Of a DNA stretch of 64,000 nt, positions 1 to 64,000 are shown piece by piece (the first letter of the stretch is position 1; each line of letters starts with the position of its first letter). Both the position numbers and the translations under genes were made by a program. The notes beneath the pieces were generated by a model. It saw only the letters and a program-made list of their open reading frames with translations, searched no databases and had not been told where the DNA came from. The stretch lies in contig DXJO01000014.1 in the NCBI GenBank assembly GCA_019057475.1, positions 17,011-81,010 of the forward strand. The letters run 5' to 3'. The stretch comes from Candidatus Thorarchaeota archaeon. GTDB taxonomy: Archaea; Asgardarchaeota; Thorarchaeia; Thorarchaeales; Thorarchaeaceae.

Positions 1-126
1 GTCTTGGAGCTTGAAACCTCAGTTGTACTCAACGCAGACATCCAACTCAGGTCCAATGGAACCTGGCCGAAGGTACTGCTGGACAAATTCCATAGAATCG
101 ATTGGCAGGTCGATGAAGCATCCTAG
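1..126 (+). CDS. 3' end of a gene truncated by the window edge, product unknown
   Basis: Frame 1 is open from base 1 (VLELETSVVLNADIQ...DEAS) to TAG at 124-126; a T-rich tract follows. Confidence 0.35.
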   Translation, partial: VLELETSVVLNADIQLRSNGTWPKVLLDKFHRIDWQVDEAS

Positions 127-256
127 AAACACAGCAGTCTATCACAGGAGTCTTCTGTTTTTCACATTAGCGTATCTTTGGTAAGATTTATAGGTATTAT
201 AGATATATGTCGCTTTGCTATACATCCAGATACTACATGCTGGAGGTTACTTACAA

Positions 257-748
257 ATGGCAGAACTAATACTACTGGGATTGGTAAGCTTCCTGCACGA
301 CCTTTTCACCGTGATGTGGATTGGCGGAATGCTTGTCCTCGGGTTTGTTGTATTACCGACCATAAAGAAGACACTAGGATCAGGTCCTGAAACAAAGAAA
401 CTGATTGAGGCCATCAGAAAGCGGCTAAGCATGCTATCATACCTATCAATGATTGGTCTGTTAGTAACAGGCATATTGCTCAGCAGAATCTCTCCCCTGT
501 ACTTGGGACCCCTTAGCTTTGGCAATGAGTTCTCGACTTGGCTGGCCATCAAGCATCTCATGATTGCTCTGATGGTAACTATCTCGATCGTTAGAAGCAT
601 GGTAATTCCTAAGAGGGCTATGCCTGAACCCAAGAAAATGAAGCTGAACGCATCACTGCTGATGCTGAACATCGTTCTTGGGATTGGAGTTCTATTGCTG
701 AGCGGATTCATCGCTGCTGCTAATGTAGTGTTCTTGAGTACGCCTTGA
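257..748 (+). CDS. CopD/DUF4149-like 4-TM membrane protein
   Basis: LHDLFTVMWIGG and LAIKHLMI motifs, four hydrophobic helices, GGAGG SD at 242. Confidence 0.7.
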   Translation: MAELILLGLVSFLHDLFTVMWIGGMLVLGFVVLPTIKKTLGSGPETKKLIEAIRKRLSMLSYLSMIGLLVTGILLSRISPLYLGPLSFGNEFSTWLAIKHLMIALMVTISIVRSMVIPKRAMPEPKKMKLNASLLMLNIVLGIGVLLLSGFIAAANVVFLSTP

Positions 749-805
749 AGGAAACTACGATGAGCGGATGCTCCAGACGCAAGAGGGACAGAATCAAATG
801 GTGCT

Positions 806-1204
806 TTGAGGAGCCCCATTACTGAGGAGAATAACGCATTGTCCAGCGATAACTCCCACCGCCCACTGGAGCCTCTGCCTATTGTCAGAGCACTCTTTCT
901 CACCTTTATTCAGGCTCACCCACAATCGACAGGATACAGTCTGATGAAGGTCATATCGGGTTTCACTGAAGGCAGAGTGGAGCTGAAATCAGGCACGGTC
1001 TATACGGAGTTGCGTCGCCTGGAGAAACAGGGTTTTGTAAAGTCAATACAAGAAGAAGCGGGAAGGAAGCGTCGAGGCTACGAAATAACGCAAGCAGGAG
1101 AGATGGAGCTGCTACAGCTTGCTCATCAAATGCGGTTCAGGATTAATCGTGTTCTGAACCCGTTGCTTGCTCTTATGGAGCCGCTCAATGGCAAATCGCC
1201 CTGA
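806..1204 (+). CDS. PadR-family transcriptional regulator
   Basis: TGYSLMK...SGTVYTELRRLEKQGFV...RKRRGYEITQAG wHTH signature; start uncertain. Confidence 0.85.
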   Translation: MRSPITEENNALSSDNSHRPLEPLPIVRALFLTFIQAHPQSTGYSLMKVISGFTEGRVELKSGTVYTELRRLEKQGFVKSIQEEAGRKRRGYEITQAGEMELLQLAHQMRFRINRVLNPLLALMEPLNGKSP

Positions 1205-1219
1205 TGGAGGAGGAATGAC

Positions 1220-2038
1220 ATGGATTTCGGCCTGAAGGACACACATGTTTTGATAACTGGAGCTTCTGGCGGCATCGGTCTTGAATTGGTGCGGGCTTTT
1301 TTGATAGAAGATGCGAAAGTCACTGCCACCTACAATCATTCACGAGATGAGCTTGAGAGGATTCAGGAGAACTGGCAGAAGCAGCTTGCAGTTGTCAAGG
1401 TTGATGTGCGAGAAGAGCTAGAAGTGATATCGCTTTTCGAACAATCTCAGAATACGTTCGGACGAGTCGACATTATGGTGGCGAATGCAGGGATAGCCAA
1501 CCACGTGGCGGCTCCCATCCACGAGATGAGCCTGAAACAGTGGCAGAACACAATGGCGGTCAACCTCACAGGCGTATTTCTTTGTTCGAAATACTTCGTT
1601 GAGAACCTAGCCAATCATCAGGGGGATCACGCGTCACTCATTCTGATTGGCTCAACAGCAGGATTGTTTGGAGAAGCAGGGTTCGCAGATTACGCTACAT
1701 CAAAGGCGGCCCTACATGGACTCATGATGAGCATCAAGAACGAGATAGTGAATGTCGCAAAGAAGGGGAGGGTCAATCTGGTGAATCCCGGTTGGACTCT
1801 GACACCCATGTCTGAAGAGGTTCTCGCTGACAGCGAGAGGGCGACCCGAATCTTGCAGACGATACCATTGCGAAAGACTGCAGTACCTGAGGACATTGCA
1901 GGTGCTATTCTTTATCTTGCTTCGAACAAGCTATCTGGTCACATTAGTGGGCAGACGCTCACCGTTGCGGGAGGAATGGAAGGACGTGTGCTTTACTCGC
2001 ACGAGGATTTAGAATCAGACGTTGATGAGATGACATAG
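1220..2038 (+). CDS. SDR-family oxidoreductase
   Basis: TGASGGIG, NAGI and YATSK motifs. Confidence 0.92.
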   Translation: MDFGLKDTHVLITGASGGIGLELVRAFLIEDAKVTATYNHSRDELERIQENWQKQLAVVKVDVREELEVISLFEQSQNTFGRVDIMVANAGIANHVAAPIHEMSLKQWQNTMAVNLTGVFLCSKYFVENLANHQGDHASLILIGSTAGLFGEAGFADYATSKAALHGLMMSIKNEIVNVAKKGRVNLVNPGWTLTPMSEEVLADSERATRILQTIPLRKTAVPEDIAGAILYLASNKLSGHISGQTLTVAGGMEGRVLYSHEDLESDVDEMT

Positions 2039-2040
2039 CG

Positions 2041-2802
2041 ATGAGTTCGTTTGACAGCCTTAGTCTTGTATACGACCGGTCCATCAACTGGGATGCAAGA
2101 CTTGGAAGTGAATTGCCTTTCATTTTGGATGCACTCTCAGAATCAGGCGGCAATAGAGTTCTGGATATGGCTTGCGGGAGTGGAAGACACTCTGTCGCAC
2201 TGGCTCTCGAGGGCGCAGATGTCGTTGGTTTTGATAGTAGTACAGCCATGATTCAGGCCGCCAAGGAACTCGCAGCTGAAAACGGAGTGGCAACAAGATT
2301 CATGGTTGCAGACATGACGAATCTGGAAGCCGTCCTGAAGGAAAAGTTTGACCTCATCGTCTGCCTCGGGAACTCTCTGGCTCTAGTGCCCTCGCTGCTA
2401 GAAGCAAAGAAACTTCTCTCAGCAGTGCACTCCCTGTTGAACTCCAAAGGTGTTTTTGTAGCCCAAGTCCTCAACTTTGAGCAAATCAAGAAAACCAAGT
2501 CTAGGTTCTTTCAGCCGAAAGGAGGGGTTACTAGTAAGGGGGACCTAGTTATCTTTGCCCGGTTCTTCAGTCACCTTGAGCCCGAGGAATCAACCACTCT
2601 CGTATTAACCTCATTTGTCAAGAGTTCTGAGGGGTGGTCAACCATAATATCCTCGCAGAGCGTCCTTCAGCTCGATCAAGAAGCCCTTACCCAAGCCGTA
2701 CGTGCAGCGGGTTTTGGTCAGTTTGAGGTGTACTCTGACTACGGCGGCAATCCGTTTGCAAGTACAGAACACAGAAACCTCGTTATCAAGGCACGAAAGT
2801 AG
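2041..2802 (+). CDS. Class I SAM-dependent methyltransferase
   Basis: VLDMACGSG, FDLIVCLGNSL. Confidence 0.9.
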   Translation: MSSFDSLSLVYDRSINWDARLGSELPFILDALSESGGNRVLDMACGSGRHSVALALEGADVVGFDSSTAMIQAAKELAAENGVATRFMVADMTNLEAVLKEKFDLIVCLGNSLALVPSLLEAKKLLSAVHSLLNSKGVFVAQVLNFEQIKKTKSRFFQPKGGVTSKGDLVIFARFFSHLEPEESTTLVLTSFVKSSEGWSTIISSQSVLQLDQEALTQAVRAAGFGQFEVYSDYGGNPFASTEHRNLVIKARK

Positions 2803-2859
2803 GTTTTCACGGAAACGGCAGTTCTTCTCTTTGGAAAAATGGGACCGAACCCGTCGACT

Positions 2860-3165
2860 TCAATGGCGATACGCGAATCCCGCAGGAGCAGATCTCATGC
2901 TACCATCCATGCCGTATTTTCGGAGGAGGTTTCTGGCCATCTCCCGGTTAGCTAGGTAGAGAGGCTGTCGCATATCGCTGAGGTTGGGAACCTTGCGGCA
3001 AAGTCTCCAGCCCAGGAGTCTACGTAGGGCAAAACTAACTGTTCGAGGTGCGAGTTTTGTCTTCTCGCTGATGTCCTTGGGGCTCATGGGGCCACCGACA
3101 GTCAAACCCTTTAGCACTATAAGCGCACTTTTTGGAAGATTAGACGACATCATTCTTTTTACCAA
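2860..3165 (-). CDS. Small winged-helix DNA-binding protein
   Basis: GPMSPKDISEKTKLAPRTVSFALRRL HTH and PNLSDMRQPLY wing; start may be the ATG near 3153. Confidence 0.75.
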   Translation of the reverse strand: MVKRMMSSNLPKSALIVLKGLTVGGPMSPKDISEKTKLAPRTVSFALRRLLGWRLCRKVPNLSDMRQPLYLANREMARNLLRKYGMDGSMRSAPAGFAYRH

Positions 3166-3427
3166 TCTTGCTTAGCATTTGTGCCCAGTGCCATTAATCT
3201 GAAAGGCATTAACCTTGCATTGGGAATGATTTTCCAATAAGATATGCTTTTTGTTGAACGTAACGACATTCGCCTATCATTTGTTCGACTCAGCTGAAAG
3301 TTTTCCTGAAAGTCAATCCAATTGCCAATCAACGCCGTTTGAGATAAAGTGGCGGCCGGGACCGGTGACTGCCAGCCCCGACCTGTGGTTGCCTCTAGAG
3401 AAAGGCACGTCAGTTTGCAGTTCCCTC

Positions 3428-5119
3428 CTACGCATCAGGACTCGACAGACTTCTAATTCCTGAGATGACAAAGATGCTACCCAGGCTAAGTAAAACAGCT
3501 GGTCCAATGAATGCGCAGAGTATCTGGAAATAATAGGGTTCAATCGCGACCTCCACCACTGCGTCCAAGCCAGTGATCTTCAAGAATATGAAGAGCAGTA
3601 TTGAGCTCATCATGGCGAACATCGGGACCATCATCGCGGTCATCATGTTGGCTTGATGAGCTGGCGACTTTGTGTCTTCGTAGTCCGGATTGCGGGCAGT
3701 GACTCCAATCGCTACCATGGACGAACCGATGACAACTATGAATCCAAATCCCAAAAGCAGCAACGCATCCACCGTACCAAGGCCAAGGACGAAGGTCATT
3801 CCAACAACCACAATCAATGTCAGAAACACATCAGCGAATGCAGCCATCGCAAGTCGGGACTTGATGAACCTTGACGCGCCCTGAGGGGCACTCTGGATGA
3901 TCCATAACTGATCCTTACTCTCAAGAAATCCGGTCCCGACAAACGGAAAGGCGCCCACCATGGCAAACATCATTCCAAACGCGGAGATTATGTCTATCAG
4001 ATTCATCTCGGACCCAAAGTCCGCGAAGAACGTCATCATGATTGGAAGTACAATAGCCAGAATGACTCCATAGAACATCTTAGAGAGGTTCTGTGCCTTT
4101 CTAAAGTAGTCCTTCATGTTGACGACTAGCAGGGCGCCGAATGAATTGCCACTGAGCTTCCTCAAACCTCGAAGAATAAAGTTCTCTCTGCCAACTGTTG
4201 TGATTCGCTCCGTTCGAGCTCCTGCGGTGATTGTGAACACCCTGCCTGTAGCCCCGAGTGTCAGACCTAGAACACTGACACTGAAAGCGCCCACCAACAA
4301 AGCACTGACTAGCAGATCGAGTTGAAGTATAGTGCTGAAGAACGCTACTTCAGGTTCAGTAAGGCTAATTCCGTTGAATGTGATGGCAATCCAGCTTACG
4401 ACATCAGCACTCCATGTGAAAGGCAGAAGAAGAAAGATATCCGTGCCTAGAATCTCAGTCATGATTGGCGCAGCGAACATCAGTCCGTACATTGGTAAAA
4501 TGGCAGCAAATGCAATCACAAATGACAGCGCCTTGGCAATGTCGTTCCCTCTTGAAGAGGCCCCAAGCTTTGACATAACCGCTGCTGTAGCGAAGTTTGA
4601 GATCCATAGAACTGTGAGCACGGTCAATATGAGTACGGTGTATATGAGAGCCACTCCAATGAGTGAAACCTCAAAGGCCAGTATGAATGGGGTAATTATT
4701 AGAGGTGCCAAGAAGAGGGTCACTAGGCCGTAGAGTGGCAATCCACCGAGGAAGCTACCCGTCAGGATATCTCTTGTCTTCACGTTGTTGGAGAGGAATA
4801 TCTCCCAATGTCCAATCTTAATCTCCTCAAGTGCCTTGGTCATAGGGAACAGCAGGAGCATAATCCACAACACCATCATTGCTGAACGCATCAATCCTGG
4901 AAACATGATCATTAGCAGTGCGCGAATATCGCTCATGGGCATGATTGCATTGAGGGCCCCACCAATGAGGAATGGAGCACCGTAGACCGCCCACAGAATT
5001 CCCAGAGCACAGAAAGCCCCGGAGTACAATCGCCTGTGGTTCCTCATGCCTGCCGTGAGGACGTAGAAATCGGCCGTGGCAATATGAAACCATTTTTTCA
5101 CCATAGGATTTACCTCCAA
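3428..5119 (-). CDS. ABC exporter permease (multi-TM)
   Basis: About 12 TM helices, directly downstream of an ABC ATPase. Confidence 0.75.
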   Translation of the reverse strand: MEVNPMVKKWFHIATADFYVLTAGMRNHRRLYSGAFCALGILWAVYGAPFLIGGALNAIMPMSDIRALLMIMFPGLMRSAMMVLWIMLLLFPMTKALEEIKIGHWEIFLSNNVKTRDILTGSFLGGLPLYGLVTLFLAPLIITPFILAFEVSLIGVALIYTVLILTVLTVLWISNFATAAVMSKLGASSRGNDIAKALSFVIAFAAILPMYGLMFAAPIMTEILGTDIFLLLPFTWSADVVSWIAITFNGISLTEPEVAFFSTILQLDLLVSALLVGAFSVSVLGLTLGATGRVFTITAGARTERITTVGRENFILRGLRKLSGNSFGALLVVNMKDYFRKAQNLSKMFYGVILAIVLPIMMTFFADFGSEMNLIDIISAFGMMFAMVGAFPFVGTGFLESKDQLWIIQSAPQGASRFIKSRLAMAAFADVFLTLIVVVGMTFVLGLGTVDALLLLGFGFIVVIGSSMVAIGVTARNPDYEDTKSPAHQANMMTAMMVPMFAMMSSILLFIFLKITGLDAVVEVAIEPYYFQILCAFIGPAVLLSLGSIFVISGIRSLSSPDA

Positions 5120-5889
5120 GCAAGTAGAGCCTTGCGATCTACACGGCCACCGACAATGTCCAAGTAGGCATGTTCAAGGTCAGACGTGCCTGCCGAGTCG
5201 ATAATACTCTCTGGCGAACCAAGCGTAACAAGTTCGCCCTCGTTCAGTATCCCAATCACGTCGCAGACATCCTCTGCGAAGTTTGTCATGTGAGTGCAGA
5301 TGAAGAAGCTCGTTTCGGTTTCCTCAGCGAGGACAAGTATGAGTTCTTTCACAATGGCACTTGCCGCAGGGTCGAGGCGTGAGGTGGGCTCGTCTAGAAA
5401 CACCAGCTTGGGCTCGTGCAGAAGAGTGGAAGCCATAAGCACCTTCTGTTTCATTCCTGAAGAGTACGATTCCAGGAGATCGTCTTGGCGACCCTCAAGT
5501 CCGAGCATAGACAGCAGACTGTCAATGCAGCGATTCAACAATTCGCCATTGCGTCCATTGAGTGCGCCAACGAACTCGAGAAACTCCACAGCTGAGAGCT
5601 TGGAATAGAGTCCTGGCGACTCAGGAAGTAGACCTGTGATTGCCTTGATCTCCTCACGCTGAGTGTCAATACTATAGCCGCAGACCTCAGCCGTTCCGCT
5701 CGTTTGTTTCAGAAGACCCGAGAGTATGCGGACAGTGGTCGTCTTCCCTGCCCCGTTGGGACCGAGAAAGCCGAATCTGCCGCCTGTAGCGATCTCTAAA
5801 TCCAGATTCCTAACAGCTTGCACTGTGTCGAAGTTCTTGCACAGCGCTTCTGTTTTGATGCTAATTCCGTTTCGTGCCATCGCAGTCAC
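5110..5889 (-). CDS. ABC transporter ATP-binding protein
   Basis: GPNGAGKTT Walker A, YSSGMKQK signature, FLDEPT Walker B. Confidence 0.95.
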   Translation of the reverse strand: MTAMARNGISIKTEALCKNFDTVQAVRNLDLEIATGGRFGFLGPNGAGKTTTVRILSGLLKQTSGTAEVCGYSIDTQREEIKAITGLLPESPGLYSKLSAVEFLEFVGALNGRNGELLNRCIDSLLSMLGLEGRQDDLLESYSSGMKQKVLMASTLLHEPKLVFLDEPTSRLDPAASAIVKELILVLAEETETSFFICTHMTNFAEDVCDVIGILNEGELVTLGSPESIIDSAGTSDLEHAYLDIVGGRVDRKALLAWR

Positions 5890-6018
5890 CTAGTTAAATC
5901 TTTACCAGATTCTTATACATTGTTCAACACACTTATATATATACTTTACCTACTAAGCATGAAAGAAATACCAAGAAGCCTATTTAAGGCGGACTGGTAA
6001 AGAAAACGAGGACCGAAA

Positions 6019-6576
6019 ATGGAACTACTGTCACCCCATGAAGCGATTGTCTGGTGGGAATTTCAGCACGCAAAGTCTACAAGTGACGTTGCGAGCGAGT
6101 ATGAGAGAAGCAGCAGTGTCCCGCAGTACGTATTGAATCTTCTAGGAGAAACCGATCCACAGGTTGTGTTCAAGGATGCGGGATATGTATCAAGAGTTCT
6201 CAACCGTGCAAGAAAGAAGATTGCGAAGGCATTGACAGAACATGCCACGAGTCATCGCTTGGACATTGAGACCCTCTTGGACTACAAAGGATTGCTCATC
6301 GGTTTTGACTATCAAGCCAATGCTCAAGTGTACATTGTCTTCACCATGGATCTCGGAGTCATAGTCTGGTATGCTCACGACTCTTACGCAGGTAAGCTTT
6401 GTCCAGAGTGTCCCAAGGTAGAAGAATGTAGAGATACTTTGGATACAATCATGGAAGAGTATGACATCAAGCTGAGACCGGACGAAGTGCAACTGCACAT
6501 GACTAGGCAGTCCATTGCAATCTTCAACAAGCTCGCGGCCAAAGAAGTTCCTCGTTATAAGAGAAAGGAAAAGTGA
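6019..6576 (+). CDS. Hypothetical protein, probable DNA-binding regulator with a CxxCx5C cluster
   Basis: HTH-like YVSRVLNRARKKI, CPECPKVEEC, first gene of the PH-domain operon. Confidence 0.55.
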   Translation: MELLSPHEAIVWWEFQHAKSTSDVASEYERSSSVPQYVLNLLGETDPQVVFKDAGYVSRVLNRARKKIAKALTEHATSHRLDIETLLDYKGLLIGFDYQANAQVYIVFTMDLGVIVWYAHDSYAGKLCPECPKVEECRDTLDTIMEEYDIKLRPDEVQLHMTRQSIAIFNKLAAKEVPRYKRKEK

Positions 6577-7319
6577 TGAGAATGGAAAATAAAGGAAAAG
6601 TGATCAAGCCACCAATTGAGAGCGTAGTTAGCGGGAAGATATTTAGACCGTCAACCGCATTTAGAAATAAGCTGTGGGTCGAGGGGGTTTTGACTGCCAC
6701 AATGATATGGGCAATAGCTGTTGGGATCTGGTTGGGCATTGCATACCTTATGTCGCTTGATGAAAGTTGGTCATTCTGGACCTACGTTGAGATATGGTGG
6801 ATGCCCGTGAACTCCCGGGTTGGAGTCATCTACACCTTCTGGGTTGTGTTTACCCTGATTGTGGTGCCGATGTACATCAATCGCATTGAGTACTCTGTGA
6901 TTGCTGAGTCAGGAAAGACCATGCCAGAAATCTATGTGAAGAAAGGCATTATCAAAATAACCAGGAAGCACGTCCCCTTCAGGACCATCACTAACATCTC
7001 CAGTACATCAGGGCCCTTCGACCGCCTTTTTGGGATAGGCAACGTGCTAATCGAAACTGCAGGATTTTCAGGCGGCATGATGGGGCCTGAAGAGAAGATT
7101 GAAGGTGTCAGATTCTACGAGGAAGTAAGGGACTTCATCCTCAACGAGCTACGCAAGTTCAGAGACCCCTACGTCACTGGCACCGAGGTAGTACTCCCGC
7201 GAGAGGAGCCTGTACCAAGGATGGATAACAGTCTTGATGATGAGATGTTGATAACTCTCCGGGAAATAAGAGATGTAATGAAGAAACTTGAGAGCAAGCT
7301 AGGCGAGGGGGATCAGTAA
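6573..7319 (+). CDS. bPH_2 (YdbS-like) PH-domain membrane protein, paralog 1
   Basis: 2 TM helices plus KKGII...VPFRTITNI...GPFDRLFGIGNVLIETAG. Confidence 0.85.
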   Translation: MMRMENKGKVIKPPIESVVSGKIFRPSTAFRNKLWVEGVLTATMIWAIAVGIWLGIAYLMSLDESWSFWTYVEIWWMPVNSRVGVIYTFWVVFTLIVVPMYINRIEYSVIAESGKTMPEIYVKKGIIKITRKHVPFRTITNISSTSGPFDRLFGIGNVLIETAGFSGGMMGPEEKIEGVRFYEEVRDFILNELRKFRDPYVTGTEVVLPREEPVPRMDNSLDDEMLITLREIRDVMKKLESKLGEGDQ

Positions 7320-7320
7320 A

Positions 7321-8034
7321 ATGGGAACAGAAAGTAAGGTAATCAAACCACCAATTGAGTCGATGATGAGCGGACGTAAGTTTCGCCCAAGTATACGATT
7401 CCGTAACAAGATGTGGTTGCAAGGAATAATCATAGTTGTAGTAATTTGGCTCACGTTGATTGTGGGGACAATAGGACTTGCCGGCATGGTTGTTGGTCCT
7501 TCCGGGCAGCAGGCATTTATGGACCTATGGTGGATTCCGCTCAATCTGTGGTACTGGGGAATAGCGTTGGCAATCCTCATCCCAGGAATGATCTATTATC
7601 ATATCTACATCAACTCGATCGAATACTCAGTGCTAGGTGAAACAGGAGAGGCAAGCCCTGAGATATATGTCAAGAAAGGAATCCTGAACATAACAAGGAA
7701 ACACGTCCCTTTCAGAACTATCACCAATATCTCCAGCAGGGCTGGGCTGTTCGACAGGTGGTTTGGAATCGGGAGTGTTGAGATAGAAACTGCAGGACAC
7801 TCTGGGCAGACGTTTACAGGGCCAGAAGAGAAGCTCGAAGGAATCACGTTCTACGAGGAACTCAGGGATTTCGTCTTGATGGAGCTGCGTAAGTTCACAA
7901 CCCCCTATGTAACTGGTACAGAGGTTGTTTTCCCAGTGGATGAAACAGCTCCGAGGGGGGAAGGCACTCTTGAGGATGAGATACTGTTGGTCCTAAGGGA
8001 GATACGCGATCTCCTCAGGAACCAGAGAAATTGA
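7321..8034 (+). CDS. bPH_2 (YdbS-like) PH-domain membrane protein, paralog 2
   Basis: Same motifs as paralog 1. Confidence 0.85.
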   Translation: MGTESKVIKPPIESMMSGRKFRPSIRFRNKMWLQGIIIVVVIWLTLIVGTIGLAGMVVGPSGQQAFMDLWWIPLNLWYWGIALAILIPGMIYYHIYINSIEYSVLGETGEASPEIYVKKGILNITRKHVPFRTITNISSRAGLFDRWFGIGSVEIETAGHSGQTFTGPEEKLEGITFYEELRDFVLMELRKFTTPYVTGTEVVFPVDETAPRGEGTLEDEILLVLREIRDLLRNQRN

Positions 8035-8047
8035 GCGTCAAGGAGAA

Positions 8048-8830
8048 TTGAAGATGGGCTCGTCTGATGGAAGAGTTATCAAACCTCCTGTCGAGAGCGT
8101 GGTGAGTGGTAGAGTTTTCAAACCCGCTCCCGCCTTTCGCTACAAGAAGGGGCTCAAATTCGTTCTCCTTGCCCTCACACTATGGGTTGTATTCCATCTG
8201 ATGTTCTTTGCTAATCCTTGGATTTCATGGTTCCTGCGTGAGGGACTACGCATGGAGTACGGCCTTGAAATATGGTTCCTAGAGGATACCTGGGTGACGG
8301 GTAGCCAATGGTATTGGATACTCACCATGATCTGGTTGATTCCTGCACTCATATGGACCCATCTCTACGTCAGAAGCATTGAGTACTCGCTAGTTGCATA
8401 CTCGGGAGAAACTATGCCTGAAATATTCGAGAAGAAAGGCATCATCACAATCGTTCGCAAACACATTCCATTCCGTTCAATTACGAATATCTCGACTCGA
8501 GTTGGACCCTTGGACAGACTATTTGGCATAGGCGTTGTACGTATTGAAACAGCGGGACAGTCAGACGGAGCGCAGCATCCGGGTTTAGCCGCGGGGCTCA
8601 TCCATAAGCTAACCAAGGGCTCGGGAGATCAACGTATTGAGGGAATTACGTTCTACGAGGAGGCAAGGGACTTCATTCTCAAGGAGTTACGCAGGTTCAA
8701 GGGTTCACCCTTAGCTGTATCGCCTGAAAGGCGGCTCCGAAAGAAGAGTACGTTCTTCCGAGAGAGCACTCTGGTGGCTGTTCGGGAGATAAGGGACGTA
8801 TTGGTGGCAAAGAGGACCCAAGAACAATAA
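8048..8830 (+). CDS. bPH_2 (YdbS-like) PH-domain membrane protein, paralog 3
   Basis: Same motifs, more diverged. Confidence 0.85.
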   Translation: MKMGSSDGRVIKPPVESVVSGRVFKPAPAFRYKKGLKFVLLALTLWVVFHLMFFANPWISWFLREGLRMEYGLEIWFLEDTWVTGSQWYWILTMIWLIPALIWTHLYVRSIEYSLVAYSGETMPEIFEKKGIITIVRKHIPFRSITNISTRVGPLDRLFGIGVVRIETAGQSDGAQHPGLAAGLIHKLTKGSGDQRIEGITFYEEARDFILKELRRFKGSPLAVSPERRLRKKSTFFRESTLVAVREIRDVLVAKRTQEQ

Positions 8831-8885
8831 GACCTGAAACTGGATGCATATTCGCACCACATGAGATAGATTTGCCACTTATGCA

Positions 8886-9416
8886 ATGTCAGGAGAACAA
8901 CAGACAGTGGCGGATTACGAATTGAAGGACGGCAGCAGAACCCGCATTGAACCATACGAAAATCGTCATGCGGAGTCGATTGCCAATGATCTCTTCGGTG
9001 GGATGTCGGCAGAGGAAGTAAGGCAAGGAAGAGATGGTCTTATCGCTCCGGGCCCGGACGAAGTTCTCAGTGTCTGCGCGCTTAGTGAATCCAAGGTTGT
9101 TGGAGTGTGTACGGGAGTCAGAAAGAGATGGATGGGTGAGAGGCATAGGATAGAGATGGTGCAAGTGGTGGTGGCAGAGGATTTCCAACGCATTGGCATT
9201 GCACGATTCATGCTGAAAGCGATTGCAATGCATTTTGTTGAGAGGGGCGTTGAGATGGTCCAAGTCAGTACAGAAGGAAGCAACGAGAAAGCCATTGCAT
9301 CGTATGAGAGAATAGGTTTCATGGAGTTCGGAGTCTTGAAACGTGGCTTAAAACACGGAAATCGGTATGCGGACGAGGTCATGATGTGGATGAAGATTGA
9401 GGACCTGTTAGGTTGA
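8886..9416 (+). CDS. GNAT acetyltransferase
   Basis: VAEDFQRIGIAR motif A, NEKAIASYERIGF. Confidence 0.88.
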   Translation: MSGEQQTVADYELKDGSRTRIEPYENRHAESIANDLFGGMSAEEVRQGRDGLIAPGPDEVLSVCALSESKVVGVCTGVRKRWMGERHRIEMVQVVVAEDFQRIGIARFMLKAIAMHFVERGVEMVQVSTEGSNEKAIASYERIGFMEFGVLKRGLKHGNRYADEVMMWMKIEDLLG

Positions 9417-9429
9417 AGGTTGTCCTAAG

Positions 9430-10287
9430 TCAGAGGGAGAAGCCTGTTCCCTTCAAGATTCTACTGAAATTGCTAAGACTATTCTGAGCGGATTCTCTGG
9501 GTCGAACTTCGAACACATATTGAGCCGGACTATGTAATCCGGCCAGCAGTCGCAGGCTTGGCTCGAAGTCTATTGAACCAGTTCCGACGACTTGATGGGA
9601 TCCGTGCTTCTTGGACCAATCGTGGACATGAACAACTTCAATGACATTCTTATGTTCTTGAAAGATAGCCCAGTCCTCAGACTTGATCCCAAGGTCGGGT
9701 CCATAGAGCTTTGGAATATCAAGACAGAGTCTGAGACCTGCCGAAAGCAGAGTCCTAATCGCCTCACGAACCATATGATTCCAGGCATGGTTCTCAAGAG
9801 CTATGTGAACGTCTGGCCGCCCATATTCAATCAACTCTGAGAGATTCTCACATAGTGTTTGAAGGTATAGTTCATGATTGCTCTTCAGGAAAGCATCTTT
9901 CTCCCCGCCTGCTGTCCCAAAGCTAGGAGGCAATCCTGCATGCACAACCAGATTCGTCACAGAGTCGCTAACGTCGCGAGCGAAATCAATTATCTGTTTC
10001 ATGTACTCAATGATTGCTAATCGCACAGGAGGGTAAGTTGTGGTTAGACTGAGATCATCGCCTGGAGCGTGGAAACCCCACTCTAAGGAGAGAGTACTGG
10101 ACATCTCCATAAGCTCCGCCCGCATCTTCGGTAGAAACCTCTCAGGGGAGAATCGTGGTACTCCGAGATCGGGCGCGATTCCGGTCCAACTGTTGCTTGA
10201 AGCATATTGAAGAGCGTCTATCAGTGATGTGTCATATATGACATGATAGGCTCGACGAGCAGGGAGATGCATATCTTTCACTAGCAC
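9430..10287 (-). CDS. Sugar phosphate isomerase/epimerase (AP endonuclease 2 TIM barrel) family
   Basis: HAP, VVHAG, ALEN, CLD, HVHD, H..VG.G.IDF and FE metal-binding motifs. Confidence 0.85.
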   Translation of the reverse strand: MLVKDMHLPARRAYHVIYDTSLIDALQYASSNSWTGIAPDLGVPRFSPERFLPKMRAELMEMSSTLSLEWGFHAPGDDLSLTTTYPPVRLAIIEYMKQIIDFARDVSDSVTNLVVHAGLPPSFGTAGGEKDAFLKSNHELYLQTLCENLSELIEYGRPDVHIALENHAWNHMVREAIRTLLSAGLRLCLDIPKLYGPDLGIKSEDWAIFQEHKNVIEVVHVHDWSKKHGSHQVVGTGSIDFEPSLRLLAGLHSPAQYVFEVRPRESAQNSLSNFSRILKGTGFSL

Positions 10288-10310
10288 AACTCAAACTTAT
10301 GAGCTTGACC

Positions 10311-10844
10311 TCACGCATTCGTTGGCTCCTCTACCCACCATGGCTTTTCCTCGGGCATCTCTGCCCATATTTCAGGAGGTTCAGGAGGGGGTTTTAGCCT
10401 GATAATGAAGATACCAACTATCAGGAGAATGAGTGTGGGTCCCGCCAACCCCATTGGACTATACGGATTCAAGAACCACATAATTTGGTATAGTATGAAG
10501 AGCATTACGAAGGGAAGCTCACTCACGATGCCAAGTGTCAATGTGCGCTTCTTGGTTGTTCGTCCACTGTAGAGTCGGAACATCTGATAAGCGTAGGCTA
10601 ATCGGAGTGCACCAAAGGGCATCATTATAGCGAGGGTGAAGATATTTAATATTTCCAGATATGTTTGGTAAGGTGATGAAATGAAGCCCCAGAGGACTGC
10701 AGTCACAGAAAGATGCAGCCCATCGTAGACGGCGATACTAAATGCAAGTGGTGCAAGGAGAGCTACAAGAGCCATCACGATCCCAACGACTATGGGATTG
10801 ACCGGTTTATCATTGATAGCAGGAGTTTCTGGTTCCTTAGACAT
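10311..10844 (-). CDS. Hypothetical membrane protein (tandem paralog A)
   Basis: 4-5 TM helices; close DNA similarity to the neighbouring ORF. Confidence 0.75.
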   Translation of the reverse strand: MSKEPETPAINDKPVNPIVVGIVMALVALLAPLAFSIAVYDGLHLSVTAVLWGFISSPYQTYLEILNIFTLAIMMPFGALRLAYAYQMFRLYSGRTTKKRTLTLGIVSELPFVMLFILYQIMWFLNPYSPMGLAGPTLILLIVGIFIIRLKPPPEPPEIWAEMPEEKPWWVEEPTNA

Positions 10845-10928
10845 GCTGAAATCTCCCCGATGATTTCACGCGCTCATCTGTTCAGAGGGGTCGTCACCTT
10901 AAGTTCCTTTGCTCCAAGCAATGTGAAA

Positions 10929-11393
10929 TCATGCATTCGTTGACTCCTCCGTCCACCATGACTTTTCCTCGGACATCTCCTCCCATATTTCAGGAGATTC
11001 AGGAGGGGGTCTCAATCTGACAATGAGGATGCTGACTATCAGGAGGATGAGTGAGGGGGCCCCCAATGATACTGGACCATATGGATTCAGAAGCCATATG
11101 ATGATGTATGGTATGAAGAGAAACGCGAAGGGAAGCTCACTCACGATGCCAAGTGTCAATGTGCGCTTCTTGGTTGTCCGCCCCTTGTAGAGTCGGACCA
11201 TCTGATAGGCGTAGGCTAATCGGATGAAACCAAAAGGCATCGACATACCGAGGGTGAAGATATCCACTAGTACCAGTTGTGTGTAGTAGGATGATGACGT
11301 GAAGCTCCAGAGAATTGCAATCAAAGAAAGATACAGTCCATCGTAGCTGGAGAGAAAAAAGGCAATTGGTGCAAGGAGAGCCACAAGAGTCAT
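10929..11393 (-). CDS. Hypothetical membrane protein (tandem paralog B), apparently 5'-truncated
   Basis: Colinear with paralog A (GRTTKKRTLTLGIVSELPF is identical) but homology stops at ~11408; nearest in-frame ATG is 11393. Confidence 0.6.
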   Translation of the reverse strand: MTLVALLAPIAFFLSSYDGLYLSLIAILWSFTSSSYYTQLVLVDIFTLGMSMPFGFIRLAYAYQMVRLYKGRTTKKRTLTLGIVSELPFAFLFIPYIIIWLLNPYGPVSLGAPSLILLIVSILIVRLRPPPESPEIWEEMSEEKSWWTEESTNA

Positions 11394-11428
11394 CACAATC
11401 CCAACAATCGTGATTGGGGTTGGTAAGA

Positions 11429-12277
11429 ATGACAACAACTGATACGTTTGAAATTCGCAACTTGATTCTGTTTTATGCAGTAGCGTTTGGTTTTTCATGG
11501 GCATTCTGGATACCGGAGGCTCTATTCTTTGCGGGCATTTTACCGGCTTCGTCTTTCACAGACTTCCTGACAAGCCCTGATAATCCAGCCGCTTGGGGCC
11601 CCATGGTGGCAGCTTTACTTCTGACCTACAAGAAGGGAGGCTTGAGTGGAGTCCGCAATCTTCTCGCAAGGGGCGTGGATCGGAGATTCAAGCCAATTTG
11701 GTACGCAGTAATTTTCTTGGTGATGCCACTAATCACCTTCATCTCCCTCCTTGCGGCAATGGGCCTTGAGGGTTATGTCCCAGTGTTTGAATGGATAGAG
11801 TTCCCTATCGCATTGATTATCGCTTTCATCTATATCCTCCTCCTTGGAGGCCCACTACAGGAAGAGTTTGGGTGGAGAGGGTATGCTCTTGATCGCTTCC
11901 AGGCACGCTTCGACGCACTGACTTCGAGCCTAATAGTGGGGCTGATGTGGGGTCTATGGCACCTGCCACTCTTCTTCATGCCTACGCACACGGTGTACTA
12001 CAACAGACCAATCTGGGGACTTGTGATTTCTACAATCTTCTTGGCCGTACTATTTACATGGGTCTACAACAATACGAATGGTAGCATCCTGGCCGCTCTA
12101 CTCTTCCACACCGTATTCAACTGGTCACATTATGTATTCCCAGTGCTCCAAACCGATTTGGGTGCAACCGCATTCCTAGTGCTGCAATTCGTGGCGGTGG
12201 TGGTTGTGGTCCTCTTCTGGGGCTACAAGCGATTAGTTCGCGAGAAAACGCCTGATACGGGAGGGGCTGTGGAATAG
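11429..12277 (+). CDS. CPBP (CAAX/Abi) intramembrane metalloprotease
   Basis: EEFGWRG, WGLWHLP and HTVFN motifs. Confidence 0.92.
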   Translation: MTTTDTFEIRNLILFYAVAFGFSWAFWIPEALFFAGILPASSFTDFLTSPDNPAAWGPMVAALLLTYKKGGLSGVRNLLARGVDRRFKPIWYAVIFLVMPLITFISLLAAMGLEGYVPVFEWIEFPIALIIAFIYILLLGGPLQEEFGWRGYALDRFQARFDALTSSLIVGLMWGLWHLPLFFMPTHTVYYNRPIWGLVISTIFLAVLFTWVYNNTNGSILAALLFHTVFNWSHYVFPVLQTDLGATAFLVLQFVAVVVVVLFWGYKRLVREKTPDTGGAVE

Positions 12278-12326
12278 CAAGCCCAAGGGGCAGATTGCTT
12301 CCCTGCACGTTGGATTCCGATCCATC

Positions 12327-12767
12327 TCAGATTGCAGAATGCAAATCCTGAGCGGCTTCCCTATTCGCGTCCGCCAGTAGTTCGAGGGCGTAAGCAGCCT
12401 CGCTCAAGAAGTCAATCTTGGCCGCAGCATGCATGTAGAACTCGTGAAGCTTTGTTTCTATCGCAGCTGCAGTTTCGCGAACAACCCCATCATCAGCGCC
12501 CTCGGGAAAAACAATCACTGGCTTGTGGACTTCAGAGTCCAACCCAGCGATTGGCTCAAGAATCATCTCTGTGACGTTCTCTCTGCGTACGCGTAACAGT
12601 GTCTTGATTCGCTTTTGGCCTCGATGAAACAGGTTTTCAAGCAGTTTCCCAAGACCTGGGTCCGTTACTGCACCAATGGCTGATTCATAGAAGCTGCTAA
12701 CTTCAGCCTCAATGTCCAATGCAAACTTCACTACTGCCCCAAAGGTTGTAAGTTCCACATGTATCAC
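12327..12767 (-). CDS. Ferritin-like/rubrerythrin-like protein
   Basis: Two A..IE....FY helical repeats; the ExxH ligands look degenerate. Confidence 0.65.
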   Translation of the reverse strand: MIHVELTTFGAVVKFALDIEAEVSSFYESAIGAVTDPGLGKLLENLFHRGQKRIKTLLRVRRENVTEMILEPIAGLDSEVHKPVIVFPEGADDGVVRETAAAIETKLHEFYMHAAAKIDFLSEAAYALELLADANREAAQDLHSAI

Positions 12768-12780
12768 CCAGAGTCATGCA

Positions 12781-14244
12781 CTAAAACCATCGAGTAATGA
12801 CTACCTTATTCTCTGTAAAGAAGCTCACCGCATCTTGGCCTTGTCCGTGTAGGTCACCCAAGAACGAATCCTTCATCCCAGAGAAGGGAAATGTAGCAAT
12901 TGGCGCAGCAACTCCGATGTTAATACCAATGTTTCCAGCCTTAACGCGATACTGGTAGTTTCTGGCAGTTTTCCCGCTGGTCGTAAACACAGACGATGCG
13001 TTTCCATATCGATTGGCATGAATAACGTCTATGGCCTCATCGAGGTCTTTCACATGAACAATTGACATGACCGGTCCAAAGATCTCCTCTCGTGCGATGG
13101 TCATCTTGGGTTTCACATCGCTAAAGATGGTTGGACCAATGAAGAACCCTTTCTCGTATCCAGGAATTTGAATACCCCGACCATCCATCAGAAGCTCTGC
13201 ACCTTCTTTAACTCCTTTGTCAATGAAACCTAGAACTCGGTCCATTCCACTCTTTGAAGCCATCGGGCCCATCTGAACCCCCTCTTCCAGCCCATTGCCT
13301 ACGATTATGTTCTTGGCTCCTTCAACAACCGCTTTCTTCAAAGGCTCGTAAATTTCACCAACTGCTAATAGGACTGCACCACTAAGACAGCGCTGGCCAG
13401 CACAACCGAAGAACGAAGTCATGATTGCGGGCACGGTGCGCTCCAAATTGGCATCCGGCATTACAGTAAGGAAGTTCTTTGCACCTCCTTGAACCTGAGC
13501 CCGCTTCCCCTGCTCTCCAGCCTTCTTATACAAGAGCTTGCCAACACGAGTTGAACCTACAAATGACATGCCTACTGTATCGGGACTCTCAAGAAGGGCG
13601 TTTACTGCTTCAAGGCCGCCATGGACCATGTTCATGACGCCTCTTGGAAGTCCTAGTTTATGAATAATCTCAAACTGTTTGACCTGGCTCAACGGAACTT
13701 GTGGCGAGGGTTTCACGATGTATGTGTTTCCACACCCGATTGCAAATGGCCAAAACCAAGTAGGCACCATAGCCGGAAAGTTGAACGGAGCAACGCAGAA
13801 GAAGACACCAAGAGGTTGTTTGATGACCATCTCATCAATACCGGAAGCAATGTCTTCGGTATTGTAGCCCATCTGAAGAGATGGAACGCTTGTGGCGCAC
13901 TCTAGGTTCTCAATCGTACGACGGTACTCGCCACGTGATTCGTCAAGGGCTTTGCCCTGCTCCATGGTTAGTATCTTTGATAACTCTTCGAAATTCTCCT
14001 CGAAGGCATCCCTGATTCGATTAAGATGTCGGACACGGGTGAGTGCAGGCGTTGCTCGCCATCGATTGAAGGCAGCCTTTCCCGCCTCAATTGCTTGCAG
14101 TGTTTCTTCCCTAGTGCTCATGGGAGTCTTTGCCAGGAGTTCACCTGTGGCGGGATTGATAACATCCTGTGTGTCCTTGGCTTTGGACTCTACCCAACGT
14201 CCATTGATGTAGTTCTTGACGACTTCTACGCCCAAAATGTTCAC
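12781..14244 (-). CDS. mmsA: CoA-acylating (methyl)malonate-semialdehyde dehydrogenase
   Basis: PFNFPAM, FVGST, GAKNF, AGQRC, EEIFGP and C-terminal ITRWF. Confidence 0.92.
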   Translation of the reverse strand: MNILGVEVVKNYINGRWVESKAKDTQDVINPATGELLAKTPMSTREETLQAIEAGKAAFNRWRATPALTRVRHLNRIRDAFEENFEELSKILTMEQGKALDESRGEYRRTIENLECATSVPSLQMGYNTEDIASGIDEMVIKQPLGVFFCVAPFNFPAMVPTWFWPFAIGCGNTYIVKPSPQVPLSQVKQFEIIHKLGLPRGVMNMVHGGLEAVNALLESPDTVGMSFVGSTRVGKLLYKKAGEQGKRAQVQGGAKNFLTVMPDANLERTVPAIMTSFFGCAGQRCLSGAVLLAVGEIYEPLKKAVVEGAKNIIVGNGLEEGVQMGPMASKSGMDRVLGFIDKGVKEGAELLMDGRGIQIPGYEKGFFIGPTIFSDVKPKMTIAREEIFGPVMSIVHVKDLDEAIDVIHANRYGNASSVFTTSGKTARNYQYRVKAGNIGINIGVAAPIATFPFSGMKDSFLGDLHGQGQDAVSFFTENKVVITRWF

Positions 14245-14313
14245 GTCCAGGTCGGAACTGAATAGCGCGTTTGATTACTATTTGACTCTTCTGTTGCACA
14301 CTCGAACTAGGGC

Positions 14314-15528
14314 TTATCTGGTGTGAATGAACTCTATTGCTTCGGAATCACACACAACTGCACACAAGCCACACCCATCGCACTTCTCTGGGTTGATGAC
14401 TGCGACGCCATCTCGCATTTGAATTGCCACGTAGCCACCATCAGCGCACGCAATAACACAGTTCTTGCATCCCGTGCACTTCTCATTGATTACTCTGGCA
14501 ACGACGGGAGGAAGCTTGCTAAGAGCGGTCCAAGTTGTGATTTTGGGCAGAGCCAGGCCGACCAGTTCCTCAAGGGTTTCGTAACCCTTGCGCTCCATGA
14601 ATTTAGTCATTCCATCGGTAATTGTTCTAATTATGGAGAAGCCATGCCACATGACTGCAGTGCAGATTTGTAGCGATCTGGCGCCGACCATGAGGTACTC
14701 TACGGCGCTGGTCCAGCTATCGATGCCACCAATGCCAGATATCGGGGTGTCTGGAAACGCCTTGGCAATCTGTGAAACGACTCGAAGTCCCACTGGTCGG
14801 ACTGCTGGGCCGCAGAAGCCACCATAGGTGCTGAGCTGTTCCTTTCGATCCAAGCCGTAAGCAATAGGAAGCGGAGTTACTGTTTCAACATCGACACCAA
14901 TGAGTGACTCAATCGTATTGATTGCCGACAGCGCATCAGCGCCCCCCTTCACCGCGGCTTGAGCAATCGGTACGATATCTGTGACATTAGGTGTCAGTTT
15001 CACAAATAATGGTAAGTCTGTTCCCTTCTTCGCTGCTTGAGTGACTTGCTCAACAAGAGTTGGGTCCTGACCGATGAAGGCGCCCATGTGTTTCTCAGGT
15101 GAGCCGTGAGGACAAGAAACATTGATCTCGATTGCGTCGACACCGGTCTGGGAGATGGTTTCCGCCAATGATGTCCACCCCTCGGGTTCAGGGCTACTCA
15201 TGATACTGGCAACCAGCACAAAGTCATCGGGTGCTTCTGCCTTGATCTTTGGAATCCAGTCCTCAGTCCACGTCGACAGGGGCTCACGAGAGAGAAGCTC
15301 TATGTTGTTCATGCCTATTAGTTTGCTACCCGTTCGCAGAGCGCCCAATCGCGTTCGTGGATCAACAGTGGGTTCCTCTGTGACAGTCTTGATGACAGCA
15401 CCGCCCCAGCCAACTCGGGCGGCTCGGAGGATGTGGCGCGCATCCATTGCGGGAGGCGCAGATGATAGCAGAAAGGGATTCTTGAATTGAAGCCCTGCAA
15501 ACTCTATTGCCAAGCGGTTAGACGACAC
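14314..15528 (-). CDS. preA: Dihydropyrimidine dehydrogenase FMN subunit with a C-terminal 2x[4Fe-4S] domain
   Basis: NPFLLSSAPP, NNIEL, EINVSCPH, KLTPN, AINT, CTGCKNC and CDGCGLC; GTG start at 15528. Confidence 0.92.
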   Translation of the reverse strand: MSSNRLAIEFAGLQFKNPFLLSSAPPAMDARHILRAARVGWGGAVIKTVTEEPTVDPRTRLGALRTGSKLIGMNNIELLSREPLSTWTEDWIPKIKAEAPDDFVLVASIMSSPEPEGWTSLAETISQTGVDAIEINVSCPHGSPEKHMGAFIGQDPTLVEQVTQAAKKGTDLPLFVKLTPNVTDIVPIAQAAVKGGADALSAINTIESLIGVDVETVTPLPIAYGLDRKEQLSTYGGFCGPAVRPVGLRVVSQIAKAFPDTPISGIGGIDSWTSAVEYLMVGARSLQICTAVMWHGFSIIRTITDGMTKFMERKGYETLEELVGLALPKITTWTALSKLPPVVARVINEKCTGCKNCVIACADGGYVAIQMRDGVAVINPEKCDGCGLCAVVCDSEAIEFIHTR

Positions 15529-15597
15529 GATTTCATCACTTCTCCAGCTCTGATGTCTTGGAAACCCCTCCCCTAAAGTCTTTAGGGCGAATGTAAC

Positions 15598-16971
15598 ATG
15601 CAATTCGCCACCGACGCGGAATTGGTGAATAAGATGGATAATGACTTGGTTCCGGAAGATCTTCGTAAGGAATACACTAAGGATGAGATTATAGAGATTG
15701 AGAAGAAGTACCTCGCTCCAGCGGTGGGTCATTACTACAAAGACCCCGTTCTCTTCGTTCGAGGCGAAGGAGCCACTCTGGAAGACGCTTCAGGAAAGCA
15801 CTACATAGACCTGTTTGCTGGCATCTGCACAACAATCACAGGATATAATCACCCGAAGTATGTATCCACAATCCAATGGCAGGCCGAACGATTGGTGTAC
15901 ACGAGTTCCCTTTACGCCACCATTCCGTATGCAGTGCTCGTAAAACGGCTTGCTGAGATAGCCCCATCAGGCCTATCTAGGTCATTTATTGTCAACAGTG
16001 GCTCAGAAGCCATTGAAGCGGCTATCTTCATGGCTCGAAAATACAAGAGCAATCCTTACGTCGTTGCATGCCAGCGGGCCTATCATGGACGTACCACCTT
16101 GGCCAGGGAACTCTCAAGCGCGGGGTGGCGTACTGTCCCAGAGGGGCACCCATCTGGTGTTCGCTTCACTCCATATGGATACTGCTACAGGTGCCACTTT
16201 GGCAAGGAGTTCCCGGACTGCGACTTTGAGTGTGCACGTTATCTTCGGGAAGTGATACGTACTCAGACCAACAATGCCATTGCTGCATTCATTGCTGAGC
16301 CGATTCAGGGGGTTGCAGGTATCATTCAGCCGCCTTCTGAGTACTTCAGGATTGTATATGAGATTGTGAAGGAGTACGGGGGGCTTTACATCTCTGACGA
16401 GGTGCAGACAGGGTTTGGTAGAACTGGATCCAAATGGTGGGGGATTCAACATGCGGGTGTGGACCCTGACATCATCACGCTTGCAAAGGGTTTCGGCAGT
16501 GGGATTCCAATTGGGGGATTCATCACACGCCCAGAGATTGCCGCAAATTACGCTGTGACTGATGCCTTTGCAACTTTCGGAGGTAATCCTTTGTCGTGCG
16601 CAGCCGCTGTGGCTGTCATAGATATAATCCAAGAAAGCAAATACCTAGAGAGAGCTGCGAAACTTGGCGCTCTCTTGAAAAAGAAACTGGAGTCACTCCA
16701 AGAGGACCACAAATTGGTGGGTGAGGTTCGAGGCCAAGGATTGATGCTGGGTGTAGAACTAGTTCGTGATAGAACTACCAAAGAGCCTGCTGTCCAAGAG
16801 ATGCTCCAAGTGATGGAACTATGCAAGACCCGAGGGCTGCTGATCGGGAAGGGCGGACTTGACGGCAATGTGATCAGGTTTCAGCCACCACTCGAACTCA
16901 CAGCTGCGCAGATCGATGAGGCGTGCGCCATCCTTGATGAAGCCTTCACAGAGGTCGAAAAAGGCCTGTGA
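15598..16971 (+). CDS. Class III PLP aminotransferase, probable beta-alanine aminotransferase
   Basis: NSGSEA, YHG, EPIQG, DEVQTGFGRTG, AKG and TFGGNP; pathway context. Confidence 0.85.
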   Translation: MQFATDAELVNKMDNDLVPEDLRKEYTKDEIIEIEKKYLAPAVGHYYKDPVLFVRGEGATLEDASGKHYIDLFAGICTTITGYNHPKYVSTIQWQAERLVYTSSLYATIPYAVLVKRLAEIAPSGLSRSFIVNSGSEAIEAAIFMARKYKSNPYVVACQRAYHGRTTLARELSSAGWRTVPEGHPSGVRFTPYGYCYRCHFGKEFPDCDFECARYLREVIRTQTNNAIAAFIAEPIQGVAGIIQPPSEYFRIVYEIVKEYGGLYISDEVQTGFGRTGSKWWGIQHAGVDPDIITLAKGFGSGIPIGGFITRPEIAANYAVTDAFATFGGNPLSCAAAVAVIDIIQESKYLERAAKLGALLKKKLESLQEDHKLVGEVRGQGLMLGVELVRDRTTKEPAVQEMLQVMELCKTRGLLIGKGGLDGNVIRFQPPLELTAAQIDEACAILDEAFTEVEKGL

Positions 16972-16980
16972 TGTGCCCAT

Positions 16981-17853
16981 TTAGAGCTTGGTTAGGTCTC
17001 CGTAGCTGTCTGGTCGGCGGTCCCTGTAGAACTGCCAAGTGTTCCGGACCTCGCGGATAAGATCCAAATCGATATCGGCCACGATTAGCTCTTCCTTGTC
17101 TCGAGAGCCTTGGGCAACGAGATTTCCTCGTGGGTCAGCCACGTAAGAGCTACCGTAAAATGTGCCAGTCTTCCAAGGTTCTTCACCCACTCGATTGATG
17201 GCCGCTATGAAGTATCCGTTTGCCACAGCATGTGCGGGTTGTTCCAGAATCCATAGGTGCTCAGAGAGACCTGCAACAGTGGCGGATGGATTGAAAACTA
17301 TCTCGGCACCATTCAAACCAAGGGCTCGCGCTCCTTCTGGAAAATGACGATCATAGCATATGTAGATGCCAACCTTGCCTACTGAGGTCTCGAAGACAGG
17401 ATATCCAAGATTGCCCGGACGGAAGTAGAACTTCTCCCAGAAGCCCGGGTCGAGATGCGGAATGTGCATCTTTCTCATCTTGCCTAGAAGACTTCCATCA
17501 GAGTCAATGATAATGGCAGTGTTATAGTAAATGCCAGCCATTTCCTCCTCGTACATTGGAACAATCAGAACAAGATTGTTTTTCCTTGCCAAATTGCACA
17601 TGCGTTCTGTTAGAGGGCCAGGAATAGGCTGCGCGTACTTGTACCATCGCCGATTTTGCTCCGCACAAAAGTAGGGCCCATAGAATAGCTCTTGAAAGCA
17701 TAAAATCTGAACTTCTTTCTTCTTTGCAGCAGCGGCAAAGTTCTCATGCTTCCGAATCATCTTTTCGATGCTTTCTTCAATGGCCTCTTCATCGGTGACA
17801 TCACCGTCCCATTTGGCTTGAACAAGACCCACACGCAGATTTCTCACTGTCAT
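16981..17853 (-). CDS. Beta-ureidopropionase (nitrilase superfamily)
   Basis: QELF, RKMHIP, FWEKFYF and ICYDRHFPE (E-K-C triad). Confidence 0.9.
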   Translation of the reverse strand: MTVRNLRVGLVQAKWDGDVTDEEAIEESIEKMIRKHENFAAAAKKKEVQILCFQELFYGPYFCAEQNRRWYKYAQPIPGPLTERMCNLARKNNLVLIVPMYEEEMAGIYYNTAIIIDSDGSLLGKMRKMHIPHLDPGFWEKFYFRPGNLGYPVFETSVGKVGIYICYDRHFPEGARALGLNGAEIVFNPSATVAGLSEHLWILEQPAHAVANGYFIAAINRVGEEPWKTGTFYGSSYVADPRGNLVAQGSRDKEELIVADIDLDLIREVRNTWQFYRDRRPDSYGDLTKL

Positions 17854-17955
17854 TCACTCCTATGATTTTGGGAATTGAGGAGTAGTTCCCTCGTCTAATA
17901 GGGATTTCCCAAACGATTTATGGCGAGCCCCCCAATGGATTAAGGAGGCTTTTCC

Positions 17956-19347
17956 ATGGTTGAGCTGGATCTCGTTATCAAGAATGGAATAATCGTGACT
18001 GCTTCCGATACATACACAGCAGATGTCGGAGTGCAAAAGGGGAAGATAGTATCTGTGGCGGAGGATTTGACCGCAGGCCCTGAAACACAGATTATTGAAG
18101 CAAAGGGGAAATACGTCTTTCCAGGAGGAATTGATGTTCATGTCCATCTCCAGCTTCCGTTCTCTGGAACCATTTCTGCTGACGATTTCGAGAACGGCAC
18201 CAAGGCTGCCGCATGCGGTGGTGTGACTACTGTAATCGATTTCGCAATTCAGAGTAAAGGCCACTCAATCATGGAGGCAGTTGAGGCTCGACGGGCCGAG
18301 GCGGACCCGAAAGTATGTATCGACTATGGTCTGCATGCCGCCATTACGGACTGGAACGACAAGACTCAGGCTGAGATCAAGCAAGTCATTGACTATGGTA
18401 TCCCCACATTCAAGATGTTCATGATCTACAAGAATGAGGGCTGGATGGCTGATGATGGCATGTTGTTCCGCGCTCTGGAGGAAACTGCAAAGCTCGGCGG
18501 ACATATCGGAGTCCACGCAGAGAGTGCGTTCGTCTTGGAGATGTTGATTGACAGGTACGCAAAGGAGAAAGAGAAATGGGGTGCATATGGACATACACTG
18601 TCTCGCCCCGCTTTCACTGAGGAAGAAGCAATCATTCGTGCAATCAAATGGGCTGAGGTCACAGGCGGACAGTTATACATAGTTCATATGTCCACCGGCG
18701 GTGGCGCTGACGCGGTTCATGCTGCGAAGGAGCGCGGTGTGAGAGTATACGCAGAAACTTGCCCTCAGTATCTTCTGCTTGATGACGAGGTCTTCAAGGG
18801 TAAGAATGGGCATCTGTATGCCACCTGTCCACAGGTCAAGAAGCCTCACGATAATGAGCGTCTGTGGAAAGGATTGCTGAATGGCGATGTGCAGGTAGTG
18901 GCGACAGATACGTGCACCTTCACATCTGAGCAGAAGGCCGCATGGAATGGCGATTTTAGAAAGATTCCATTCGGAATGCCTGGCGTTGAAACCATGGTGC
19001 CCCTGATGTACACAGAGGGAGTCCGCAAACGAGGATTTACGGTGAACCAGCTGGTGGCCCTCATCAGCACGAATCCTGCGAAGCTATTCGGCATGCACCC
19101 TGACAAGGGGACCATTGCTGTTGGCAGTGACGCAGATTTGGTCGTCTTCGATCCTGAGAAGAAGGTGACACTTCGAGCCGCTGACCTGCAGACTAACTGT
19201 GATTGGAGCCCATTCGAAGGGTGGAAGCTCGTTGGGTACCCTTCGATAACCATATCTAGGGGTGCAGTGGTTGCACAAGAAGGCAAGTTCGTTGGAGAGG
19301 TGGGCCACGGCAAGTTCTTACAACGAAGACCCTTTGGGAAGCTCTAG
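17956..19347 (+). CDS. hydA: Dihydropyrimidinase
   Basis: PGGIDVHVH, GGVTT, FKMFM, HAE, VHMS and ETCPQYL. Confidence 0.93.
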   Translation: MVELDLVIKNGIIVTASDTYTADVGVQKGKIVSVAEDLTAGPETQIIEAKGKYVFPGGIDVHVHLQLPFSGTISADDFENGTKAAACGGVTTVIDFAIQSKGHSIMEAVEARRAEADPKVCIDYGLHAAITDWNDKTQAEIKQVIDYGIPTFKMFMIYKNEGWMADDGMLFRALEETAKLGGHIGVHAESAFVLEMLIDRYAKEKEKWGAYGHTLSRPAFTEEEAIIRAIKWAEVTGGQLYIVHMSTGGGADAVHAAKERGVRVYAETCPQYLLLDDEVFKGKNGHLYATCPQVKKPHDNERLWKGLLNGDVQVVATDTCTFTSEQKAAWNGDFRKIPFGMPGVETMVPLMYTEGVRKRGFTVNQLVALISTNPAKLFGMHPDKGTIAVGSDADLVVFDPEKKVTLRAADLQTNCDWSPFEGWKLVGYPSITISRGAVVAQEGKFVGEVGHGKFLQRRPFGKL

Positions 19348-19375
19348 GACCTGAATAAGAAGGAGTGTTGGTTTC

Positions 19376-20065
19376 ATGGATGCAGAAAGGCTGGAATTTG
19401 GAGTTGGGCAAGACAAATCGGAGGATGGGACACTTGCGAATCTGTGGAAGTATTTCGTACACGGGCTTGTATTCGCACTAATTATGTTGGGATTCCCGTT
19501 CTTCATGGATGTGGTCTTACTGGAGGCAATTTATGGGGGCTCATTGAGTGCTGCACTCGGAGGGCTGGTTCTTGTCTTTATCATGCTACTGTTTGGTGTT
19601 GGCTTCTTCAATAGCTACCTTGCACGCTACCTATGGGACCTCAACCCCAAAAGGACTCTAGCAAGCTGGTTGGGGCAGGGCATCTTGGTCCTCTTAATGC
19701 TACCACTATTCGGTTTCATCTACTACATGATAATCATGCTTCTGTGGGGATTTGCATCACCTCCAGCAATACTGTCAGCGGTCGTTCTCTTCTTTCTGGA
19801 TGCAATCGCAAGTGGCTACATTGGCAGGCATGTTGCTGCAGAGTTTGAGGAACAACGAGAGGGAGTGGAGGAACTAGCATCAGTTGCGGATCGCCACATA
19901 CCGTGTCCTCACTGTGGTTCTCTCTTCATGTGCAAAAGCTCTATGATTGGTCCTAATGGAGAGGCGATCTGTCCACATTGTCGAGAAGCAGTGATTGTGC
20001 CAATCGAAGGCCCTCGGCCAGAGTATTCGGGTTGGGAACGGAAACCTGAGCGTAGCGAATGGTGA
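19376..20065 (+). CDS. Membrane protein with a C-terminal zinc ribbon
   Basis: 4 TM helices then CPHC...CPHC. Confidence 0.75.
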   Translation: MDAERLEFGVGQDKSEDGTLANLWKYFVHGLVFALIMLGFPFFMDVVLLEAIYGGSLSAALGGLVLVFIMLLFGVGFFNSYLARYLWDLNPKRTLASWLGQGILVLLMLPLFGFIYYMIIMLLWGFASPPAILSAVVLFFLDAIASGYIGRHVAAEFEEQREGVEELASVADRHIPCPHCGSLFMCKSSMIGPNGEAICPHCREAVIVPIEGPRPEYSGWERKPERSEW

Positions 20066-20302
20066 GCATGCCCGTGTGCCTAAGAATACAATCCTCAGCT
20101 CGGCCTCGTGGAAAAAGCCTGTATATGGACCAAGTCGATGAATGAATACCCACATTCATTGGTGTTTTATGTCCCCAAAATGCTGCAAAGACATGACAGA
20201 ATCAACTGGTTTCGTGCATCAAGGTAGAATTATTCCACAGGATCCCTCGGCTCCAATCATTTATTAGCATAGAAAATCGGGCAGTGGCTGAGGCTATATG
20301 CT

Positions 20303-20920
20303 GTGACGATAGACGATGGAATCGGTGGAGGACGCCGAAACTTCAAAGTTGTGCAAAAACTGGCTGCATTGCGACCAGTCTACGAAATCTATGACGAACA
20401 AACTGGCGAAAGGATTGCCACCGGACGACGGACGTGGATGAGTTTCCTTAGATCTACCATTCATTTCGAAGATGAACAGGGAAATAGGATACTCACAGCC
20501 AAGGGAGGCTTCTTTGACAAGACTTTCTGGTTGTACGATGAAAGCGGAGGGAAGATCGCGAAGCTCACGCGGCCGTGGATTGCACTCCGCAAGAACTTCA
20601 CAATATACTACCGTGACGACTTCATCAAGGCGCAAGCAGGATTCCTGCCATGGGGATTCGAAGCTCTGAGAAGCGACGGAACGTTTGCATTCAGACTAGA
20701 CAAGAAGATCATCGCGATAAGGGACCAGTCTAGGGTTTCTGTTGGAGACTACATGCCCTGGCTTCACGCCGTTTCATCCGCAGTTGTTGTGGACCAAATC
20801 TTCTTCAAGACTAAAGGCTGTGGTGCGACCCTAATCTGCTGTCTGCTACCCGTCGTGATACTCTTGGGGGCACTCTTCGGGTTGATGATGCTTGCGAGCT
20901 TGCTGGGTCTTGCTCCGTGA
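20303..20920 (+). CDS. LURP-one/scramblase (Tubby-C-like) family protein with a C-terminal TM helix
   Basis: Repeated beta-hairpin pattern (YEIYDEQTG, HFEDEQG, WLYDESG) and KKIIAIRD. Confidence 0.65.
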   Translation: MTIDDGIGGGRRNFKVVQKLAALRPVYEIYDEQTGERIATGRRTWMSFLRSTIHFEDEQGNRILTAKGGFFDKTFWLYDESGGKIAKLTRPWIALRKNFTIYYRDDFIKAQAGFLPWGFEALRSDGTFAFRLDKKIIAIRDQSRVSVGDYMPWLHAVSSAVVVDQIFFKTKGCGATLICCLLPVVILLGALFGLMMLASLLGLAP

Positions 20921-21068
20921 ACCGGGTCATCTTGCTCAGCTTAGTTGCTGAGAATTTGGCATTAGCGAAAACGTGAGCGGGTACTTTGGAAACCAAGTCG
21001 CAATTACCAGCAGCAAATGCGCTGCGACTGCTCCAGATCCTGCCCGCTCCGTTGTTTGTTTTACTACA

Positions 21069-21127
21069 TAGGTGCTGCGCAAGTACTGCTTTTAGTCTAC
21101 ACACATCATGCATTAGTAGTGGAGAGC
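21069..21127 (-). repeat. Degenerate copy of the 23S rRNA 3' end and trailer (R5)
   Basis: 45/59 ungapped identity to 30510-30568. Confidence 0.8.
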
Positions 21128-21174
21128 AGGGCTCTTGACTATTAATAGGAGCAGAGAGCCTAGCCTGTTGAATC

Positions 21175-22137
21175 CTACGCAACAGATGTTGGCAGTTCGA
21201 CCACAACTCGCTCGAGACCCTCACTCTTCATTCTTCTCTCTAAATCCCTGACGTTCCGTCTCATAGCTAGTTCATAGAAGGAGTATACAACCGAAATGGG
21301 ACCCATTGCCAAGAGTGGTGCGATAAAGATGACTACAACTGGGAGAAGAAAGAACCAAAGAGGAACTTCAATGGTACCAGGCAATGACGTGAACCATTCA
21401 TAAGTCTGAAGGGCAATGAGGAAGTAGGTTGCGATAGTCGAAATCCCTGCAAACCCCTTGAGCAGCGCAAGGTAGTAGTTTCCGACTCCCTCTATGTCCG
21501 CCGTGGATCGTGTGCCCTCTATTTTCCGTTCATAGATAATCCCAGTGTCTTCGAGAAGCCAGGCTGGAGCAAAGAAGATGACAATGAAGCTAGAAATCAG
21601 AAGTAGAAGGAAGAAGAGGGGCATAGTTTCTGCAATGCCGCGAGCCGATGGTGCAAGGGTGTCAAAACTCTCCGTCACGAATAGGAGGTCAGCAATGCTC
21701 GAATTGCTAGCGAGTGTTGATGCAAGTCCCAATGAAACGAAAGCAGGGATGATAAGCCTCCTGATGTAACTCGCGTGGCCAGCCCTTGGATCCAACGCCT
21801 GTATGTGATAGTTGCAGTTTCTGCCTGTGATAAGACGGTGCATTTTCCATTGGAGAAGCGACAGATGTCGCGAGGTCAGGTATACAACTATGCCTATGGC
21901 CACTGAGATGACGTAGAGCCATACGAAGTCGATTAGTATGTCTCCCGGCAGGAGTCGATAGAGCCCAAGAGGACTAGTGAACGGAAAAATTTCAGCATAA
22001 CTGAACACTACCGTGAGGGCCATACTAACAATGGCGACGATGTGCAAAGGCACCACGAATCTCCAGGGGATTGATGGGGCCAGCGCGTCATTATCCTTCA
22101 AACCAGAGTGTAGTACGTCCGTATCGTGCTCTGACAT
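21175..22137 (-). CDS. Hypothetical multi-TM membrane protein
   Basis: 320-aa ORF with about 6 TM helices and a GAGG SD. Confidence 0.75.
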   Translation of the reverse strand: MSEHDTDVLHSGLKDNDALAPSIPWRFVVPLHIVAIVSMALTVVFSYAEIFPFTSPLGLYRLLPGDILIDFVWLYVISVAIGIVVYLTSRHLSLLQWKMHRLITGRNCNYHIQALDPRAGHASYIRRLIIPAFVSLGLASTLASNSSIADLLFVTESFDTLAPSARGIAETMPLFFLLLLISSFIVIFFAPAWLLEDTGIIYERKIEGTRSTADIEGVGNYYLALLKGFAGISTIATYFLIALQTYEWFTSLPGTIEVPLWFFLLPVVVIFIAPLLAMGPISVVYSFYELAMRRNVRDLERRMKSEGLERVVVELPTSVA

Positions 22138-22215
22138 TGACTCAACCTCTTCAGATAGACAACTGACTTTCTGAGATAGTGGTCATTATCGCACCGGCTT
22201 TTAGCAGTATTTCGT

Positions 22216-22268
22216 AGGTTCGTAACTTCTTTCTCTTGACAACTTTGGGTGTTGTGTGAATATCGCTT
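22216..22268 (-). repeat. Degenerate copy of the 23S trailer (R4)
   Basis: 22235-22268 matches 30499-30532 at 27/34; 22216-22227 aggttcgtaact is identical to 28485-28496 at the same spacing. Confidence 0.75.
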
Positions 22269-22346
22269 GGGAGCTGTAGATATGGAGTATCCTTGATTCC
22301 ATTAGATTACTCCCGCCTGACCTGTATCAAGCATGCGGGAGAGCCG

Positions 22347-23615
22347 TTAATCAGCTATCCTCTTCATGGCCATCTCACGCAGATCGTCAGGAATCTCAAA
22401 CTTGAATGGCAAATCCGGAAACGCCTCCAAAGAATCTATGACGAGGCACGAAAGTCTGCCAACTTCACCCAAGTCCCTGGGTCGAAGAAGAGAGGGAATA
22501 TCTATGGTGCTGTGACTGACATTTCCACTGGTGGTGCCATGGCTTGCCATATGGATGGTTGGGATGCCATTTGCGGCGAAAACCTTGTTGTCCCCACCCG
22601 ACGTTGCGACACGTCTACACCTAGCGGGATATGCGCCAGTCTTGGCAGTGGAGTCCAGCCAGCTAATCATCTTATCAGTGCCTGCAGCGAGCAGGAGTAA
22701 AACACCAGGGAGTGCGCCGATGCTGTCAATATTAATGCAGAGAGAGATTAAGTCTAGACTGTGAGATGCTACAAACTCCTTTGATCCCAGCATGCCCAGT
22801 TCCTCCCCACCGAATGATACGAAGTGATATGTGAACTTAGGCTGAGTCTTTGAGATTGCCCGAGCTATCTCAAGCATTATTGCCACACCTGCTGCGTTGT
22901 CGGTAGCACCAGGGGCAAAAGTGCAGGTGTCATGGTGCGCACAAATCAGAACCGTTTCTTCTCGTTGTCCGGACACACTTGCGGAAACATTCCGAAGTAG
23001 ACCCGCCTTAGATTTGCCGTGCACTATCAGTCGCAACTTAGACCCAAATATCCGGTCATGTATCTTGGCCATATCAGCTGCAGAAACAACCATTGACGGA
23101 GCTGTAGAGAATAGTTCTCCGAGACCGGTGTAATCGTATGACCTGGGTGCCAGATTCCTATTTAGGTCCATGAACACGACTGCCGCGGGATGCTTCGAAT
23201 ACAAGGACGCCCATGCTTCATAGATGTCATCACTGTGCTGGTCAATCATCAGAACACATGCAATACGTCCCTTAACGCGGGCTGCAGGAACATCATCTAT
23301 CAGTTCGTGTGAGCCAATATAGATAGTTTCTGCAGTGAGACCTTGCGCTGGAGTTTCTGCACTCATCCAACATGGTACACCATTGAGTGAAATCCCTGTT
23401 GTGGGGTCTTGTATCATGGCTAGCTTTGCATCGTAGTACTTGTGTGGAAACTCATAACAGATCACGTCGGTCAGTCCATATTCTTTGAATTGACGCTCGA
23501 TTAGTTTGACTGCAGCTTCTTCAGACTTGGAACCGGAAACCCTTGGACCTAGGTCACACAGCCGTTTCATGTTTTCATAAACTCGCGCTTCCTCGAACTC
23601 AAGCATTCCCATCAC
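22347..23615 (-). CDS. M28-family aminopeptidase with a PA domain
   Basis: AHHD, GATDNAAG, GEELG, NID and H motifs. Confidence 0.9.
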   Translation of the reverse strand: MMGMLEFEEARVYENMKRLCDLGPRVSGSKSEEAAVKLIERQFKEYGLTDVICYEFPHKYYDAKLAMIQDPTTGISLNGVPCWMSAETPAQGLTAETIYIGSHELIDDVPAARVKGRIACVLMIDQHSDDIYEAWASLYSKHPAAVVFMDLNRNLAPRSYDYTGLGELFSTAPSMVVSAADMAKIHDRIFGSKLRLIVHGKSKAGLLRNVSASVSGQREETVLICAHHDTCTFAPGATDNAAGVAIMLEIARAISKTQPKFTYHFVSFGGEELGMLGSKEFVASHSLDLISLCINIDSIGALPGVLLLLAAGTDKMISWLDSTAKTGAYPARCRRVATSGGDNKVFAANGIPTIHMASHGTTSGNVSHSTIDIPSLLRPRDLGEVGRLSCLVIDSLEAFPDLPFKFEIPDDLREMAMKRIAD

Positions 23616-23859
23616 TCACCTTCGTCTATGGGGGTTCGCTAGCGATTGCAAATCAACACCTCACATAAGGCCTTTCCCAGATACGCAAAGCAGGGCACAT
23701 CAAACAGTCAACAAGCGATGGTTGAAAGGATTGGGTTTCAGATTAATTTAACAACACAACAATGGTGACAAGACACCCAGTTGCATGCCCTGACAGGATT
23801 CCGATGCGAGGGGTTAATAGCACACGGGACAATAGCCGTGAGTTGGAGGTTTTTGCCAA

Positions 23860-24342
23860 ATGGAGTTCATAACAGGACACTTGTATACTGTTTCACAAGC
23901 AGATACTTCAAACCCCATGTTCTGGCTGGCCGTCTTCTTTGTCACTGGTCTGGCGGCGATGATTATAATAGCCCTTGCAGTAGGCATTGTTGTCAGCTTG
24001 AAGTATAGGGCAATCCGCAAAAAAGCTGAACAAGCGGGCGTACAAGTGGATTTGAGCTCGGACAGCACAAGAATTACTGCCCAAGGCATTGAGGGTTGTG
24101 GGTATTGTATCGTCTGCACCATTGTCCTGATTCTAGGAGCGTTAGGCATCACGCTTCCAATTGTGTTGACTCAGCAAGCAGAGGATCTAATCCTCGCCAT
24201 TGTCATGGTTGTTATGGGAGCACTCTGTTGGGGAGCAGCTATTGCTGCGATTCCTTATTCGATTCGCGACCTTAAGAAGAAATATCGCGCACTAGACGAT
24301 GCCCTAGCTGCCAAAGCCGGCAAAGAATCAGAAGCGATGTGA
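23860..24342 (+). CDS. Hypothetical 3-TM membrane protein
   Basis: GGAGG SD and three hydrophobic helices. Confidence 0.65.
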   Translation: MEFITGHLYTVSQADTSNPMFWLAVFFVTGLAAMIIIALAVGIVVSLKYRAIRKKAEQAGVQVDLSSDSTRITAQGIEGCGYCIVCTIVLILGALGITLPIVLTQQAEDLILAIVMVVMGALCWGAAIAAIPYSIRDLKKKYRALDDALAAKAGKESEAM

Positions 24343-24349
24343 TTGTGAA

Positions 24350-24466
24350 GGTTTCGCAACTCCGGGACCTTGACAACTCTAGGTACTGTGCGAAAACCGC
24401 TTTTAATCTGCACGCCTCGGACATTGGTAGCGGTGAGCTGAACACCTCGCCGAATCTTGGCGCTCA
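24350..24466 (-). repeat. Near-perfect copy of the 23S rRNA 3' end and trailer (R3)
   Basis: 24367-24460 matches 30497-30590 at 91/94 (95/100 to 24466); offset 6130 bp. Confidence 0.97.
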
Positions 24467-24825
24467 TTTTCCTGTTGTTTCGGTCCAATCCGCAGCAATA
24501 AACCTCATGATGCAGTTTCTATAGACTCCCACCGAGAGGAAGCTGAAGTTTCAATCTTCCTGATAGTAGCAACCAATCCCTCACGATAAGATGAATACTT
24601 CGACTGCAAGGACCCGGAAAGGTGACTCATCTTGTCACAGTCCGTACTTGTCACTTTGGAGGTTACATCCATCACTTCAAGTACAACTAACGAGATCAAT
24701 ATTGTTGGAATGACACGGCTTGAAACCCGAAGATATGAGGTTTCTCGAGAATTCAATCCTGGAAAAACAGCTAGAAACAGAGATCATAGGATTCCTCCAG
24801 TGTCGTTTCTGGAGTGACAAAGGAT

Positions 24826-26712
24826 TCATGTCTGGCTCTGACCAAGCTGCGATGAACGGTAGAAATACAGGATGCAGTATAGGCTAGCAGCTAGAACATT
24901 GACTAGAATGAACGCAACGGGATCCCTAGCGAAATGAACGCCATTCATCAAGGCATGCATGACTAGTAATATCAATGTAGGAAAGACAACATGTTTGTGT
25001 ATCTTGCGAAGAATCTTCTTCCGTTTGACTCGCTTGGATGCAAGTCCGAAACCTGAGAGAGAGGTAATGAAAACGAGTGGTATGCTCAGATATGCCAAAA
25101 ATTTGCCAAGGTCATAGGATGTCATCGGGGCAGAGAGAATCCCTGAGATGAAGTGAGATAGGGCACTGCAATAGGAACTGATGTTGAAAAAGCCCCAAAG
25201 ATCACGAACGTGACCATGAATAATCATACTGTGGATAACCAGTCCCACCAGAGGTATGACCCCAAGAAAGCAATGTAACCAACGAGCTCTTTTTTGAATT
25301 CGTTGCCTAATCGTGGGAACTGAAAGATACAGACTGCAATAGAATGCTACGAGAGCCAGAACGCCGCTGGCGCGGGCTATATCAGTCATATGAAGCTGAT
25401 AAGCATCCGTTTCGTCTAGGAACCCAGATGTCAGACCTATGGGCATGATATAGATGGGCTTGAGAGTACCAGGAATCTCTACTACCTGAGATACCGCATC
25501 CTCGTAGAAAGCACCTATCACTACTGTTCCTAGGCCTTGACCAGCGCATTTCAGATAGACATTCTGAGCAATCATGCCTACATTGAACATCATAACTCGA
25601 TGATGAAAGCTAGGATTCGGTTGTTGATCTACCCAAGTGATGTTCACTGACATAACAACATCCAGTTGAGCGTTCTCAATCCAATGCTGATCCAGACCAG
25701 CAATCCTCAAAGAGGGTCGCAAATCTCCTAGTGATATCTGCTCTAGTGAACCGTTCTCCTGAGCATACAAGTACGACCCAGTTGCTAGACCCTCTACTTC
25801 ACCAGCCACTAGACGAATGTCAAGCTGCGACTCGTTTCCAACTAGATGAGTTATTGCTGTACTGTCATCCAGTACATCTAAGAGAATGGAGAGAGGAATA
25901 GACCCGCTTTGATAGTCCCTTATGGATTTCCGTTTCGCAATAGCTTGTTCAACAGTAATCTCGTCTGCGTCAGCCAAAGCAAATTGCCCACTTCTTGTTG
26001 AAACGGGAGACTGTACACCGATTCCAAGAGGTAGGATTGCCAAGGGGTCTAGATCCGTATCTAGGAAGCTCTGAACACCGTCGGGTGTGAAGTTGGTTAT
26101 CACTCGTGTACACAAGTCGAGAGAAGTTGCCTGCAACAGGAAGTTCTGAATGGCGTGTCCAACCTCAAGATGTACGTACTGAACTCCCCTGTCACCGTAA
26201 CGCATCGTGGTTCGAGCATAGTCAACCAGAATGAGAAAGGCAGTACTAGCATTCGTCAATGCTTCTCTGTCTTCATCCTCGAATGTTGACAAGAGGTCTG
26301 TCAGATTGCAGGTCGGAGAAGTGAATTCAAGCTGATGCCCTTGAGGGATGTAGTGATAACAGCCCCCACTCAGTGTGGGTGTCCCCTCATGTACAACGAA
26401 AATCTCCAGTGGATATGTTCCACCGGCTGATGGTACAGTCCGAAAACCTGGACCATGCGTGATGCCTTGGAGCGCCCAGAGCAACTGGGATACCTCCGAT
26501 ATTTCAATCTGGTAGTGCCTCAAGTCATCTGCAGGTTTTGTACGCAGAATGGCAGAACTCAATGGCAAGTGACCCTCAAGGTCGGGCGATGGTAAGGGGA
26601 TGTTGTCTGTTTCAGCGTGGACCATCTCGAAGAGCAGAGAAACGAGAGAACCAGCGAGTACTAGCAATAGCAACAATGATAGCCGCTGTGAAATCTTCGG
26701 CCTCTTACTCAT
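24826..26712 (-). CDS. Tandem SagB/ThcOx-type nitroreductase domains fused to a His-rich multi-TM domain
   Basis: LLWALQG, RTVPSAGGTYPLE, EVGHAIQN, RKSIRDY and QNVYL; N-terminal TM or signal; C-terminal TM helices containing His. Confidence 0.85.
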   Translation of the reverse strand: MSKRPKISQRLSLLLLLVLAGSLVSLLFEMVHAETDNIPLPSPDLEGHLPLSSAILRTKPADDLRHYQIEISEVSQLLWALQGITHGPGFRTVPSAGGTYPLEIFVVHEGTPTLSGGCYHYIPQGHQLEFTSPTCNLTDLLSTFEDEDREALTNASTAFLILVDYARTTMRYGDRGVQYVHLEVGHAIQNFLLQATSLDLCTRVITNFTPDGVQSFLDTDLDPLAILPLGIGVQSPVSTRSGQFALADADEITVEQAIAKRKSIRDYQSGSIPLSILLDVLDDSTAITHLVGNESQLDIRLVAGEVEGLATGSYLYAQENGSLEQISLGDLRPSLRIAGLDQHWIENAQLDVVMSVNITWVDQQPNPSFHHRVMMFNVGMIAQNVYLKCAGQGLGTVVIGAFYEDAVSQVVEIPGTLKPIYIMPIGLTSGFLDETDAYQLHMTDIARASGVLALVAFYCSLYLSVPTIRQRIQKRARWLHCFLGVIPLVGLVIHSMIIHGHVRDLWGFFNISSYCSALSHFISGILSAPMTSYDLGKFLAYLSIPLVFITSLSGFGLASKRVKRKKILRKIHKHVVFPTLILLVMHALMNGVHFARDPVAFILVNVLAASLYCILYFYRSSQLGQSQT

Positions 26713-26769
26713 ACTACTGTACAACCGGGGAACGCTCTGGACATAAGCAACCGATGCCAAGTAAGTCGA

Positions 26770-26795
26770 AGTGCGCTAATAAATAGTAGCGCACT
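26770..26795. promoter_or_regulatory. Perfect 9-bp inverted repeat upstream of the nitroreductase fusion gene (possible operator)
   Basis: agtgcgcta-N8-tagcgcact flanking an AT-rich, TATA-like spacer. Confidence 0.45.
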
Positions 26796-26895
26796 CTAAA
26801 CAAGGCTGGCAGTTTCAGGTGTCTGTGATCCATGACACAAGGTTGTGCATTGTTGGGACGTGTTCAGAAGCTGCACACACACTGGTCATTTGAAA

Positions 26896-26948
26896 CTCGG
26901 GCACTAGTAGTGGGGAACTGAACACCTCGCCAAGACTCGGTGCCCACA
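26896..26948 (-). repeat. Degenerate copy of the 23S rRNA 3' end (R2)
   Basis: 42/53 ungapped identity to 30546-30598. Confidence 0.85.
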
Positions 26949-27085
26949 TATCGTTACAATTGGAAGTGCATTGATTGCATATGCGAATACAATTAGTGGG
27001 GACTGCTTTCAGAGGGTTATGCTTCGTCTTTCGCGAAAGTAGCCCCTCATTACTTATAGCGTCAATTGTTATTCCTAAACCAAGG

Positions 27086-27802
27086 ATGCCTTTGAGAATC
27101 ACGAAGAGAACTCGTGCGGGTGCAATCCTTGCCCTAGTCTTGCTCCTGATCATCGGTCTTGCAAGCTACTCATTGAGGGACGAGGACTACCCTTCGGGAA
27201 CTCTGCCACTAAACGCTACGCCTCAGTTTGATGTAGGAGAAGAGTTCTGTTATAAGACAGATAGCTACTTGCTCAGCAACGTAGAGGCTATCTATGAATG
27301 GCGCGAAGAAGTCTTCACAGTCAACAGAACGATGCAGATTGACGAAAGGGAATACTATGAGATTGTGTATGATTTGATAATTCATGTATGGGAGTCTGAC
27401 GCCATACCCGAAACGGTGATCAATATCACGCACCTTCTGTACATTGACGTAGAGAATGGGACATGTGTTGGAAAGACCGTGGACCCATCGAGATACTCAA
27501 ATGAGGATGGCCTTGCAACAGACATAGGCTTCTTCGCATATTGGATGTTGGGACTCGAAGAGGGACTCAGATGGCAAATGATCGATGAGGCTTCTTCGAA
27601 AGTCCACAGGATTGATGTGCTTGGAATGGATGAGGTAGATGAAGTGCAGTGCTTCAAAGTTAGAGTGAAGGAGATACTGCATGGTCGAGTCAACCGAGTC
27701 CGTCAGTTCTGGATAGCTGCTGACAAGAGAATCGTAATAAAAGAAGAAACAGATTTCCCCTCGGGGGAAACCGTTTATAGGGATGCGGCATCATGTCCGT
27801 GA
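27086..27802 (+). CDS. Hypothetical secreted or membrane-anchored beta-rich protein
   Basis: Basic N-terminus plus hydrophobic helix, then an acidic beta-strand-rich body. Confidence 0.7.
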   Translation: MPLRITKRTRAGAILALVLLLIIGLASYSLRDEDYPSGTLPLNATPQFDVGEEFCYKTDSYLLSNVEAIYEWREEVFTVNRTMQIDEREYYEIVYDLIIHVWESDAIPETVINITHLLYIDVENGTCVGKTVDPSRYSNEDGLATDIGFFAYWMLGLEEGLRWQMIDEASSKVHRIDVLGMDEVDEVQCFKVRVKEILHGRVNRVRQFWIAADKRIVIKEETDFPSGETVYRDAASCP

Positions 27803-27840
27803 GTCAGAATAGTAGGACTCCTAAAGAATCATCCCGCTAG

Positions 27841-28371
27841 ATGGAGCGCATACTCTTGCCGTTTACGCCATTTCACTTGGGACCTGCATTGCTTCTCGGG
27901 CTGCTACTCCTCCGCTACATCGATTTTCCCACATTTGTAGTGGCAAACGTTATCGTCGACATTGAGTCATTCTTGGTTCTGGCGCTTGGCCTGAACTATC
28001 CGCTCCACGGTTTCCTTCATACGTTCCTGGGAGGGTCCATCATTGCTCTTCTCCTAGCAATGGTGATGAACGAGGTAAGAGAACCGCTCTCTCCACTGTT
28101 GTCATCATTCAGACTTGAACAGGAAACCTCGTTCAAGGGTGTGTTGCTTGCCTCTGTCTTCGGTGTCTACCTTCACATCCTGTTGGATGCACCTCTCTAT
28201 ATTGACATTCAGCCGTTCTATCCGTTAGACACCAATCCATTCTATGTTGGTAGTGCGTCGTTTGGAGCAGCAGTCTACGGTCTATGCACTTGGTGCTTCT
28301 TGGGGGCGGCTGTAATCTATGCGATCCGGTTGATTATGGTCTGGAGAATGGGTACGAAGATCTCCAGTTGA
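27841..28371 (+). CDS. Membrane-bound metal-dependent hydrolase (YdjM/DUF4184-like)
   Basis: PFTPFHLG, D.E, HGFLHT and HILLD motifs. Confidence 0.8.
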   Translation: MERILLPFTPFHLGPALLLGLLLLRYIDFPTFVVANVIVDIESFLVLALGLNYPLHGFLHTFLGGSIIALLLAMVMNEVREPLSPLLSSFRLEQETSFKGVLLASVFGVYLHILLDAPLYIDIQPFYPLDTNPFYVGSASFGAAVYGLCTWCFLGAAVIYAIRLIMVWRMGTKISS

Positions 28372-28484
28372 GAAACATCAGAGTAGTCCAACAAGTACAT
28401 TGATTCATCACGGAAGATTCCAATCGCGACACTCGGTAGGTTGAGATTCACCAAGAAAAGCTAAAGTTGACCCACAAAGGATAG

Positions 28485-28532
28485 AGGTTCGTAACTCTTT
28501 GCCCTTGGCAACTCTGGGTACTGCGCGAAACC
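28485..28532 (-). repeat. Copy of the 23S trailer, BHB 3' strand (R1)
   Basis: 28503-28530 matches 30498-30525 at 25/28. Confidence 0.85.
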
Positions 28533-28542
28533 AACCATATCC

Positions 28543-28785
28543 TCATGGACCAGCAGATTCGCTCGACTGTATTTGCCACCAAGTCCACAGCGAGTAGATG
28601 GTAAGCGCAGCACCAAGAGGGATGAGCAGTAACCATATAGTTCCAGCAATGGGTGGTATGTGATAGGGATATCCCTGTGGATCAAGCGGGGGCTGGGGAT
28701 GTGTCACAATCCAAATGGTGATTGAGTTGAGAATGTATCCAGTCAGCATGAGAATAAGCCCAACGACGAGATGCTTCTTGCGCAT
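28543..28785 (-). CDS. Small 2-TM membrane protein
   Basis: MRKKHLVVGLILML..., GAGG SD. Confidence 0.6.
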   Translation of the reverse strand: MRKKHLVVGLILMLTGYILNSITIWIVTHPQPPLDPQGYPYHIPPIAGTIWLLLIPLGAALTIYSLWTWWQIQSSESAGP

Positions 28786-28904
28786 GCTGAATCCCTCACA
28801 TTGTCGTACACTACTGCACGCAAATAGACTTGAATCTAGCTCTAGAACTGGATTTGTTAATATGCAATAAGTACCTATTATTGACCTATCCAGTAGTGAG
28901 AGAA

Positions 28905-29513
28905 ATGGCTGATGACTTAGTCTACAGGGCGCTCTTTGTTGGGACATATGCGCTATTCCTTGGAGTACGCGGATACTATAGGTTTGTGAAACTAAGAAAA
29001 GACCAGAGAAACCAGGAAGAGCCTGAAGCAGAACGAAAGAGTTTTGGAAGAGCAGAGTCAGCCATTGTCATCTTCATTCTTGGTTACCTTGTTTCCACCA
29101 TTCTGTATCTCATAGGCAGCCCTTGGATTGATTGGTCCCAGATTCCCAGCTATCCTATCTGGTTACGCTTGCTTGGAATCCTTCTAGCCCTGACCATGAT
29201 TCCTCTTCTTGCCTGGATTCACCGAACACTAGACAGGCAATACTCGCCCTGTCTGCAGATTAAGAGTGGTCATCAGTTGATAAGGACAGGTCCTTATGCA
29301 AGGATACGTCATCCGATGTACACAGTACTCAATTTCTTCTCGGTGGGGCTTGCTCTTCTGACTGGGAATCTGCTAGTTGTTACTTTCTCACTGATGCTGA
29401 TGTTCTCGTTCCCATGGGTGGCTAAGAAAGAGGAACAGATGATGATTGAAACATTCGGTGATGAGTATCGGGAGTACATGACAAGGACAGGTCGATTCTT
29501 CCCGAAGATTTGA
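28905..29513 (+). CDS. Isoprenylcysteine carboxylmethyltransferase (Ste14/ICMT) family protein
   Basis: HQLIRTGPYARIRHPMY, EE..M...FGDEYREYM..TGRFFP. Confidence 0.9.
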   Translation: MADDLVYRALFVGTYALFLGVRGYYRFVKLRKDQRNQEEPEAERKSFGRAESAIVIFILGYLVSTILYLIGSPWIDWSQIPSYPIWLRLLGILLALTMIPLLAWIHRTLDRQYSPCLQIKSGHQLIRTGPYARIRHPMYTVLNFFSVGLALLTGNLLVVTFSLMLMFSFPWVAKKEEQMMIETFGDEYREYMTRTGRFFPKI

Positions 29514-29624
29514 CTCACCGCATCCGAAATCTGCACATCATCAGGATGAGGACGACCATAGTGATATCGATGAATCACAATCGATAAATCCAGATGGTTT
29601 TCGCAGTAGAACGAGGAATGGATA

Positions 29625-30356
29625 ATGGACTTCTCCAACGTTTACAAGGACGATAAGCGTGCGGATGCATATTCAAAACTCCAATTCCCTGGAACCTACT
29701 ATCTGGCATTCAGAGACCTCCCTGCAATCATATCTGAACATGTTACCGGTAAGGAAGCATTGGACTTTGGGTGTGGTTCAGGGCGTTCTACTAGATTCCT
29801 GCAGAAACTTGGCTTTCGTGTGAGTGGCGTTGACATATCGGAGGCGATGACAAGGAAAGCCAGAGATATCGATCCTAAAGGCAACTACTACGTCATAGAG
29901 GAGGGCGACTTCAGTCAGTTCAAGGAAGGTTCATTCGATCTCATCCTGTCCGCATTCCCCTTCGACAACATCCCTACCATGGAGAAGAAGGTCATGAATC
30001 TCAGAGGTCTGAGAAATTTGCTTAGTAACGAGGGGCGACTGGTCAATCTGGTGTCGACACCTGAGATTTACACACACGAATGGACATCATTTTCCACAAA
30101 GGACTTCCCGGAGAACAAAGACGCAAGAAGCGGTGACACCGTTCTAATAATCCAGATGGACACCGAAAACAAGGAACCTGTAGAGGACATCCTCTGGACT
30201 CATGAGTCATATCTGGAAACCTACGATAGGGCTCAACTGGAGATTGTTAGTGCCTATCATCCGCTGGCAAAGGACGATGAGCCATACGAATGGGTCAATG
30301 AAACTGAGATTCCACCTTGGGTTGTATATGTGTTGAAGAGAAGTGGTCATCTCTAA
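29625..30356 (+). CDS. Class I SAM-dependent methyltransferase
   Basis: ALDFGCGSGRS, GVDIS, FDLILS. Confidence 0.9.
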   Translation: MDFSNVYKDDKRADAYSKLQFPGTYYLAFRDLPAIISEHVTGKEALDFGCGSGRSTRFLQKLGFRVSGVDISEAMTRKARDIDPKGNYYVIEEGDFSQFKEGSFDLILSAFPFDNIPTMEKKVMNLRGLRNLLSNEGRLVNLVSTPEIYTHEWTSFSTKDFPENKDARSGDTVLIIQMDTENKEPVEDILWTHESYLETYDRAQLEIVSAYHPLAKDDEPYEWVNETEIPPWVVYVLKRSGHL

Positions 30357-30493
30357 ATCAATTTGTAGCTGATTTCGATATCGTAATAGCTGCGGATCAT
30401 CTTCTTGGCAAGTTAACGTACGCCTAGGCCATGCCTTTTCTAGCGAATATAAAAAAGATCGCTTGCAGAGGATGGAGGCATAGTTTGTACATT

Positions 30494-30532
30494 CTTACCT
30501 TGACAACTCTAGGTACTGTGCGAAAACCGCTT
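30494..30532 (-). promoter_or_regulatory. 3' strand of the pre-23S bulge-helix-bulge processing stem
   Basis: GUUGUCAAGGUAAG pairs with the leader at 34108-34121; AGA bulge at 30508-30510; ACCU/GGGU central 4-bp helix. Confidence 0.9.
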
Positions 30533-30719
30533 TTAGTCTGCACGCCTCGGACATTAGTAGCGGTGAGCTGAACACCTCGCCGAAGCTTGGTGCTTACACC
30601 CCCGCCCTATTTACCTTGTCTTCTACAAGAGTCCTCGTTCCTAAACTCAACGTTACTGTCACCAGTCCCGCTGCCCCTCGGAGGGGTCGTTTAGTAAATG
30701 GGTGACTATTTTTCGGTCT

Positions 30720-30752
<33 letters not shown>

Positions 30753-30835
30753 ATTACGGCTTAGCTACTCGACATTGCCTTGTCAGACAATCGATACACC
30801 ATAGGCCGCCACGAAGCGTTCCTCTCGTACCGGCT

Positions 30836-30865
30836 TTCCACGCGCTAGAGGAGATCTCTAGCACC
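30836..30865 (-). other. 30-nt insertion in H95, putative BHB micro-intron
   Basis: 9-bp hairpin between GAG and AAA bulges; removing it restores the 8-bp CAUGAAGC/GCUUCGUG stem. Confidence 0.7.
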
Positions 30866-30935
30866 TCATGTTGCCGGCAGTCACCCAACAGCGCCAATAG
30901 ATAGAAACCAACCTGTCTCGCAACGGTCTAAACCC

Positions 30936-31364
30936 CTTTGCTACCGACCTCGTTTCGGTCATTTCCTGCCGAAACTTTAACGGTCCTCTTGGACTTCACC
31001 CGGCTTCCGGATCATGGTTAGGAAGCCAGTTTTCCATTCAAGAACATCCTTTCAGATGGGAATAGACTATGTCTTGAGCGCTGCATTTCTGCAACGCCTG
31101 CTGCCATTTAGTCGTTGAACTGCACCCTTATTCCAAGAAGGAACTTAGGACTTGGCTGCAGGTTGTCCATTGTTACATCCTCCCCATTGTTACCATACCC
31201 GAGGCCACTAACCTGGCCGACATGATGTTTCCATCGTGCCTTGGTAGGGGAGGCTTTAGGAGTTTCCCGCAATTTGACAGCATCGCCAGCAACCACTCTG
31301 ACTAGCCGAACCTTTCGGTCCGACTGAGCCTATAGCCGCGCAACCGCTTATGCGCGACCGGTCA
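30936..31364 (-). ncRNA. Group I intron (IC1-like, no ORF) after 23S U2580
   Basis: The exons rejoin as GAGCU|GGGUUUAG and the intron ends in G; IGS GGCUCA pairs with UGAGCU; P AAAUUGCGGGAA, Q CCUGCAGCCAAG, R GUUCAACGACUAAA, S AAGACAUAGUC; P3 UGCUGUCA/UGGCAGCA. Confidence 0.95.
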
Positions 31365-34083
31365 AGCTCACGTTCGGTTTTAATCGGTGAGCACCCGCAC
31401 CCTTCGGGCCTTATGCAACCCGAGGATACCAAGAGCCGACATCGAGGAAGCAAGCCGCGTGGTCGATATGAACTCTTGCACGCGACAACTCTGTTACCCC
31501 TGGGGTAAGTTTTTTGTCATCTCCACCACTCACAATTGGCCAGTGAAGGTTCGCTAGGCCAGTGTTTCCACCCAGGACCCGTTGCTTTTCGGGGTCCTGT
31601 CAGCCGAACTTATGCCCTTGATCTCAACGAGACGTTTCCATCGCCTCTGAGTTCAGCATTGGTCAGGGCTGATCTCTTGTCAGCCCTGTGCCGCCCCAGC
31701 CCAACTGCCTATCTGCCAGTGTCCCTAGACTCGCTTGGTCTAGGTTAGCCATCCCCAACAACATAGTCAGTATTACACGGTCGCATTCCCACACCCCGGA
31801 GAGTGTGGTTCAACGCTCCTGACTATACTCTGTATGATGCCAGAAATGGCAATGACAGACTGCGTAGTAAACCTCCGCAGGGACTTCTCTTCCCATTGGC
31901 GCTACGTACACTGTTCGGTACGGTGTAGGTTCACCGGAGCCCTCCTGGGGACAGTGGGGACCTCATTGCTCCCTTCATGCACGTCGGCATTTAACCGACA
32001 AGGCATTTGGCTACCTTAAGAGACTCATAGTTAGTCCCGGCGTTAACCTGTGCTTCGACCCGTTCCCGAGCTTTAACATACAGGCACAGACCAGGATTCA
32101 CTGACTGTACTAACGCTTACGCGCTCGCAGTCAGCTATGTTTGTATTAAACAGTTGGGACCCCCTAGTTGCTAAGACCTAGGAAAGCTTGCACTAACCCA
32201 GGCACGGCATATCCCGAAGTTACGCCGCTAATTGGCCGATTTCCCTCAGGCAGGGTTGACTCCGATACACCTTGGCCTTCTCAGCCAGGGAACCTGTGTC
32301 AGATCTGGGTACGGACACGGAAGATCCTTCCAAATTCGTTTTTCAAGGTCACCAGGAATAGGCCAAACGGATGTCCGACCACCCGCTATTCCACCCTTCG
32401 CCTGCTTCTCACAATTACGGTACTCGGCAGGCTTATAGTGTTAAATACAGCGACAGCTGTACTTGGCTTGTCCGAATGAGTTACAAATTTGGCTTTGCGT
32501 TGCCGCGAATCGTACTTCCGTGGTTCAGGAATATTAACCTGATTCCCTTTCGTGACGCTCGAATTACGACGCCACTTAGGATCGACTAAGCTTCGGCTGA
32601 TGACGCATCGCCGAAGAACCCTTTCCCTTTCGGTGACATGGATTCTCACCATGCTTCGCTGTTACTACTACCAGGATCATCAAACCCGACCGGTCCACGG
32701 GACCTCACAGCCCCACTTCTACCCAATCGGGTCGCTCCGCTACCGGATCACACAGAATTACCCGTGTGCCGTATGGTCTCGGTGGCCAGATTTAGCCCCG
32801 TCCATTTTCAAGGCCGAGAGCCTCGGTCTGTGAGCTGTTACGCTTTCGTTCGGGGATAGCTGCCTCTAAGCTCACCCCCAGACTGTCTTGGGCTCTCGAC
32901 TCCCTTCTTCACCGCACTTATCTGGCACTTAGGGACCTTAACCACACTCTCGGTTCTCCCCATCTCGGCCTGCCGGGCTTACCCCGGGCACCCGTCTCCC
33001 GCCGTCTACAGTTCATGCAGCTTCGGAGTTTTCAGGATGGTGAAGGACTTGACGTCCCCCGGGCGCATCCGAAAGTGCTCTACACCACATGATACCTCAA
33101 GCAGGGCTTGGCTACGACCAACTTCGCGGAGAACGAGCAATCACCAGTCTAGATAAGCCTTTTACCCCTTCGCGCAGATCAACGGAACGAGTTGCACGTC
33201 AGAACCCTATCGGGCCTCCACCGAGCTTTCGCCCGGCTTCACCCTGTCCACGCCAAGATCGACTGGTTTCTCGTGTCACGGGAGTGACTTCGCGCGCTTT
33301 CACACGCCGCCCCTCACCCTTGCGGGTTGCGGGCTTATTGGTTTCCCTTCGTTTACGGCTTAATGCCTTATCCTCGCCACGCCCATGAACTCCCTGGTCC
33401 GTGTTTCTAGACGGATGATGCTGAGTCGATCCACTCGAGTCCTACTACAGAATCACTTCTGGTTCGTTCCCCGAGTATCTACTCTTTTACTCAGCATCCT
33501 TTGTGTAGATTGCTGGTTTCAGGTGCTTTTCACCCCGCTCCCGCGGCACTTTTCAACTTTCGCTCGCGCTACATAGTTTACTATCGGTTTGGCTGAGTAT
33601 TTAGGCTTCGCAAATTGTGCTTGCGACGTTCACGCGAGAGTTCCAACCCGCGCTACTCTGGAACCATGAACTTGCCTGCGTGTTACGCCTACGGGGGTGT
33701 CACCCTCTACGCCGCATCGTTCCAGACGACTTCGGCTTTCACGCATAGGCAATAAGTTCTTGGCCCGTACACCACATCCCCCAGTACTCTTCGCACTGAG
33801 ATTCGGTTTGGCCTTTTCCCCTTTCGCTCGCTGTTACTCAGGGAATCACTGTTGTTTTCTTTTCCTGCCCGTACTAAGATGCTTCAGTTCCGAGCGTTCC
33901 CAATCCGGGAATGACCCCGGATCCATGCGGATTATTAGCCCACATGAGGAAGTCCCATTAGGAAATCTGCGGATCAAAGGCTTCGTGCGCCTACCCGCAG
34001 CATATCGCTGCTTGCCACGTCCTTCATCGGCTAGCCAACCAAGTCATCCACCAGCAACCGTTTAGCGAATCGCGGACCTACTT

Positions 34084-34121
34084 ACGATTTCGGCAACAGT
34101 ATTACCCGTTGCCAAGGTAAG
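34084..34121 (-). promoter_or_regulatory. 5' strand of the pre-23S BHB processing stem
   Basis: CUUACCUUGGCAAC-GGGU-AAU(bulge)-ACUGU is complementary to 30494-30519. Confidence 0.9.
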
Positions 34122-34613
34122 TAAATTTCTAGTCATTTCATGTACGATATTAATTTTCGTCAACCACATATTGATATGATCGATGAACCTATACCTCCAT
34201 CCTCTGCAATCCTTGCACACTGCTTCTTCCATAAACGATGGTGGAGTACGACTCCAAAGCACATGCATCGACGGTCCTCCATCGGAAATGGCACCAATCT
34301 CATCGCCTGGTCCCGATGAACTTTCATCCGAGCACGACCCCGGATTCTGGACCTGCTTCATGCGCACTACTATGTCGTGTGTGCGCTCGACGAGCCACCT
34401 TGACTCGTGATTTAAAGCTTGCTGTGCATCGAGATGCAAATATGCACTCGCAGTTGCCAGAACAGCCCTACAACGTTCACGTTGCATAAGACCGTCTCTA
34501 CTCGACGACAGCACGATAATTCAGTTGCATTGGTAATAAACGTTACGTCTTGACTCAGTTAGAGGTCATCACAAGCAGGTGCTCTGCATCTGTGGAGTCA
34601 GGTCGAAACCTGA

Positions 34614-35321
34614 CTAGGAGCTACCAAGCGCTTCTTTTTGCTTCTCGATTAAATTTCTGATACCCTTCACTGCGATATCTGTCATCGCGTCAAGGCTCCC
34701 ACGGTCAAATGTTGCGCCTTCAGCTGTGCCCTGCACCTCAACGAACTGATCATCGAGCATGACTATGTTCATGTCCACATCCGCACTCGAGTCTTCAGTG
34801 TAGCAGAGGTCAAGTAGGCATTCTCCTTGAACCATGCCCACGCTCACTGCGGCAACGTATCCATTCAGAGGAATCTTAGATATCATATTCATATCTACCA
34901 TGAATTGAAGAGCGTCCATTAGCGCTACGAAGGCGCCGGTTATTGATGCGGTTCTAGTCCCGCCGTCTGCCTGGATTACGTCACAGTCTATCTTGATTGT
35001 GTGCTCACCCAGACGAGTGAGGTCCACAGCGGCGCGCAATGACCGACCGATTAATCGTTGAATCTCCTGATTGCGACCGCTTACTCTGTGACGGTTTGTG
35101 CGGGTATCAGTTGCCCTAGGGAGCATCCCATATTCAGCTGTAACCCAGCCTTTCCCCTGATTGTTGAGCCAACCAGGTGTGCCTTCCTCAACGGTTGCAG
35201 TGCAGATTACGCGAGTGTCCCCTGTTGAGATGAGAACAGATCCTTCAGGATGTTTCAGGAAGTTGCGCATAATCTCAACCGGCCGCAACTCGCTATTCGC
35301 TCTACCATCGGAACGCGGCAT
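34614..35321 (-). CDS. rph: Ribonuclease PH, bacterial type
   Basis: [51 protein letters not shown] and EVQGTAEG. Confidence 0.93.
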
Positions 35322-35460
35322 TCAGTCAGCTCCAGTTTCCAAGGCGCCAGCCCGGCTATTAATCTCTGTCGTGAAGCGGTCGTGCATAGATTTATCCAGA
35401 TTGCCGCATAATAGCCAATCTGGGCGTAGTCGCACGCAGCCGCCTAAGAGGTGCCACACA

Positions 35461-36486
35461 ATGATGAATCTTCGCCGTAGGTTTGATTCTGCACTCCATG
35501 ACACTGTGAAGGAGTGGAAGAAGCAAAAGAATGTGAGAGGTATCTTTGTGTATGGATCCTACGCGAGAGGCACACATACCGCCAACTCAGACTTAGATAT
35601 CGGTGTGATATGGGATGGCGATGAGGCACCGGTGCAGCTGCTAACCAAGCACAAGGAAGTCCTTATTGATCTGATCTTCATGACCGTTAAGGAGATCGAG
35701 GATGTAGTAAAAGGCAGGGCTAAGGATGCTTACAGAATAGCTGAGATTGTTGGACGCCTAAGAGCTGCCAAAGTCCTACACGATAAGCGTGGCGCTCTCA
35801 AGGCTTGGCAGAAGAACTTCGCTGAGTACAGTTGGCCTGCCGATGTTGTAGATGGACTCCTAGCTCGTGCCATTGACGGTCTTGAGGATGCCAAGCGATA
35901 CGATGCAGAAGGCAATAGTGTCTGTGCAGTACATGAACTGAGATCCGCCCTCTTTGACCTCGGAAGGACGATTTTGATGAAGAATAACATGTTCTGCATC
36001 ACCAGAGCATCTGAGGTTCTAACAGAAGTGCGAATGATAGACCCAATGATCTACAAGCTATTCCTGCGGATGTTCAAGCTAAGAGGATATAATGAGAAAC
36101 AGCTGCTAAGCATTTTGGACGAAATAAAGCACTGGCTAGAGGTGGCTGAGGCACGCTTCGAGCAGACCACTGTTGATGAGCTGACAACGGAATTTCTCAC
36201 TCAAGCGCAGAGAGAGTATCATGGTGCTCTCAACTTGACAATCGGCGGGGACCATGAGTTGGCAGTCCTTGAGATGCAGGGGGCGACTTACATGCTTGGA
36301 AGAGCGCTTCTTGCCACAGGAGGTATGCCAAGCATGTCACGTGGCTGTGCTCTTGTGACCCAACTCAGGGATAATGAGAGTGTCTACTTCAATCAAATTC
36401 TGGTCGAGTATGGTGAGCTTGATTTCCAGCCGGCACCGATAAGGCGAGGCATAGGTGAAGCGCTATTCATCGCTCGAAGACTTTGA
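35461..36486 (+). CDS. Pol-beta-like nucleotidyltransferase with duplicated C-terminal helical (HEPN/substrate-binding-like) domains
   Basis: YGSYARG...SDLDI motif and two A..E...A...LGR helical repeats. Confidence 0.75.
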   Translation: MMNLRRRFDSALHDTVKEWKKQKNVRGIFVYGSYARGTHTANSDLDIGVIWDGDEAPVQLLTKHKEVLIDLIFMTVKEIEDVVKGRAKDAYRIAEIVGRLRAAKVLHDKRGALKAWQKNFAEYSWPADVVDGLLARAIDGLEDAKRYDAEGNSVCAVHELRSALFDLGRTILMKNNMFCITRASEVLTEVRMIDPMIYKLFLRMFKLRGYNEKQLLSILDEIKHWLEVAEARFEQTTVDELTTEFLTQAQREYHGALNLTIGGDHELAVLEMQGATYMLGRALLATGGMPSMSRGCALVTQLRDNESVYFNQILVEYGELDFQPAPIRRGIGEALFIARRL

Positions 36487-36541
36487 ACTGCGGAATGATT
36501 GATTAGGCATGTGTATGCTAAATCGAGCGACAGTGAACTCT

Positions 36542-37081
36542 ATGTCTAAGGTTGATGCTGATATTATTAGACTGTCAAGTGTACCACTAACAAGAGAGAA
36601 GCAGAAGAAGCTCGAAGAAGAAGTACGAGCCTACTCTTCTGCAGTGAATTACGTGATAAAGGAGATTCTAAGTAGACAGATATCATCAGCCCCAAAGGGT
36701 GTCGAAGCGCTACGTGAAGAGTTTAAGGAGAGATACGACTCACGTCCACAGTACCTTGAGGACGTAGTTAAGACAGCAAGAGTTGTGATTGGGCAACACT
36801 TTCGCATGGAGAAGACTATTAGGAGCATGAGAGGCAAGACGCCATTCTTCAAGCTAGGTCGGATTATCTTATCAAAGCCAATAGTTGATGTTGGGGAGAA
36901 GGCATTGATACTGCAATCCTCTGAGAACGAGGATATTCCAATGCCATACGATAAGCATAGCAGGAATCGTGTTGCGTTAACCCTGCTGAGGATAGCCAAA
37001 GGCAACCGTCAATATGGAAGAGTCCGCATAATATACTTGAAAGAGGGTTATGTGGAAATTGACATTCGCGTCGAGCAATGA
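36542..37081 (+). CDS. Basic hypothetical protein resembling the N-terminal lobe of TnpB/Cas12f, without RuvC
   Basis: LTREKQKKL...AYSSAVNYVI, QYLEDVVKTA, KTPFFK and terminal beta strands; no D-E-D residues or Zn finger. Confidence 0.5.
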   Translation: MSKVDADIIRLSSVPLTREKQKKLEEEVRAYSSAVNYVIKEILSRQISSAPKGVEALREEFKERYDSRPQYLEDVVKTARVVIGQHFRMEKTIRSMRGKTPFFKLGRIILSKPIVDVGEKALILQSSENEDIPMPYDKHSRNRVALTLLRIAKGNRQYGRVRIIYLKEGYVEIDIRVEQ

Positions 37082-37089
37082 GATTGTTA

Positions 37090-37971
37090 CTACGGAGTCC
37101 AGGCGACTAGGGACCCGGAGATATGTGTGGAGTATACCGTGTCCTTTTTGCCCCAGCCGACTGAGGATACCCCTGTCCAAGACTTCTCCATGAGCTCTTG
37201 AGTTCCGTGCTCTAGAGAGAATACTCTGATTGTGCGATCCCAACTGCCAGACAAGAGACGCGTCCCCGTTGCATCTACTGACAAGGAGGTCACAATGTCA
37301 GTGTGGCCCATTATCTCTGTAGTATCGCGCGGGTCATCAAGATTCACAGAGAGGATTTTGCCACCATGGAGCCCAAGGAATACACGCGAGTCATCTGGCG
37401 CCAGCGTCATTGATCTGATGCGCTCCTTCTGCCGGGCAAGCGTTCTAATGGGGTTATAGCTGCCAAGATCCCACAACCGAGCGCTCCCATCCCATGACGC
37501 GGTTACCAGTTTGGAGCCGTCGCTTGTGAATGCCAGTCCAGAAATATCAAGCCTATGCGCTTGAAGGTTGCGAATGCACTTCAGAGAGCCTATCGAGAAG
37601 ACCTTCACCTCGCCGTCACGCGCACCGGCAGCTCCCTTTGATGACTCGGAATCAACAGCAAGCGCTTTGACCTCTGATTCGTGTCTGAGAATTCGATTCT
37701 TCTGGTCCCCATTTGCCCCGTTCCAAATCCGGGTCGTGCAATCCCAGCTTGAAGAGACTAATCGCTTGCCGTTCTCCACGAAAGCAGCAGCTGAAACCAT
37801 GTATTCATGACCCTTGATAGCTCGAAGCGGCTTGCCGGTTTTTGCATTCACGAGAATGACTTGTGCATCTTTCGTGCCACATGCAACACGCTTGACTTGC
37901 GGGTCCACAGAGAGACAGGTCAGTGGAGAAGGTTGTGAACAAGACGGTTTGTAGAGTATTTTCTTCTCCAA
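37090..37971 (-). CDS. WD40-repeat beta-propeller protein
   Basis: Repeated GH...SSSWD.T.RIW, TASWDGSARLWD and SGSWDRTIRVF. Confidence 0.92.
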   Translation of the reverse strand: MEKKILYKPSCSQPSPLTCLSVDPQVKRVACGTKDAQVILVNAKTGKPLRAIKGHEYMVSAAAFVENGKRLVSSSWDCTTRIWNGANGDQKNRILRHESEVKALAVDSESSKGAAGARDGEVKVFSIGSLKCIRNLQAHRLDISGLAFTSDGSKLVTASWDGSARLWDLGSYNPIRTLARQKERIRSMTLAPDDSRVFLGLHGGKILSVNLDDPRDTTEIMGHTDIVTSLSVDATGTRLLSGSWDRTIRVFSLEHGTQELMEKSWTGVSSVGWGKKDTVYSTHISGSLVAWTP

Positions 37972-38062
37972 ATCACTTCACCGGAAAGCTCTCTCAAAGA
38001 TTAATCACTCATTTGCGGTTTAAAAGTGTGTACCACAAATTATGCAATATTGTGGTTCCGAG

Positions 38063-39073
38063 TCACCTGCGTTTAAGGTACAGGTAGACCAGCCCTATGA
38101 CAACAACTGGGACGACGAGCAGGCTGAGATAGAATAAAGAATCATCGTTTGGCGGGAGGGTGAGATTGTCATTGGCGTAGTCGATCAGGAACGTTTCAAC
38201 CACTTCTCCAACAGTCTGAAGGCTCTCTGCGCTGCACTTGTCAGGTGTATCTTCGAGGGTATGCCAGTACCAAGGAAATCCGTTGTGTTGAATTATGTCG
38301 ACAGACGGTATTCCGGCATCGAGAAATGGACGATGATCATCCAGAATTGACCGGCCCGATACATCGAGAAATGTGTCATTGTGACCCATCTCATCAGCTA
38401 TTGACCATATCAAATCCTGTAGAGACCTAGTTGAGCTGGTTTCCCGTTCTAGGCGCAGTTCTGAATCCCCGACCATATCGACGAGAATCATGGCATCAAT
38501 CTCGGACACCCTAGTTGGACTGAGCTGGTTGACGTAGTGAGTAGACCCCACAATCCAGTTCCAGCCATTGATCAATCCTGAGTCCTCAGCGTCGAACAGC
38601 ACAATCTCCACCGATTCTCGGACGTCCACAGGCAAGCCACTCGCCAGCTCAAGCAATACTGCAACGCCGCTTGCGCCATCATTCGCTCCTATGATTGGAG
38701 TCATTGTGTTGGCTGGTTCAGGGTCTTGATCAGCTCTGGGCCTTGTGTCATAATGAGCACCGAGAATGTACGATGGTTGTTCCGCGTCTGGCCAAGTTGC
38801 AATGATGTTGGAGCACTCCACTTCGAGATAGGTGAATTCTTGAAATGTTACATTCCAACCGAAAGATTCCAGGGTGGAAGCGATGTAAGTCTTACACTGA
38901 GTGAGATTGTCGGAACCAGGGGGTCTTGGTCCAAAGTCACATTGCTGGACTAAGTAATCCATAGCGTTCTCGCCATCAAACGCTAGCATGTGGTTTGATT
39001 GTGTCGTCTGGGGTGTCGCTATGATGGCTGCCATTAGCAACAGAAGGACTAAGATCACTCGCACTTGGTTCAC
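38063..39073 (-). CDS. M28 peptidase, glutaminyl-cyclase-like, secreted with a C-terminal TM anchor
   Basis: GAHYDTRP, GANDGASG, FDAED, DMVG, DDHRPFL and WHT.EDT. Confidence 0.85.
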   Translation of the reverse strand: MNQVRVILVLLLLMAAIIATPQTTQSNHMLAFDGENAMDYLVQQCDFGPRPPGSDNLTQCKTYIASTLESFGWNVTFQEFTYLEVECSNIIATWPDAEQPSYILGAHYDTRPRADQDPEPANTMTPIIGANDGASGVAVLLELASGLPVDVRESVEIVLFDAEDSGLINGWNWIVGSTHYVNQLSPTRVSEIDAMILVDMVGDSELRLERETSSTRSLQDLIWSIADEMGHNDTFLDVSGRSILDDHRPFLDAGIPSVDIIQHNGFPWYWHTLEDTPDKCSAESLQTVGEVVETFLIDYANDNLTLPPNDDSLFYLSLLVVPVVVIGLVYLYLKRR

Positions 39074-39089
39074 AACCGTACCAGTGTGC

Positions 39090-39863
39090 TCAGGCTCCAG
39101 TAATCCTATCTATTGCCTTGACTGTTGCCAAGGTTTCTTTCTCAATGGCTTCTATCATCAGTGGTGATTGTTCTCCGCTCTTCTCTGACGAGTCCTTCTG
39201 CTCAGCCTTCTGGCCTCCATGTAAGTTGCCGTCGACTGCCAGTATTGATGCTGCGTTGAGCCCTCGAGTCTGGGCAAAGACGAAGAGCAGGGAACTCTCC
39301 ATCTCAACGCATTTCACCTTAGCCCTCGTCCAAATGTCCAGTTTGTTGCTTCCCTCATCGGCATAGTAGACATCAGTCGTCCAACAGACTCCACGATGTA
39401 CTCTATCGGGAGGTAAGAGAAGTGATATCTCGTCGAACAGAGCATTCTGCCAGACAGGAGTGGCGACTGCAGGGTATTCCACTGGCGCATAGTTGAGGCT
39501 TGTGCGCTCATCACGTATGCAACCCGTCGGAACAACCACATCCCCAATCGTGACCGGGTAGTCAATACCGCCACATGAGCCAATTCTGATGAACGACTCA
39601 ACCCCCAGATTTGCAAGCTCTTCGATGCAGATGGCAGTAGTCGGTGTCCCCATCCCAGTACCAGCAATCGTCACTGGTACGCCGCCGGGTGTGTAAGCGC
39701 GGTAGGTCACGAGCCCCCGATATCGCGCGACTTCTTCGCCGTCCTTCATCTTTGATGCAATTAATGGAACTCGGTCTGGATTTCCAGTGATTATTGCTAC
39801 CTTCTCAACATCGCCTTCGCCTACTCTCAAGTGTGGCTGAATTCTCTTCTTCAAGATGCTCAC
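39090..39863 (-). CDS. udp: Uridine/nucleoside phosphorylase
   Basis: GNPDRV, GMGTP, IRIGSCG and VEMES. Confidence 0.85.
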   Translation of the reverse strand: MSILKKRIQPHLRVGEGDVEKVAIITGNPDRVPLIASKMKDGEEVARYRGLVTYRAYTPGGVPVTIAGTGMGTPTTAICIEELANLGVESFIRIGSCGGIDYPVTIGDVVVPTGCIRDERTSLNYAPVEYPAVATPVWQNALFDEISLLLPPDRVHRGVCWTTDVYYADEGSNKLDIWTRAKVKCVEMESSLLFVFAQTRGLNAASILAVDGNLHGGQKAEQKDSSEKSGEQSPLMIEAIEKETLATVKAIDRITGA

Positions 39864-39983
39864 CTATCTGCACTCACTGTAAAACCTGCTTTTCACTCTT
39901 GGGCTTTGTGAATACAGAGGTCAGCAGCCCAATCGACATTTTATTGAACCTAGTTCGTCAATGCGAAGAGCGTCACGCAGTCT

Positions 39984-40388
39984 ATGCGCGGCAAAACTAC
40001 AGTCAAGGATGCGATTGCGATTACTGACTTCACATACTACTGCTATCGATGCGGCGGGAAGAACTCGCTCGATGTTGAGATCCCGAAAGCTCCCGATTAC
40101 CACCATCAAGAGATTACGTGCAGTTCCTGCGGTGATAGCACCCGTGTTCTCCTGGCTGGTTGCCCGGATTGCGAGAAATATGTATACTGGATCAATGACC
40201 TGAACATCCTCGGCCTTGTCAACGGCTTTGCAAAGTATATGGTTCATAACATGCAAGCCATGATTGATAGAGCGGCCCAACAGGGAGCTAGAATCTCTAT
40301 TGATACGCCAGAGAAGTATCCAGTCAATGCTACATGCCTGTGTGGAGCTAGATTTGCGGTTGAACTGGTAATACCGGATTTGGACTAA
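39984..40388 (+). CDS. Cys-rich zinc-finger protein
   Basis: CYRC, CSSC, CPDC and CLC. Confidence 0.75.
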   Translation: MRGKTTVKDAIAITDFTYYCYRCGGKNSLDVEIPKAPDYHHQEITCSSCGDSTRVLLAGCPDCEKYVYWINDLNILGLVNGFAKYMVHNMQAMIDRAAQQGARISIDTPEKYPVNATCLCGARFAVELVIPDLD

Positions 40389-40389
40389 C

Positions 40390-41664
40390 TTAGCAATAGT
40401 AGTATGCAATGAAACTGTCTCTCTTTGGGAATAGCGTTTCGACAAGCGATTTTATTTCTCTACTCACAATGAAGTCGATATTCTGAGTTCTAAGTTCTTC
40501 AGCGTCATAGTCGCCAAGAACCAACCTGACGAGATCGTTAGGCGGCGCCCTGAAGGTGTGGTACTCACCCACTTCCTGCATCCCAATGTCGTTGACAGTA
40601 GCAAGCTTGCCATTGACAAAGGACAATAGGTAACAGTGTTCGTACGTGTTAATCGCTAGCTCGCGTGTCATACCCTCAAACATTGTTCCGTTAAGGCGAC
40701 TCTCAAGAGCAGGACGAATCTGGCTAAGGAATCGAGCCATATTGGGAATGCGGATTTGGTATTTCCATCCAATGTCAACATGGCCTCCAAGGTCTTGAGC
40801 CACGCGACACAGGTTGTTAATTGCGGGACCCACAAAATCGATCCTACATATATTCTCCTCAGCTGCACGTCCCCTAAGGTATTGAAGCGTCCGTAACACA
40901 TCGTCGAATGTGGTGATGCTGTTTTCCATAACTGAAAGCCATAGACCTTGGGGATCTTGCTTCTTCGCTCCGCTGACACAGAGCCGGAAGTAGCCTACGA
41001 TTCTGCCCTCACGCTCAAGGACTATAGTCTTGAATTCTTGCTCAAACTCCCTGTGAAACCGCTCTTGAAGCTCCCAGAGGTTCTTAGTGCGTGCTGCGTG
41101 TACCAGCATCTTCTTGCTGTGCTCAGCGTACAGACGTATTAGGCTGGGAATATCGTCGTGGTGCGCTTCTCGGAAGACTATCGATTTGTCTGCTTCGTCC
41201 TTGGGAGCGGAAATTTGGTCACTCCTCAACTGCACCTTTCGACCCATCGGAAGTATGAAGTCGTATCCGAACTGCCTGTAATAATGGGGGATTCCGATTA
41301 TGGTGGATATGTGATACTCGCCACGCTGTAGTATCTCTTCGAAATGTGTGTAGAGAGCACTCGCAAGGCCCTTGTGTCGATATTCCTTCAATGTACCAAC
41401 CCAGCCAAGCTCAAGGTTGGTGAGTGGAATATTCTCATACATCCATACACATGGAATGGCACTCGCTGCTGAAACAATTATGTCATTGCCGAGATCACGG
41501 ATGTAGAAGTTCGACTCTCTATCAAGCTCCGGCAGATTGTCAATCTGACGTCTAATCTCCTCGGGATCATCATCCCCATGTACAACCGCATTGAACTTGA
41601 TTAGCTCCTCTAGATCAGCATCGCTCTTGATAACACCAAGCTCAAATCCATCAGGTAGTTCCAT
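40390..41664 (-). CDS. Eis-like multi-domain GNAT acetyltransferase
   Basis: VGTLKEYRHKGLA, GIPHYYRQFGY, a second GNAT domain and an SCP2-like tail. Confidence 0.85.
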   Translation of the reverse strand: MELPDGFELGVIKSDADLEELIKFNAVVHGDDDPEEIRRQIDNLPELDRESNFYIRDLGNDIIVSAASAIPCVWMYENIPLTNLELGWVGTLKEYRHKGLASALYTHFEEILQRGEYHISTIIGIPHYYRQFGYDFILPMGRKVQLRSDQISAPKDEADKSIVFREAHHDDIPSLIRLYAEHSKKMLVHAARTKNLWELQERFHREFEQEFKTIVLEREGRIVGYFRLCVSGAKKQDPQGLWLSVMENSITTFDDVLRTLQYLRGRAAEENICRIDFVGPAINNLCRVAQDLGGHVDIGWKYQIRIPNMARFLSQIRPALESRLNGTMFEGMTRELAINTYEHCYLLSFVNGKLATVNDIGMQEVGEYHTFRAPPNDLVRLVLGDYDAEELRTQNIDFIVSREIKSLVETLFPKRDSFIAYYYC

Positions 41665-42334
41665 CTTCTTTCACATTCCTCCCGTAATATTCACAGAGAT
41701 TGCTCAGTGGGCATTGACCACATCTAGGAGACCTTCTTAGACATGTCGTTGCCACGAGATCGATTATCCCCCAGTAAAGCCTCTTATCTTGTTTCTTGCC
41801 CCCGAAGCGTTCCATGAACTCCCAAGCCCGGGAGTCTGTAGCTCCTTTGAAGTTGCTTCCGAAGACTCTGTTGATCAGATGAACCACATTCCCGTCCACC
41901 ATTGGCTCTGGTTGTCCAAACGCAAAGCTGAGTACTGCAGCACCAACATATCGCCCAACCCCAGGCAATGATTCGAGTTCAGGCATGGAATCGGGAACAG
42001 AACCAGCGCTCTTCTTTGCCAGATACTTAGCTGTTTCATGGATATGCTTTGCTCGAATCGACTGCAGACCGAGTGTGTTCAAATGACGCCTAATCGTGCT
42101 CTCTCGAGCCTTGCTCAGCTTCGTAGGATTATCGAATTGCTTTATGAACTTGGGATAAACTCGCAAGACTGCAGAGGCAGTTGTTCGCCTCAGCAACATT
42201 TCTGCAATGAGAACACGATAAGGGTCCGTGGTTTCACGCCAAGGAAAGCTCCGACCCTCCTTGTCAAACCACTCTATCAGCGCGTTCCGAACCAATGTGA
42301 TATTCCCTGCGTCAGACAGGAAGCTGTGTTTCAT
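41651..42334 (-). CDS. HhH-GPD DNA glycosylase, Mig/MutY-like
   Basis: FPWR, EMLLRRTTA (Mig-like), LPGVGRY, VDGN and a Cx6Cx2Cx5C FeS motif. Confidence 0.88.
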   Translation of the reverse strand: MKHSFLSDAGNITLVRNALIEWFDKEGRSFPWRETTDPYRVLIAEMLLRRTTASAVLRVYPKFIKQFDNPTKLSKARESTIRRHLNTLGLQSIRAKHIHETAKYLAKKSAGSVPDSMPELESLPGVGRYVGAAVLSFAFGQPEPMVDGNVVHLINRVFGSNFKGATDSRAWEFMERFGGKKQDKRLYWGIIDLVATTCLRRSPRCGQCPLSNLCEYYGRNVKEDGTT

Positions 42335-42343
42335 GACACATCC

Positions 42344-42904
42344 TCATTCTAATTTGACCAGCTCCGAAACTCCTGCTGCGATGTCTGTGGGTGAGCCCAA
42401 CAGTGTTACTCCCTTCATCTCTCGGAGCCGCGCAACATTCTCAAGATCGATTCTTCTGGTCGTTATGACGAACACCTCATTATTGGGTCCCATTGTCTTC
42501 ACCTCGCCTTGGTGCTGGTCCACAGGCATCAATAGCACAGGTGTAGTTCCCTTGAGGGTCTGAGCTACTGCATTGGTAATGAGTGTGTCAGCAATTCCAT
42601 GGGCAATCTTGGCTGTGGAGTTAGCAGTGAGCGGTGCGACAACCAGAAGATCATACTTGCCAATCTGAAGCGGTCCAACTATGAATGGCACGTTTGCGTT
42701 TGTTTCCACGAGAACATTATCGAAAGATTCGTTTAGCCTGTCCCAGAGCTTGTACAGGCGTAGTACTTGCTCTCCTGCTTTCGATACGATGACCTTGATT
42801 CGAATGTCTGTCTTCTGGTGAAGATTAAGCATCGCATCATACACTTCGTCAATCTTGTCACCAGAACCGGTGATTCCCCAGACAATCTTCGCCAAGTCAA
42901 TCAA
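42344..42904 (-). CDS. Archaeoflavoprotein AfpA-like flavoprotein
   Basis: WGITGSG, PLTANSTAKIAHGIADTLITNAVAQ and PVD. Confidence 0.85.
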   Translation of the reverse strand: MIDLAKIVWGITGSGDKIDEVYDAMLNLHQKTDIRIKVIVSKAGEQVLRLYKLWDRLNESFDNVLVETNANVPFIVGPLQIGKYDLLVVAPLTANSTAKIAHGIADTLITNAVAQTLKGTTPVLLMPVDQHQGEVKTMGPNNEVFVITTRRIDLENVARLREMKGVTLLGSPTDIAAGVSELVKLE

Positions 42905-43018
42905 CTGAATCTACAGTCAATGGCACAAATATGTAGCTCTACGGCTAGGACACCAGAGGGAAGGATTGATTTCCTGCAGAATCATTCGGTCGGATGCATC
43001 TGCTTTGGTGAGATATCT

Positions 43019-44011
43019 ATGTACAGGGCGAGTGTAGGCCTGACGACCAACATGAAGGCGTCTGCCACTGGTTGGGTTGCGAGAAATGCCGGGGAACTGG
43101 GAGTCGATGGTATATGGATTGGAGAGGATATAGGCCTTGGCCAGGAGCCCTTCGTTCTTGCAGCTGCCACTCTGCTTCAGTCAAAGGGAATTAGAGTGGG
43201 CACGGGAATTATCCCCATTGCTGTTCATAACATCGCAACGCTTGCCAGAGCTGCAGTCACCTTACAGGAGATTGGAGAGGGGAGATTCATTTTTGGTGCG
43301 GGCATAGGAGGGATACAAGACCTTCAGCGAATGAATGTCAAGATTAGAAGACCTGTAACGGCACTCAGGGAAGGGGTTGACGTACTGAGGAGATTATGGC
43401 AAGCCGAAAGCGTTACCCGGAACACAGAGGTTCTCCAGCTTCAGGACTACAGCCTTCGTCTGAAGAAGCCAATTGAGATACCTGTTTTCTTGGGAGTGCG
43501 CGGACCACAGATGCTCAAGCTGGCTGGCAGGATTGCTAATGGAGTGATACTGTCTGGACCCTTTGATTATCTCAGGTATGCTATCGAGGTCATAGACAAT
43601 GCATCATCTGGAGCGGGCAGGAAACGAGATGACGTTGAGAAGGTTGTCTGGCTCCCCACAATTCCGACGTTCAAGGGTATGAAAGAGAAACTCGCAAAGA
43701 AAGTGGTGGCCATAGTAGTTGCGGATATGCCACCGCCTATCCTTGATATGCTGCAACTGAATAGAGAGAAACTGGAGAGAATCCAAGCAGAAGTTGCGGC
43801 AAACGGCCCTAAGGCAGCCATACCCCTAATCGACCAAGAGATAATAGACATGTTTGCCATCAGCGGAAACAAGGAACACATGGTGGACCTCTTTGATCAA
43901 CTAGGTGGAATGGGAGCCACCGAGGTTGTACTAGGACCGCCCTTCTCTGGTGAATGGAGAGAAGCCATGTCAGAGATCTTTGAGGAGATAGCGTTGAGGA
44001 GGGGTGCGTGA
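43019..44011 (+). CDS. LLM-class (Mer-like, probably F420-dependent) oxidoreductase
   Basis: GIWIGE, VGTGI, GRFIFGAG and GVRGPQMLKLAG. Confidence 0.85.
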   Translation: MYRASVGLTTNMKASATGWVARNAGELGVDGIWIGEDIGLGQEPFVLAAATLLQSKGIRVGTGIIPIAVHNIATLARAAVTLQEIGEGRFIFGAGIGGIQDLQRMNVKIRRPVTALREGVDVLRRLWQAESVTRNTEVLQLQDYSLRLKKPIEIPVFLGVRGPQMLKLAGRIANGVILSGPFDYLRYAIEVIDNASSGAGRKRDDVEKVVWLPTIPTFKGMKEKLAKKVVAIVVADMPPPILDMLQLNREKLERIQAEVAANGPKAAIPLIDQEIIDMFAISGNKEHMVDLFDQLGGMGATEVVLGPPFSGEWREAMSEIFEEIALRRGA

Positions 44012-44937
44012 TGCACTGGGGTCTCGCGGTCAATGTCTACGATACTGTTCAGAGAATAGTAGAGAAATGTGTCATCGCAGACCAAGGAGGCATCGACTGG
44101 CTCTGGGTCACTGACTTTCCTGCAGTCAGGCATGCACCCTCTCTCGCAGCAGTAGTCGCAGAGAATGTGAAGAGAAGCCGCATTGGTGTGGGACTTGTTA
44201 GTCCTCTGTTGTACGGGCCAGAGCAAATTGTACAGTTCATGTCAACGCTCATTGACAACTACGGAGAACGGTTTGACTTGCTGATTGGGCCAGGTGATAG
44301 AACTCAACTCAGCAGAATAGGGGTCAAATATGGGAATATATCCACGCTAGTGACGAGGCTTGTCAGCGATGTGACCAAGATAAGAGATGAACTTGATGAG
44401 AGGGGGTATGATGGCGTGCGTGTTTGGCTTGGAGCACAGGGGCCGAAGATGATAGCAGCCTCCATCAAAGCGGATGGCGTGTTACTCAACTATACGGATC
44501 CAGAGATGCTGAGATGGGCATTAACCGTTCTTGGCGACATTCCAAAAGGGTTTCAGATCGGAGCCTTTCCGCCTGCGTTTATCGCAGTGAACCCGGACTG
44601 CGGTAAAGAGTCTGGACTGCGCAAATCCGCGGCCACTGTTGCAATGGGATTGGGTCGATCAGTTTCGTTGGAGTTCGGACTGATGGACACACTCTCTGCG
44701 GCTAGAAGCTCTCTGCGACAGAAAAAAAGCGTAGATCGGGATGTAGTTGATGCCATTGATGAGGCAACATTGAAACGATTTGCTCTCTGCACGACCCCAG
44801 AGGGGGCTTGTGACTATGTCAAAACCCTTGAGAGAATGGGGTTGGACATGGTCACCTTCGGACCGCCACAAGGAACTAGCCGCAAGCTAGTCAAGAACTT
44901 GGTTAAGACCAGAGAGCACTGGAACAATACTGCTTAG
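44008..44937 (+). CDS. LLM-class (Mer-like) oxidoreductase, second copy
   Basis: LWVTD, IGPGD and GAQGPKM...ADGVLLN. Confidence 0.85.
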   Translation: MMHWGLAVNVYDTVQRIVEKCVIADQGGIDWLWVTDFPAVRHAPSLAAVVAENVKRSRIGVGLVSPLLYGPEQIVQFMSTLIDNYGERFDLLIGPGDRTQLSRIGVKYGNISTLVTRLVSDVTKIRDELDERGYDGVRVWLGAQGPKMIAASIKADGVLLNYTDPEMLRWALTVLGDIPKGFQIGAFPPAFIAVNPDCGKESGLRKSAATVAMGLGRSVSLEFGLMDTLSAARSSLRQKKSVDRDVVDAIDEATLKRFALCTTPEGACDYVKTLERMGLDMVTFGPPQGTSRKLVKNLVKTREHWNNTA

Positions 44938-44965
44938 ATCATCAGCCAAACTGCTAGCCAAGTGG

Positions 44966-46465
44966 TCAGTAGAGAGGCTCCGTATTGTCATCAAGCAGAT
45001 AGGCGCCAAGGTCAAGTTCTCTTGGAGGAACAGACCACTGATTCCTCCTGTGGTCCCAATAGTTTACCAGTTCATGCATGGCTCTTGTGCCCTTCTGAAC
45101 GATCGTCATGATGGATTGTACTGAATTCACACCGGGTTCTTTCTCCAACGATCGAAATGCCTGGTAGTAGTCAACTTGCTGCTGACTGGGAACTTGAATC
45201 CAAACAAGTATTCCCTTGTTCGAAGTGTAGTGCATGACATTAGGGAGTGCCGGGAGAACGGATAGAATGCGTTTCTTCCACTCGTCATTGCACAAGATTT
45301 CAAAACAGAAGTTCGCAGACAAGCCCAGACCACCAAAGGTCATGAAAGGCAGCGCCACGTCTTTCGCATAGAATTTATGAATAAATTGAGAAACGCGTCT
45401 TGTATCAATGTCCCAACCTCTCATCCTCAGTCCTTGGGCCATGCTGCTTGGAGGTACACGTGCGCCCTTCCTGTATTCGTATGCCACCAGAAAATCCTCA
45501 TATGTGAAACCCTTGCGAGGACCACCGCACTCTAGGTGTCGTATGGAACTCTCATCCTGCGGAAAACGACCGTCTTCGAACGCAGCTTTTACGTCACTTG
45601 GGAACCCCCATACTCCGTTCTCATATAGAGAGAGGTTGAAGTGAGAACCCATTCCCTCTTGGATGTGTAGTTGCATATGGTCGAAGACAGTATCCCTCAG
45701 AGTCGCCACACTAGCACGAAACGCGGCTATGTTGCGATTGCCTCCAGGTATCAAGAAGGTGGCATACCCCATATCGGTCATTGTTGTCTTCACTAGACCA
45801 TTTGTGAATGGAAAGGTGGCTAGGGCATTCTCAAACTGAAGCCAATCAGCATCTTGGACAACACTGAAGAAGAGAATGGCAGATTGTACATCGAAAGCAC
45901 TTGTATCCAGATGGCAGCTAAATCTCACAGCAAACTTCTCACCTAGGCGCTTCAGGGATCGAGCGACTGTTCTGGAGGATAGGCCCAGATTCTCACCACT
46001 TGTCACAAGAGTTTCGAGCGGATGCTTTGAGAAGTATCGAAGAACACTGAGATCAGTGGGGTTGATTGGAACATCTTGAATAAGGAAAGCGAAGCTGAGG
46101 GCTGACTTTACTGCATCAGTCGTGACCAAGTTGTACTTACCAAGAGTCTTGATGTTCTCTAGCAGTCGCTGTTTGTATTCCTCATTGATTGGTAGAAGTG
46201 TGGGATCGATTGGGTTCTTTGTGTACTCGGGATGCGCCCTCAGTTCTCTTGCGGCAAGCGAAACATCGTCCAAGGACGTAGTGCCTGAACAAAGTCCAAA
46301 GTATACCCTGATTACGTCCAAATAGAACGTGGTTGCAGACTCGTCAGTTAACGGAATTACATCGTCATAAGGCGTGGTGATACGGCGGATGTTCTGCCTT
46401 GAATCCACATCTCTGGATGTCTTCTCTGCTCTGGAACGAAATTCCTTCAATCTCTTCAACGCCAT
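44966..46465 (-). CDS. Large regulator with wHTH and Lrp/AsnC-like domains
   Basis: LGLSSRTVARSLKRL HTH followed by a ferredoxin-like fold pattern, repeated once. Confidence 0.6.
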   Translation of the reverse strand: MALKRLKEFRSRAEKTSRDVDSRQNIRRITTPYDDVIPLTDESATTFYLDVIRVYFGLCSGTTSLDDVSLAARELRAHPEYTKNPIDPTLLPINEEYKQRLLENIKTLGKYNLVTTDAVKSALSFAFLIQDVPINPTDLSVLRYFSKHPLETLVTSGENLGLSSRTVARSLKRLGEKFAVRFSCHLDTSAFDVQSAILFFSVVQDADWLQFENALATFPFTNGLVKTTMTDMGYATFLIPGGNRNIAAFRASVATLRDTVFDHMQLHIQEGMGSHFNLSLYENGVWGFPSDVKAAFEDGRFPQDESSIRHLECGGPRKGFTYEDFLVAYEYRKGARVPPSSMAQGLRMRGWDIDTRRVSQFIHKFYAKDVALPFMTFGGLGLSANFCFEILCNDEWKKRILSVLPALPNVMHYTSNKGILVWIQVPSQQQVDYYQAFRSLEKEPGVNSVQSIMTIVQKGTRAMHELVNYWDHRRNQWSVPPRELDLGAYLLDDNTEPLY

Positions 46466-46494
46466 GACGATTTGTTTGCAGGTGAAATGTGTAG

Positions 46495-47550
46495 CTATTT
46501 GAAACTTGATAACATGCTCTCCAAGTCCTTTCTACTCTTTGAGGGTTCTGTTATGAAGGTGCATATGTCAGCCGTTCTACTCGCAAGATTAGAGAGAGAA
46601 GTTGACAAGGAGAACCAGTCTGCTGACTGGGGAAGCATCATATCTAAGACCGTGACGTTGGAACCTGACACGACGTGCACCTTCGGGAGAGTGCTGGCCT
46701 GGGCAAGCAGAAGTCGCGACATGGTTGAGTCAGAAGAGGGTTCATGCAGACAGATGACAACTCTCTGCGTCAAACCTACATCCTCCAAACTTAGATAGGG
46801 GAGAGCAATCTCTGCGCGGAGCTGCAAAAGCTTCCGGCGAAGTGTGCGGCCAGATGATATCTTAGCAGCTCCAATACGTTTCATTCTCTGAGCCAATAGA
46901 ACGGAGGTCGCATAGTAATTTTGCTCGAGTGACCATGCGATTATGATTTCCTCGAGTGTGCCATAGCCATCCTGTGTTTGCGCCTTGCCCACAGTAGCAG
47001 GCAGAACATCTGCATACCCCTTAGCTGCACCAAGAGATGTTTCAAACTGAAAGCCCACATCGAAATGCCAAGTTTGACCATCGAAGAGACCCAAGTTCAT
47101 GTGATTGGCAATATGTGTCGCTTTCTCATGGACGACTGGCAAACTGTACGGCCGCTTCCTGAAGCGATCGAGTTGACTACAGAACCACGAGTATTGTTTT
47201 TCTGAGGGGAGTAGTGCCTCGAAGTAGATTCTAGTATCTAGTGTTGAAGACATCGTTGATTCTAGGACTATGGAAACATGAGGGTTTGTGGAGAGCCAAC
47301 GAATGAATCCATCAACCAGATCCGACGCTTCGGATGCTCGGGCCCAGCCAAATACAAGATGCATGCCTATTCGGCCGTAATCAAGCGTTCCTCTGATCTT
47401 GAAGCCACGCTCAGATTCAAGCCTGCGCCAGAGTTGATTGATAGCTGACCTCGTAACGCCGAGCTCCTCTGCGAGTGCGGCCTGTCGTAGCGATGGATTC
47501 AGGGCTAATCGACTCAGCACTCTTAGCTCTGCGAGTTTCAATGGCTGCAT
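46495..47550 (-). CDS. wHTH/Lrp-like transcriptional regulator
   Basis: [23 protein letters not shown]; GGAGGTGA SD before ATG 47550. Confidence 0.7.
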
Positions 47551-47923
47551 ACAATTCACCTCCGTTGGAGTTTTGTACCCTTGGCCAGATGTTAAGTAAA
47601 ATGATTCTCAAGAGTCTTGTTTTCGAGGAAGTACTTAAGCATTAGTACCTGCGATTTCTACTGGCACGTAGTTCCCGCTTCTAGGCCCTCTGCTATGCAT
47701 TTTTTCATGACTGTGTGATTAAGGATGTATATTATGTGCAGATTGGTAGTGCCACATGCTGAAATCACGTTGTAGAAGGCGTCCTAATGGAAGAAAAAAT
47801 AGGCGAATGGATTTATCAGGAAGTTCCGCTCCTATTCTTTCACCTAGAGATAGGTATGTCACACTACAATGTGACCATACTTGCAACCAGCAAACGGAGG
47901 TGAAAACGATCAGCGCGAACCGT

Positions 47924-48046
47924 ATGAGAACAATCTATGAGAGCATGACTGAGAACCGTGCAACTCTGAAGTTGTTGTCGATTGGCATCGTGCAAGGCAT
48001 TTCGACCGTAGTCCAGCCGCCGTGTGAAGATCCTAGCCCGTTCTAG
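47924..48046 (+). CDS. Putative 40-aa peptide (hydrophobic core, C-terminal QPPCEDPSPF)
   Basis: In-frame ORF downstream of GGAGGTGA at 47896; the SD-ATG spacing is long, so the start is uncertain. Confidence 0.45.
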   Translation: MRTIYESMTENRATLKLLSIGIVQGISTVVQPPCEDPSPF

Positions 48047-48172
48047 ACTGCTTGCTGCAGTTAACTAGAACCTACATCTTCAAGGCGGTTTGAACAGACA
48101 GTCGATATGCTAGCTTGCTGGTTGTCGCATGGGGACTCGATATTTCGAGTTATCAACGGAGGAGAGAAAAAA

Positions 48173-48214
48173 ATGACACCCCAACAAGGAAACCCCTGTC
48201 CTGAGCCATGGTAA
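48173..48214 (+). CDS. Putative 13-aa micropeptide MTPQQGNPCPEPW
   Basis: aacGGAGGagagaaaaaaATG leader and a tail similar to the 40-aa peptide. Confidence 0.35.
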   Translation: MTPQQGNPCPEPW

Positions 48215-48261
48215 AACGTGAAAATGCAGAACGTCTGCATACAAGAAACGGAGGAAAACAA

Positions 48262-48513
48262 ATGATAAGGACACAAAGCATCGAACCGGTCTACGGAGGC
48301 GACATGTCTGACCAGGGACGAGAGGTTGATCCCTTTACTGATCCCGAAGTTGTCAGACTGCTTGCGCTGAACCTTGAACTAGCGATAAAGAACCTGGTAG
48401 GCTCAAAAGCTGCGCCAGAATGCCTTGTCCTCACAGCGGATATATGCACCCACAGATTGATGGCCATGCCAACAGCAGATGGCGACGTCAAGGTGCTGGT
48501 ATTCGAATTGTGA
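48262..48513 (+). CDS. Small hypothetical protein (83 aa)
   Basis: aacGGAGGaaaacaaATG leader; hairpin at 48541-48564 downstream. Confidence 0.6.
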   Translation: MIRTQSIEPVYGGDMSDQGREVDPFTDPEVVRLLALNLELAIKNLVGSKAAPECLVLTADICTHRLMAMPTADGDVKVLVFEL

Positions 48514-48885
48514 TGGATATTCAACCACGCTAGCAGAGATCTTCAGGGGTGTACACCCCGGAAGTTCCTGGTTTGGAGAGCAAGATGAAAGTCGAGAAGG
48601 AATCTGACTTGGAAGGTCAGCAATAAAAAAGACCGTTATTATATCTGAGATTATATACTGCTCCGAGACTGTTTTTTAGTAGGCCAATATAATGTATAAT
48701 CGCTTTATTCGCACAATAGAAGTTGATGCTCTTCGGAGCGCCGTGAAAAATGGGAAAGCGCTCAGCTTCTGATAGAACACTGTTCCACTAAGGCCATGGC
48801 GATAGCAAGAATCTAAATCTAGCTAGGTAGCCAACAATCTACATACGAATCGCCAAATAAACAAAAGGCTAGGAGAAATACGGAA

Positions 48886-50247
48886 TTGGATGGAAAGTCC
48901 CTCGAGCGCAATTATCCGGCTCCTGAGAAGGAAAGGCCGGGGTGGCTTCAGTCGCTCAGGGATATCCTCTCTTGGCGTAACTACACTGTCTACCTTCTGA
49001 CTGCATGGGTGTTTAATGCAATGGCGGCCCTCTGGTCATTTTTCAATCTATACCTTCGCACTCTACAATGGGATTTCATAGCTATAGGCACGACGCTCAG
49101 TGTAGTAGCAATGGTGAGCGTGTTCGCCCGTCTGATTGGGGGGTATGTGGGTGATGTCGTTGACAGGAAGAAGCTGGCAGTAGCTGCAATGCTGATGACT
49201 GCTGTCTATTTTCTCATCATAGGCCTTTTCACGGATTTCAGTTTCATGTTCATTGGCCTGATTATTTTGGGGATGAATGATGTTGTAAAGGGCGGAGCAT
49301 CAGCTTACATCATGGACAACATACCGAGCAAACACAGTGGTCTGTCACTGTCATTATTCATGGTAGGTAGATCGCTGGGAACAGTCACCATACTCGTCTT
49401 CCTCATCATTGAACCTATTCTTGGCTTTGCGGAAACCTTCAGGCGCCTGTATCTGTTGACAGGAATCTTCTTGCTCATATGCGCTGCAGCAAGAGCATAC
49501 TATCTGGATCCCAGTCCGCAGAAAGGTAGAGTAGAAGGAACTCCTCTATGGAAAGATTTCGTGACTGAGAACCGTCAGGCGATTGGGATACTCGTTCGGA
49601 TGATGCCGGGAGTGCTCGTCATCGTCATCATTGACGCCCTTAGCGATTCATTATTCCACTTTGGTGCATTAATCTACACGAACGAGATACTGGGCGTATC
49701 ATACAGGGGCATCGCGATAATGATGTTTGTGTACCTTGCCATCTTGACCCCTCTCCTTCTCAAGACTGGGAGAATGTCCGACATGAAAGGGGCAAGAAGG
49801 GCTGCGCTGATAGCGTACATCTTCATGCCAATCTGTGCGGGCCTTCTTCTCGTTGCACCCATATTCCCCCAATGGGCGCCAGATTGGATGGTTGGTGAAG
49901 CGGAAGCAAGCATGGTGGGGCTTGGAGTCATATTCACGACGCCCTTCTTGGCTATCGTGATAAAAATGGTGAACGATGTACTGTGGTACACTATTCTCCT
50001 CGCTTTGATTCGAAAGAGGATCCCGCGAAAGGACACTGCCAAGATTCTTGCGATGTTCTGGGCAGTAGTGTATCTCTGTCAATCCATTGGCCCCCTGATT
50101 GGAGGCATCATTTTCACGTACTTCGAACAGTCCTATCTCTTTGTGGTTGTATTGGGACTTAATCTCCTAATACTGGGAGCGATAGCAAAGAACGGACTGG
50201 TGAGTGATGAAGCAGATGTCTTGGAATCGCAGAGCCCCGCAGAGTAG
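48886..50247 (+). CDS. MFS transporter
   Basis: About 12 TM helices; GGYVGDVVDRKK and GRMSDMKGARR motifs. Confidence 0.88.
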   Translation: MDGKSLERNYPAPEKERPGWLQSLRDILSWRNYTVYLLTAWVFNAMAALWSFFNLYLRTLQWDFIAIGTTLSVVAMVSVFARLIGGYVGDVVDRKKLAVAAMLMTAVYFLIIGLFTDFSFMFIGLIILGMNDVVKGGASAYIMDNIPSKHSGLSLSLFMVGRSLGTVTILVFLIIEPILGFAETFRRLYLLTGIFLLICAAARAYYLDPSPQKGRVEGTPLWKDFVTENRQAIGILVRMMPGVLVIVIIDALSDSLFHFGALIYTNEILGVSYRGIAIMMFVYLAILTPLLLKTGRMSDMKGARRAALIAYIFMPICAGLLLVAPIFPQWAPDWMVGEAEASMVGLGVIFTTPFLAIVIKMVNDVLWYTILLALIRKRIPRKDTAKILAMFWAVVYLCQSIGPLIGGIIFTYFEQSYLFVVVLGLNLLILGAIAKNGLVSDEADVLESQSPAE

Positions 50248-50346
50248 GTTCAATGACAAGACTGTATTTCTGTCATACTAGGCTTGAAGTGCGGAACCAT
50301 TCTCCGTCCGCCGGAATGCATCGTCAGTGTCTATGAGTGTGGTCGG

Positions 50347-50994
50347 ATGGACAACGACAAGCAAAGAGTGCAAGAAGTATTGAAGCAACTGAGCAGAGCC
50401 TATCCCGATGCACCGGAGACCTATCTGGATTATAGTAACGCTTTCGAGATGCTGATTGCTACAATACTCTCGGCTCACACAGCCGATGCTTGCGTGAACA
50501 CCATCACTCCTGAGCTATTCCGTCGATATCCTGATGCAGAACATCTGATGAGAGCATCATTGGAAGATATCATTGCGATAATCCGGCCCTGTGGAACATA
50601 CAACAGAAAATCCGCCTATATACGTAAATCAGCACGACTCATTGCAGAAAGCTTCGGAGGAAAGGTTCCCAAGTCCATGGAGGACCTTGTCACCCTGCCA
50701 GGGGTTTCAAGAAAGACTGCCAATGTGGTCCTGTCTGTTGTTTTCAAGATCAACGATGGTGTTGTCGTTGATACACATGTGATGCGCGTGACACAACGCT
50801 TAGACCTAACCCAACAGCAGAAGAATCGTGAGAAAGCAGAGCGCGATTTGATGGCTTTGCTTCCGAGAGAACAGTGGTATGAATACGCCAAGCTAATTGG
50901 AGCACATGGAAGGAGAACATGTAACTCTCGGAAGCCGGAATGTGACGCTTGCGCGGTCAATGACCTTTGTCCTTCTGCTGGCCGGTTCACTTAA
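50347..50994 (+). CDS. nth: Endonuclease III
   Basis: LIATILSA, LPGVSRKTANVV, VDTHV and CNSRKPECDAC. Confidence 0.93.
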   Translation: MDNDKQRVQEVLKQLSRAYPDAPETYLDYSNAFEMLIATILSAHTADACVNTITPELFRRYPDAEHLMRASLEDIIAIIRPCGTYNRKSAYIRKSARLIAESFGGKVPKSMEDLVTLPGVSRKTANVVLSVVFKINDGVVVDTHVMRVTQRLDLTQQQKNREKAERDLMALLPREQWYEYAKLIGAHGRRTCNSRKPECDACAVNDLCPSAGRFT

Positions 50995-51177
50995 GCTGCA
51001 AATCAACATGCCAACAATAGTTGTACCAACTACTGCAGAAATCAGTATCTCTATTCCTACGATTATTCAACCACCATAATTAAAGGAATTAGCACAACCA
51101 ATCTCAAAAGAGTAAGGGGGCGGAATTCCACTAGGAAGGTCAGGATTCAATCTAGTGAATTCAATAGCTACATTTGA

Positions 51178-54100
51178 TTACCGTCGTTTCTTGAGTCCTC
51201 CAATACAAGCGACAACAAGGATAACCGCACCTACAGCTATGAATATTATTAGGTCGGATAATGTAGGCTCTTCCGCAGTACTTGTTGTGGTGACAACGCT
51301 TTGGGGTGTCACAGTCACTAATACTGTATCTAATACCATATTCCCACCTAAGTCAGTAAGAACTATTGTGAAGTTGTACGTGCCTTCTGTAAGCCCAATC
51401 AAATTGTAAGTAATTGATTCACTAGACGAATTCCACAACCCCGAGCAGGTAATCGACCCATTCTCATAGATGACATACTCAGCTGGGAGAAGATCACTGC
51501 CCGTCCAAGTGATTGATTGCCCACTGGCTCCCTCCTCGAAGAGCATATCACTTGGATGACTCACAGTTGGTCCTGTTGTATCAAGAACTGTAACAATCAC
51601 CGTGTCAGTGGTTTCATGTCCTCCGAGGTCATAGATTATGATGGTAAGATTATGCACTCCAAATGAGAAGTAGTCCATATCAAAGTGGATGATTTCCGAA
51701 GTGTCATTCAGTAAACCTGCCGTTTCTATTGTTCCATTGTGGAGTATCTCATATCGTTCTGGAGCTTCATCGGATACAACCCACACCATCTCGTTATCAC
51801 TTGAACCGTATTCGAAGCTCGAATCAGGAGGTGGGTCTTGAATTACTGGCAGTACTGTGTCCACGACTGTGACCCAAACTATGTCGGTTTCACTATTTCC
51901 AAGTGTGTCATTGACAAATACGGTATAGTTCCAAATGCCGAATCCCAATCCATCCAATGAAATCGTAATGCTAGCTGGAGAGGAATCCCACAACCCTTCC
52001 CGGATCAATGAATTGTTTCTGTAGATTTCATATCTGCTGGGATTGAGATCCTCCACTGTCCAGGTCACATTAGTTCCCTGTGTTCCTACCTCTATTTCTA
52101 CAGCATCAGACTCCTCAAAGACTGGTGCTTCACTAGGTGTCACATTTACCCATACACTATCGATTGCTGAGTTTCCAACAGTATCATTAACAAACAACGT
52201 GTAGTTGTAAAGAGCGGAAGTTGGACCATCCACTGATCGTTCTAATGCAGAGCCATTCCAACCCCCAGATGCAACTTCACTTTCGTTTTCGTATAACACG
52301 TACTTATGGGGACGCAAAGCTTCGGGTTCCCATCTAACAAGATGACCTGTTGTTCCTACCTCATATTTCACATCGGAAGGTGAATCAATACTGCAATAGT
52401 CATATACTGAATCTAGAACATGAATTGTCATATTCAGACCGGTATGCCATACACCACTGGCCCGGATGTATGCTTGAACTGTTACGTAGGTCCCATGCGT
52501 TTGAGGTGAGAGCTCGTAGAAATAATTCTCCATATCTTCTTCTGCAGAAACAAAGACATTGGCTGTGATGGTATGGTTAGTCCATGCTCCGTGGCCAATC
52601 TTTACGCTTAGAATAACTTCCTCAACGTTTGGATAGAGTCCGTGAGCATACACTGTAATATTGGCTGTATCACTGCTAGTTGGTATATTTGGAGACCAAT
52701 ATAGATTAACTTCTTCCATTGCATCTGCGTCAGCAATCTCCCAGTCAAAATCATAGATATCTTGATACCACTGTGCGATTCCTTGATGTTGAACAATGAC
52801 TCCTGCCTCTCGATTCGATGTGATACTATTGTCACTGTAGTTTATGCTGCTTACAAGAACAATTATTCCATCAACAATGATACCTTTGTTATGATTAGCT
52901 GTGAACCATCGTGTGTCATGCCAAACAATCGGGATACCATGGCCAATTAGAATCTGTTCAATCTCGACCCAGTCCTTTTCTTCCTCCGAGATAACACGTA
53001 CAGTTACTCCACGGTCATTGGCTGCGAGAATTGCATCGATTATTTCATCGACAGCTCCTGCATCGCCTACATTAGTGAAGTATGGTATCTGAATGTCCAG
53101 AGTAAACCGTGATTGGTTGATACACCAGAGAACACCATCAAGACTTGTTTCTGGACCGAAGATTGGTGTGACAGACATTGTACCACTAAACTCACCTTGT
53201 GTCGCAAAAGGTCGCTTGTAAGTGCTTGAAGATTGTGAATAGGTGAGTGCAGTTCCGGTCCCATGGACGGTTGCGTTGTAGTCAGTTCCTCTATACCAAT
53301 CATTCTGAAACACAGATAGGTAGAAGTCTGTAACATCATCATCCTCAATTGCTATGGACCATTCACGATTCGCTTTATTTCCAGCCTCAGGGAAACTTGT
53401 CTTTGCCCAATTTCCAGAATGAACAACTGTTGTCTTGTTATCAATAATGAAGAATTTTTGATGTGCAAATGTAAAATCTGATGAATTAGTCCACTTCACG
53501 GGAAATCCTAAGAGAGTAAGATTGTTTGCTACGTAGTCGTTCTGGCTATAATATCCAAGACTATTCCATCCGAGTAGGAATTTCATGTCGATTTCCGGAT
53601 TTGTATCATTAATGCTATGAATCAGGTCTAGTATGTACGGGTTGTTGATTCCGTAGATTTCCAAATAGATTGACTCATTCGCACTCAGCAAGAAACTCCA
53701 TAGTTCGTCTCTACTCCCATCAGGAGATACAAAGGTTGTTATATTCATGTTTCCAGTAAACGTTCGAAATTTGATTGGCTTGGAGTTTGGGACATCACGT
53801 TCAGTTAGTGTTACGCCTCCCACACTACTTGGGACAATAATGCTTCCATTAGCGATTCCTTTTCGCATATCTTCTACTTCGTCGAGAACGCTTTGGGGTA
53901 GTTCTAACAGGTCTGGTTGAAGTTCTATGTGAACTCCTCCGTTTTCAACATTCAGAGATTTGTTTCCCCCCGAGAATGTCCCATTGAGTACATGACTCAC
54001 AATGCTCATGATCCCTGGTGTGGAATTCCTAATCATAGATGTCAGTCCGACTGTTGGGGGAGCTGGATTATCCGGGTCTGCACAGCCATCCTTCATTCGA

Positions 54101-54930
54101 GGATAGTCTCCGCCAATTACCCACAATGGATTATCATAACCAACGGTATTATTGTGGTTCTTTGCACTTGTGTATGCTCCAAGACCTGCTATTGCTGCTG
54201 ATGTGTAGATTATGTCTGTTCCAGTGAAATACATCCCATCAGCCAACATCTGACCTATAGTAGTATCAGTCCAATCACCGGTGTAAGCAACAGTGAAATT
54301 ACTTCCGTCAACCATTGGATTCGTGTAATTTGCACCAAAATGAAATCCATCCTCGTAATCATTGATAATTGGAATATCCATTCCGCCAATGAACCCTATT
54401 TTATCAGAGATTGTGGTTAGGCCAGCAATAGCTCCAACCAAAGCAGATCCTTCAGCGGTATCGAAGAGCAAGGATGCAACATTAGGATAGGTTGCGTTAT
54501 CTGTGTAGGAATCAACAATAGCAAAGTTTTGGTCAGGATAATCTCCAGCAACTTCTTCTAAAGCGCTAGATTGATAGAACCCTATAGATATGATGAGATC
54601 ATAAGGTTCAGAGTAACTTGGGTTTTCTAGATAATTCCTAAGATGACTCTCATACTCAGAGTTCGAAGTTGGTTCTGAATATTCAAAATCGACACACCAC
54701 CTATTCTTAATTCCCAGGAGGGCTTGATACATTTGATCGTTGTAGCTGTCAAAGCCTACACCTGAAGCTGAAAATACAACTGCAACCTTCCAAGAAAGAT
54801 CTGATTGCCCAAATTGACGTTGATTTATTCGATAGACAAGATCAACTGGATTACTTGTCATGCTTACAAAGAAACCTACCAACATAACTGCAACAATGGA
54901 TAATCTCACACATTTGGTGCGATAGATCAA
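51178..54930 (-). CDS. Surface protein fusing a BMP/PnrA-type binding domain, a two-HKD phospholipase D domain, Ig-like repeats and a C-terminal TM anchor
   Basis: DSYN, EGSALVGAIAG and IGFIGGMDIP; HQKFFIID and HNKGIIVD; about four W...G.W...YNYT...D..GN...D.V.V.V repeats. Confidence 0.88.
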   Translation of the reverse strand: MIYRTKCVRLSIVAVMLVGFFVSMTSNPVDLVYRINQRQFGQSDLSWKVAVVFSASGVGFDSYNDQMYQALLGIKNRWCVDFEYSEPTSNSEYESHLRNYLENPSYSEPYDLIISIGFYQSSALEEVAGDYPDQNFAIVDSYTDNATYPNVASLLFDTAEGSALVGAIAGLTTISDKIGFIGGMDIPIINDYEDGFHFGANYTNPMVDGSNFTVAYTGDWTDTTIGQMLADGMYFTGTDIIYTSAAIAGLGAYTSAKNHNNTVGYDNPLWVIGGDYPRMKDGCADPDNPAPPTVGLTSMIRNSTPGIMSIVSHVLNGTFSGGNKSLNVENGGVHIELQPDLLELPQSVLDEVEDMRKGIANGSIIVPSSVGGVTLTERDVPNSKPIKFRTFTGNMNITTFVSPDGSRDELWSFLLSANESIYLEIYGINNPYILDLIHSINDTNPEIDMKFLLGWNSLGYYSQNDYVANNLTLLGFPVKWTNSSDFTFAHQKFFIIDNKTTVVHSGNWAKTSFPEAGNKANREWSIAIEDDDVTDFYLSVFQNDWYRGTDYNATVHGTGTALTYSQSSSTYKRPFATQGEFSGTMSVTPIFGPETSLDGVLWCINQSRFTLDIQIPYFTNVGDAGAVDEIIDAILAANDRGVTVRVISEEEKDWVEIEQILIGHGIPIVWHDTRWFTANHNKGIIVDGIIVLVSSINYSDNSITSNREAGVIVQHQGIAQWYQDIYDFDWEIADADAMEEVNLYWSPNIPTSSDTANITVYAHGLYPNVEEVILSVKIGHGAWTNHTITANVFVSAEEDMENYFYELSPQTHGTYVTVQAYIRASGVWHTGLNMTIHVLDSVYDYCSIDSPSDVKYEVGTTGHLVRWEPEALRPHKYVLYENESEVASGGWNGSALERSVDGPTSALYNYTLFVNDTVGNSAIDSVWVNVTPSEAPVFEESDAVEIEVGTQGTNVTWTVEDLNPSRYEIYRNNSLIREGLWDSSPASITISLDGLGFGIWNYTVFVNDTLGNSETDIVWVTVVDTVLPVIQDPPPDSSFEYGSSDNEMVWVVSDEAPERYEILHNGTIETAGLLNDTSEIIHFDMDYFSFGVHNLTIIIYDLGGHETTDTVIVTVLDTTGPTVSHPSDMLFEEGASGQSITWTGSDLLPAEYVIYENGSITCSGLWNSSSESITYNLIGLTEGTYNFTIVLTDLGGNMVLDTVLVTVTPQSVVTTTSTAEEPTLSDLIIFIAVGAVILVVACIGGLKKRR

Positions 54931-55110
54931 TCATCAAACCCCCAATGGACTCGAGAACAATAGAAGAAACAATCAACCTAAAAAAGATTTCAGCACTGAA
55001 TTCACCGGGTCCTTCTGCTGGCGGGTTCACTTGAGTCACAAGCTATCGAAAAAGCCTAAAGAGAAGTGAGAAGCCGAGCACTACGTACACACGAATCGAG
55101 GTCAGCTACG

Positions 55111-56202
55111 ATGAGGATTGGCATGGTAAGCAAGTTCGGCGCCGCAGACGGACTATGTGTACGTGCCAATCAGGTGCTAGAGGGCCTTTTGGATCGAGGG
55201 CATGATGTGCATATCTTCGCACAATCCTATACGGGAAGTAATCTTCCTGAAGACCATGTGCATAGGATTCCTGCGGTACATCTGAATCCTCATTACTCGC
55301 TCGACTCGCCTGCAGCTGGGAAAATGATTGCCAAGGAGAGCCAACGACATGGCATTGAAGTCTTGCACGTTCAGATGAACTCCGGGAGTACTGAGTTTCT
55401 GCTTCCATCTTTCAAGAAGGCGTTGCCACCACTCGTGGTGACCTTTCATCTGGCATATGCCAGCGAGGCTTCATTTTACACCACGCTATTCAGTATAGCA
55501 TGGAAGGCGTCCCTCTTCGCAAGCAAGAGATATAACCAGATTGTACTCGTTGACCCATCGCAGAAACCATACTTCATCGATTACGGGATTCCAGAGGATA
55601 AACTCAACGTGATTAGAAATGGTGTCGACACGAAACTATTCAGTCCTAGAATGAACGAGAACGACAAGGATGGCATTGTAGACTTCGTATACGTTGGGCG
55701 ACTAAGCTTTGACAAGGGTGTAGACATTCTCCTCGATGCCTTCAAGGAGTATCACAGGGAAAATCCAGATACGAGATTGACCCTTCTCGGCGATGGTATG
55801 TTGAAGTCGCAACTAGTAAACTGTGTCAAGGATGGCTCTGTAAGATGGCCGGGAACAATTGACCACTCGCAGATTCCAACAGTTTTCAGACGGGGAGACG
55901 TCTTTGTGATTCCCCAGAACATAGGCGGACTAAGTCTTAGTGTTATGGAAGCAATGAGCTGTGGACTTCCGGTCATCACCACCGCCATTGGTGAAACCAC
56001 CAAGCTCCTAAGTGAGAAAGAGGGTATACTTGTGAAACCCAATAGCACAGCCGCTGTCGTTGAAGCTATGCGTCGCCTTGCTGAGGACCGTGAGCTCAGG
56101 CGTTCAATGGGAAAGCGGTGTCGAGAGAAGGTGGAGAAAGAATACTCTTGGACTACACAGCTGGAACAACTTGAGAAAGTCTATGAACGAGCAACCTCCT
56201 AG
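55111..56202 (+). CDS. GT4 glycosyltransferase
   Basis: NGVD, VGRL...KG and EAMSCGLPVI. Confidence 0.92.
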   Translation: MRIGMVSKFGAADGLCVRANQVLEGLLDRGHDVHIFAQSYTGSNLPEDHVHRIPAVHLNPHYSLDSPAAGKMIAKESQRHGIEVLHVQMNSGSTEFLLPSFKKALPPLVVTFHLAYASEASFYTTLFSIAWKASLFASKRYNQIVLVDPSQKPYFIDYGIPEDKLNVIRNGVDTKLFSPRMNENDKDGIVDFVYVGRLSFDKGVDILLDAFKEYHRENPDTRLTLLGDGMLKSQLVNCVKDGSVRWPGTIDHSQIPTVFRRGDVFVIPQNIGGLSLSVMEAMSCGLPVITTAIGETTKLLSEKEGILVKPNSTAAVVEAMRRLAEDRELRRSMGKRCREKVEKEYSWTTQLEQLEKVYERATS

Positions 56203-56215
56203 GGAGTGATAACTA

Positions 56216-57514
56216 ATGCATGACATCCGATTCATCCGCGAAAATGTGGAACTCATTCGAGAAGACCTCCGCAAGCGCCGAAACGATGCGAAGTTGGAGA
56301 TGTTTGAGCGATTACTCGCCCTTGATTCTGAAATTAGATCGCTAAGGAAAAGAATCCAGGAACTTAGAACTGATCGGAATCGCCTGTCCAAGGAGATTGG
56401 GAAGCTGAAGAAGTCAGGTGAGGAAGACTCTGACCTTGTCAAGAAAGTTAACGGAGTGAATTCAGAGATTCAAAAGGTCGAAACGAAGACCGCTAAGCTC
56501 GAACTTGAGCTGAGGAAAATTCAGATGAGCATCCCCAACATCCTTCACGAATCCGTCCCCTATGGCAAGGATGAGGAAGACAACGTAGTAGTGAGGGAGT
56601 GGGGTGGTCGTCCTCAATTTGGCTTTGAAATCCGGAGCCATGTGGACCTCTTGAAGACACTTGATGTTGGAGATATCGCGAGAGCAGCCAAGATAGCGGG
56701 ATCTAGGTTCTACTTCCTGAAGAATGAACTTGTACTGCTAGATTTGGCAATGCAGCAGATGGCATTAGAGATACTTCTCAAAAAGGGTTACACACCGATA
56801 TATCCGCCCTTTATGATGCGACGGGAGCCGTATGAAGGCGTCACGGACCTTGCAGACTTTGAGGAGGTCATGTACAAAATTGAGGGAGAAAACCTGTATC
56901 TCATTGCCACCTCAGAGCATCCAATGGCGGCAATGCATATGGGAGAGATATTCGAACCCACGGATTTGCCCATAAAATTGGCGGGAGTTGCTACCCAATT
57001 CAGGAAAGAGGCGGGATCCCACGGGAAGGACACAAAGGGTATCTTTAGAGTGCATCAATTCACCAAGGTCGAGCAGTTTGTGCTCAGTCATCCTGATGAG
57101 TCTTGGCGTATTCATGAGGAGCTCATAAGGAATGAGGAGGAAATGGCTCAGGCATTGAAGCTGCCTTATCGTATTGTGAACGTCTGCACAGGAGACATCG
57201 GAATCGTTGCAGCCAAGAAGTATGACCTCGAGTTCTGGATGCCCGGTCAAGAGAAATATCGAGAAGGGGGTTCATGCAGCAATTGCACTGCATATCAAGC
57301 GACTCGACTCAACATTAAGTACAGGCTGAAAAAAGGTGGCACTGAGAAATCATACCCCCATACGCTAAACAGTACAATGATGGCTAACCCCAGAACTATG
57401 GTAGCGATTCTCGAAAACTGCCAGAGGGAAGACGGAAGCATCGAGATTCCCAAGGCACTACACAAATACCTACCCTCAGAGGTAAGGACGATTTCTCCAA
57501 GAAAAGCGAAATGA
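56216..57514 (+). CDS. serS: Seryl-tRNA synthetase
   Basis: N-terminal coiled coil, LIATSE, FRKEAG, RVHQF.KVE, KKYDLE and HTLN. Confidence 0.97.
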   Translation: MHDIRFIRENVELIREDLRKRRNDAKLEMFERLLALDSEIRSLRKRIQELRTDRNRLSKEIGKLKKSGEEDSDLVKKVNGVNSEIQKVETKTAKLELELRKIQMSIPNILHESVPYGKDEEDNVVVREWGGRPQFGFEIRSHVDLLKTLDVGDIARAAKIAGSRFYFLKNELVLLDLAMQQMALEILLKKGYTPIYPPFMMRREPYEGVTDLADFEEVMYKIEGENLYLIATSEHPMAAMHMGEIFEPTDLPIKLAGVATQFRKEAGSHGKDTKGIFRVHQFTKVEQFVLSHPDESWRIHEELIRNEEEMAQALKLPYRIVNVCTGDIGIVAAKKYDLEFWMPGQEKYREGGSCSNCTAYQATRLNIKYRLKKGGTEKSYPHTLNSTMMANPRTMVAILENCQREDGSIEIPKALHKYLPSEVRTISPRKAK

Positions 57515-57602
57515 ACTCCCAGTCACTGTTCAGGGAGCCCAAAGCTATGGGCAAATCATCATGCTTAAAACTACATGATTTGCCAACTCATCGGGAAAGA
57601 CG

Positions 57603-58073
57603 ATGACTGGTGTCAACCAAGCATTCGAACGATTAATCTCCCTTGCGATTAAGAGGGAGGAAGAAGCCTACGAGTTCTACACTAAGGCTTCAGAGAAATC
57701 AGACTTCAAGTCCTCAGCCAAACTGCTTCACGATCTTGCGAAGCAGGAAGTGGGGCACAAACACAAGTTACAAGCGGCTCTCAAGGAGGGGGTTTGTGAC
57801 ACCTTCACCTGTGAAACTGGCGCAGAGGTTGAAGAGATGGATCTCAGCAAATATCTGCTCGACATACCACTCGACCCCTCATCAGGACCACAGGATGTCG
57901 TGATTGTAGCAATAAAGCGTGAAGAGGCTGCGTACAACTTCTACAAGGCGCTCTCTGAGCTCACAGGTAGTGGTTCTCATAGAACTGTTTTCGAATCACT
58001 CGCCGAAGAAGAGAAGGGTCATAAGGCACGACTGCAGAACATGTATGATGATCACTTCCAGCAAGATATGTGA
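57603..58073 (+). CDS. Ferritin-like/rubrerythrin family protein
   Basis: Two AIKREE.AY.FY...E..H repeats. Confidence 0.88.
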   Translation: MTGVNQAFERLISLAIKREEEAYEFYTKASEKSDFKSSAKLLHDLAKQEVGHKHKLQAALKEGVCDTFTCETGAEVEEMDLSKYLLDIPLDPSSGPQDVVIVAIKREEAAYNFYKALSELTGSGSHRTVFESLAEEEKGHKARLQNMYDDHFQQDM

Positions 58074-58135
58074 AGAAGGCCGTACAAACGGCCTTCGCGC
58101 TGTTACTTTCAAGTTCAACAGTATTGACTCGGACA

Positions 58136-59440
58136 CTATATTCTATGCAGCTTCTGTGCTGCAATGAATGTTAGGCCTCGTTTCGTCAGTTCCTCTGCAG
58201 TCCTATTGAGTGAATGATGCTTGTCCAAGTAGTTAATCAAGAGCTTGGGCATCAATCCAGCTTCATCTATCTTAGACTTCGGAAGGAAGTACTCGGAGAT
58301 GTCACTTGGGTGATCCCGTGCGGCATCTATCTCTGGCACTCCGCCTTCATGCTTGGCACTAATGTTCTTCACGTGGTCTGCGATATCTAGCAGCTCGTCA
58401 AGTCGATCGTAGGGCTGCCGAACAATACTCTTGTAGGTTTCTATGATGTGATGTTCAATGCGGACAACATCCTCAAAACCGAAGGCCTCCCGAATGTAGG
58501 CTGACATCTCGATTGTTTCGTTGTCAACGCTATTGCTCAGGTTGAAGCCAATTAGCGGGCTCGTCCCGTCAGGTCTGCGGAATAGATAGGCAGTCATCAA
58601 TGTCCATAGTACTGCATAGGGATTGTCATTGCCCATGTAGACACTGATCTTGAACTCCATGTCGATGCCAAGCTTATGCATCATGTAACCTAACATCACA
58701 CTTCCGGAGTTGACATTCAAGACCTGTCTGATGCCATATTCAGTGTAGTAATGCAGGAACTCGTCGACCCATTTCAATGGGAGATTGTTTGGCATTCCTA
58801 TACCGCCAAAGGCACCAGTAACACAGCCAAGGCCGCTGGGACAGCCAAGGTGTACATTCAGAGGAAGTCCATCAGGTCCGGGCAGAGTTCCCTTTGTGTC
58901 GAGAGTTTCCACGTATGAAGCCCCTACAATTTGCATCGCGGCTGCAAAGGCAATCACGTGATCATCGGCGGTTTGTTCCGTCATGTTCCGTACACGAATG
59001 AAGCGGCCGGGCATAAGCTCCTGCTTCTCAATGGCCCGTTTAGCTTCCTCGATAATCCACGGGAAGAACTGACACGCGCTAATTTCAAGCGTGATGGCAA
59101 ATGACTCGTCGAAGGACATGGAGTCTGCCTTATCACCGAGCAACTTCCTGCGATAGTCAGGAATGGAGATGAATGCATTATTTTCGCGCTGTTTCTGAAG
59201 CCATTCCAAATCCTCAATGTAGGGCGACTTTTTGGCCTCTAGCTTGGCCATTAGGTTCTCGAGCTTCCGAGCCTCCTCAGCCTTCCTATTAACTTCATCA
59301 ACACCACCATGCCTCTCAATGACCTCAATCAAGTCATTGACCAACGGATTGTCGTCCTTCATCAGGAATTCGTTAATCGTATCGAGCCTTGCGGCGTCGA
59401 TTCTGAGTTTCTGCTTGTCTATCATGCTCCAAACTTCCAC
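58136..59440 (-). CDS. Hypothetical protein (434 aa, soluble, enzyme-like)
   Basis: Long clean ORF; no family assigned by eye. Confidence 0.7.
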   Translation of the reverse strand: MEVWSMIDKQKLRIDAARLDTINEFLMKDDNPLVNDLIEVIERHGGVDEVNRKAEEARKLENLMAKLEAKKSPYIEDLEWLQKQRENNAFISIPDYRRKLLGDKADSMSFDESFAITLEISACQFFPWIIEEAKRAIEKQELMPGRFIRVRNMTEQTADDHVIAFAAAMQIVGASYVETLDTKGTLPGPDGLPLNVHLGCPSGLGCVTGAFGGIGMPNNLPLKWVDEFLHYYTEYGIRQVLNVNSGSVMLGYMMHKLGIDMEFKISVYMGNDNPYAVLWTLMTAYLFRRPDGTSPLIGFNLSNSVDNETIEMSAYIREAFGFEDVVRIEHHIIETYKSIVRQPYDRLDELLDIADHVKNISAKHEGGVPEIDAARDHPSDISEYFLPKSKIDEAGLMPKLLINYLDKHHSLNRTAEELTKRGLTFIAAQKLHRI

Positions 59441-59536
59441 TTTGATTCAAACTACGTGATTGTGGGGATATGGATTTGGACAATCGTGTAGTAAAAAACG
59501 CTATCGGCTGCACAATTCTCGTGTCAAGAACGATCG

Positions 59537-60148
59537 TCAGTCATTGGTGTTCCCATCCGAGGAGTGGACTTCCAGCTCATCCATCTCGTCGGTACCATTG
59601 GCTGGTCCTTCGGACACAACCGTTCGCAGAAATGCTCTTGCTGCAGGTCCGACTGTGATGGTCACAATCGAGCCTACGATAACCTGGATTGAGTTTATTG
59701 TGATTAGTTCGAGCATCGCTGCTTCCCAGACGTAACCTAAGAACAGTACCTCACCTAGGAGATAACCAAGGAGCATTACGACAGATGCCAGTATCACTCC
59801 CGAAATATCCCAGGCACTGATTCGAGACTTCTTCCTTGTACGAGAACTAAACCACCCCACAACCATTCCCTCGCAGCCCTTGGTCAAGAAAGTAAGGGGG
59901 GCATATACAGGGGCGACCATGAGATCGGCAGTGGCAGACCCGACTCCCCCAGCAATAAACCCACCTACCGGCCCGAGCAGAAAACCGCTGAGCATCACAA
60001 AAGCATCTCCTAGGTTGAAGTAGCCCTGAGTTGAGGGAAACGGAACCGTGAACATAATGGTAGTGACTGTGGTCAAGGCCGTTAACACTGCAAGTAAGGA
60101 TACGAAAATCGTTGAGTTCCTCTTAGTCGTGAAGTAATCCATTTTCAC
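59537..60148 (-). CDS. ECF transporter S component
   Basis: GYFNLGD, GP..G..AGGVGSA.AD and T..TKG.EG. Confidence 0.9.
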   Translation of the reverse strand: MKMDYFTTKRNSTIFVSLLAVLTALTTVTTIMFTVPFPSTQGYFNLGDAFVMLSGFLLGPVGGFIAGGVGSATADLMVAPVYAPLTFLTKGCEGMVVGWFSSRTRKKSRISAWDISGVILASVVMLLGYLLGEVLFLGYVWEAAMLELITINSIQVIVGSIVTITVGPAARAFLRTVVSEGPANGTDEMDELEVHSSDGNTND

Positions 60149-60354
60149 TCACCGACTGATATCGCGCTATGCCGAAGATGGGTACTCGCCCATGGGAGTC
60201 AGACCCAAGAACTCGGCAATTCGGGATGCGAAGGATGAGCATATAATCTTGAGCCTACATAGGCGAAGTGTTTTAACGATTGATACTGACTGGTCAAAGT
60301 ATGCGGACGAGTTAGTCTGCACCCACAACTACGCTGAAGAGGTAGGGAATTAAA

Positions 60355-60732
60355 ATGCCAACTTGGATTCAGACCGCAGACTGGAAGAGCGAGAAGCACG
60401 TTCCGGCAATCGAAATTGAGAAGAAAGGTGACAATCTGTTCCATATTCATGTTTCAGTGGGGAAGGAGATTGCACACCCCAACACAACTGCGCATCACAT
60501 AAAATGGTGCGACCTATTCATCTTGCCTGAGGGTGAGAAGTTCCCAGTGGAGATTGGATACTGTACCTTCGACCATCACGGCGAATCAGCACAGGGCGCT
60601 GACACTAGCAAGATGTACGCTGAACCACACGCACTCTTTGTCTTCAAAACAGAGAAGTCAGGCTTGCTGATGGCGACTGCCTACTGCAATATACACGGCC
60701 TCTGGAAGAGCGAGAAAGAGCTAAAGCTGTGA
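60355..60732 (+). CDS. sor: Superoxide reductase (neelaredoxin type)
   Basis: EKHVP, HPNTTAHHI and CNIHG iron ligands. Confidence 0.92.
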   Translation: MPTWIQTADWKSEKHVPAIEIEKKGDNLFHIHVSVGKEIAHPNTTAHHIKWCDLFILPEGEKFPVEIGYCTFDHHGESAQGADTSKMYAEPHALFVFKTEKSGLLMATAYCNIHGLWKSEKELKL

Positions 60733-60741
60733 AACACCTAC

Positions 60742-61359
60742 TTAATGCCTGATAATCCAGCTGACGAGCTCGGAACTCATGGGATTCTCATTCAGGAACG
60801 CGTCGCGGTATTCGTGATTCTTGAGTTGCAGCCAGATGTGTTGCAGGGCAGCATCGAACCCAACGATACGGAAGGCGGACTCGAATGGATTCGACCTGAA
60901 TGTCAAGTATGACAAAACCATCGCGACAACAAAGACTGTAAGGACAGGGTAGACCCAGAAAGGATTGGCTCGACCTAGCCAGAAGTTGCTGCCCATAGTC
61001 ACGAGCGCCATAAAGAGCGCTGAGATGATAATCCCGTTGACAATAAGACACACCACGCGGTATCGCCATTCACTCTCATCTCCGTAGTGGTGCTTTTCAC
61101 AAACGGGGACTATGAATGTCTGGGCCTGTGGAAGAGAAATACCAAGCCTTCTTCGTGCACGAGGGCCGTACATTGGATCCCAATATGGACGAAGCCATCG
61201 CGTCTTACCTGGGATCGTGGAAACTCGAACTGTCTTGGTCACAGTGGAACCACAGACAGGACACATCCTAGGGAATCTTATGCGCTTTGTATTCACTCGG
61301 ACGATAGGCTCTTTGAAGAATTCCTTGCGCGAGATCACCATCGAGTATCTCCGTTCCAT
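60742..61359 (-). CDS. Hypothetical 2-TM protein with CxxC/CxxH motifs
   Basis: CPVC, CEKH and two TM helices. Confidence 0.7.
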   Translation of the reverse strand: MERRYSMVISRKEFFKEPIVRVNTKRIRFPRMCPVCGSTVTKTVRVSTIPGKTRWLRPYWDPMYGPRARRRLGISLPQAQTFIVPVCEKHHYGDESEWRYRVVCLIVNGIIISALFMALVTMGSNFWLGRANPFWVYPVLTVFVVAMVLSYLTFRSNPFESAFRIVGFDAALQHIWLQLKNHEYRDAFLNENPMSSELVSWIIRH

Positions 61360-61566
61360 GCTAATCCGATTTCAGCAGAATCAGGTAAAATAGCTTATTG
61401 AACACGCAGATGGGCGGTTACTATTCATGGCCACCAAGTGACCAGAGAAATGGTCAGTTAGTTTCAGAATCACCATTACAGGTGACCACACCATACGTAC
61501 CTGTGAAATGCAATGGCTCTAGCAACTAACTCCCGGAACAACGCGATGAAAAAGAAAAGAATGGTG

Positions 61567-61604
61567 AAAGCACAGTCCACTGCAGCGATTGGCTGTGCTT
61601 TTTT
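61567..61604 (+). terminator. Hairpin plus T-run upstream of a small ORF
   Basis: aaagcacag.cca...tggctgtgcttt followed by ttt. Confidence 0.45.
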
Positions 61605-61627
61605 GACTAGTGTGAGGTGAATCTAAG

Positions 61628-61723
61628 ATGGCTCTTACTAAAGGACCCCGAATTCTGAGGACTAAGGCACCAGAGCGACGAATTTCCACGGAGGCAATTG
61701 CTGAGGTCTACTTCAGGAAGTAG
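61628..61723 (+). CDS. Putative 31-aa basic small protein
   Basis: GAGGTGA SD 7 nt before the ATG; MALTKGPRILRTKAPERRISTEAIAEVYFRK; double stop TAGTAG. Confidence 0.5.
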   Translation: MALTKGPRILRTKAPERRISTEAIAEVYFRK

Positions 61724-61764
61724 TAGGTATCAGTGACTTCGCATAAGGGCGCCGAGCCCACTCA

Positions 61765-62472
61765 TTACGCCTGAGGTGAACCTGGAGGGCGTTCCTTCCT
61801 CGGTGCGGGCCGAAGAAACCCCTCATCGACCAAATTACACAGGAAATCTTCGAAACCCGGGCAGCGACTCCATCGTCCCCTGTAGTCGCACCCCTTGCAT
61901 GTCTTTCCGATTTCCACCATTCTCCGCGCATTCATCAACGTGATGATTGGAAGATACAGAAACAGGATCAGGCCGATTTTAGCGCCCAGTTCCGAGGAGA
62001 GAGATCCTTCATAGAGCAAGATGGACCACACTATGGTGGCAAAAGCACCACCTAGTAGGATTTTGGCAACTGCTTTCACTTTCTTGGTCCTGGTGAGATG
62101 GAGGATACTGCACAGCAGAGACAGAACGACCACTCCCACTCCTCCGTAAAAAAGCCAATATCTACTCAGAAGAGCCGGATCGAAGAACCAGACCAATAGC
62201 ACAGCGAACATGGTAACAGCAAATGAGATAGAGCTGAAAAGGCATCCAATACACCAGCTACGGCCTCGCCAATGAAATACGTGGTCTTCGTACTCTGTAC
62301 AAAAGGGGTGATGGGCAGAGAGAAACGGGCTCGCGGCCCGCAGAAAACGCAAGGGATGTCGGACTATCTCTCGTGTGTCAAACGCGAGCTTTCCTCTTGT
62401 CGGGTCATACAGGACTTCCCGGCAGGGTATCTTGTCCGACACTCCCTGAACGTTCTCCTTCACAGCCCACAC
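61765..62472 (-). CDS. Membrane protein with His/Cys metal-binding motifs
   Basis: HHP.C....H, CIGC, 4 TM helices and CKGC...C. Confidence 0.7.
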   Translation of the reverse strand: MWAVKENVQGVSDKIPCREVLYDPTRGKLAFDTREIVRHPLRFLRAASPFLSAHHPFCTEYEDHVFHWRGRSWCIGCLFSSISFAVTMFAVLLVWFFDPALLSRYWLFYGGVGVVVLSLLCSILHLTRTKKVKAVAKILLGGAFATIVWSILLYEGSLSSELGAKIGLILFLYLPIITLMNARRMVEIGKTCKGCDYRGRWSRCPGFEDFLCNLVDEGFLRPAPRKERPPGSPQA

Positions 62473-62511
62473 GTTTCTCGTTAGTTACCACTCGTGTCAA
62501 CTTGTAGTAGA

Positions 62512-62868
62512 TTATAGAAATGGAATCGTTGGTATGATGAATAGGAATGGGAATACGAAGCTGAGTAGAGAGCCAACGATGGCGATGACAATAATCAACA
62601 GTATCCATGTGGCAATCGCTCCGCCCCACTCAAGCTCGTGACGCGATTTGAGTATATACCACTGCACAAGGCAGCCAAGGGGAGGGATGATATAAAGGAG
62701 TATAGATAGTCCTAGGAAGACAGCAGTGACAAATGTAGTCCCTAACTCCCGGTTCTCACCCTTTGTCCAACCAAGCACAACTCCCAGCAAGAGGGCACTA
62801 ACTATTATACTTATGATAACGAGTACACCCAGTATTGTTAGGAGAGCCATAATAAACTCGAGTTGCAT
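62512..62868 (-). CDS. Small hydrophobic membrane protein
   Basis: GGAG SD and 3-4 TM helices. Confidence 0.7.
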   Translation of the reverse strand: MQLEFIMALLTILGVLVIISIIVSALLLGVVLGWTKGENRELGTTFVTAVFLGLSILLYIIPPLGCLVQWYILKSRHELEWGGAIATWILLIIVIAIVGSLLSFVFPFLFIIPTIPFL

Positions 62869-63126
62869 ATTTTTTAACTCCTCTCTCTATGAGAGCAAAC
62901 TTAGCTCTGGAGGGCTACTATAAAAGCCTAACGACAAACAGCGTAGCAAAATACGACATTTCCCCAAAGAGAATAATGTACAAGGATTGGAGTCCCGCTG
63001 GCATCAATGCCTTGTGTGCAGCGGTCAAGGGAGTACAGGCTATTTGGCGCTGAATCCACTGAGCGTACGCTTCGGGTAACAGGATTGTGGCACAGGTTTA
63101 TTTGCGGTCGACTGGGTGGACAGAAT

Positions 63127-63696
63127 ATGTACTGTGGAGAGCATGTTCGCCTTCGAGCATTAGAGATGAGTGACCTAGACAATATCATGAAGCACTGGAA
63201 CACATATGAGATGCGAAGATTCCTTGGTTCAACGCTCCCGATGTCTGAGCGTGCTGAGAAGGAGTGGCTAGAGAAGGCTACAACTCAAGATGCACGTAAG
63301 GATGGAAGTATTGTACTTGCAATAGAGGACAAGAAAACACAGGAGTTCTTGGGTACGGCAAGCCTATTCGACATCTCAAGCCACAGTAGGCGTGCTGAGT
63401 TTGGCATTGCAATCCACGATCCTGAGAAGATGAGCAAGGGATATGGCACTGATGCAACGCGACTCACGCTGTGGATAGGCTTTCACCAACTAGGTCTGAA
63501 CAGTATCTACCTGTATACACTCTCATTCAATGAACGAGCTCAACGTGCCTATGAGAAAGCTGGCTTCAAGAGGGGCGGAATCTTCAGAAAGTCCATGTTC
63601 GCGGAAGGAGATTTCCACGATATGATCATCATGGACATCCTGAGAGATGAGTTCTTTGAGAAGTATCCTCCAGGGACTCCAATTGCAAAAGGATAG
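63127..63696 (+). CDS. RimJ/RimL-type GNAT acetyltransferase
   Basis: VRLRALE, AEFGI, KGYGTDA and NERAQRAYEKAGF. Confidence 0.9.
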   Translation: MYCGEHVRLRALEMSDLDNIMKHWNTYEMRRFLGSTLPMSERAEKEWLEKATTQDARKDGSIVLAIEDKKTQEFLGTASLFDISSHSRRAEFGIAIHDPEKMSKGYGTDATRLTLWIGFHQLGLNSIYLYTLSFNERAQRAYEKAGFKRGGIFRKSMFAEGDFHDMIIMDILRDEFFEKYPPGTPIAKG

Positions 63697-64000
63697 TGCC
63701 CGGAAGAGCACAACGAGCATGTGCCGCTCGCAGTCGAGCTCGTCAGACTATAAGAAGGATTGAAAGGTTTCATAAACCCTTTTGCGCGATTTTGCCGGCT
63801 CATAGGCCCCCGTTTCCAAGAAACGGGAGTTCTTTCTTAATAGTCGATATATATACTCAATGAGGGGCCTATTATGGTGATGTAGTGACTATTCACAGAA
63901 ACACCGTTGCCCGAAACTTGTACAATCCTGGACATCAATGTCCTTGACTGATGTTCGGTTCCTGATTCATTGAGGTCTGCTCCGCAGATCCTACTGAATC

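Follow-up and report, generated by a model that had tools for sequence, protein, structure and literature searches.

The 23S rRNA gene and the array behind it

The window analysed here, a continuous stretch of 64,000 nucleotides (64 kb), comes from a member of the Thorarchaeota, an Asgard archaeon. It contains the only 23S rRNA gene of the 3.34 Mb genome (G000), which heads an array of gene cassettes separated by partial copies of its own 3' end. A group I intron is located inside the gene (Rfam match at 31043–31373). The working trailer contains a BHB-core strand (30498–30513), a distal stem strand (30465–30483) and a T-stretch (within 30451–30466), and is predicted by cofolding to form, together with the leader, a long processing stem with bulges. 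From the leader to the stable flank, the features are:

34096–34207, minus strand: 23S leader strands pairing with the trailer (34096–34121 and 34189–34207, from the cofold)
30535–34073, minus strand: 23S rRNA gene (Rfam LSU_rRNA_archaea, 2388 bits)
30447–30640, minus strand: working 23S 3' end and trailer, source of the repeats (profile positions 1–194)
28543–30356, mixed strands: cassette block 1, with a class I SAM methyltransferase (29625–30356, plus) and a PEMT/ICMT-type membrane methyltransferase (28830–29513, plus), assigned by Pfam, and a 134-aa ORF (28543–28947, minus)
28461–28530 by profile, 28475–28530 by blastn, minus strand: copy R1 (46/62 with gaps, E 0.007)
26975–28371, plus strand: cassette 2, a 275-aa protein without known family and a YdjM-like 176-aa membrane protein
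26896–26949 by profile, 26896–26948 by blastn, minus strand: copy R2 (42/53, E 7e-6)
24505–26760, minus strand: cassette 3, a nitroreductase fusion (24826–26760) and an 83-aa ORF (24505–24756)
24347–24472 by profile, 24367–24464 by blastn, minus strand: copy R3 (94/98 identical, genome-wide E 3e-31)
23860–24342, plus strand: cassette 4, a 160-aa membrane protein, common to G001, L103 and L107
23708–23741, minus strand: sixth, vestigial trailer copy, found by alignment (internal deletion of about 57 nt)
22347–23615, minus strand: cassette 5, an M28 peptidase (422 aa)
22218–22268, minus strand: copy R4 (blastn 39/51, E 0.003), decayed, trailer only
21175–22137, minus strand: cassette 6, a 320-aa protein without Pfam family, between R4 and R5
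21063–21168 by profile, 21069–21127 by blastn, minus strand: copy R5 (45/59, E 7e-6)
17956–20920, plus strand: stable flank past the array, with an amidohydrolase (463 aa), a 229-aa ORF and a 205-aa ORF

With region 30400–30700 as the blastn query (word size 7), the five copies R1 to R5 described in the initial annotation are all recovered, both in the window and in the whole genome. They are partial, intergenic and co-oriented with the gene, and lie within 9.5 kb downstream of it. R1 consists of trailer only (profile 116–189) and R2 of the terminal part of the 23S gene only (profile 42–95), the trailer behind R2 being at best a decayed trace. R5, the distal-most copy, forms the end of the array and spans profile positions 31–138. 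A profile built from family copies raises the significance of these three (E 6e-7 for R1, 2e-10 for R2 and 8e-17 for R5), while R4 is detected by blastn only. R4 has an ortholog in the congener G001; R5 and the vestigial copy are orthologous to positions 6877–6981 and to an intact copy at 4232–4314, respectively, of the same genome (L022). R3 is the youngest-looking copy, 96% identical to the working end over 98 nt, with the identity ending just past the core. As initially noted, R2 and R3 start at nearly the same rRNA position, around 60–64 nt inside the 23S gene, and R1, R3 and R4 cover the BHB core.

The predicted pairing of R1 with the leader is equalled by just 0.8% of random-substitution controls in a duplex test. 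The working trailers closest to R1 are those of G008, G075 and G073 (genus g3), not those of its own genus, and R1 fits an imported trailer that was once functional.

In the 3.34 Mb searched, the sole other significant match is at 7958–8073 of contig C20 (E 3e-14). All copies but one being near the 23S gene, the positional bias is extreme. On C20, defence genes are situated beside the 23S-end copy. The 23S leader and 5' end return only their self-match in a genome blastn; at E ≤ 0.01, so do region 30640–34300 (the leader and all of the 23S body except roughly the last 105 nt) and the 16S leader and body. Leaders and bodies are thus uncopied for both rRNA genes, and only the 3' sides are affected. 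Decayed duplicate rRNA operons were rejected as a source, as no remnants of other gene parts or of the leader accompany the trailer copies. The genes on the leader side of the arrays include NTase, WD40, M28 and others.

The cassettes between the copies are mutually unrelated and are not duplicates. Their GC content (0.447–0.495, against a genome mean of 0.483) is not foreign. In the arrays as a whole, cassettes measure 0.7–4 kb, some being single genes of about 1 kb and several containing two to six genes. Cassette genes are found on both strands: the orientation of the repeats is fixed with respect to the rRNA gene and random with respect to the neighbouring genes. The cargo (HEPN/MNT, VapBC, Fic, GNAT, DinB, ABC transporters, LRR proteins, peptidases) is typical of hotspots. 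The 275-aa gene of cassette 2 has no match in 60 other genomes of the family; homologs with 62–64% identity are present in other metagenome contigs, outside any detected array, and the gene pair is kept together in metagenome contigs. The 644-aa protein of cassette 3, a tandem nitroreductase fused to a membrane domain, has homologs in genera g3 and g11, where they lie within 23S-trailer arrays in both orientations. Homologs in other genera (51–53%) have diverged about as much as core proteins, which fits old vertical inheritance. Cassette 5 is bordered by the vestigial copy on one side and R4 on the other.

The repeat unit and the second array at the 16S gene

What stays constant in the repeat is the trailer, which supplies the 3' strand of the pre-rRNA processing stem and includes the BHB core. 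The share of the 23S 3' end is variable, being 0–65 nt in most copies, reaching about 100 nt in a few and exceeding 250 nt in G024. The proposal that the 23S 3' end is the target therefore holds in so far as copies carry the 23S tail, but the unit is the trailer. Beyond the working ends, 65 copies are present in the loci examined. Their starts are scattered over the last 65 nt or so of the 23S gene, with a peak at the mature end, and their ends peak at the trailer end and at the BHB core (12 of the 65 at profile positions 130–149). A T-stretch closes every full copy. Co-orientation is strict, with 67/67 copies (working ends included) across the 19 loci that have at least two. Neither 23S nor 16S repeats, as DNA of either strand, fold better than shuffled sequences (z-scores −0.54 to +0.93). 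An attC-like hairpin was rejected on these scores; the partner of the repeat in the predicted cofold is the distant leader instead.

Within this Thorarchaeota family, at least six of the searched genera have arrays of the same repeat. The largest, spanning about 60 kb with at least 27 copies, is in G017 (98% complete), where the trailer part of the copies is almost invariant and the 23S part varies. Three family members (G015, G019 and G021) contain no copies in the 9–20 kb downstream stretch examined. In G000, the 16S trailer heads a second array of at least ten co-oriented copies on contigs C9, C41 and C42; further 16S arrays are present in G008, in G014 and in other members of the genus. 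This second array is bigger than the one behind the 23S gene, which is accordingly not a special target. The 16S and 23S trailers have no sequence similarity. The 16S array also contains a fossil made up of the trailer and the terminal part of its neighbouring gene.

Turnover within the genus and searches for recombinases

Gene content downstream of the 23S gene is hypervariable between close relatives, with at least six cassette arrangements among seven assemblies of the genus (g1). G001 is syntenic over 17956–24342, with 82–98% amino-acid identity; its 23S-adjacent block is wholly different, the break being located exactly at R3. Other arrangements are found in G006, L103, L104 and L107, and the genes of block 1 are piecewise present or missing across G006, L104, L106 and L107. 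The flank 17956–20920 is syntenic in G001, G006, L103 and L107. Orthologous copies in independent assemblies (G001; L100, L103 and L107) show that the repeats are no assembly artefact. The cassette array punctuated by 23S-tail copies is thus real, and wider than first described, with the sixth copy, the C20 copy and the arrays of the family.

The M28 cassette is missing from metagenome contigs L103 and L107. In L103, it is replaced by a single hybrid copy, of which the 5' half resembles the copy upstream of the M28 cassette and the 3' half resembles R4, as repeat-mediated excision or insertion predicts. At the crossover the parents share only some 8–10 identical bases, which is short for RadA-type recombination. 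Breaks in crossover or similarity recur at one 12-nt core, GAGTTGTCAAGG, in three independent cases. Recombination at the copies, as initially suggested, would account for at least this cassette boundary, but some breakpoints lie away from the repeats (the G006 junction and the MT/PEMT block in L104). The positional orthologs of R3 in G001 and L107 have orthologous downstream flanks, and their identity to the working end does not exceed roughly 80%. Since R3 itself is 96% identical, it has probably been refreshed by gene conversion, judging from these comparisons. All variants of the genus keep their cassettes in one order; most of the differences could accordingly stem from differential deletion in a single old array, without ongoing capture. 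No read of a circle or of an empty site was seen. Of the gene-capture system initially envisaged, the hypervariable array stands, while active capture is one possible source of the variation.

No integrase was found in or beside any array examined (more than 60 cassettes), in agreement with the first observation at this locus. Contigs C46 (which carries the window's array), C9 and C41 contain no PF00589 match, and recombinases are absent from the 25 most frequent Pfam families among 101 array ORFs. G000 does contain eight tyrosine recombinase genes on other contigs, whereas G017 and G001 have no match to PF00589, PF00239 or PF16795; as metagenome-assembled genomes can miss mobile-element genes, this absence is weak evidence. 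The tnpB gene occurs 7–14 times per genome, never on a 23S-array contig and once linked to 16S in each of G000 and G008. IS200/IS605-TnpB elements were discarded, as no unit has tnpB or tnpA inside it or next to it.

Origin of the arrays and comparison with known systems

We estimate at slightly better than even (about 0.55) the probability that the hypervariable array has been built and eroded by Campbell-type recombination at the trailer copies. The driver is probably recombination by the host, homologous or at short homologies, rather than a dedicated integrase. Of the two mechanisms initially offered, a recombinase acting in trans and homology-anchored uptake, the first in the form of a single site-specific integrase fits less well than host recombination, given the two unrelated sites, the variable boundaries and the arrays of genomes where no recombinase is detectable. 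DNA bearing a trailer would enter or leave by recombining with a resident copy, either through a Campbell-type single crossover of a circle or through a double crossover or gene conversion event in which portable homology arms are provided by the rRNA 3' end and a trailer copy. Since the processing stem and the terminator are required, any insertion beside the gene would have to supply a working trailer; the previous one would be displaced outwards as a direct repeat and decay. A deletion would merge two copies into a hybrid. Use would be confined to the 3' side, since there the gene end can be rebuilt without a promoter, and the 16S trailer would undergo the same process. In this scheme we infer the direction (gain versus loss), the circular or linear intermediates and the enzyme.

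It is rather doubtful that a trans-acting site-specific recombinase reads the trailer core as in integrons, with the working trailer corresponding to attI and the copies to attC, be it one enzyme per trailer type or one structure-reading enzyme. The recurrent breaks at the 12-nt core, the cluster of copy ends at positions 130–149 and the near-invariant trailer of G017 agree with such an enzyme, but the core is the most conserved stretch, so homology-driven crossovers would gather there too. Single-gene cassettes of about 1 kb, co-oriented repeats and toxin-antitoxin, GNAT and DinB cargo resemble chromosomal integrons, and among archaeal integrons, which are enriched in Asgard archaea, most arrays lack an integrase (PMC9668308). 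However, tyrosine or serine recombinases are absent from array heads and interiors and undetectable in G017 and G001, the two trailers share no sequence, the repeats do not fold like attC and cassette genes take both orientations relative to the repeat.

A passive origin, by break repair at highly transcribed rRNA ends or by retention of copies as terminators or RNA-processing elements, is improbable. It would suit the restriction to the 3' sides of both rRNA genes, the terminal T-stretches, the GC content and the 16S-array fossil, but the cassettes between copies are unrelated, and the 275-aa gene was not found in 60 other genomes of the family and is matched elsewhere. The same nitroreductase gene also occurs in arrays of three genera with differing neighbours and orientation, three genomes have no copies in the stretch examined, and the random orientation of repeats relative to genes argues against a terminator role for each gene. 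Partial direct duplications of 3' ends are the signature of integrative elements at tRNA and tmRNA genes, and the trailer copies show such duplications. Scars of viruses, plasmids or islands that once integrated with the rRNA tail as their attB and have since lost integrase and backbone are nonetheless very improbable, even with the eight recombinase genes elsewhere in G000 and the defence genes adjoining the C20 copy. None of the more than 60 cassettes has an integrase, the cassettes are small with housekeeping-like or toxin-antitoxin cargo, no recognised mobile-element backbone is among the 25 most frequent families, and the boundaries vary among copies and do not form a few att classes. IMG/VR viral contigs give zero matches to a 23S-end 25-mer and a G017-type trailer 23-mer.

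Building on recombination at the trailer copies, we tentatively consider it possible that the arrays are an integron-like exchange platform without its own integrase, in which both rRNA trailers act as portable attachment sites and cassettes with a trailer copy cross populations, even genera, and become inserted behind the rRNA genes through host recombination or a recombinase of a new kind. If so, genes would flow horizontally in the archaeal lineage closest to eukaryotes by a route not recognised before. No description of such a gene-swapping hotspot at rRNA genes, or of a cassette array at an rRNA 3' end, was found in the literature, as the initial annotation had supposed.

Archaeal integrons, including integrase-less attC clusters (CALINs), have been described (Ghaly et al. 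2022, PMC9668308). The trailer arrays share with chromosomal integrons and CALINs their length, cassettes of one to three genes, co-oriented repeats of 60–190 nt, toxin-antitoxin, GNAT, DinB and function-unknown cargo, and content that varies among close relatives; many CALINs likewise have no integrase nearby. Unlike in integrons, the Thorarchaeota repeat is a copy of a host rRNA trailer and not a self-folding attC hairpin, the array is headed by an rRNA gene and not by intI, attI and Pc (no IntI was found), genes have either orientation relative to the site, and one genome contains two unrelated repeat families.

The eukaryotic rDNA-specific elements R2 and Pokey, which encode an enzyme of their own, target sites within the 28S gene. 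They also use the rRNA locus as a safe, conserved niche, whereas the Thorarchaeota insertions are located behind the gene, have host-type cargo and encode no enzyme. Tandem islands form at tRNA and tmRNA genes, and the tycheposons of Prochlorococcus are tRNA-anchored cargo arrays. As in these, incoming DNA would insert at the end of a stable-RNA gene and rebuild its 3' part; the direct repeats copy the 3' part of the target plus flank, the displaced ends decay with distance or age, and the island is hypervariable. Unlike in tRNA islands, the target is a 16S or 23S trailer and not a tRNA body, no island-borne tyrosine integrase is present, the units are mostly single genes and the repeat boundaries vary continuously. 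Naturally transformable bacteria incorporate foreign DNA through a conserved anchor by homology-facilitated recombination; to our knowledge, neither DNA uptake nor cell-to-cell exchange has been documented in Thorarchaeota. In both systems, a conserved host landing pad would suffice without a dedicated recombinase, but in the Thorarchaeota arrays the trailer anchor would be duplicated in every event and become portable with its cargo.

Trailer copies behind the 23S rRNA gene

The sole 23S rRNA gene of the genome (G000, a metagenome-assembled genome, 96% complete in 56 contigs, of which the window is C46:17011–81010) is located at 30535–34073 of the window, on the minus strand. Sensitive blastn searches of the window and the whole genome, with positions 30400–30700 as query, recovered all five tail copies that the initial annotation had claimed downstream of this gene, each in its place and in the 23S orientation. 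All copies are intergenic, as had also been claimed. A profile made from related copies improves the E-values of three of them.

Copies of the 23S tail and trailer in the window
28461–28530, minus strand: R1, blastn E 0.007, profile E 6e-7
26896–26949, minus strand: R2, blastn E 7e-6, profile E 2e-10
24347–24472, minus strand: R3, 94/98 identical to the 23S tail, blastn E 3e-31
23708–23741: sixth copy, middle lost, with an intact ortholog in a congener
22218–22268, minus strand: R4, blastn E 0.003
21063–21168, minus strand: R5, blastn E 7e-6, profile E 8e-17

Outside the locus, a single match is present in the 3.34 Mb of the genome, on the 9.6-kb contig C20, and chance or genome-wide scatter of the copies is ruled out by this one match in 3.3 Mb. 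No other part of the 23S gene or its leader is repeated anywhere in the genome, which rules out decayed duplicates of the rRNA operon. Misassembly is rejected because the copies are diverged and orthologous copies are present in independent assemblies. The C20 match (positions 7958–8073), an older copy standing alone, comprises the 23S end and the start of the trailer. Its neighbours are an AbiTii-like gene and the gene of a 1150-aa STAND ATPase-TIR protein; this cargo, of defence type, may represent a strain variant of the array or a piece of it that was left unplaced. A weak match on the integrase-bearing contig C47 lies on the opposite strand and is at chance level.

In the RNA sense, a full copy contains the last 0–65 nt of the 23S rRNA (about 100 nt at most in a few), then the trailer as far as a T-stretch. 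In the cofold, leader and trailer pair into a long processing stem in which the trailer supplies the 3' strand; the core CCTAGAGTTGTCAAGG (30498–30513) is the trailer strand of the bulge-helix-bulge region. Among 65 copies, the starts are spread across the last 65 nt or so of the 23S gene, with a peak exactly at the mature end, and the ends peak at the trailer end, with a second peak at the core. In the freshest copies, those of the related genome G017, the trailer part is nearly invariant and the 23S part varies from copy to copy. This makes the trailer, and not the 23S end, the repeated unit. The initial annotation had named the 23S 3' end and/or its trailer; the tail copies are real, with the trailer as the unit proper and the 23S part as a variable addition. 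All copies are co-oriented in the 19 loci with two or more (67/67). A folding test ruled out attC-like folding of the repeats, and a fixed gene-then-repeat rule is also ruled out, as a co-oriented gene precedes only about half of them.

The 23S gene itself has introns that are polymorphic within the genus. The congener G004 does not have a 30-nt segment inside the gene (window 30835–30865), the metagenome contig L104 has a colinear 23S without the 429-nt group I intron (window 30936–31364), and L107, another such contig, appears likewise to be without this intron.

Cassettes and their turnover

Blocks of the array in the window
Two methyltransferases and a small ORF
A 275-aa protein of no known family and a YdjM-like membrane protein
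A nitroreductase-membrane fusion
A 160-aa membrane protein
An M28 peptidase
A 320-aa protein, family unknown

Compositional foreignness of the cassettes is ruled out, their GC content being inside the range of the genome. In the arrays of relatives and in the 16S array described below, the recurrent families are HEPN/MNT, VapBC, Fic, GNAT, DinB, ABC transporters, LRR proteins and peptidases; there is no recombinase among the 25 most frequent families of array cargo. Homologs of the nitroreductase are located within 23S-trailer arrays of two other genera, where their positions are different and both orientations occur. Searches of 60 other genomes of the family did not find the 275-aa gene, and its homologs at 62–64% identity are outside any detectable array, with the YdjM gene still alongside. 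Metagenome contigs keep the pair (26975–28371) together at identities as low as about 41%, among unrelated neighbours, and it probably forms a two-gene functional unit. A three-gene module, made up of an ABC ATPase of about 305 aa and proteins of about 265 and 165 aa, is a recurrent cassette, with five occurrences in the 23S arrays of three genera (G020, G017 and G007), at 25–50% identity.

Downstream gene content, the conservation of which would have spoken against the initial annotation, differs in G001, G006 and metagenome contigs of the same genus. G001, with flanks of about 92% nucleotide identity, is syntenic with window 17906–24337; between its 23S gene and its R3 ortholog it has three different genes and two other copies. 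In G006, the 23S gene is followed by the methyltransferase and then directly by the stable flank.

Arrangements in metagenome contigs of the genus
L103: 23S, 160 aa, copy, 320 aa, R5, flank
L107: 23S, PEMT and 134 aa, copy, G001-type gene, copy, 160 aa, 320 aa, R5
L104: 23S, 134 aa, short core copy, nitroreductase
L105: G001-like
L106 and L100: G000-like, as in the window

Cassette order is identical in all arrangements of the genus. Differential loss from an old array may lie behind the cassette variation, as opposed to active capture, which is a candidate process.

Arrays in relatives and at the 16S rRNA gene

Among the genera searched in the family, at least six contain 23S-trailer arrays (G000/G001, G007, G008/G073/G075, G017, G020 and G054), and G024 has arrays of partial copies. 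Conservation of the array extends over at least six genera of one family, with variation between close relatives. The largest extent was seen in G017, where at least 27 trailer copies span about 60 kb from the 23S gene to the stable part of contig C32 (contigs combined). Its contigs C19, C17, C45, C18 and C32:31823–55087 begin and end in repeats; C17 and C45 have a common downstream flank but differ in their upstream cassettes, a hint of strain variation. No copy was present in the 9–20 kb examined behind the 23S gene of three family members, and genome-wide searches of G036 and G025, from other families, with their own trailers gave no copies. G024 also contains two long copies (C3:2199–2428 and 10847–11100), with more than 250 nt of the 23S 3' end plus trailer, neither joined to a full 23S gene and with a repeat-rich paralogous gene family between them; the query used gave no match to a full 23S gene in this 98%-complete genome. 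The 3' ends of tRNAs were also surveyed quickly for arrays of this kind; the matches resembled unrecognised tRNA genes, and ARAGORN listed only 24 tRNAs.

As a control, the heads and tails of both rRNA genes were searched against G000. The leaders gave only self-matches. The 16S trailer is present in at least 10 co-oriented copies behind the 16S gene, on contig C9 and running on into C41, plus one on C42.

16S-trailer array of G000, larger than the 23S array
C9:15433–29725: array behind the 16S gene
C41:19046–25702: continuation
C42:290691–290830: further copy

These copies are 120–200 nt long, 87–94% identical and mosaic in their polymorphisms, and multiple copies also occur in other genomes of the genus, in G008 and in G014. 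The cassettes comprise a TnpB-like protein, a 1693-aa protein, an SDH-type protease, a methyltransferase, an S9 peptidase, VapBC (twice), Fic, GNAT, DinB, RNase H and an alpha/beta hydrolase. No sequence is common to the trailers of the 16S and 23S genes; the common feature is functional, each providing the 3' strand of a processing stem. The cassette array is real, and it is anchored on rRNA trailers at both rRNA genes. Two genera have a TnpB-like gene in the 16S-trailer array region, 7–12 kb behind the 16S gene (G000, C9:22325–22528; G008, C2:135832–136035).

Probable recombination between trailers and comparison with known systems

In L103, one hybrid copy takes the place of the M28 cassette; its 5' half corresponds to the copy upstream of that cassette (intact in G001) and its 3' half to R4. 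Such a copy is expected from recombination between the two flanking repeats, or as the site of a Campbell-type insertion in its empty state. The R1-cassette-R2 segment is present in G000 and not in L104 (a gain in the former or a loss in the latter), with the break inside the trailer core. R3 is 96% identical to the working tail, the one attached to the real gene, as far as the core end; its orthologs in G001 and L107, to which its downstream flank is also orthologous, are far more diverged. R3 looks like a copy refreshed through gene conversion by the working one. Of equally mutated controls, more than 99% pair with the leader less well than R1 does. R1 is also closer to the working trailer of another genus (that of G008) than to that of its own; such features would fit a trailer that once worked, was displaced and was possibly imported.

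No integrase is present in the window, as first noted, and the array contigs contain no tyrosine recombinase. The search for tyrosine or serine recombinases that had been suggested gave, in G017 and G001, no match to Phage_integrase or Resolvase, nor to the SSV-type archaeal integrase family. No recombinase of these three types was found in or near the arrays, the leader side of the 23S gene has ordinary genes and no integrase or other recombinase, and no IMG/VR viral contig carries either of two repeat motifs, as a virus-borne attP would. TnpB genes, one of them 16S-linked, are common, but TnpB-driven homing is ruled out as the driver at the 23S gene, with no TnpB on any 23S-array contig. Recombination by the host is favoured by the two unrelated sites, the continuously varying repeat starts and a conversion tract that spans the whole homology. 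A site-specific enzyme acting at the core GAGTTGTCAAGG is possible, given that three breaks fall in the same 12-nt core and that the parents of the L103 hybrid share only 8–10 identical bases there. As no stretch is more conserved than the core, clustering at this place is also expected of homology-driven events.

The trailer repeats break short-read assemblies directly behind the rRNA genes (G017, G004 and others). In Asgard metagenome-assembled genomes, rRNA genes and their surroundings are often missing or at contig ends, which such breaks may help explain.

Prokaryote pangenomes are shaped by hotspots at which genes are gained and lost; to our knowledge, the known ones, integrons and tRNA-linked islands, depend on integrases. 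Literature searches gave no description of rRNA-trailer arrays. The array looks like an integron and works in like manner to tandem tRNA-linked islands, but lacks the features that define them, having no integrase and no attC fold. In contrast to the known hotspots, what serves for attachment here is the rRNA trailer of the host itself, at the 16S as well as the 23S gene, and no integrase was found. If the arrays exchange cassettes, they would provide a simple, possibly enzyme-free way of sharing accessory genes in Asgard archaea, with an anchor sequence that no relative can do without.

What the first reader, a model, noticed from the sequence alone, without database searches (positions are those of the whole stretch)
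30936..31364. Eukaryote-nuclear-like IC1 group I ribozyme in the peptidyl-transferase centre of an archaeal 23S rRNA
Seen: a 429-nt insertion between U2580 and G2581, with a U-G pair in P1, a terminal omega-G, P3, P7 and the P/Q/R/S elements. It has a P5abc-type extension (GGCC...GGGUAUGGUAACAA with an A-rich bulge), GCAGCCAAGUCCUAAGU as I recall it from the Tetrahymena intron P4-P6 region, and a long P9 region. It encodes no homing endonuclease. Established: IC1 is the typical subgroup in eukaryotic nuclear rDNA, and group I introns are known in archaea. Inference: an IC1 intron in an Asgard-type genome bears on the origin of nuclear rDNA introns. Site 2580 is not among the common insertion sites I recall. 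Related Asgard introns may already be published.
Basis: partly seen in the sequence, partly recalled or inferred. Interest (0 to 1): 0.82.

Follow-up and report, generated by a model that had tools for sequence, protein, structure and literature searches.

The report
Nuclear-type IC1 intron in Thorarchaeal 23S
The only 23S rRNA gene of this Thorarchaeal (Asgard) genome is split, in the ribosome's catalytic centre, by an intact 429-base self-splicing-type intron of the subgroup (IC1) otherwise typical of eukaryotic nuclear rRNA genes, a subgroup that a 2018 survey did not find in archaea.

Summary
Window 30936-31364 (minus strand) is a 429-nt insertion in an archaeal 23S rRNA gene, exactly between E. 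coli U2580 and G2581. It matches Rfam's group I intron model at 114 bits.

It aligns along the whole P3-P9 core, including P5abc, with introns from eukaryotic nuclear rDNA. Among these are sites L1921 and S1389, which the literature calls IC1. On that alignment 91% of pair cells are paired, against 33-43% in slid controls. A model of P4-P6 built only from eukaryotic nuclear introns scores it at 152 bits, the highest of all prokaryotic and viral loci tested.

It carries no endonuclease gene. The same intron (97.9% identical) sits at the same site in a second species of the genus, labelled Candidatus Thorarchaeota. A third species and about 25 family members lack it.

IC1-like introns also occur in two Heimdall genomes at a different 23S site, in a CPR bacterial rpoC gene and in a giant-virus capsid gene. 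The intron tree is unresolved. So this is most likely a patchy, horizontally acquired, probably self-splicing intron. It does not show that nuclear rDNA introns originated in Asgard archaea.

I found no published report of IC1 introns in archaea or of site L2580. The U-G pair in P1 is plausible but not secured. No RNA data were available.

The parts
31365..34073 (-). 5' exon of the 23S rRNA gene, ending at the equivalent of E. coli U2580
   Evidence: RF02540 match 30535-34073, 2388 bits. E. coli numbering checked. 99.0% identical to the Thorarchaeota CSMAG_1051 gene.
30936..31364 (-). Complete 429-nt ORF-less IC1 group I intron. Intron nt n corresponds to window position 31365-n.
   Evidence: RF00028 at 114 bits. 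Boundaries set by comparison with intronless relatives. 97.9% identical copy in L047.
31353..31359 (-). Internal guide sequence GGUCGCG (intron nt 6-12). It pairs with exon CGUGAGCU to form P1. Nt 2-5 (GACC) can pair with the start of the 3' exon to form P10.
   Evidence: Read from the sequence, with energies. The register of the U-G wobble is not settled. Inferred.
31283..31355 (-). P2/P2.1 region. A 5-bp hairpin (nt 10-27) and a 13-bp hairpin capped by a GAAA tetraloop (nt 35-65).
   Evidence: ViennaRNA folds. The two substitutions U15G and G18A against L047 fall in the first hairpin's loop. No covariation data are available.
31119..31271 (-). P4-P6 scaffold domain (nt 94-246). Contains P4, P5, the P5abc three-way extension, P6, P6a and P6b.
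   Evidence: Covariation in A1. A model built only from eukaryotic introns (R1) scores 151.6 bits, E 3e-28.
31178..31254 (-). P5abc (nt 111-187). P5a carries the A-rich bulge GGUAACAAU, P5b is capped by GAAA, and P5c is CCAGG/CCUCGG.
   Evidence: Helices 4-8: 17 of 23 pairs show changes on both sides.
31099..31115 (-). J6/7, the P7 5' strand and the P3 3' strand (R element GUUCAACGACUAAAUGGCAGCA). G252 of the G-binding pair, bulged C251.
   Evidence: The pair A250-U301 covaries with C-G in other introns (AU 12, CG 6, GC 2, UA 1).
31077..31098 (-). P8 hairpin with a GAAA loop (nt 267-288)
   Evidence: Helix 14: 8 of 9 pairs show changes on both sides.
31064..31076 (-). J8/7 and the P7 3' strand (S element AAGACAUAGUCU). 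C replaces the near-invariant U of AAGAUAUAGUC in both Thor copies.
30937..31058 (-). P9 (GAAA loop, nt 307-320) and a long P9.1/P9.2-type 3' extension (nt 321-421). A possible P9.0 pairs U303, U304 (at 31061-31062, outside this range) with A427, A428.
   Evidence: P9 covaries (helix 15). The extension is predicted by minimum free energy only, and both Thor copies give the same fold.
30936..30936 (-). Terminal omega-G
   Evidence: Read from the sequence.
30535..30935 (-). 3' exon of the 23S rRNA gene, starting at G2581 (GGGUUUAGACC...)

Best explanation
This is a structurally intact group I intron of subgroup IC1 with no homing-endonuclease gene. It interrupts helix 90 of the single 23S rRNA gene of a Thorarchaeal genome between U2580 and G2581.

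Inferred mechanism: the pre-rRNA folds into the P3-P9 core, braced by P5abc. An external guanosine bound at the G252-C300 site in P7 attacks the 5' splice site, which is held in P1 by the guide sequence GGUCGCG. The terminal G429 then takes the guanosine site, the exons are joined, and the normal GAGCU-GGGUUUAG sequence is restored. A working ribosome cannot be made without this step.

Inferred history: the intron was already present in the common ancestor of two species of the genus. It most likely reached that lineage horizontally from the pool of IC1 introns best known from eukaryotic nuclear rDNA. Entry by reverse splicing into a new site, or loss of an endonuclease gene after homing, are both possible.
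For: Shown:
- RF00028 scores 114 bits inside an archaeal LSU gene.
- The intron aligns end to end with introns in eukaryotic nuclear rDNA at 71-74% identity. These include site GACU|CUCUUAAGG (L1921) and site CCCUGCCCUU|UGUACAC (S1389). The literature assigns both families to IC1 (PMC3112068, PMC8395846).
- Covariation supports every core helix, P5a/b/c included.
- Model R1, built only from eukaryotic introns, gives 152 bits. Heimdall introns get 125-129, the giant-virus locus 94-106, the CPR locus 98, and an IB4-type Asgard L1931 intron 23.
- Q ends in GC and R begins with GU. The P7 bulge C goes with an A-U closing pair, a covarying variant also seen in the eukaryotic rows.
- Of 9 substitutions against the sister copy, the 3 that fall in helices keep or create pairs.
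- Exon sequence around the site is identical to that of intronless relatives.
- Only one LSU match was found in the genome.
- There is no ORF or Pfam domain in the intron.
- Exons are 99.0% and the intron 97.9% identical between the two species, which fits vertical descent within the genus.
- The intron is missing from the third species (G006) and from about 25 family members.
Against: - No RNA data exist, so splicing has not been observed.
- The P1 wobble is ambiguous (and the Rfam alignment).
- J8/7 has C where 19 of 21 aligned introns have U.
- In the window copy the tetraloop receptor reads UAAGG instead of UAUGG.
- The donor lineage is not resolved. The tree backbone is open, and a single clade of Thor plus Heimdall introns is not rejected (AU p = 0.18).
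- The subgroup-specific GISSD models were not available.
Confidence: 0.85

Rival explanations
1. The intron is an old Asgard element. IC1 introns were present in the archaeal ancestor of eukaryotes, and nuclear rDNA IC1 introns descend from them vertically.
For: IC1-like introns occur in two Asgard classes: Thor at L2580, and Heimdall at a site near L1776. A single clade of Asgard introns is not rejected (AU p = 0.18). Of the non-eukaryotic introns tested, the Thor intron scores highest on the eukaryote-trained P4-P6 model.
Against: Only G000 and G004 matched among 61 relatives searched with RF00028. A further sample of 150 genomes of the phylum added only the Heimdall genome as another Tetrahymena-type case. 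The intron is absent from a same-genus species and from about 25 family members with the site assembled. The Thor and Heimdall introns occupy different sites and do not group together in the free tree. Related P5abc-bearing introns sit in a CPR bacterial rpoC gene and a giant-virus capsid gene, so the pool is not specific to Asgard and eukaryotes.
Confidence: 0.06
2. The ribozyme is a decaying relic. It is either not removed (retained or fragmenting rRNA, as with the unspliced Simkania L1931 intron cited in PMC11270868), or it depends wholly on host proteins for removal.
For: The intron has no endonuclease gene. P1 is weak and ambiguous. J8/7 has a U-to-C change, and the window copy has a receptor change. 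[quoted passage not shown]
Against: All core helices are intact. Substitutions between the two species preserve pairing. A 429-nt insert inside helix 90 at the peptidyl-transferase centre of the only 23S gene is hard to reconcile with a working ribosome; this point rests on established knowledge of the PTC. The exons are unchanged.
Confidence: 0.07
3. It is an assembly artefact, or contamination in which a eukaryotic intron was stitched into an archaeal rRNA gene.
For: Several 'prokaryotic' MAG contigs found in the same pattern scan are in fact eukaryotic rDNA contamination (L037, L050, L054).
Against: The same intron lies at the same junction in an independently assembled genome whose exons differ by 1%. 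The host gene scores best as archaeal LSU. The contig extends at least 81 kb, and the window carries ordinary prokaryotic genes. Intron GC (51.7%) is close to exon GC (54.0%). No eukaryotic intron is more than 75% identical to it.
Confidence: 0.01
4. The insert is removed by the archaeal splicing endonuclease, as a bulge-helix-bulge intron would be, and not by ribozyme chemistry.
For: Most archaeal rRNA introns are of this kind, and relatives carry such inserts near this site. A 4-bp central helix (GACC with GGUU), flanked by 3-nt bulges at both junctions, can be drawn by hand.
Against: Neither flanking helix of the motif can be formed (own reading of the sequence). The same GACC/GGUU pairing is what a P10 would look like. 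The full ribozyme core is conserved.
Confidence: 0.01

Closest known systems
Nuclear rDNA IC1 group I introns of fungi and protists (the L1921 family, the S1389 family, and the Tetrahymena L1925 intron as type)
   Same: The same core and scaffold: P3-P9, P5abc with an A-rich bulge, a GAAA L5b with a CCUAAG...UA(U/A)GG receptor, Q ending in GC and R beginning with GU, and a bulged P7 nucleotide with a covarying closing pair. Identity is 71-74% over about 220 aligned core columns. A short P1 loop is also seen in the L1921-site intron (PMC3112068, PMC8395846).
   Different: The host is an archaeon and the gene an archaeal 23S rRNA. I found no report of insertion site L2580. The P2 region and the P9 extension have no detectable sequence similarity to those introns; BLAST matches cover only intron nt 85-320.
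Archaeal group I introns described by Nawrocki, Jones and Eddy 2018 (PMC6125680)
   Same: Group I introns in archaeal rRNA genes from metagenome-derived genomes. Many are ORF-less, and they cluster around the peptidyl-transferase region.
   Different: All 39 of those are IB4 or IA3, at LSU 1923, 1931, 2500 and 2593 or at SSU 1498. The IC1 model and RF00028 found nothing in archaea at that time. An Asgard L1931 intron of that kind scores only 23 bits on the IC1 P4-P6 model.
IC1-like introns in two Heimdallarchaeota MAG 23S genes (L034; L055, which is the same contig as L093 and L178)
   Same: Asgard host and archaeal LSU. The same core with P5abc, RF00028 scores of 115-117 bits, and the same AACGACUA...UAGUCU version of P7.
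   Different: The site differs (GACUGUU|UAACAAAAACAUAGC, roughly E. coli 1776). They are AT-rich and about 66% identical in the core. They do not group with the Thor intron in the free tree.
P5abc-bearing group I introns in protein genes of CPR bacteria and giant viruses (L041 rpoC, L059 capsid gene)
   Same: A homologous P4-P6 domain (94-106 bits on R1) and the same R and S elements.
   Different: They interrupt protein-coding genes. One carries a GIY-YIG ORF. J6/7 reads GAAGGUUCA in L041, not GCAGUUCA. They are more distant from the Thor intron than the nuclear rDNA introns are.

Membership tests
Group I intron (Rfam RF00028) | Conserved core P3-P8 with the P3/P7 pseudoknot and the P/Q/R/S elements | tested here: met
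   114.2 bits against a gathering score of 50. 91% of pair cells are paired and 45 of 69 pairs covary. P7, written as a pseudoknot, is 100% paired.
Group I intron (Rfam RF00028) | U-G wobble at the 5' splice site in P1 | tested here: inconclusive
   The guide sequence GGUCGCG pairs with the exon. U-1 with G6 needs a bulged A-4 (-4.1 kcal/mol). The Rfam register puts the wobble on U+1 (-2.2). The minimum-energy fold (-7.2) has no U-G at the site.
Group I intron (Rfam RF00028) | Terminal omega-G, with exact restoration of the host sequence on removal | tested here: met
   The intron ends in ...GCAAAG. Removing 30936-31364 gives GAGCUGGGUUUAG, as in intronless relatives.
Group I intron (Rfam RF00028) | Guanosine-dependent self-splicing | not testable with these tools
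   Needs in vitro transcription and a splicing assay, or RNA reads.
Subgroup IC1 | P5abc extension of P5 with an A-rich bulge in P5a | tested here: met
   P5a, P5b and P5c are supported by covariation (helices 4-8). The bulge GGUAACAAU aligns with GGUAAAAAC of the nuclear introns. R1 scores 151.6 bits.
Subgroup IC1 | Q element ending in GC and R element starting with GU (criterion quoted in PMC3112068) | tested here: met
   Q is AACCUGCAGC and R is GUUCAACGACUAAA.
Subgroup IC1 | G-binding site in P7 with a bulged nucleotide that covaries with the closing pair (PMC8395846) | tested here: met
   Bulge C251 goes with A250-U301. The aligned rows with bulge A have C-G; columns 214/285 read AU 12, CG 6, GC 2, UA 1.
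Subgroup IC1 | Separate P2 and P2.1 hairpins, and P9.1/P9.2 extensions | tested here: inconclusive
   Two 5' hairpins and a branched 3' extension are predicted by energy alone. Only two near-identical sequences exist, so there is no covariation.
Subgroup IC1 | Best score to the IC1 model among subgroup-specific covariance models (GISSD set) | not testable with these tools
   Only RF00028 is available in Rfam. The substitute test was a model built from eukaryotic nuclear IC1 introns.
Archaeal IB4/IA3 group I introns (Nawrocki 2018) | IB4 or IA3 architecture at LSU 1923, 1931, 2500 or 2593 | tested here: not met
   The site is 2580. The scaffold is of the P5abc type. An Asgard L1931 intron scores 23 bits on R1 against 152 for this intron.
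Archaeal bulge-helix-bulge intron | Two 3-nt bulges around a 4-bp helix, with at least one flanking helix at the exon-intron junctions | tested here: not met
   A central helix and bulges can be drawn, but neither flanking helix forms (hand analysis of the sequence).

The most novel reading that the evidence does not exclude
IC1 ribozyme introns belong to an ancient stock shared by Asgard archaea and eukaryotes. On this reading the nuclear rDNA IC1 introns were inherited from the archaeal host at eukaryogenesis, and the Thor and Heimdall introns are surviving archaeal members of that stock.
Probability: 0.06. Interest if true: 0.85.

Novelty: new member of a known kind. Interest (0 to 1): 0.58.

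Why it matters
Group I introns were first shown in archaea in 2018. Only subtypes IB4 and IA3 were found, and the IC1 model found nothing. This intron, together with the Heimdall ones found here, shows that the IC1 subgroup also lives in archaeal rRNA genes. IC1 is the model Tetrahymena type, otherwise typical of eukaryotic nuclear rDNA, and the hosts here belong to the archaeal phylum closest to eukaryotes.

That widens the known host range of IC1. It adds what appears to be a new insertion site inside helix 90 of the peptidyl-transferase centre. It also gives a concrete case for testing gene flow of ribozyme introns between eukaryotes, giant viruses, CPR bacteria and Asgard archaea.

It does not by itself say anything firm about the origin of nuclear introns. 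The compact ORF-less ribozyme, with a GC content near 52%, would also be a convenient new IC1 for biochemical study.

Tried and rejected
1. Subgroup-specific covariance models are not available. I replaced them with alignment to introns at sites that the literature assigns to IC1, and with my own model R1.
2. Phylogeny of 98 and of 48 intron cores. The backbone is unresolved (23 of 45 inner branches open). The Thor pair sits on a long branch, and the AU test does not reject Thor plus Heimdall monophyly (p = 0.18). No donor can be named.
3. Rfam scans of several metagenome loci at once failed with a tool error. I assigned contexts by BLAST to reference rRNAs instead. Many metagenome hits therefore remain of unknown context.
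No variant with an endonuclease gene was found.
5. Literature searches for IC1 in archaea or Asgard, and for site L2580, found nothing. The authoritative site lists (Jackson et al. 2002, and the CRW paper) are not held, so 'new site' remains unproven.
6. A bulge-helix-bulge reading of the junctions was rejected because there are no flanking helices.
7. The insert in G008 near this site turned out to be two other inserts, not a group I intron at 2580.
8. The alternative splice register (5' site after U+1, 3' site after the next G) would give G2581U. I rejected it as less parsimonious because all intronless relatives have G there, but RNA data would be needed to exclude it.

Full report
**Observation**

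Rfam places an archaeal LSU rRNA at window 30535-34073 on the minus strand (2388 bits). Inside it lies a full-length match to the group I intron family RF00028 at 31043-31373 (114.2 bits, E 6e-29). A more permissive scan of the gene finds nothing else.

The sense strand reads ...AACCGAACGUGAGCU|UGACCGGUCGCGC ... GGUAGCAAAG|GGGUUUAGACCGUUGCGAGACAGG. Relatives without the insert read GAGCUGGGUUUAG. Neither boundary can be shifted without changing that sequence, so the insert is exactly 30936-31364, 429 nt.

I checked the numbering on an E. coli rrl locus. Its local numbering is 4 below the canonical one at the GGGAUAACAGG landmark. The U of GAGCU is therefore U2580.

The longest stop-to-stop frame in the intron is 75 aa, and the two longest frames have no Pfam match.

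**Host**

The window is part of a contig that extends at least 81 kb, in a 3.34-Mb genome that is 96% complete. A genome of the same genus (G004) has the same intron at the same junction. Its contig is identical to the public record DAOVDG010000097.1, titled Candidatus Thorarchaeota archaeon CSMAG_1051.

Between the two species the 5' exon is 99.0% identical and the intron 97.9%. These are therefore two independent assemblies of diverged populations, not a chimera. The genes flanking the rRNA are ordinary prokaryotic genes (RNase PH, methyltransferases, an M28 peptidase).

**Structure**

I aligned the Thor core with 19 other introns found by pattern scans. I then wrote the helices from the Thor sequence and counted pairs.
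- 91.1% of cells form standard pairs, against 33-43% when the 3' partners are slid by 1-3 columns.
- 45 of 69 pairs show changes on both sides.
- No shuffle out of 500 reaches the observed values.
- P3, P5, P5a, P5b, P5c, P6a, P8 and P9 all covary. P4, P6 and P7 are nearly invariant.

The scaffold is of the Tetrahymena kind.
- P5a carries the bulge GGUAACAAU.
- P5b is capped by GAAA.
- P5c is CCAGG/CCUCGG.
- J6a/6b holds a CCUAAG...UA(A/U)GG receptor. It is canonical UAUGG in the sister copy and UAAGG in the window copy.

In P7 the guanosine-binding pair G252-C300 is preceded by a bulged C and an A250-U301 pair. Rows with a bulged A have C-G there. PMC8395846 describes this bulge and closing pair as covarying.

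The 3' third folds into P9 (GAAA loop) plus a branched extension. The 5' 80 nt hold two hairpins. These peripheral parts rest on energy alone.

Of the nine substitutions between the two Thor copies, three lie in helices and keep or create a pair (C115U, C129U, U311C). The rest lie in loops or junctions.

**P1**

The guide sequence GGUCGCG (nt 6-12) is complementary to the exon CGUGAGCU. The next four nucleotides upstream (GACC) can pair with the start of the 3' exon, as a P10 would.

The register is not settled.
- A U-1 to G6 wobble needs a bulged A-4 (-4.1 kcal/mol).
- Rfam's alignment puts the wobble on the first intron U and leaves U-1 mismatched (-2.2).
- The minimum-energy hairpin (-7.2) has no U-G at the site.

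The L1921-site eukaryotic intron (L054) can be drawn with a similarly short P1 loop (own reading of the sequence).

**Subgroup**

The best non-Thor matches to the intron lie in eukaryotic nuclear rDNA.
- 75% identity over 242 nt to an intron in a eukaryotic LSU (L110).
- 73.6% over 239 nt to an intron at CCCUGCCCUU|UGUACAC in SSU, which is S1389.
- 70.8% over 264 nt to an intron at GACU|CUCUUAAGG, which is L1921, on a contaminating eukaryotic rDNA contig.

PMC3112068 assigns L1921 introns to IC1 and PMC8395846 assigns S1389 introns to IC1. The criterion quoted in PMC3112068 (Q ends in GC, R starts with GU) is met.

I built a covariance model of P4-P6 from 14 eukaryotic nuclear introns only. 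It scores as follows:

| Locus | Bits |
|---|---|
| Thor introns | 152-153 |
| Heimdall introns | 125-129 |
| Giant-virus locus (L059) | 94-106 |
| CPR bacterial rpoC introns (L041) | 98 |
| Asgard L1931 intron, IB4-like | 23 |

The subgroup-specific GISSD models could not be run.

**Distribution**

- Among 61 relatives, RF00028 finds the intron only in G000 and G004.
- A BLAST with exons plus intron shows the two exons directly adjoining in a third species of the genus (G006) and in about 25 other family members.
- G008 has other inserts nearby but reads GAGCTGGGTTTAG at the site.
- In a 150-genome sample of the phylum, the only other high-scoring hit is a Heimdall genome.
- A pattern scan of one genome per prokaryotic species found two Heimdallarchaeota 23S genes with a related intron at a different site, GACUGUU|UAACAAAAACAUAGC, roughly E. 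coli 1776.
Apart from the same Heimdall contig it gave no archaeal host.

**Origin**

Trees of 98 and 48 cores have an unresolved backbone. The Thor pair sits on a long branch whose nearest rows by path are eukaryotic rDNA introns. The Heimdall pair does not join it, but a single Asgard clade is not rejected (AU p = 0.18).

Related P5abc-bearing introns split a CPR bacterial rpoC gene, where they are accompanied by a GIY-YIG ORF, and a giant-virus capsid gene.

Given the patchy distribution, the best reading is a horizontal gain in the ancestor of two Thor species from a widely shared IC1 pool. The nearest sampled members of that pool are nuclear rDNA introns. The direction and the donor are not shown.

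**Function**

The genome shows one LSU match. The insert lies in helix 90 beside G2582, G2583 and U2585 of the peptidyl-transferase centre; this placement rests on established knowledge. So it must be removed. With an intact core and no bulge-helix-bulge motif, ribozyme splicing is the most likely route, possibly assisted by proteins. No RNA data were available.

**Literature**

Nawrocki et al. 2018 found 39 archaeal group I introns. All were IB4 or IA3, at LSU 1923, 1931, 2500 and 2593 or at SSU 1498. The IC1 and RF00028 models gave no archaeal hits.

Seven full-text searches found no report of IC1 introns in archaea or Asgard, nor of an intron at L2580. The standard site tables are not held in the library.

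Earlier notes of this scan describe IB4-type L1931 introns and enzyme-spliced introns in other Asgard 23S genes. None describes an IC1 intron.

**Verdict**

This is a real and well-preserved IC1 group I intron in a Thorarchaeal 23S rRNA. It is a new host domain for a known subgroup, at an apparently unreported site. It is interesting to people who study ribozymes and Asgard archaea, but it is not evidence for an Asgard origin of nuclear introns.

Noticed in passing
window 30836-30865 (minus strand): The window's 23S gene has a 30-nt insert just upstream of the sarcin-ricin loop sequence. The otherwise 99%-identical gene of Thorarchaeota CSMAG_1051 lacks it. Other first-stage notes read it as a mini bulge-helix-bulge intron.
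   Followed up: partly
window about 31494/31495 (the E. coli A2451 region); loci L018, L020, L022, L024, L025, L026: Six family relatives (G016, G009, G017, G007, G012, G028) carry inserts of about 140 to 790 nt at this one position of the 23S gene. The window does not. This matches an earlier scan note about an endonuclease-bearing intron at A2451.
   Followed up: no
L007:1727-1756 and L007:1787-1999 (G008): A family relative has a 30-nt insert between AACCGAA and CGTGAGCT, and an insert of about 215 nt after GTTGCGAG (near E. coli 2596-2600). It is intronless at 2580.
   Followed up: partly
L034:about 1216-1690 (minus strand); L055:about 3505-3916 (the same contig as L093 and L178): Two Heimdallarchaeota MAGs carry an AT-rich IC1-like group I intron of roughly 410-480 nt (RF00028 115-117 bits). 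It lies in the 23S gene at GACUGUU|UAACAAAAACAUAGC, roughly E. coli 1776. I have not seen this site listed either.
   Followed up: partly
L041:1811-3546 (Candidatus Colwellbacteria contig JAQTUL010000001.1): Two near-identical P5abc-bearing group I introns split the RNA polymerase beta-prime (rpoC) gene of a CPR bacterium. An ORF with a weak GIY-YIG match lies between them, and an intein-like segment lies further along the gene.
   Followed up: partly
L059:10072-11081 (metagenome contig Ga0302286_10000976): Two group I introns (113 and 92 bits) lie beside an exon with a weak match, below Pfam's cut-off, to the giant-virus (NCLDV) major capsid protein. In the FastTree they group near the Heimdall introns.
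   Followed up: partly
L037, L050, L054, and probably L048 and L051: Contigs deposited in bacterial or archaeal genome assemblies (Arsenicibacter, Methanobacterium and Nocardia; probably also Blastomonas and Paenibacillus) are eukaryotic nuclear rDNA or intron-only fragments carrying several group I introns. They are contamination in those assemblies.
   Followed up: partly
L043:4634-7762 and L056:283-2699: Four or five group I introns are packed within about 3 kb, with no rRNA match, on a 53-kb 'bacterium' MAG contig and on a Lachnospiraceae MAG contig. The interrupted genes were not identified.
   Followed up: no
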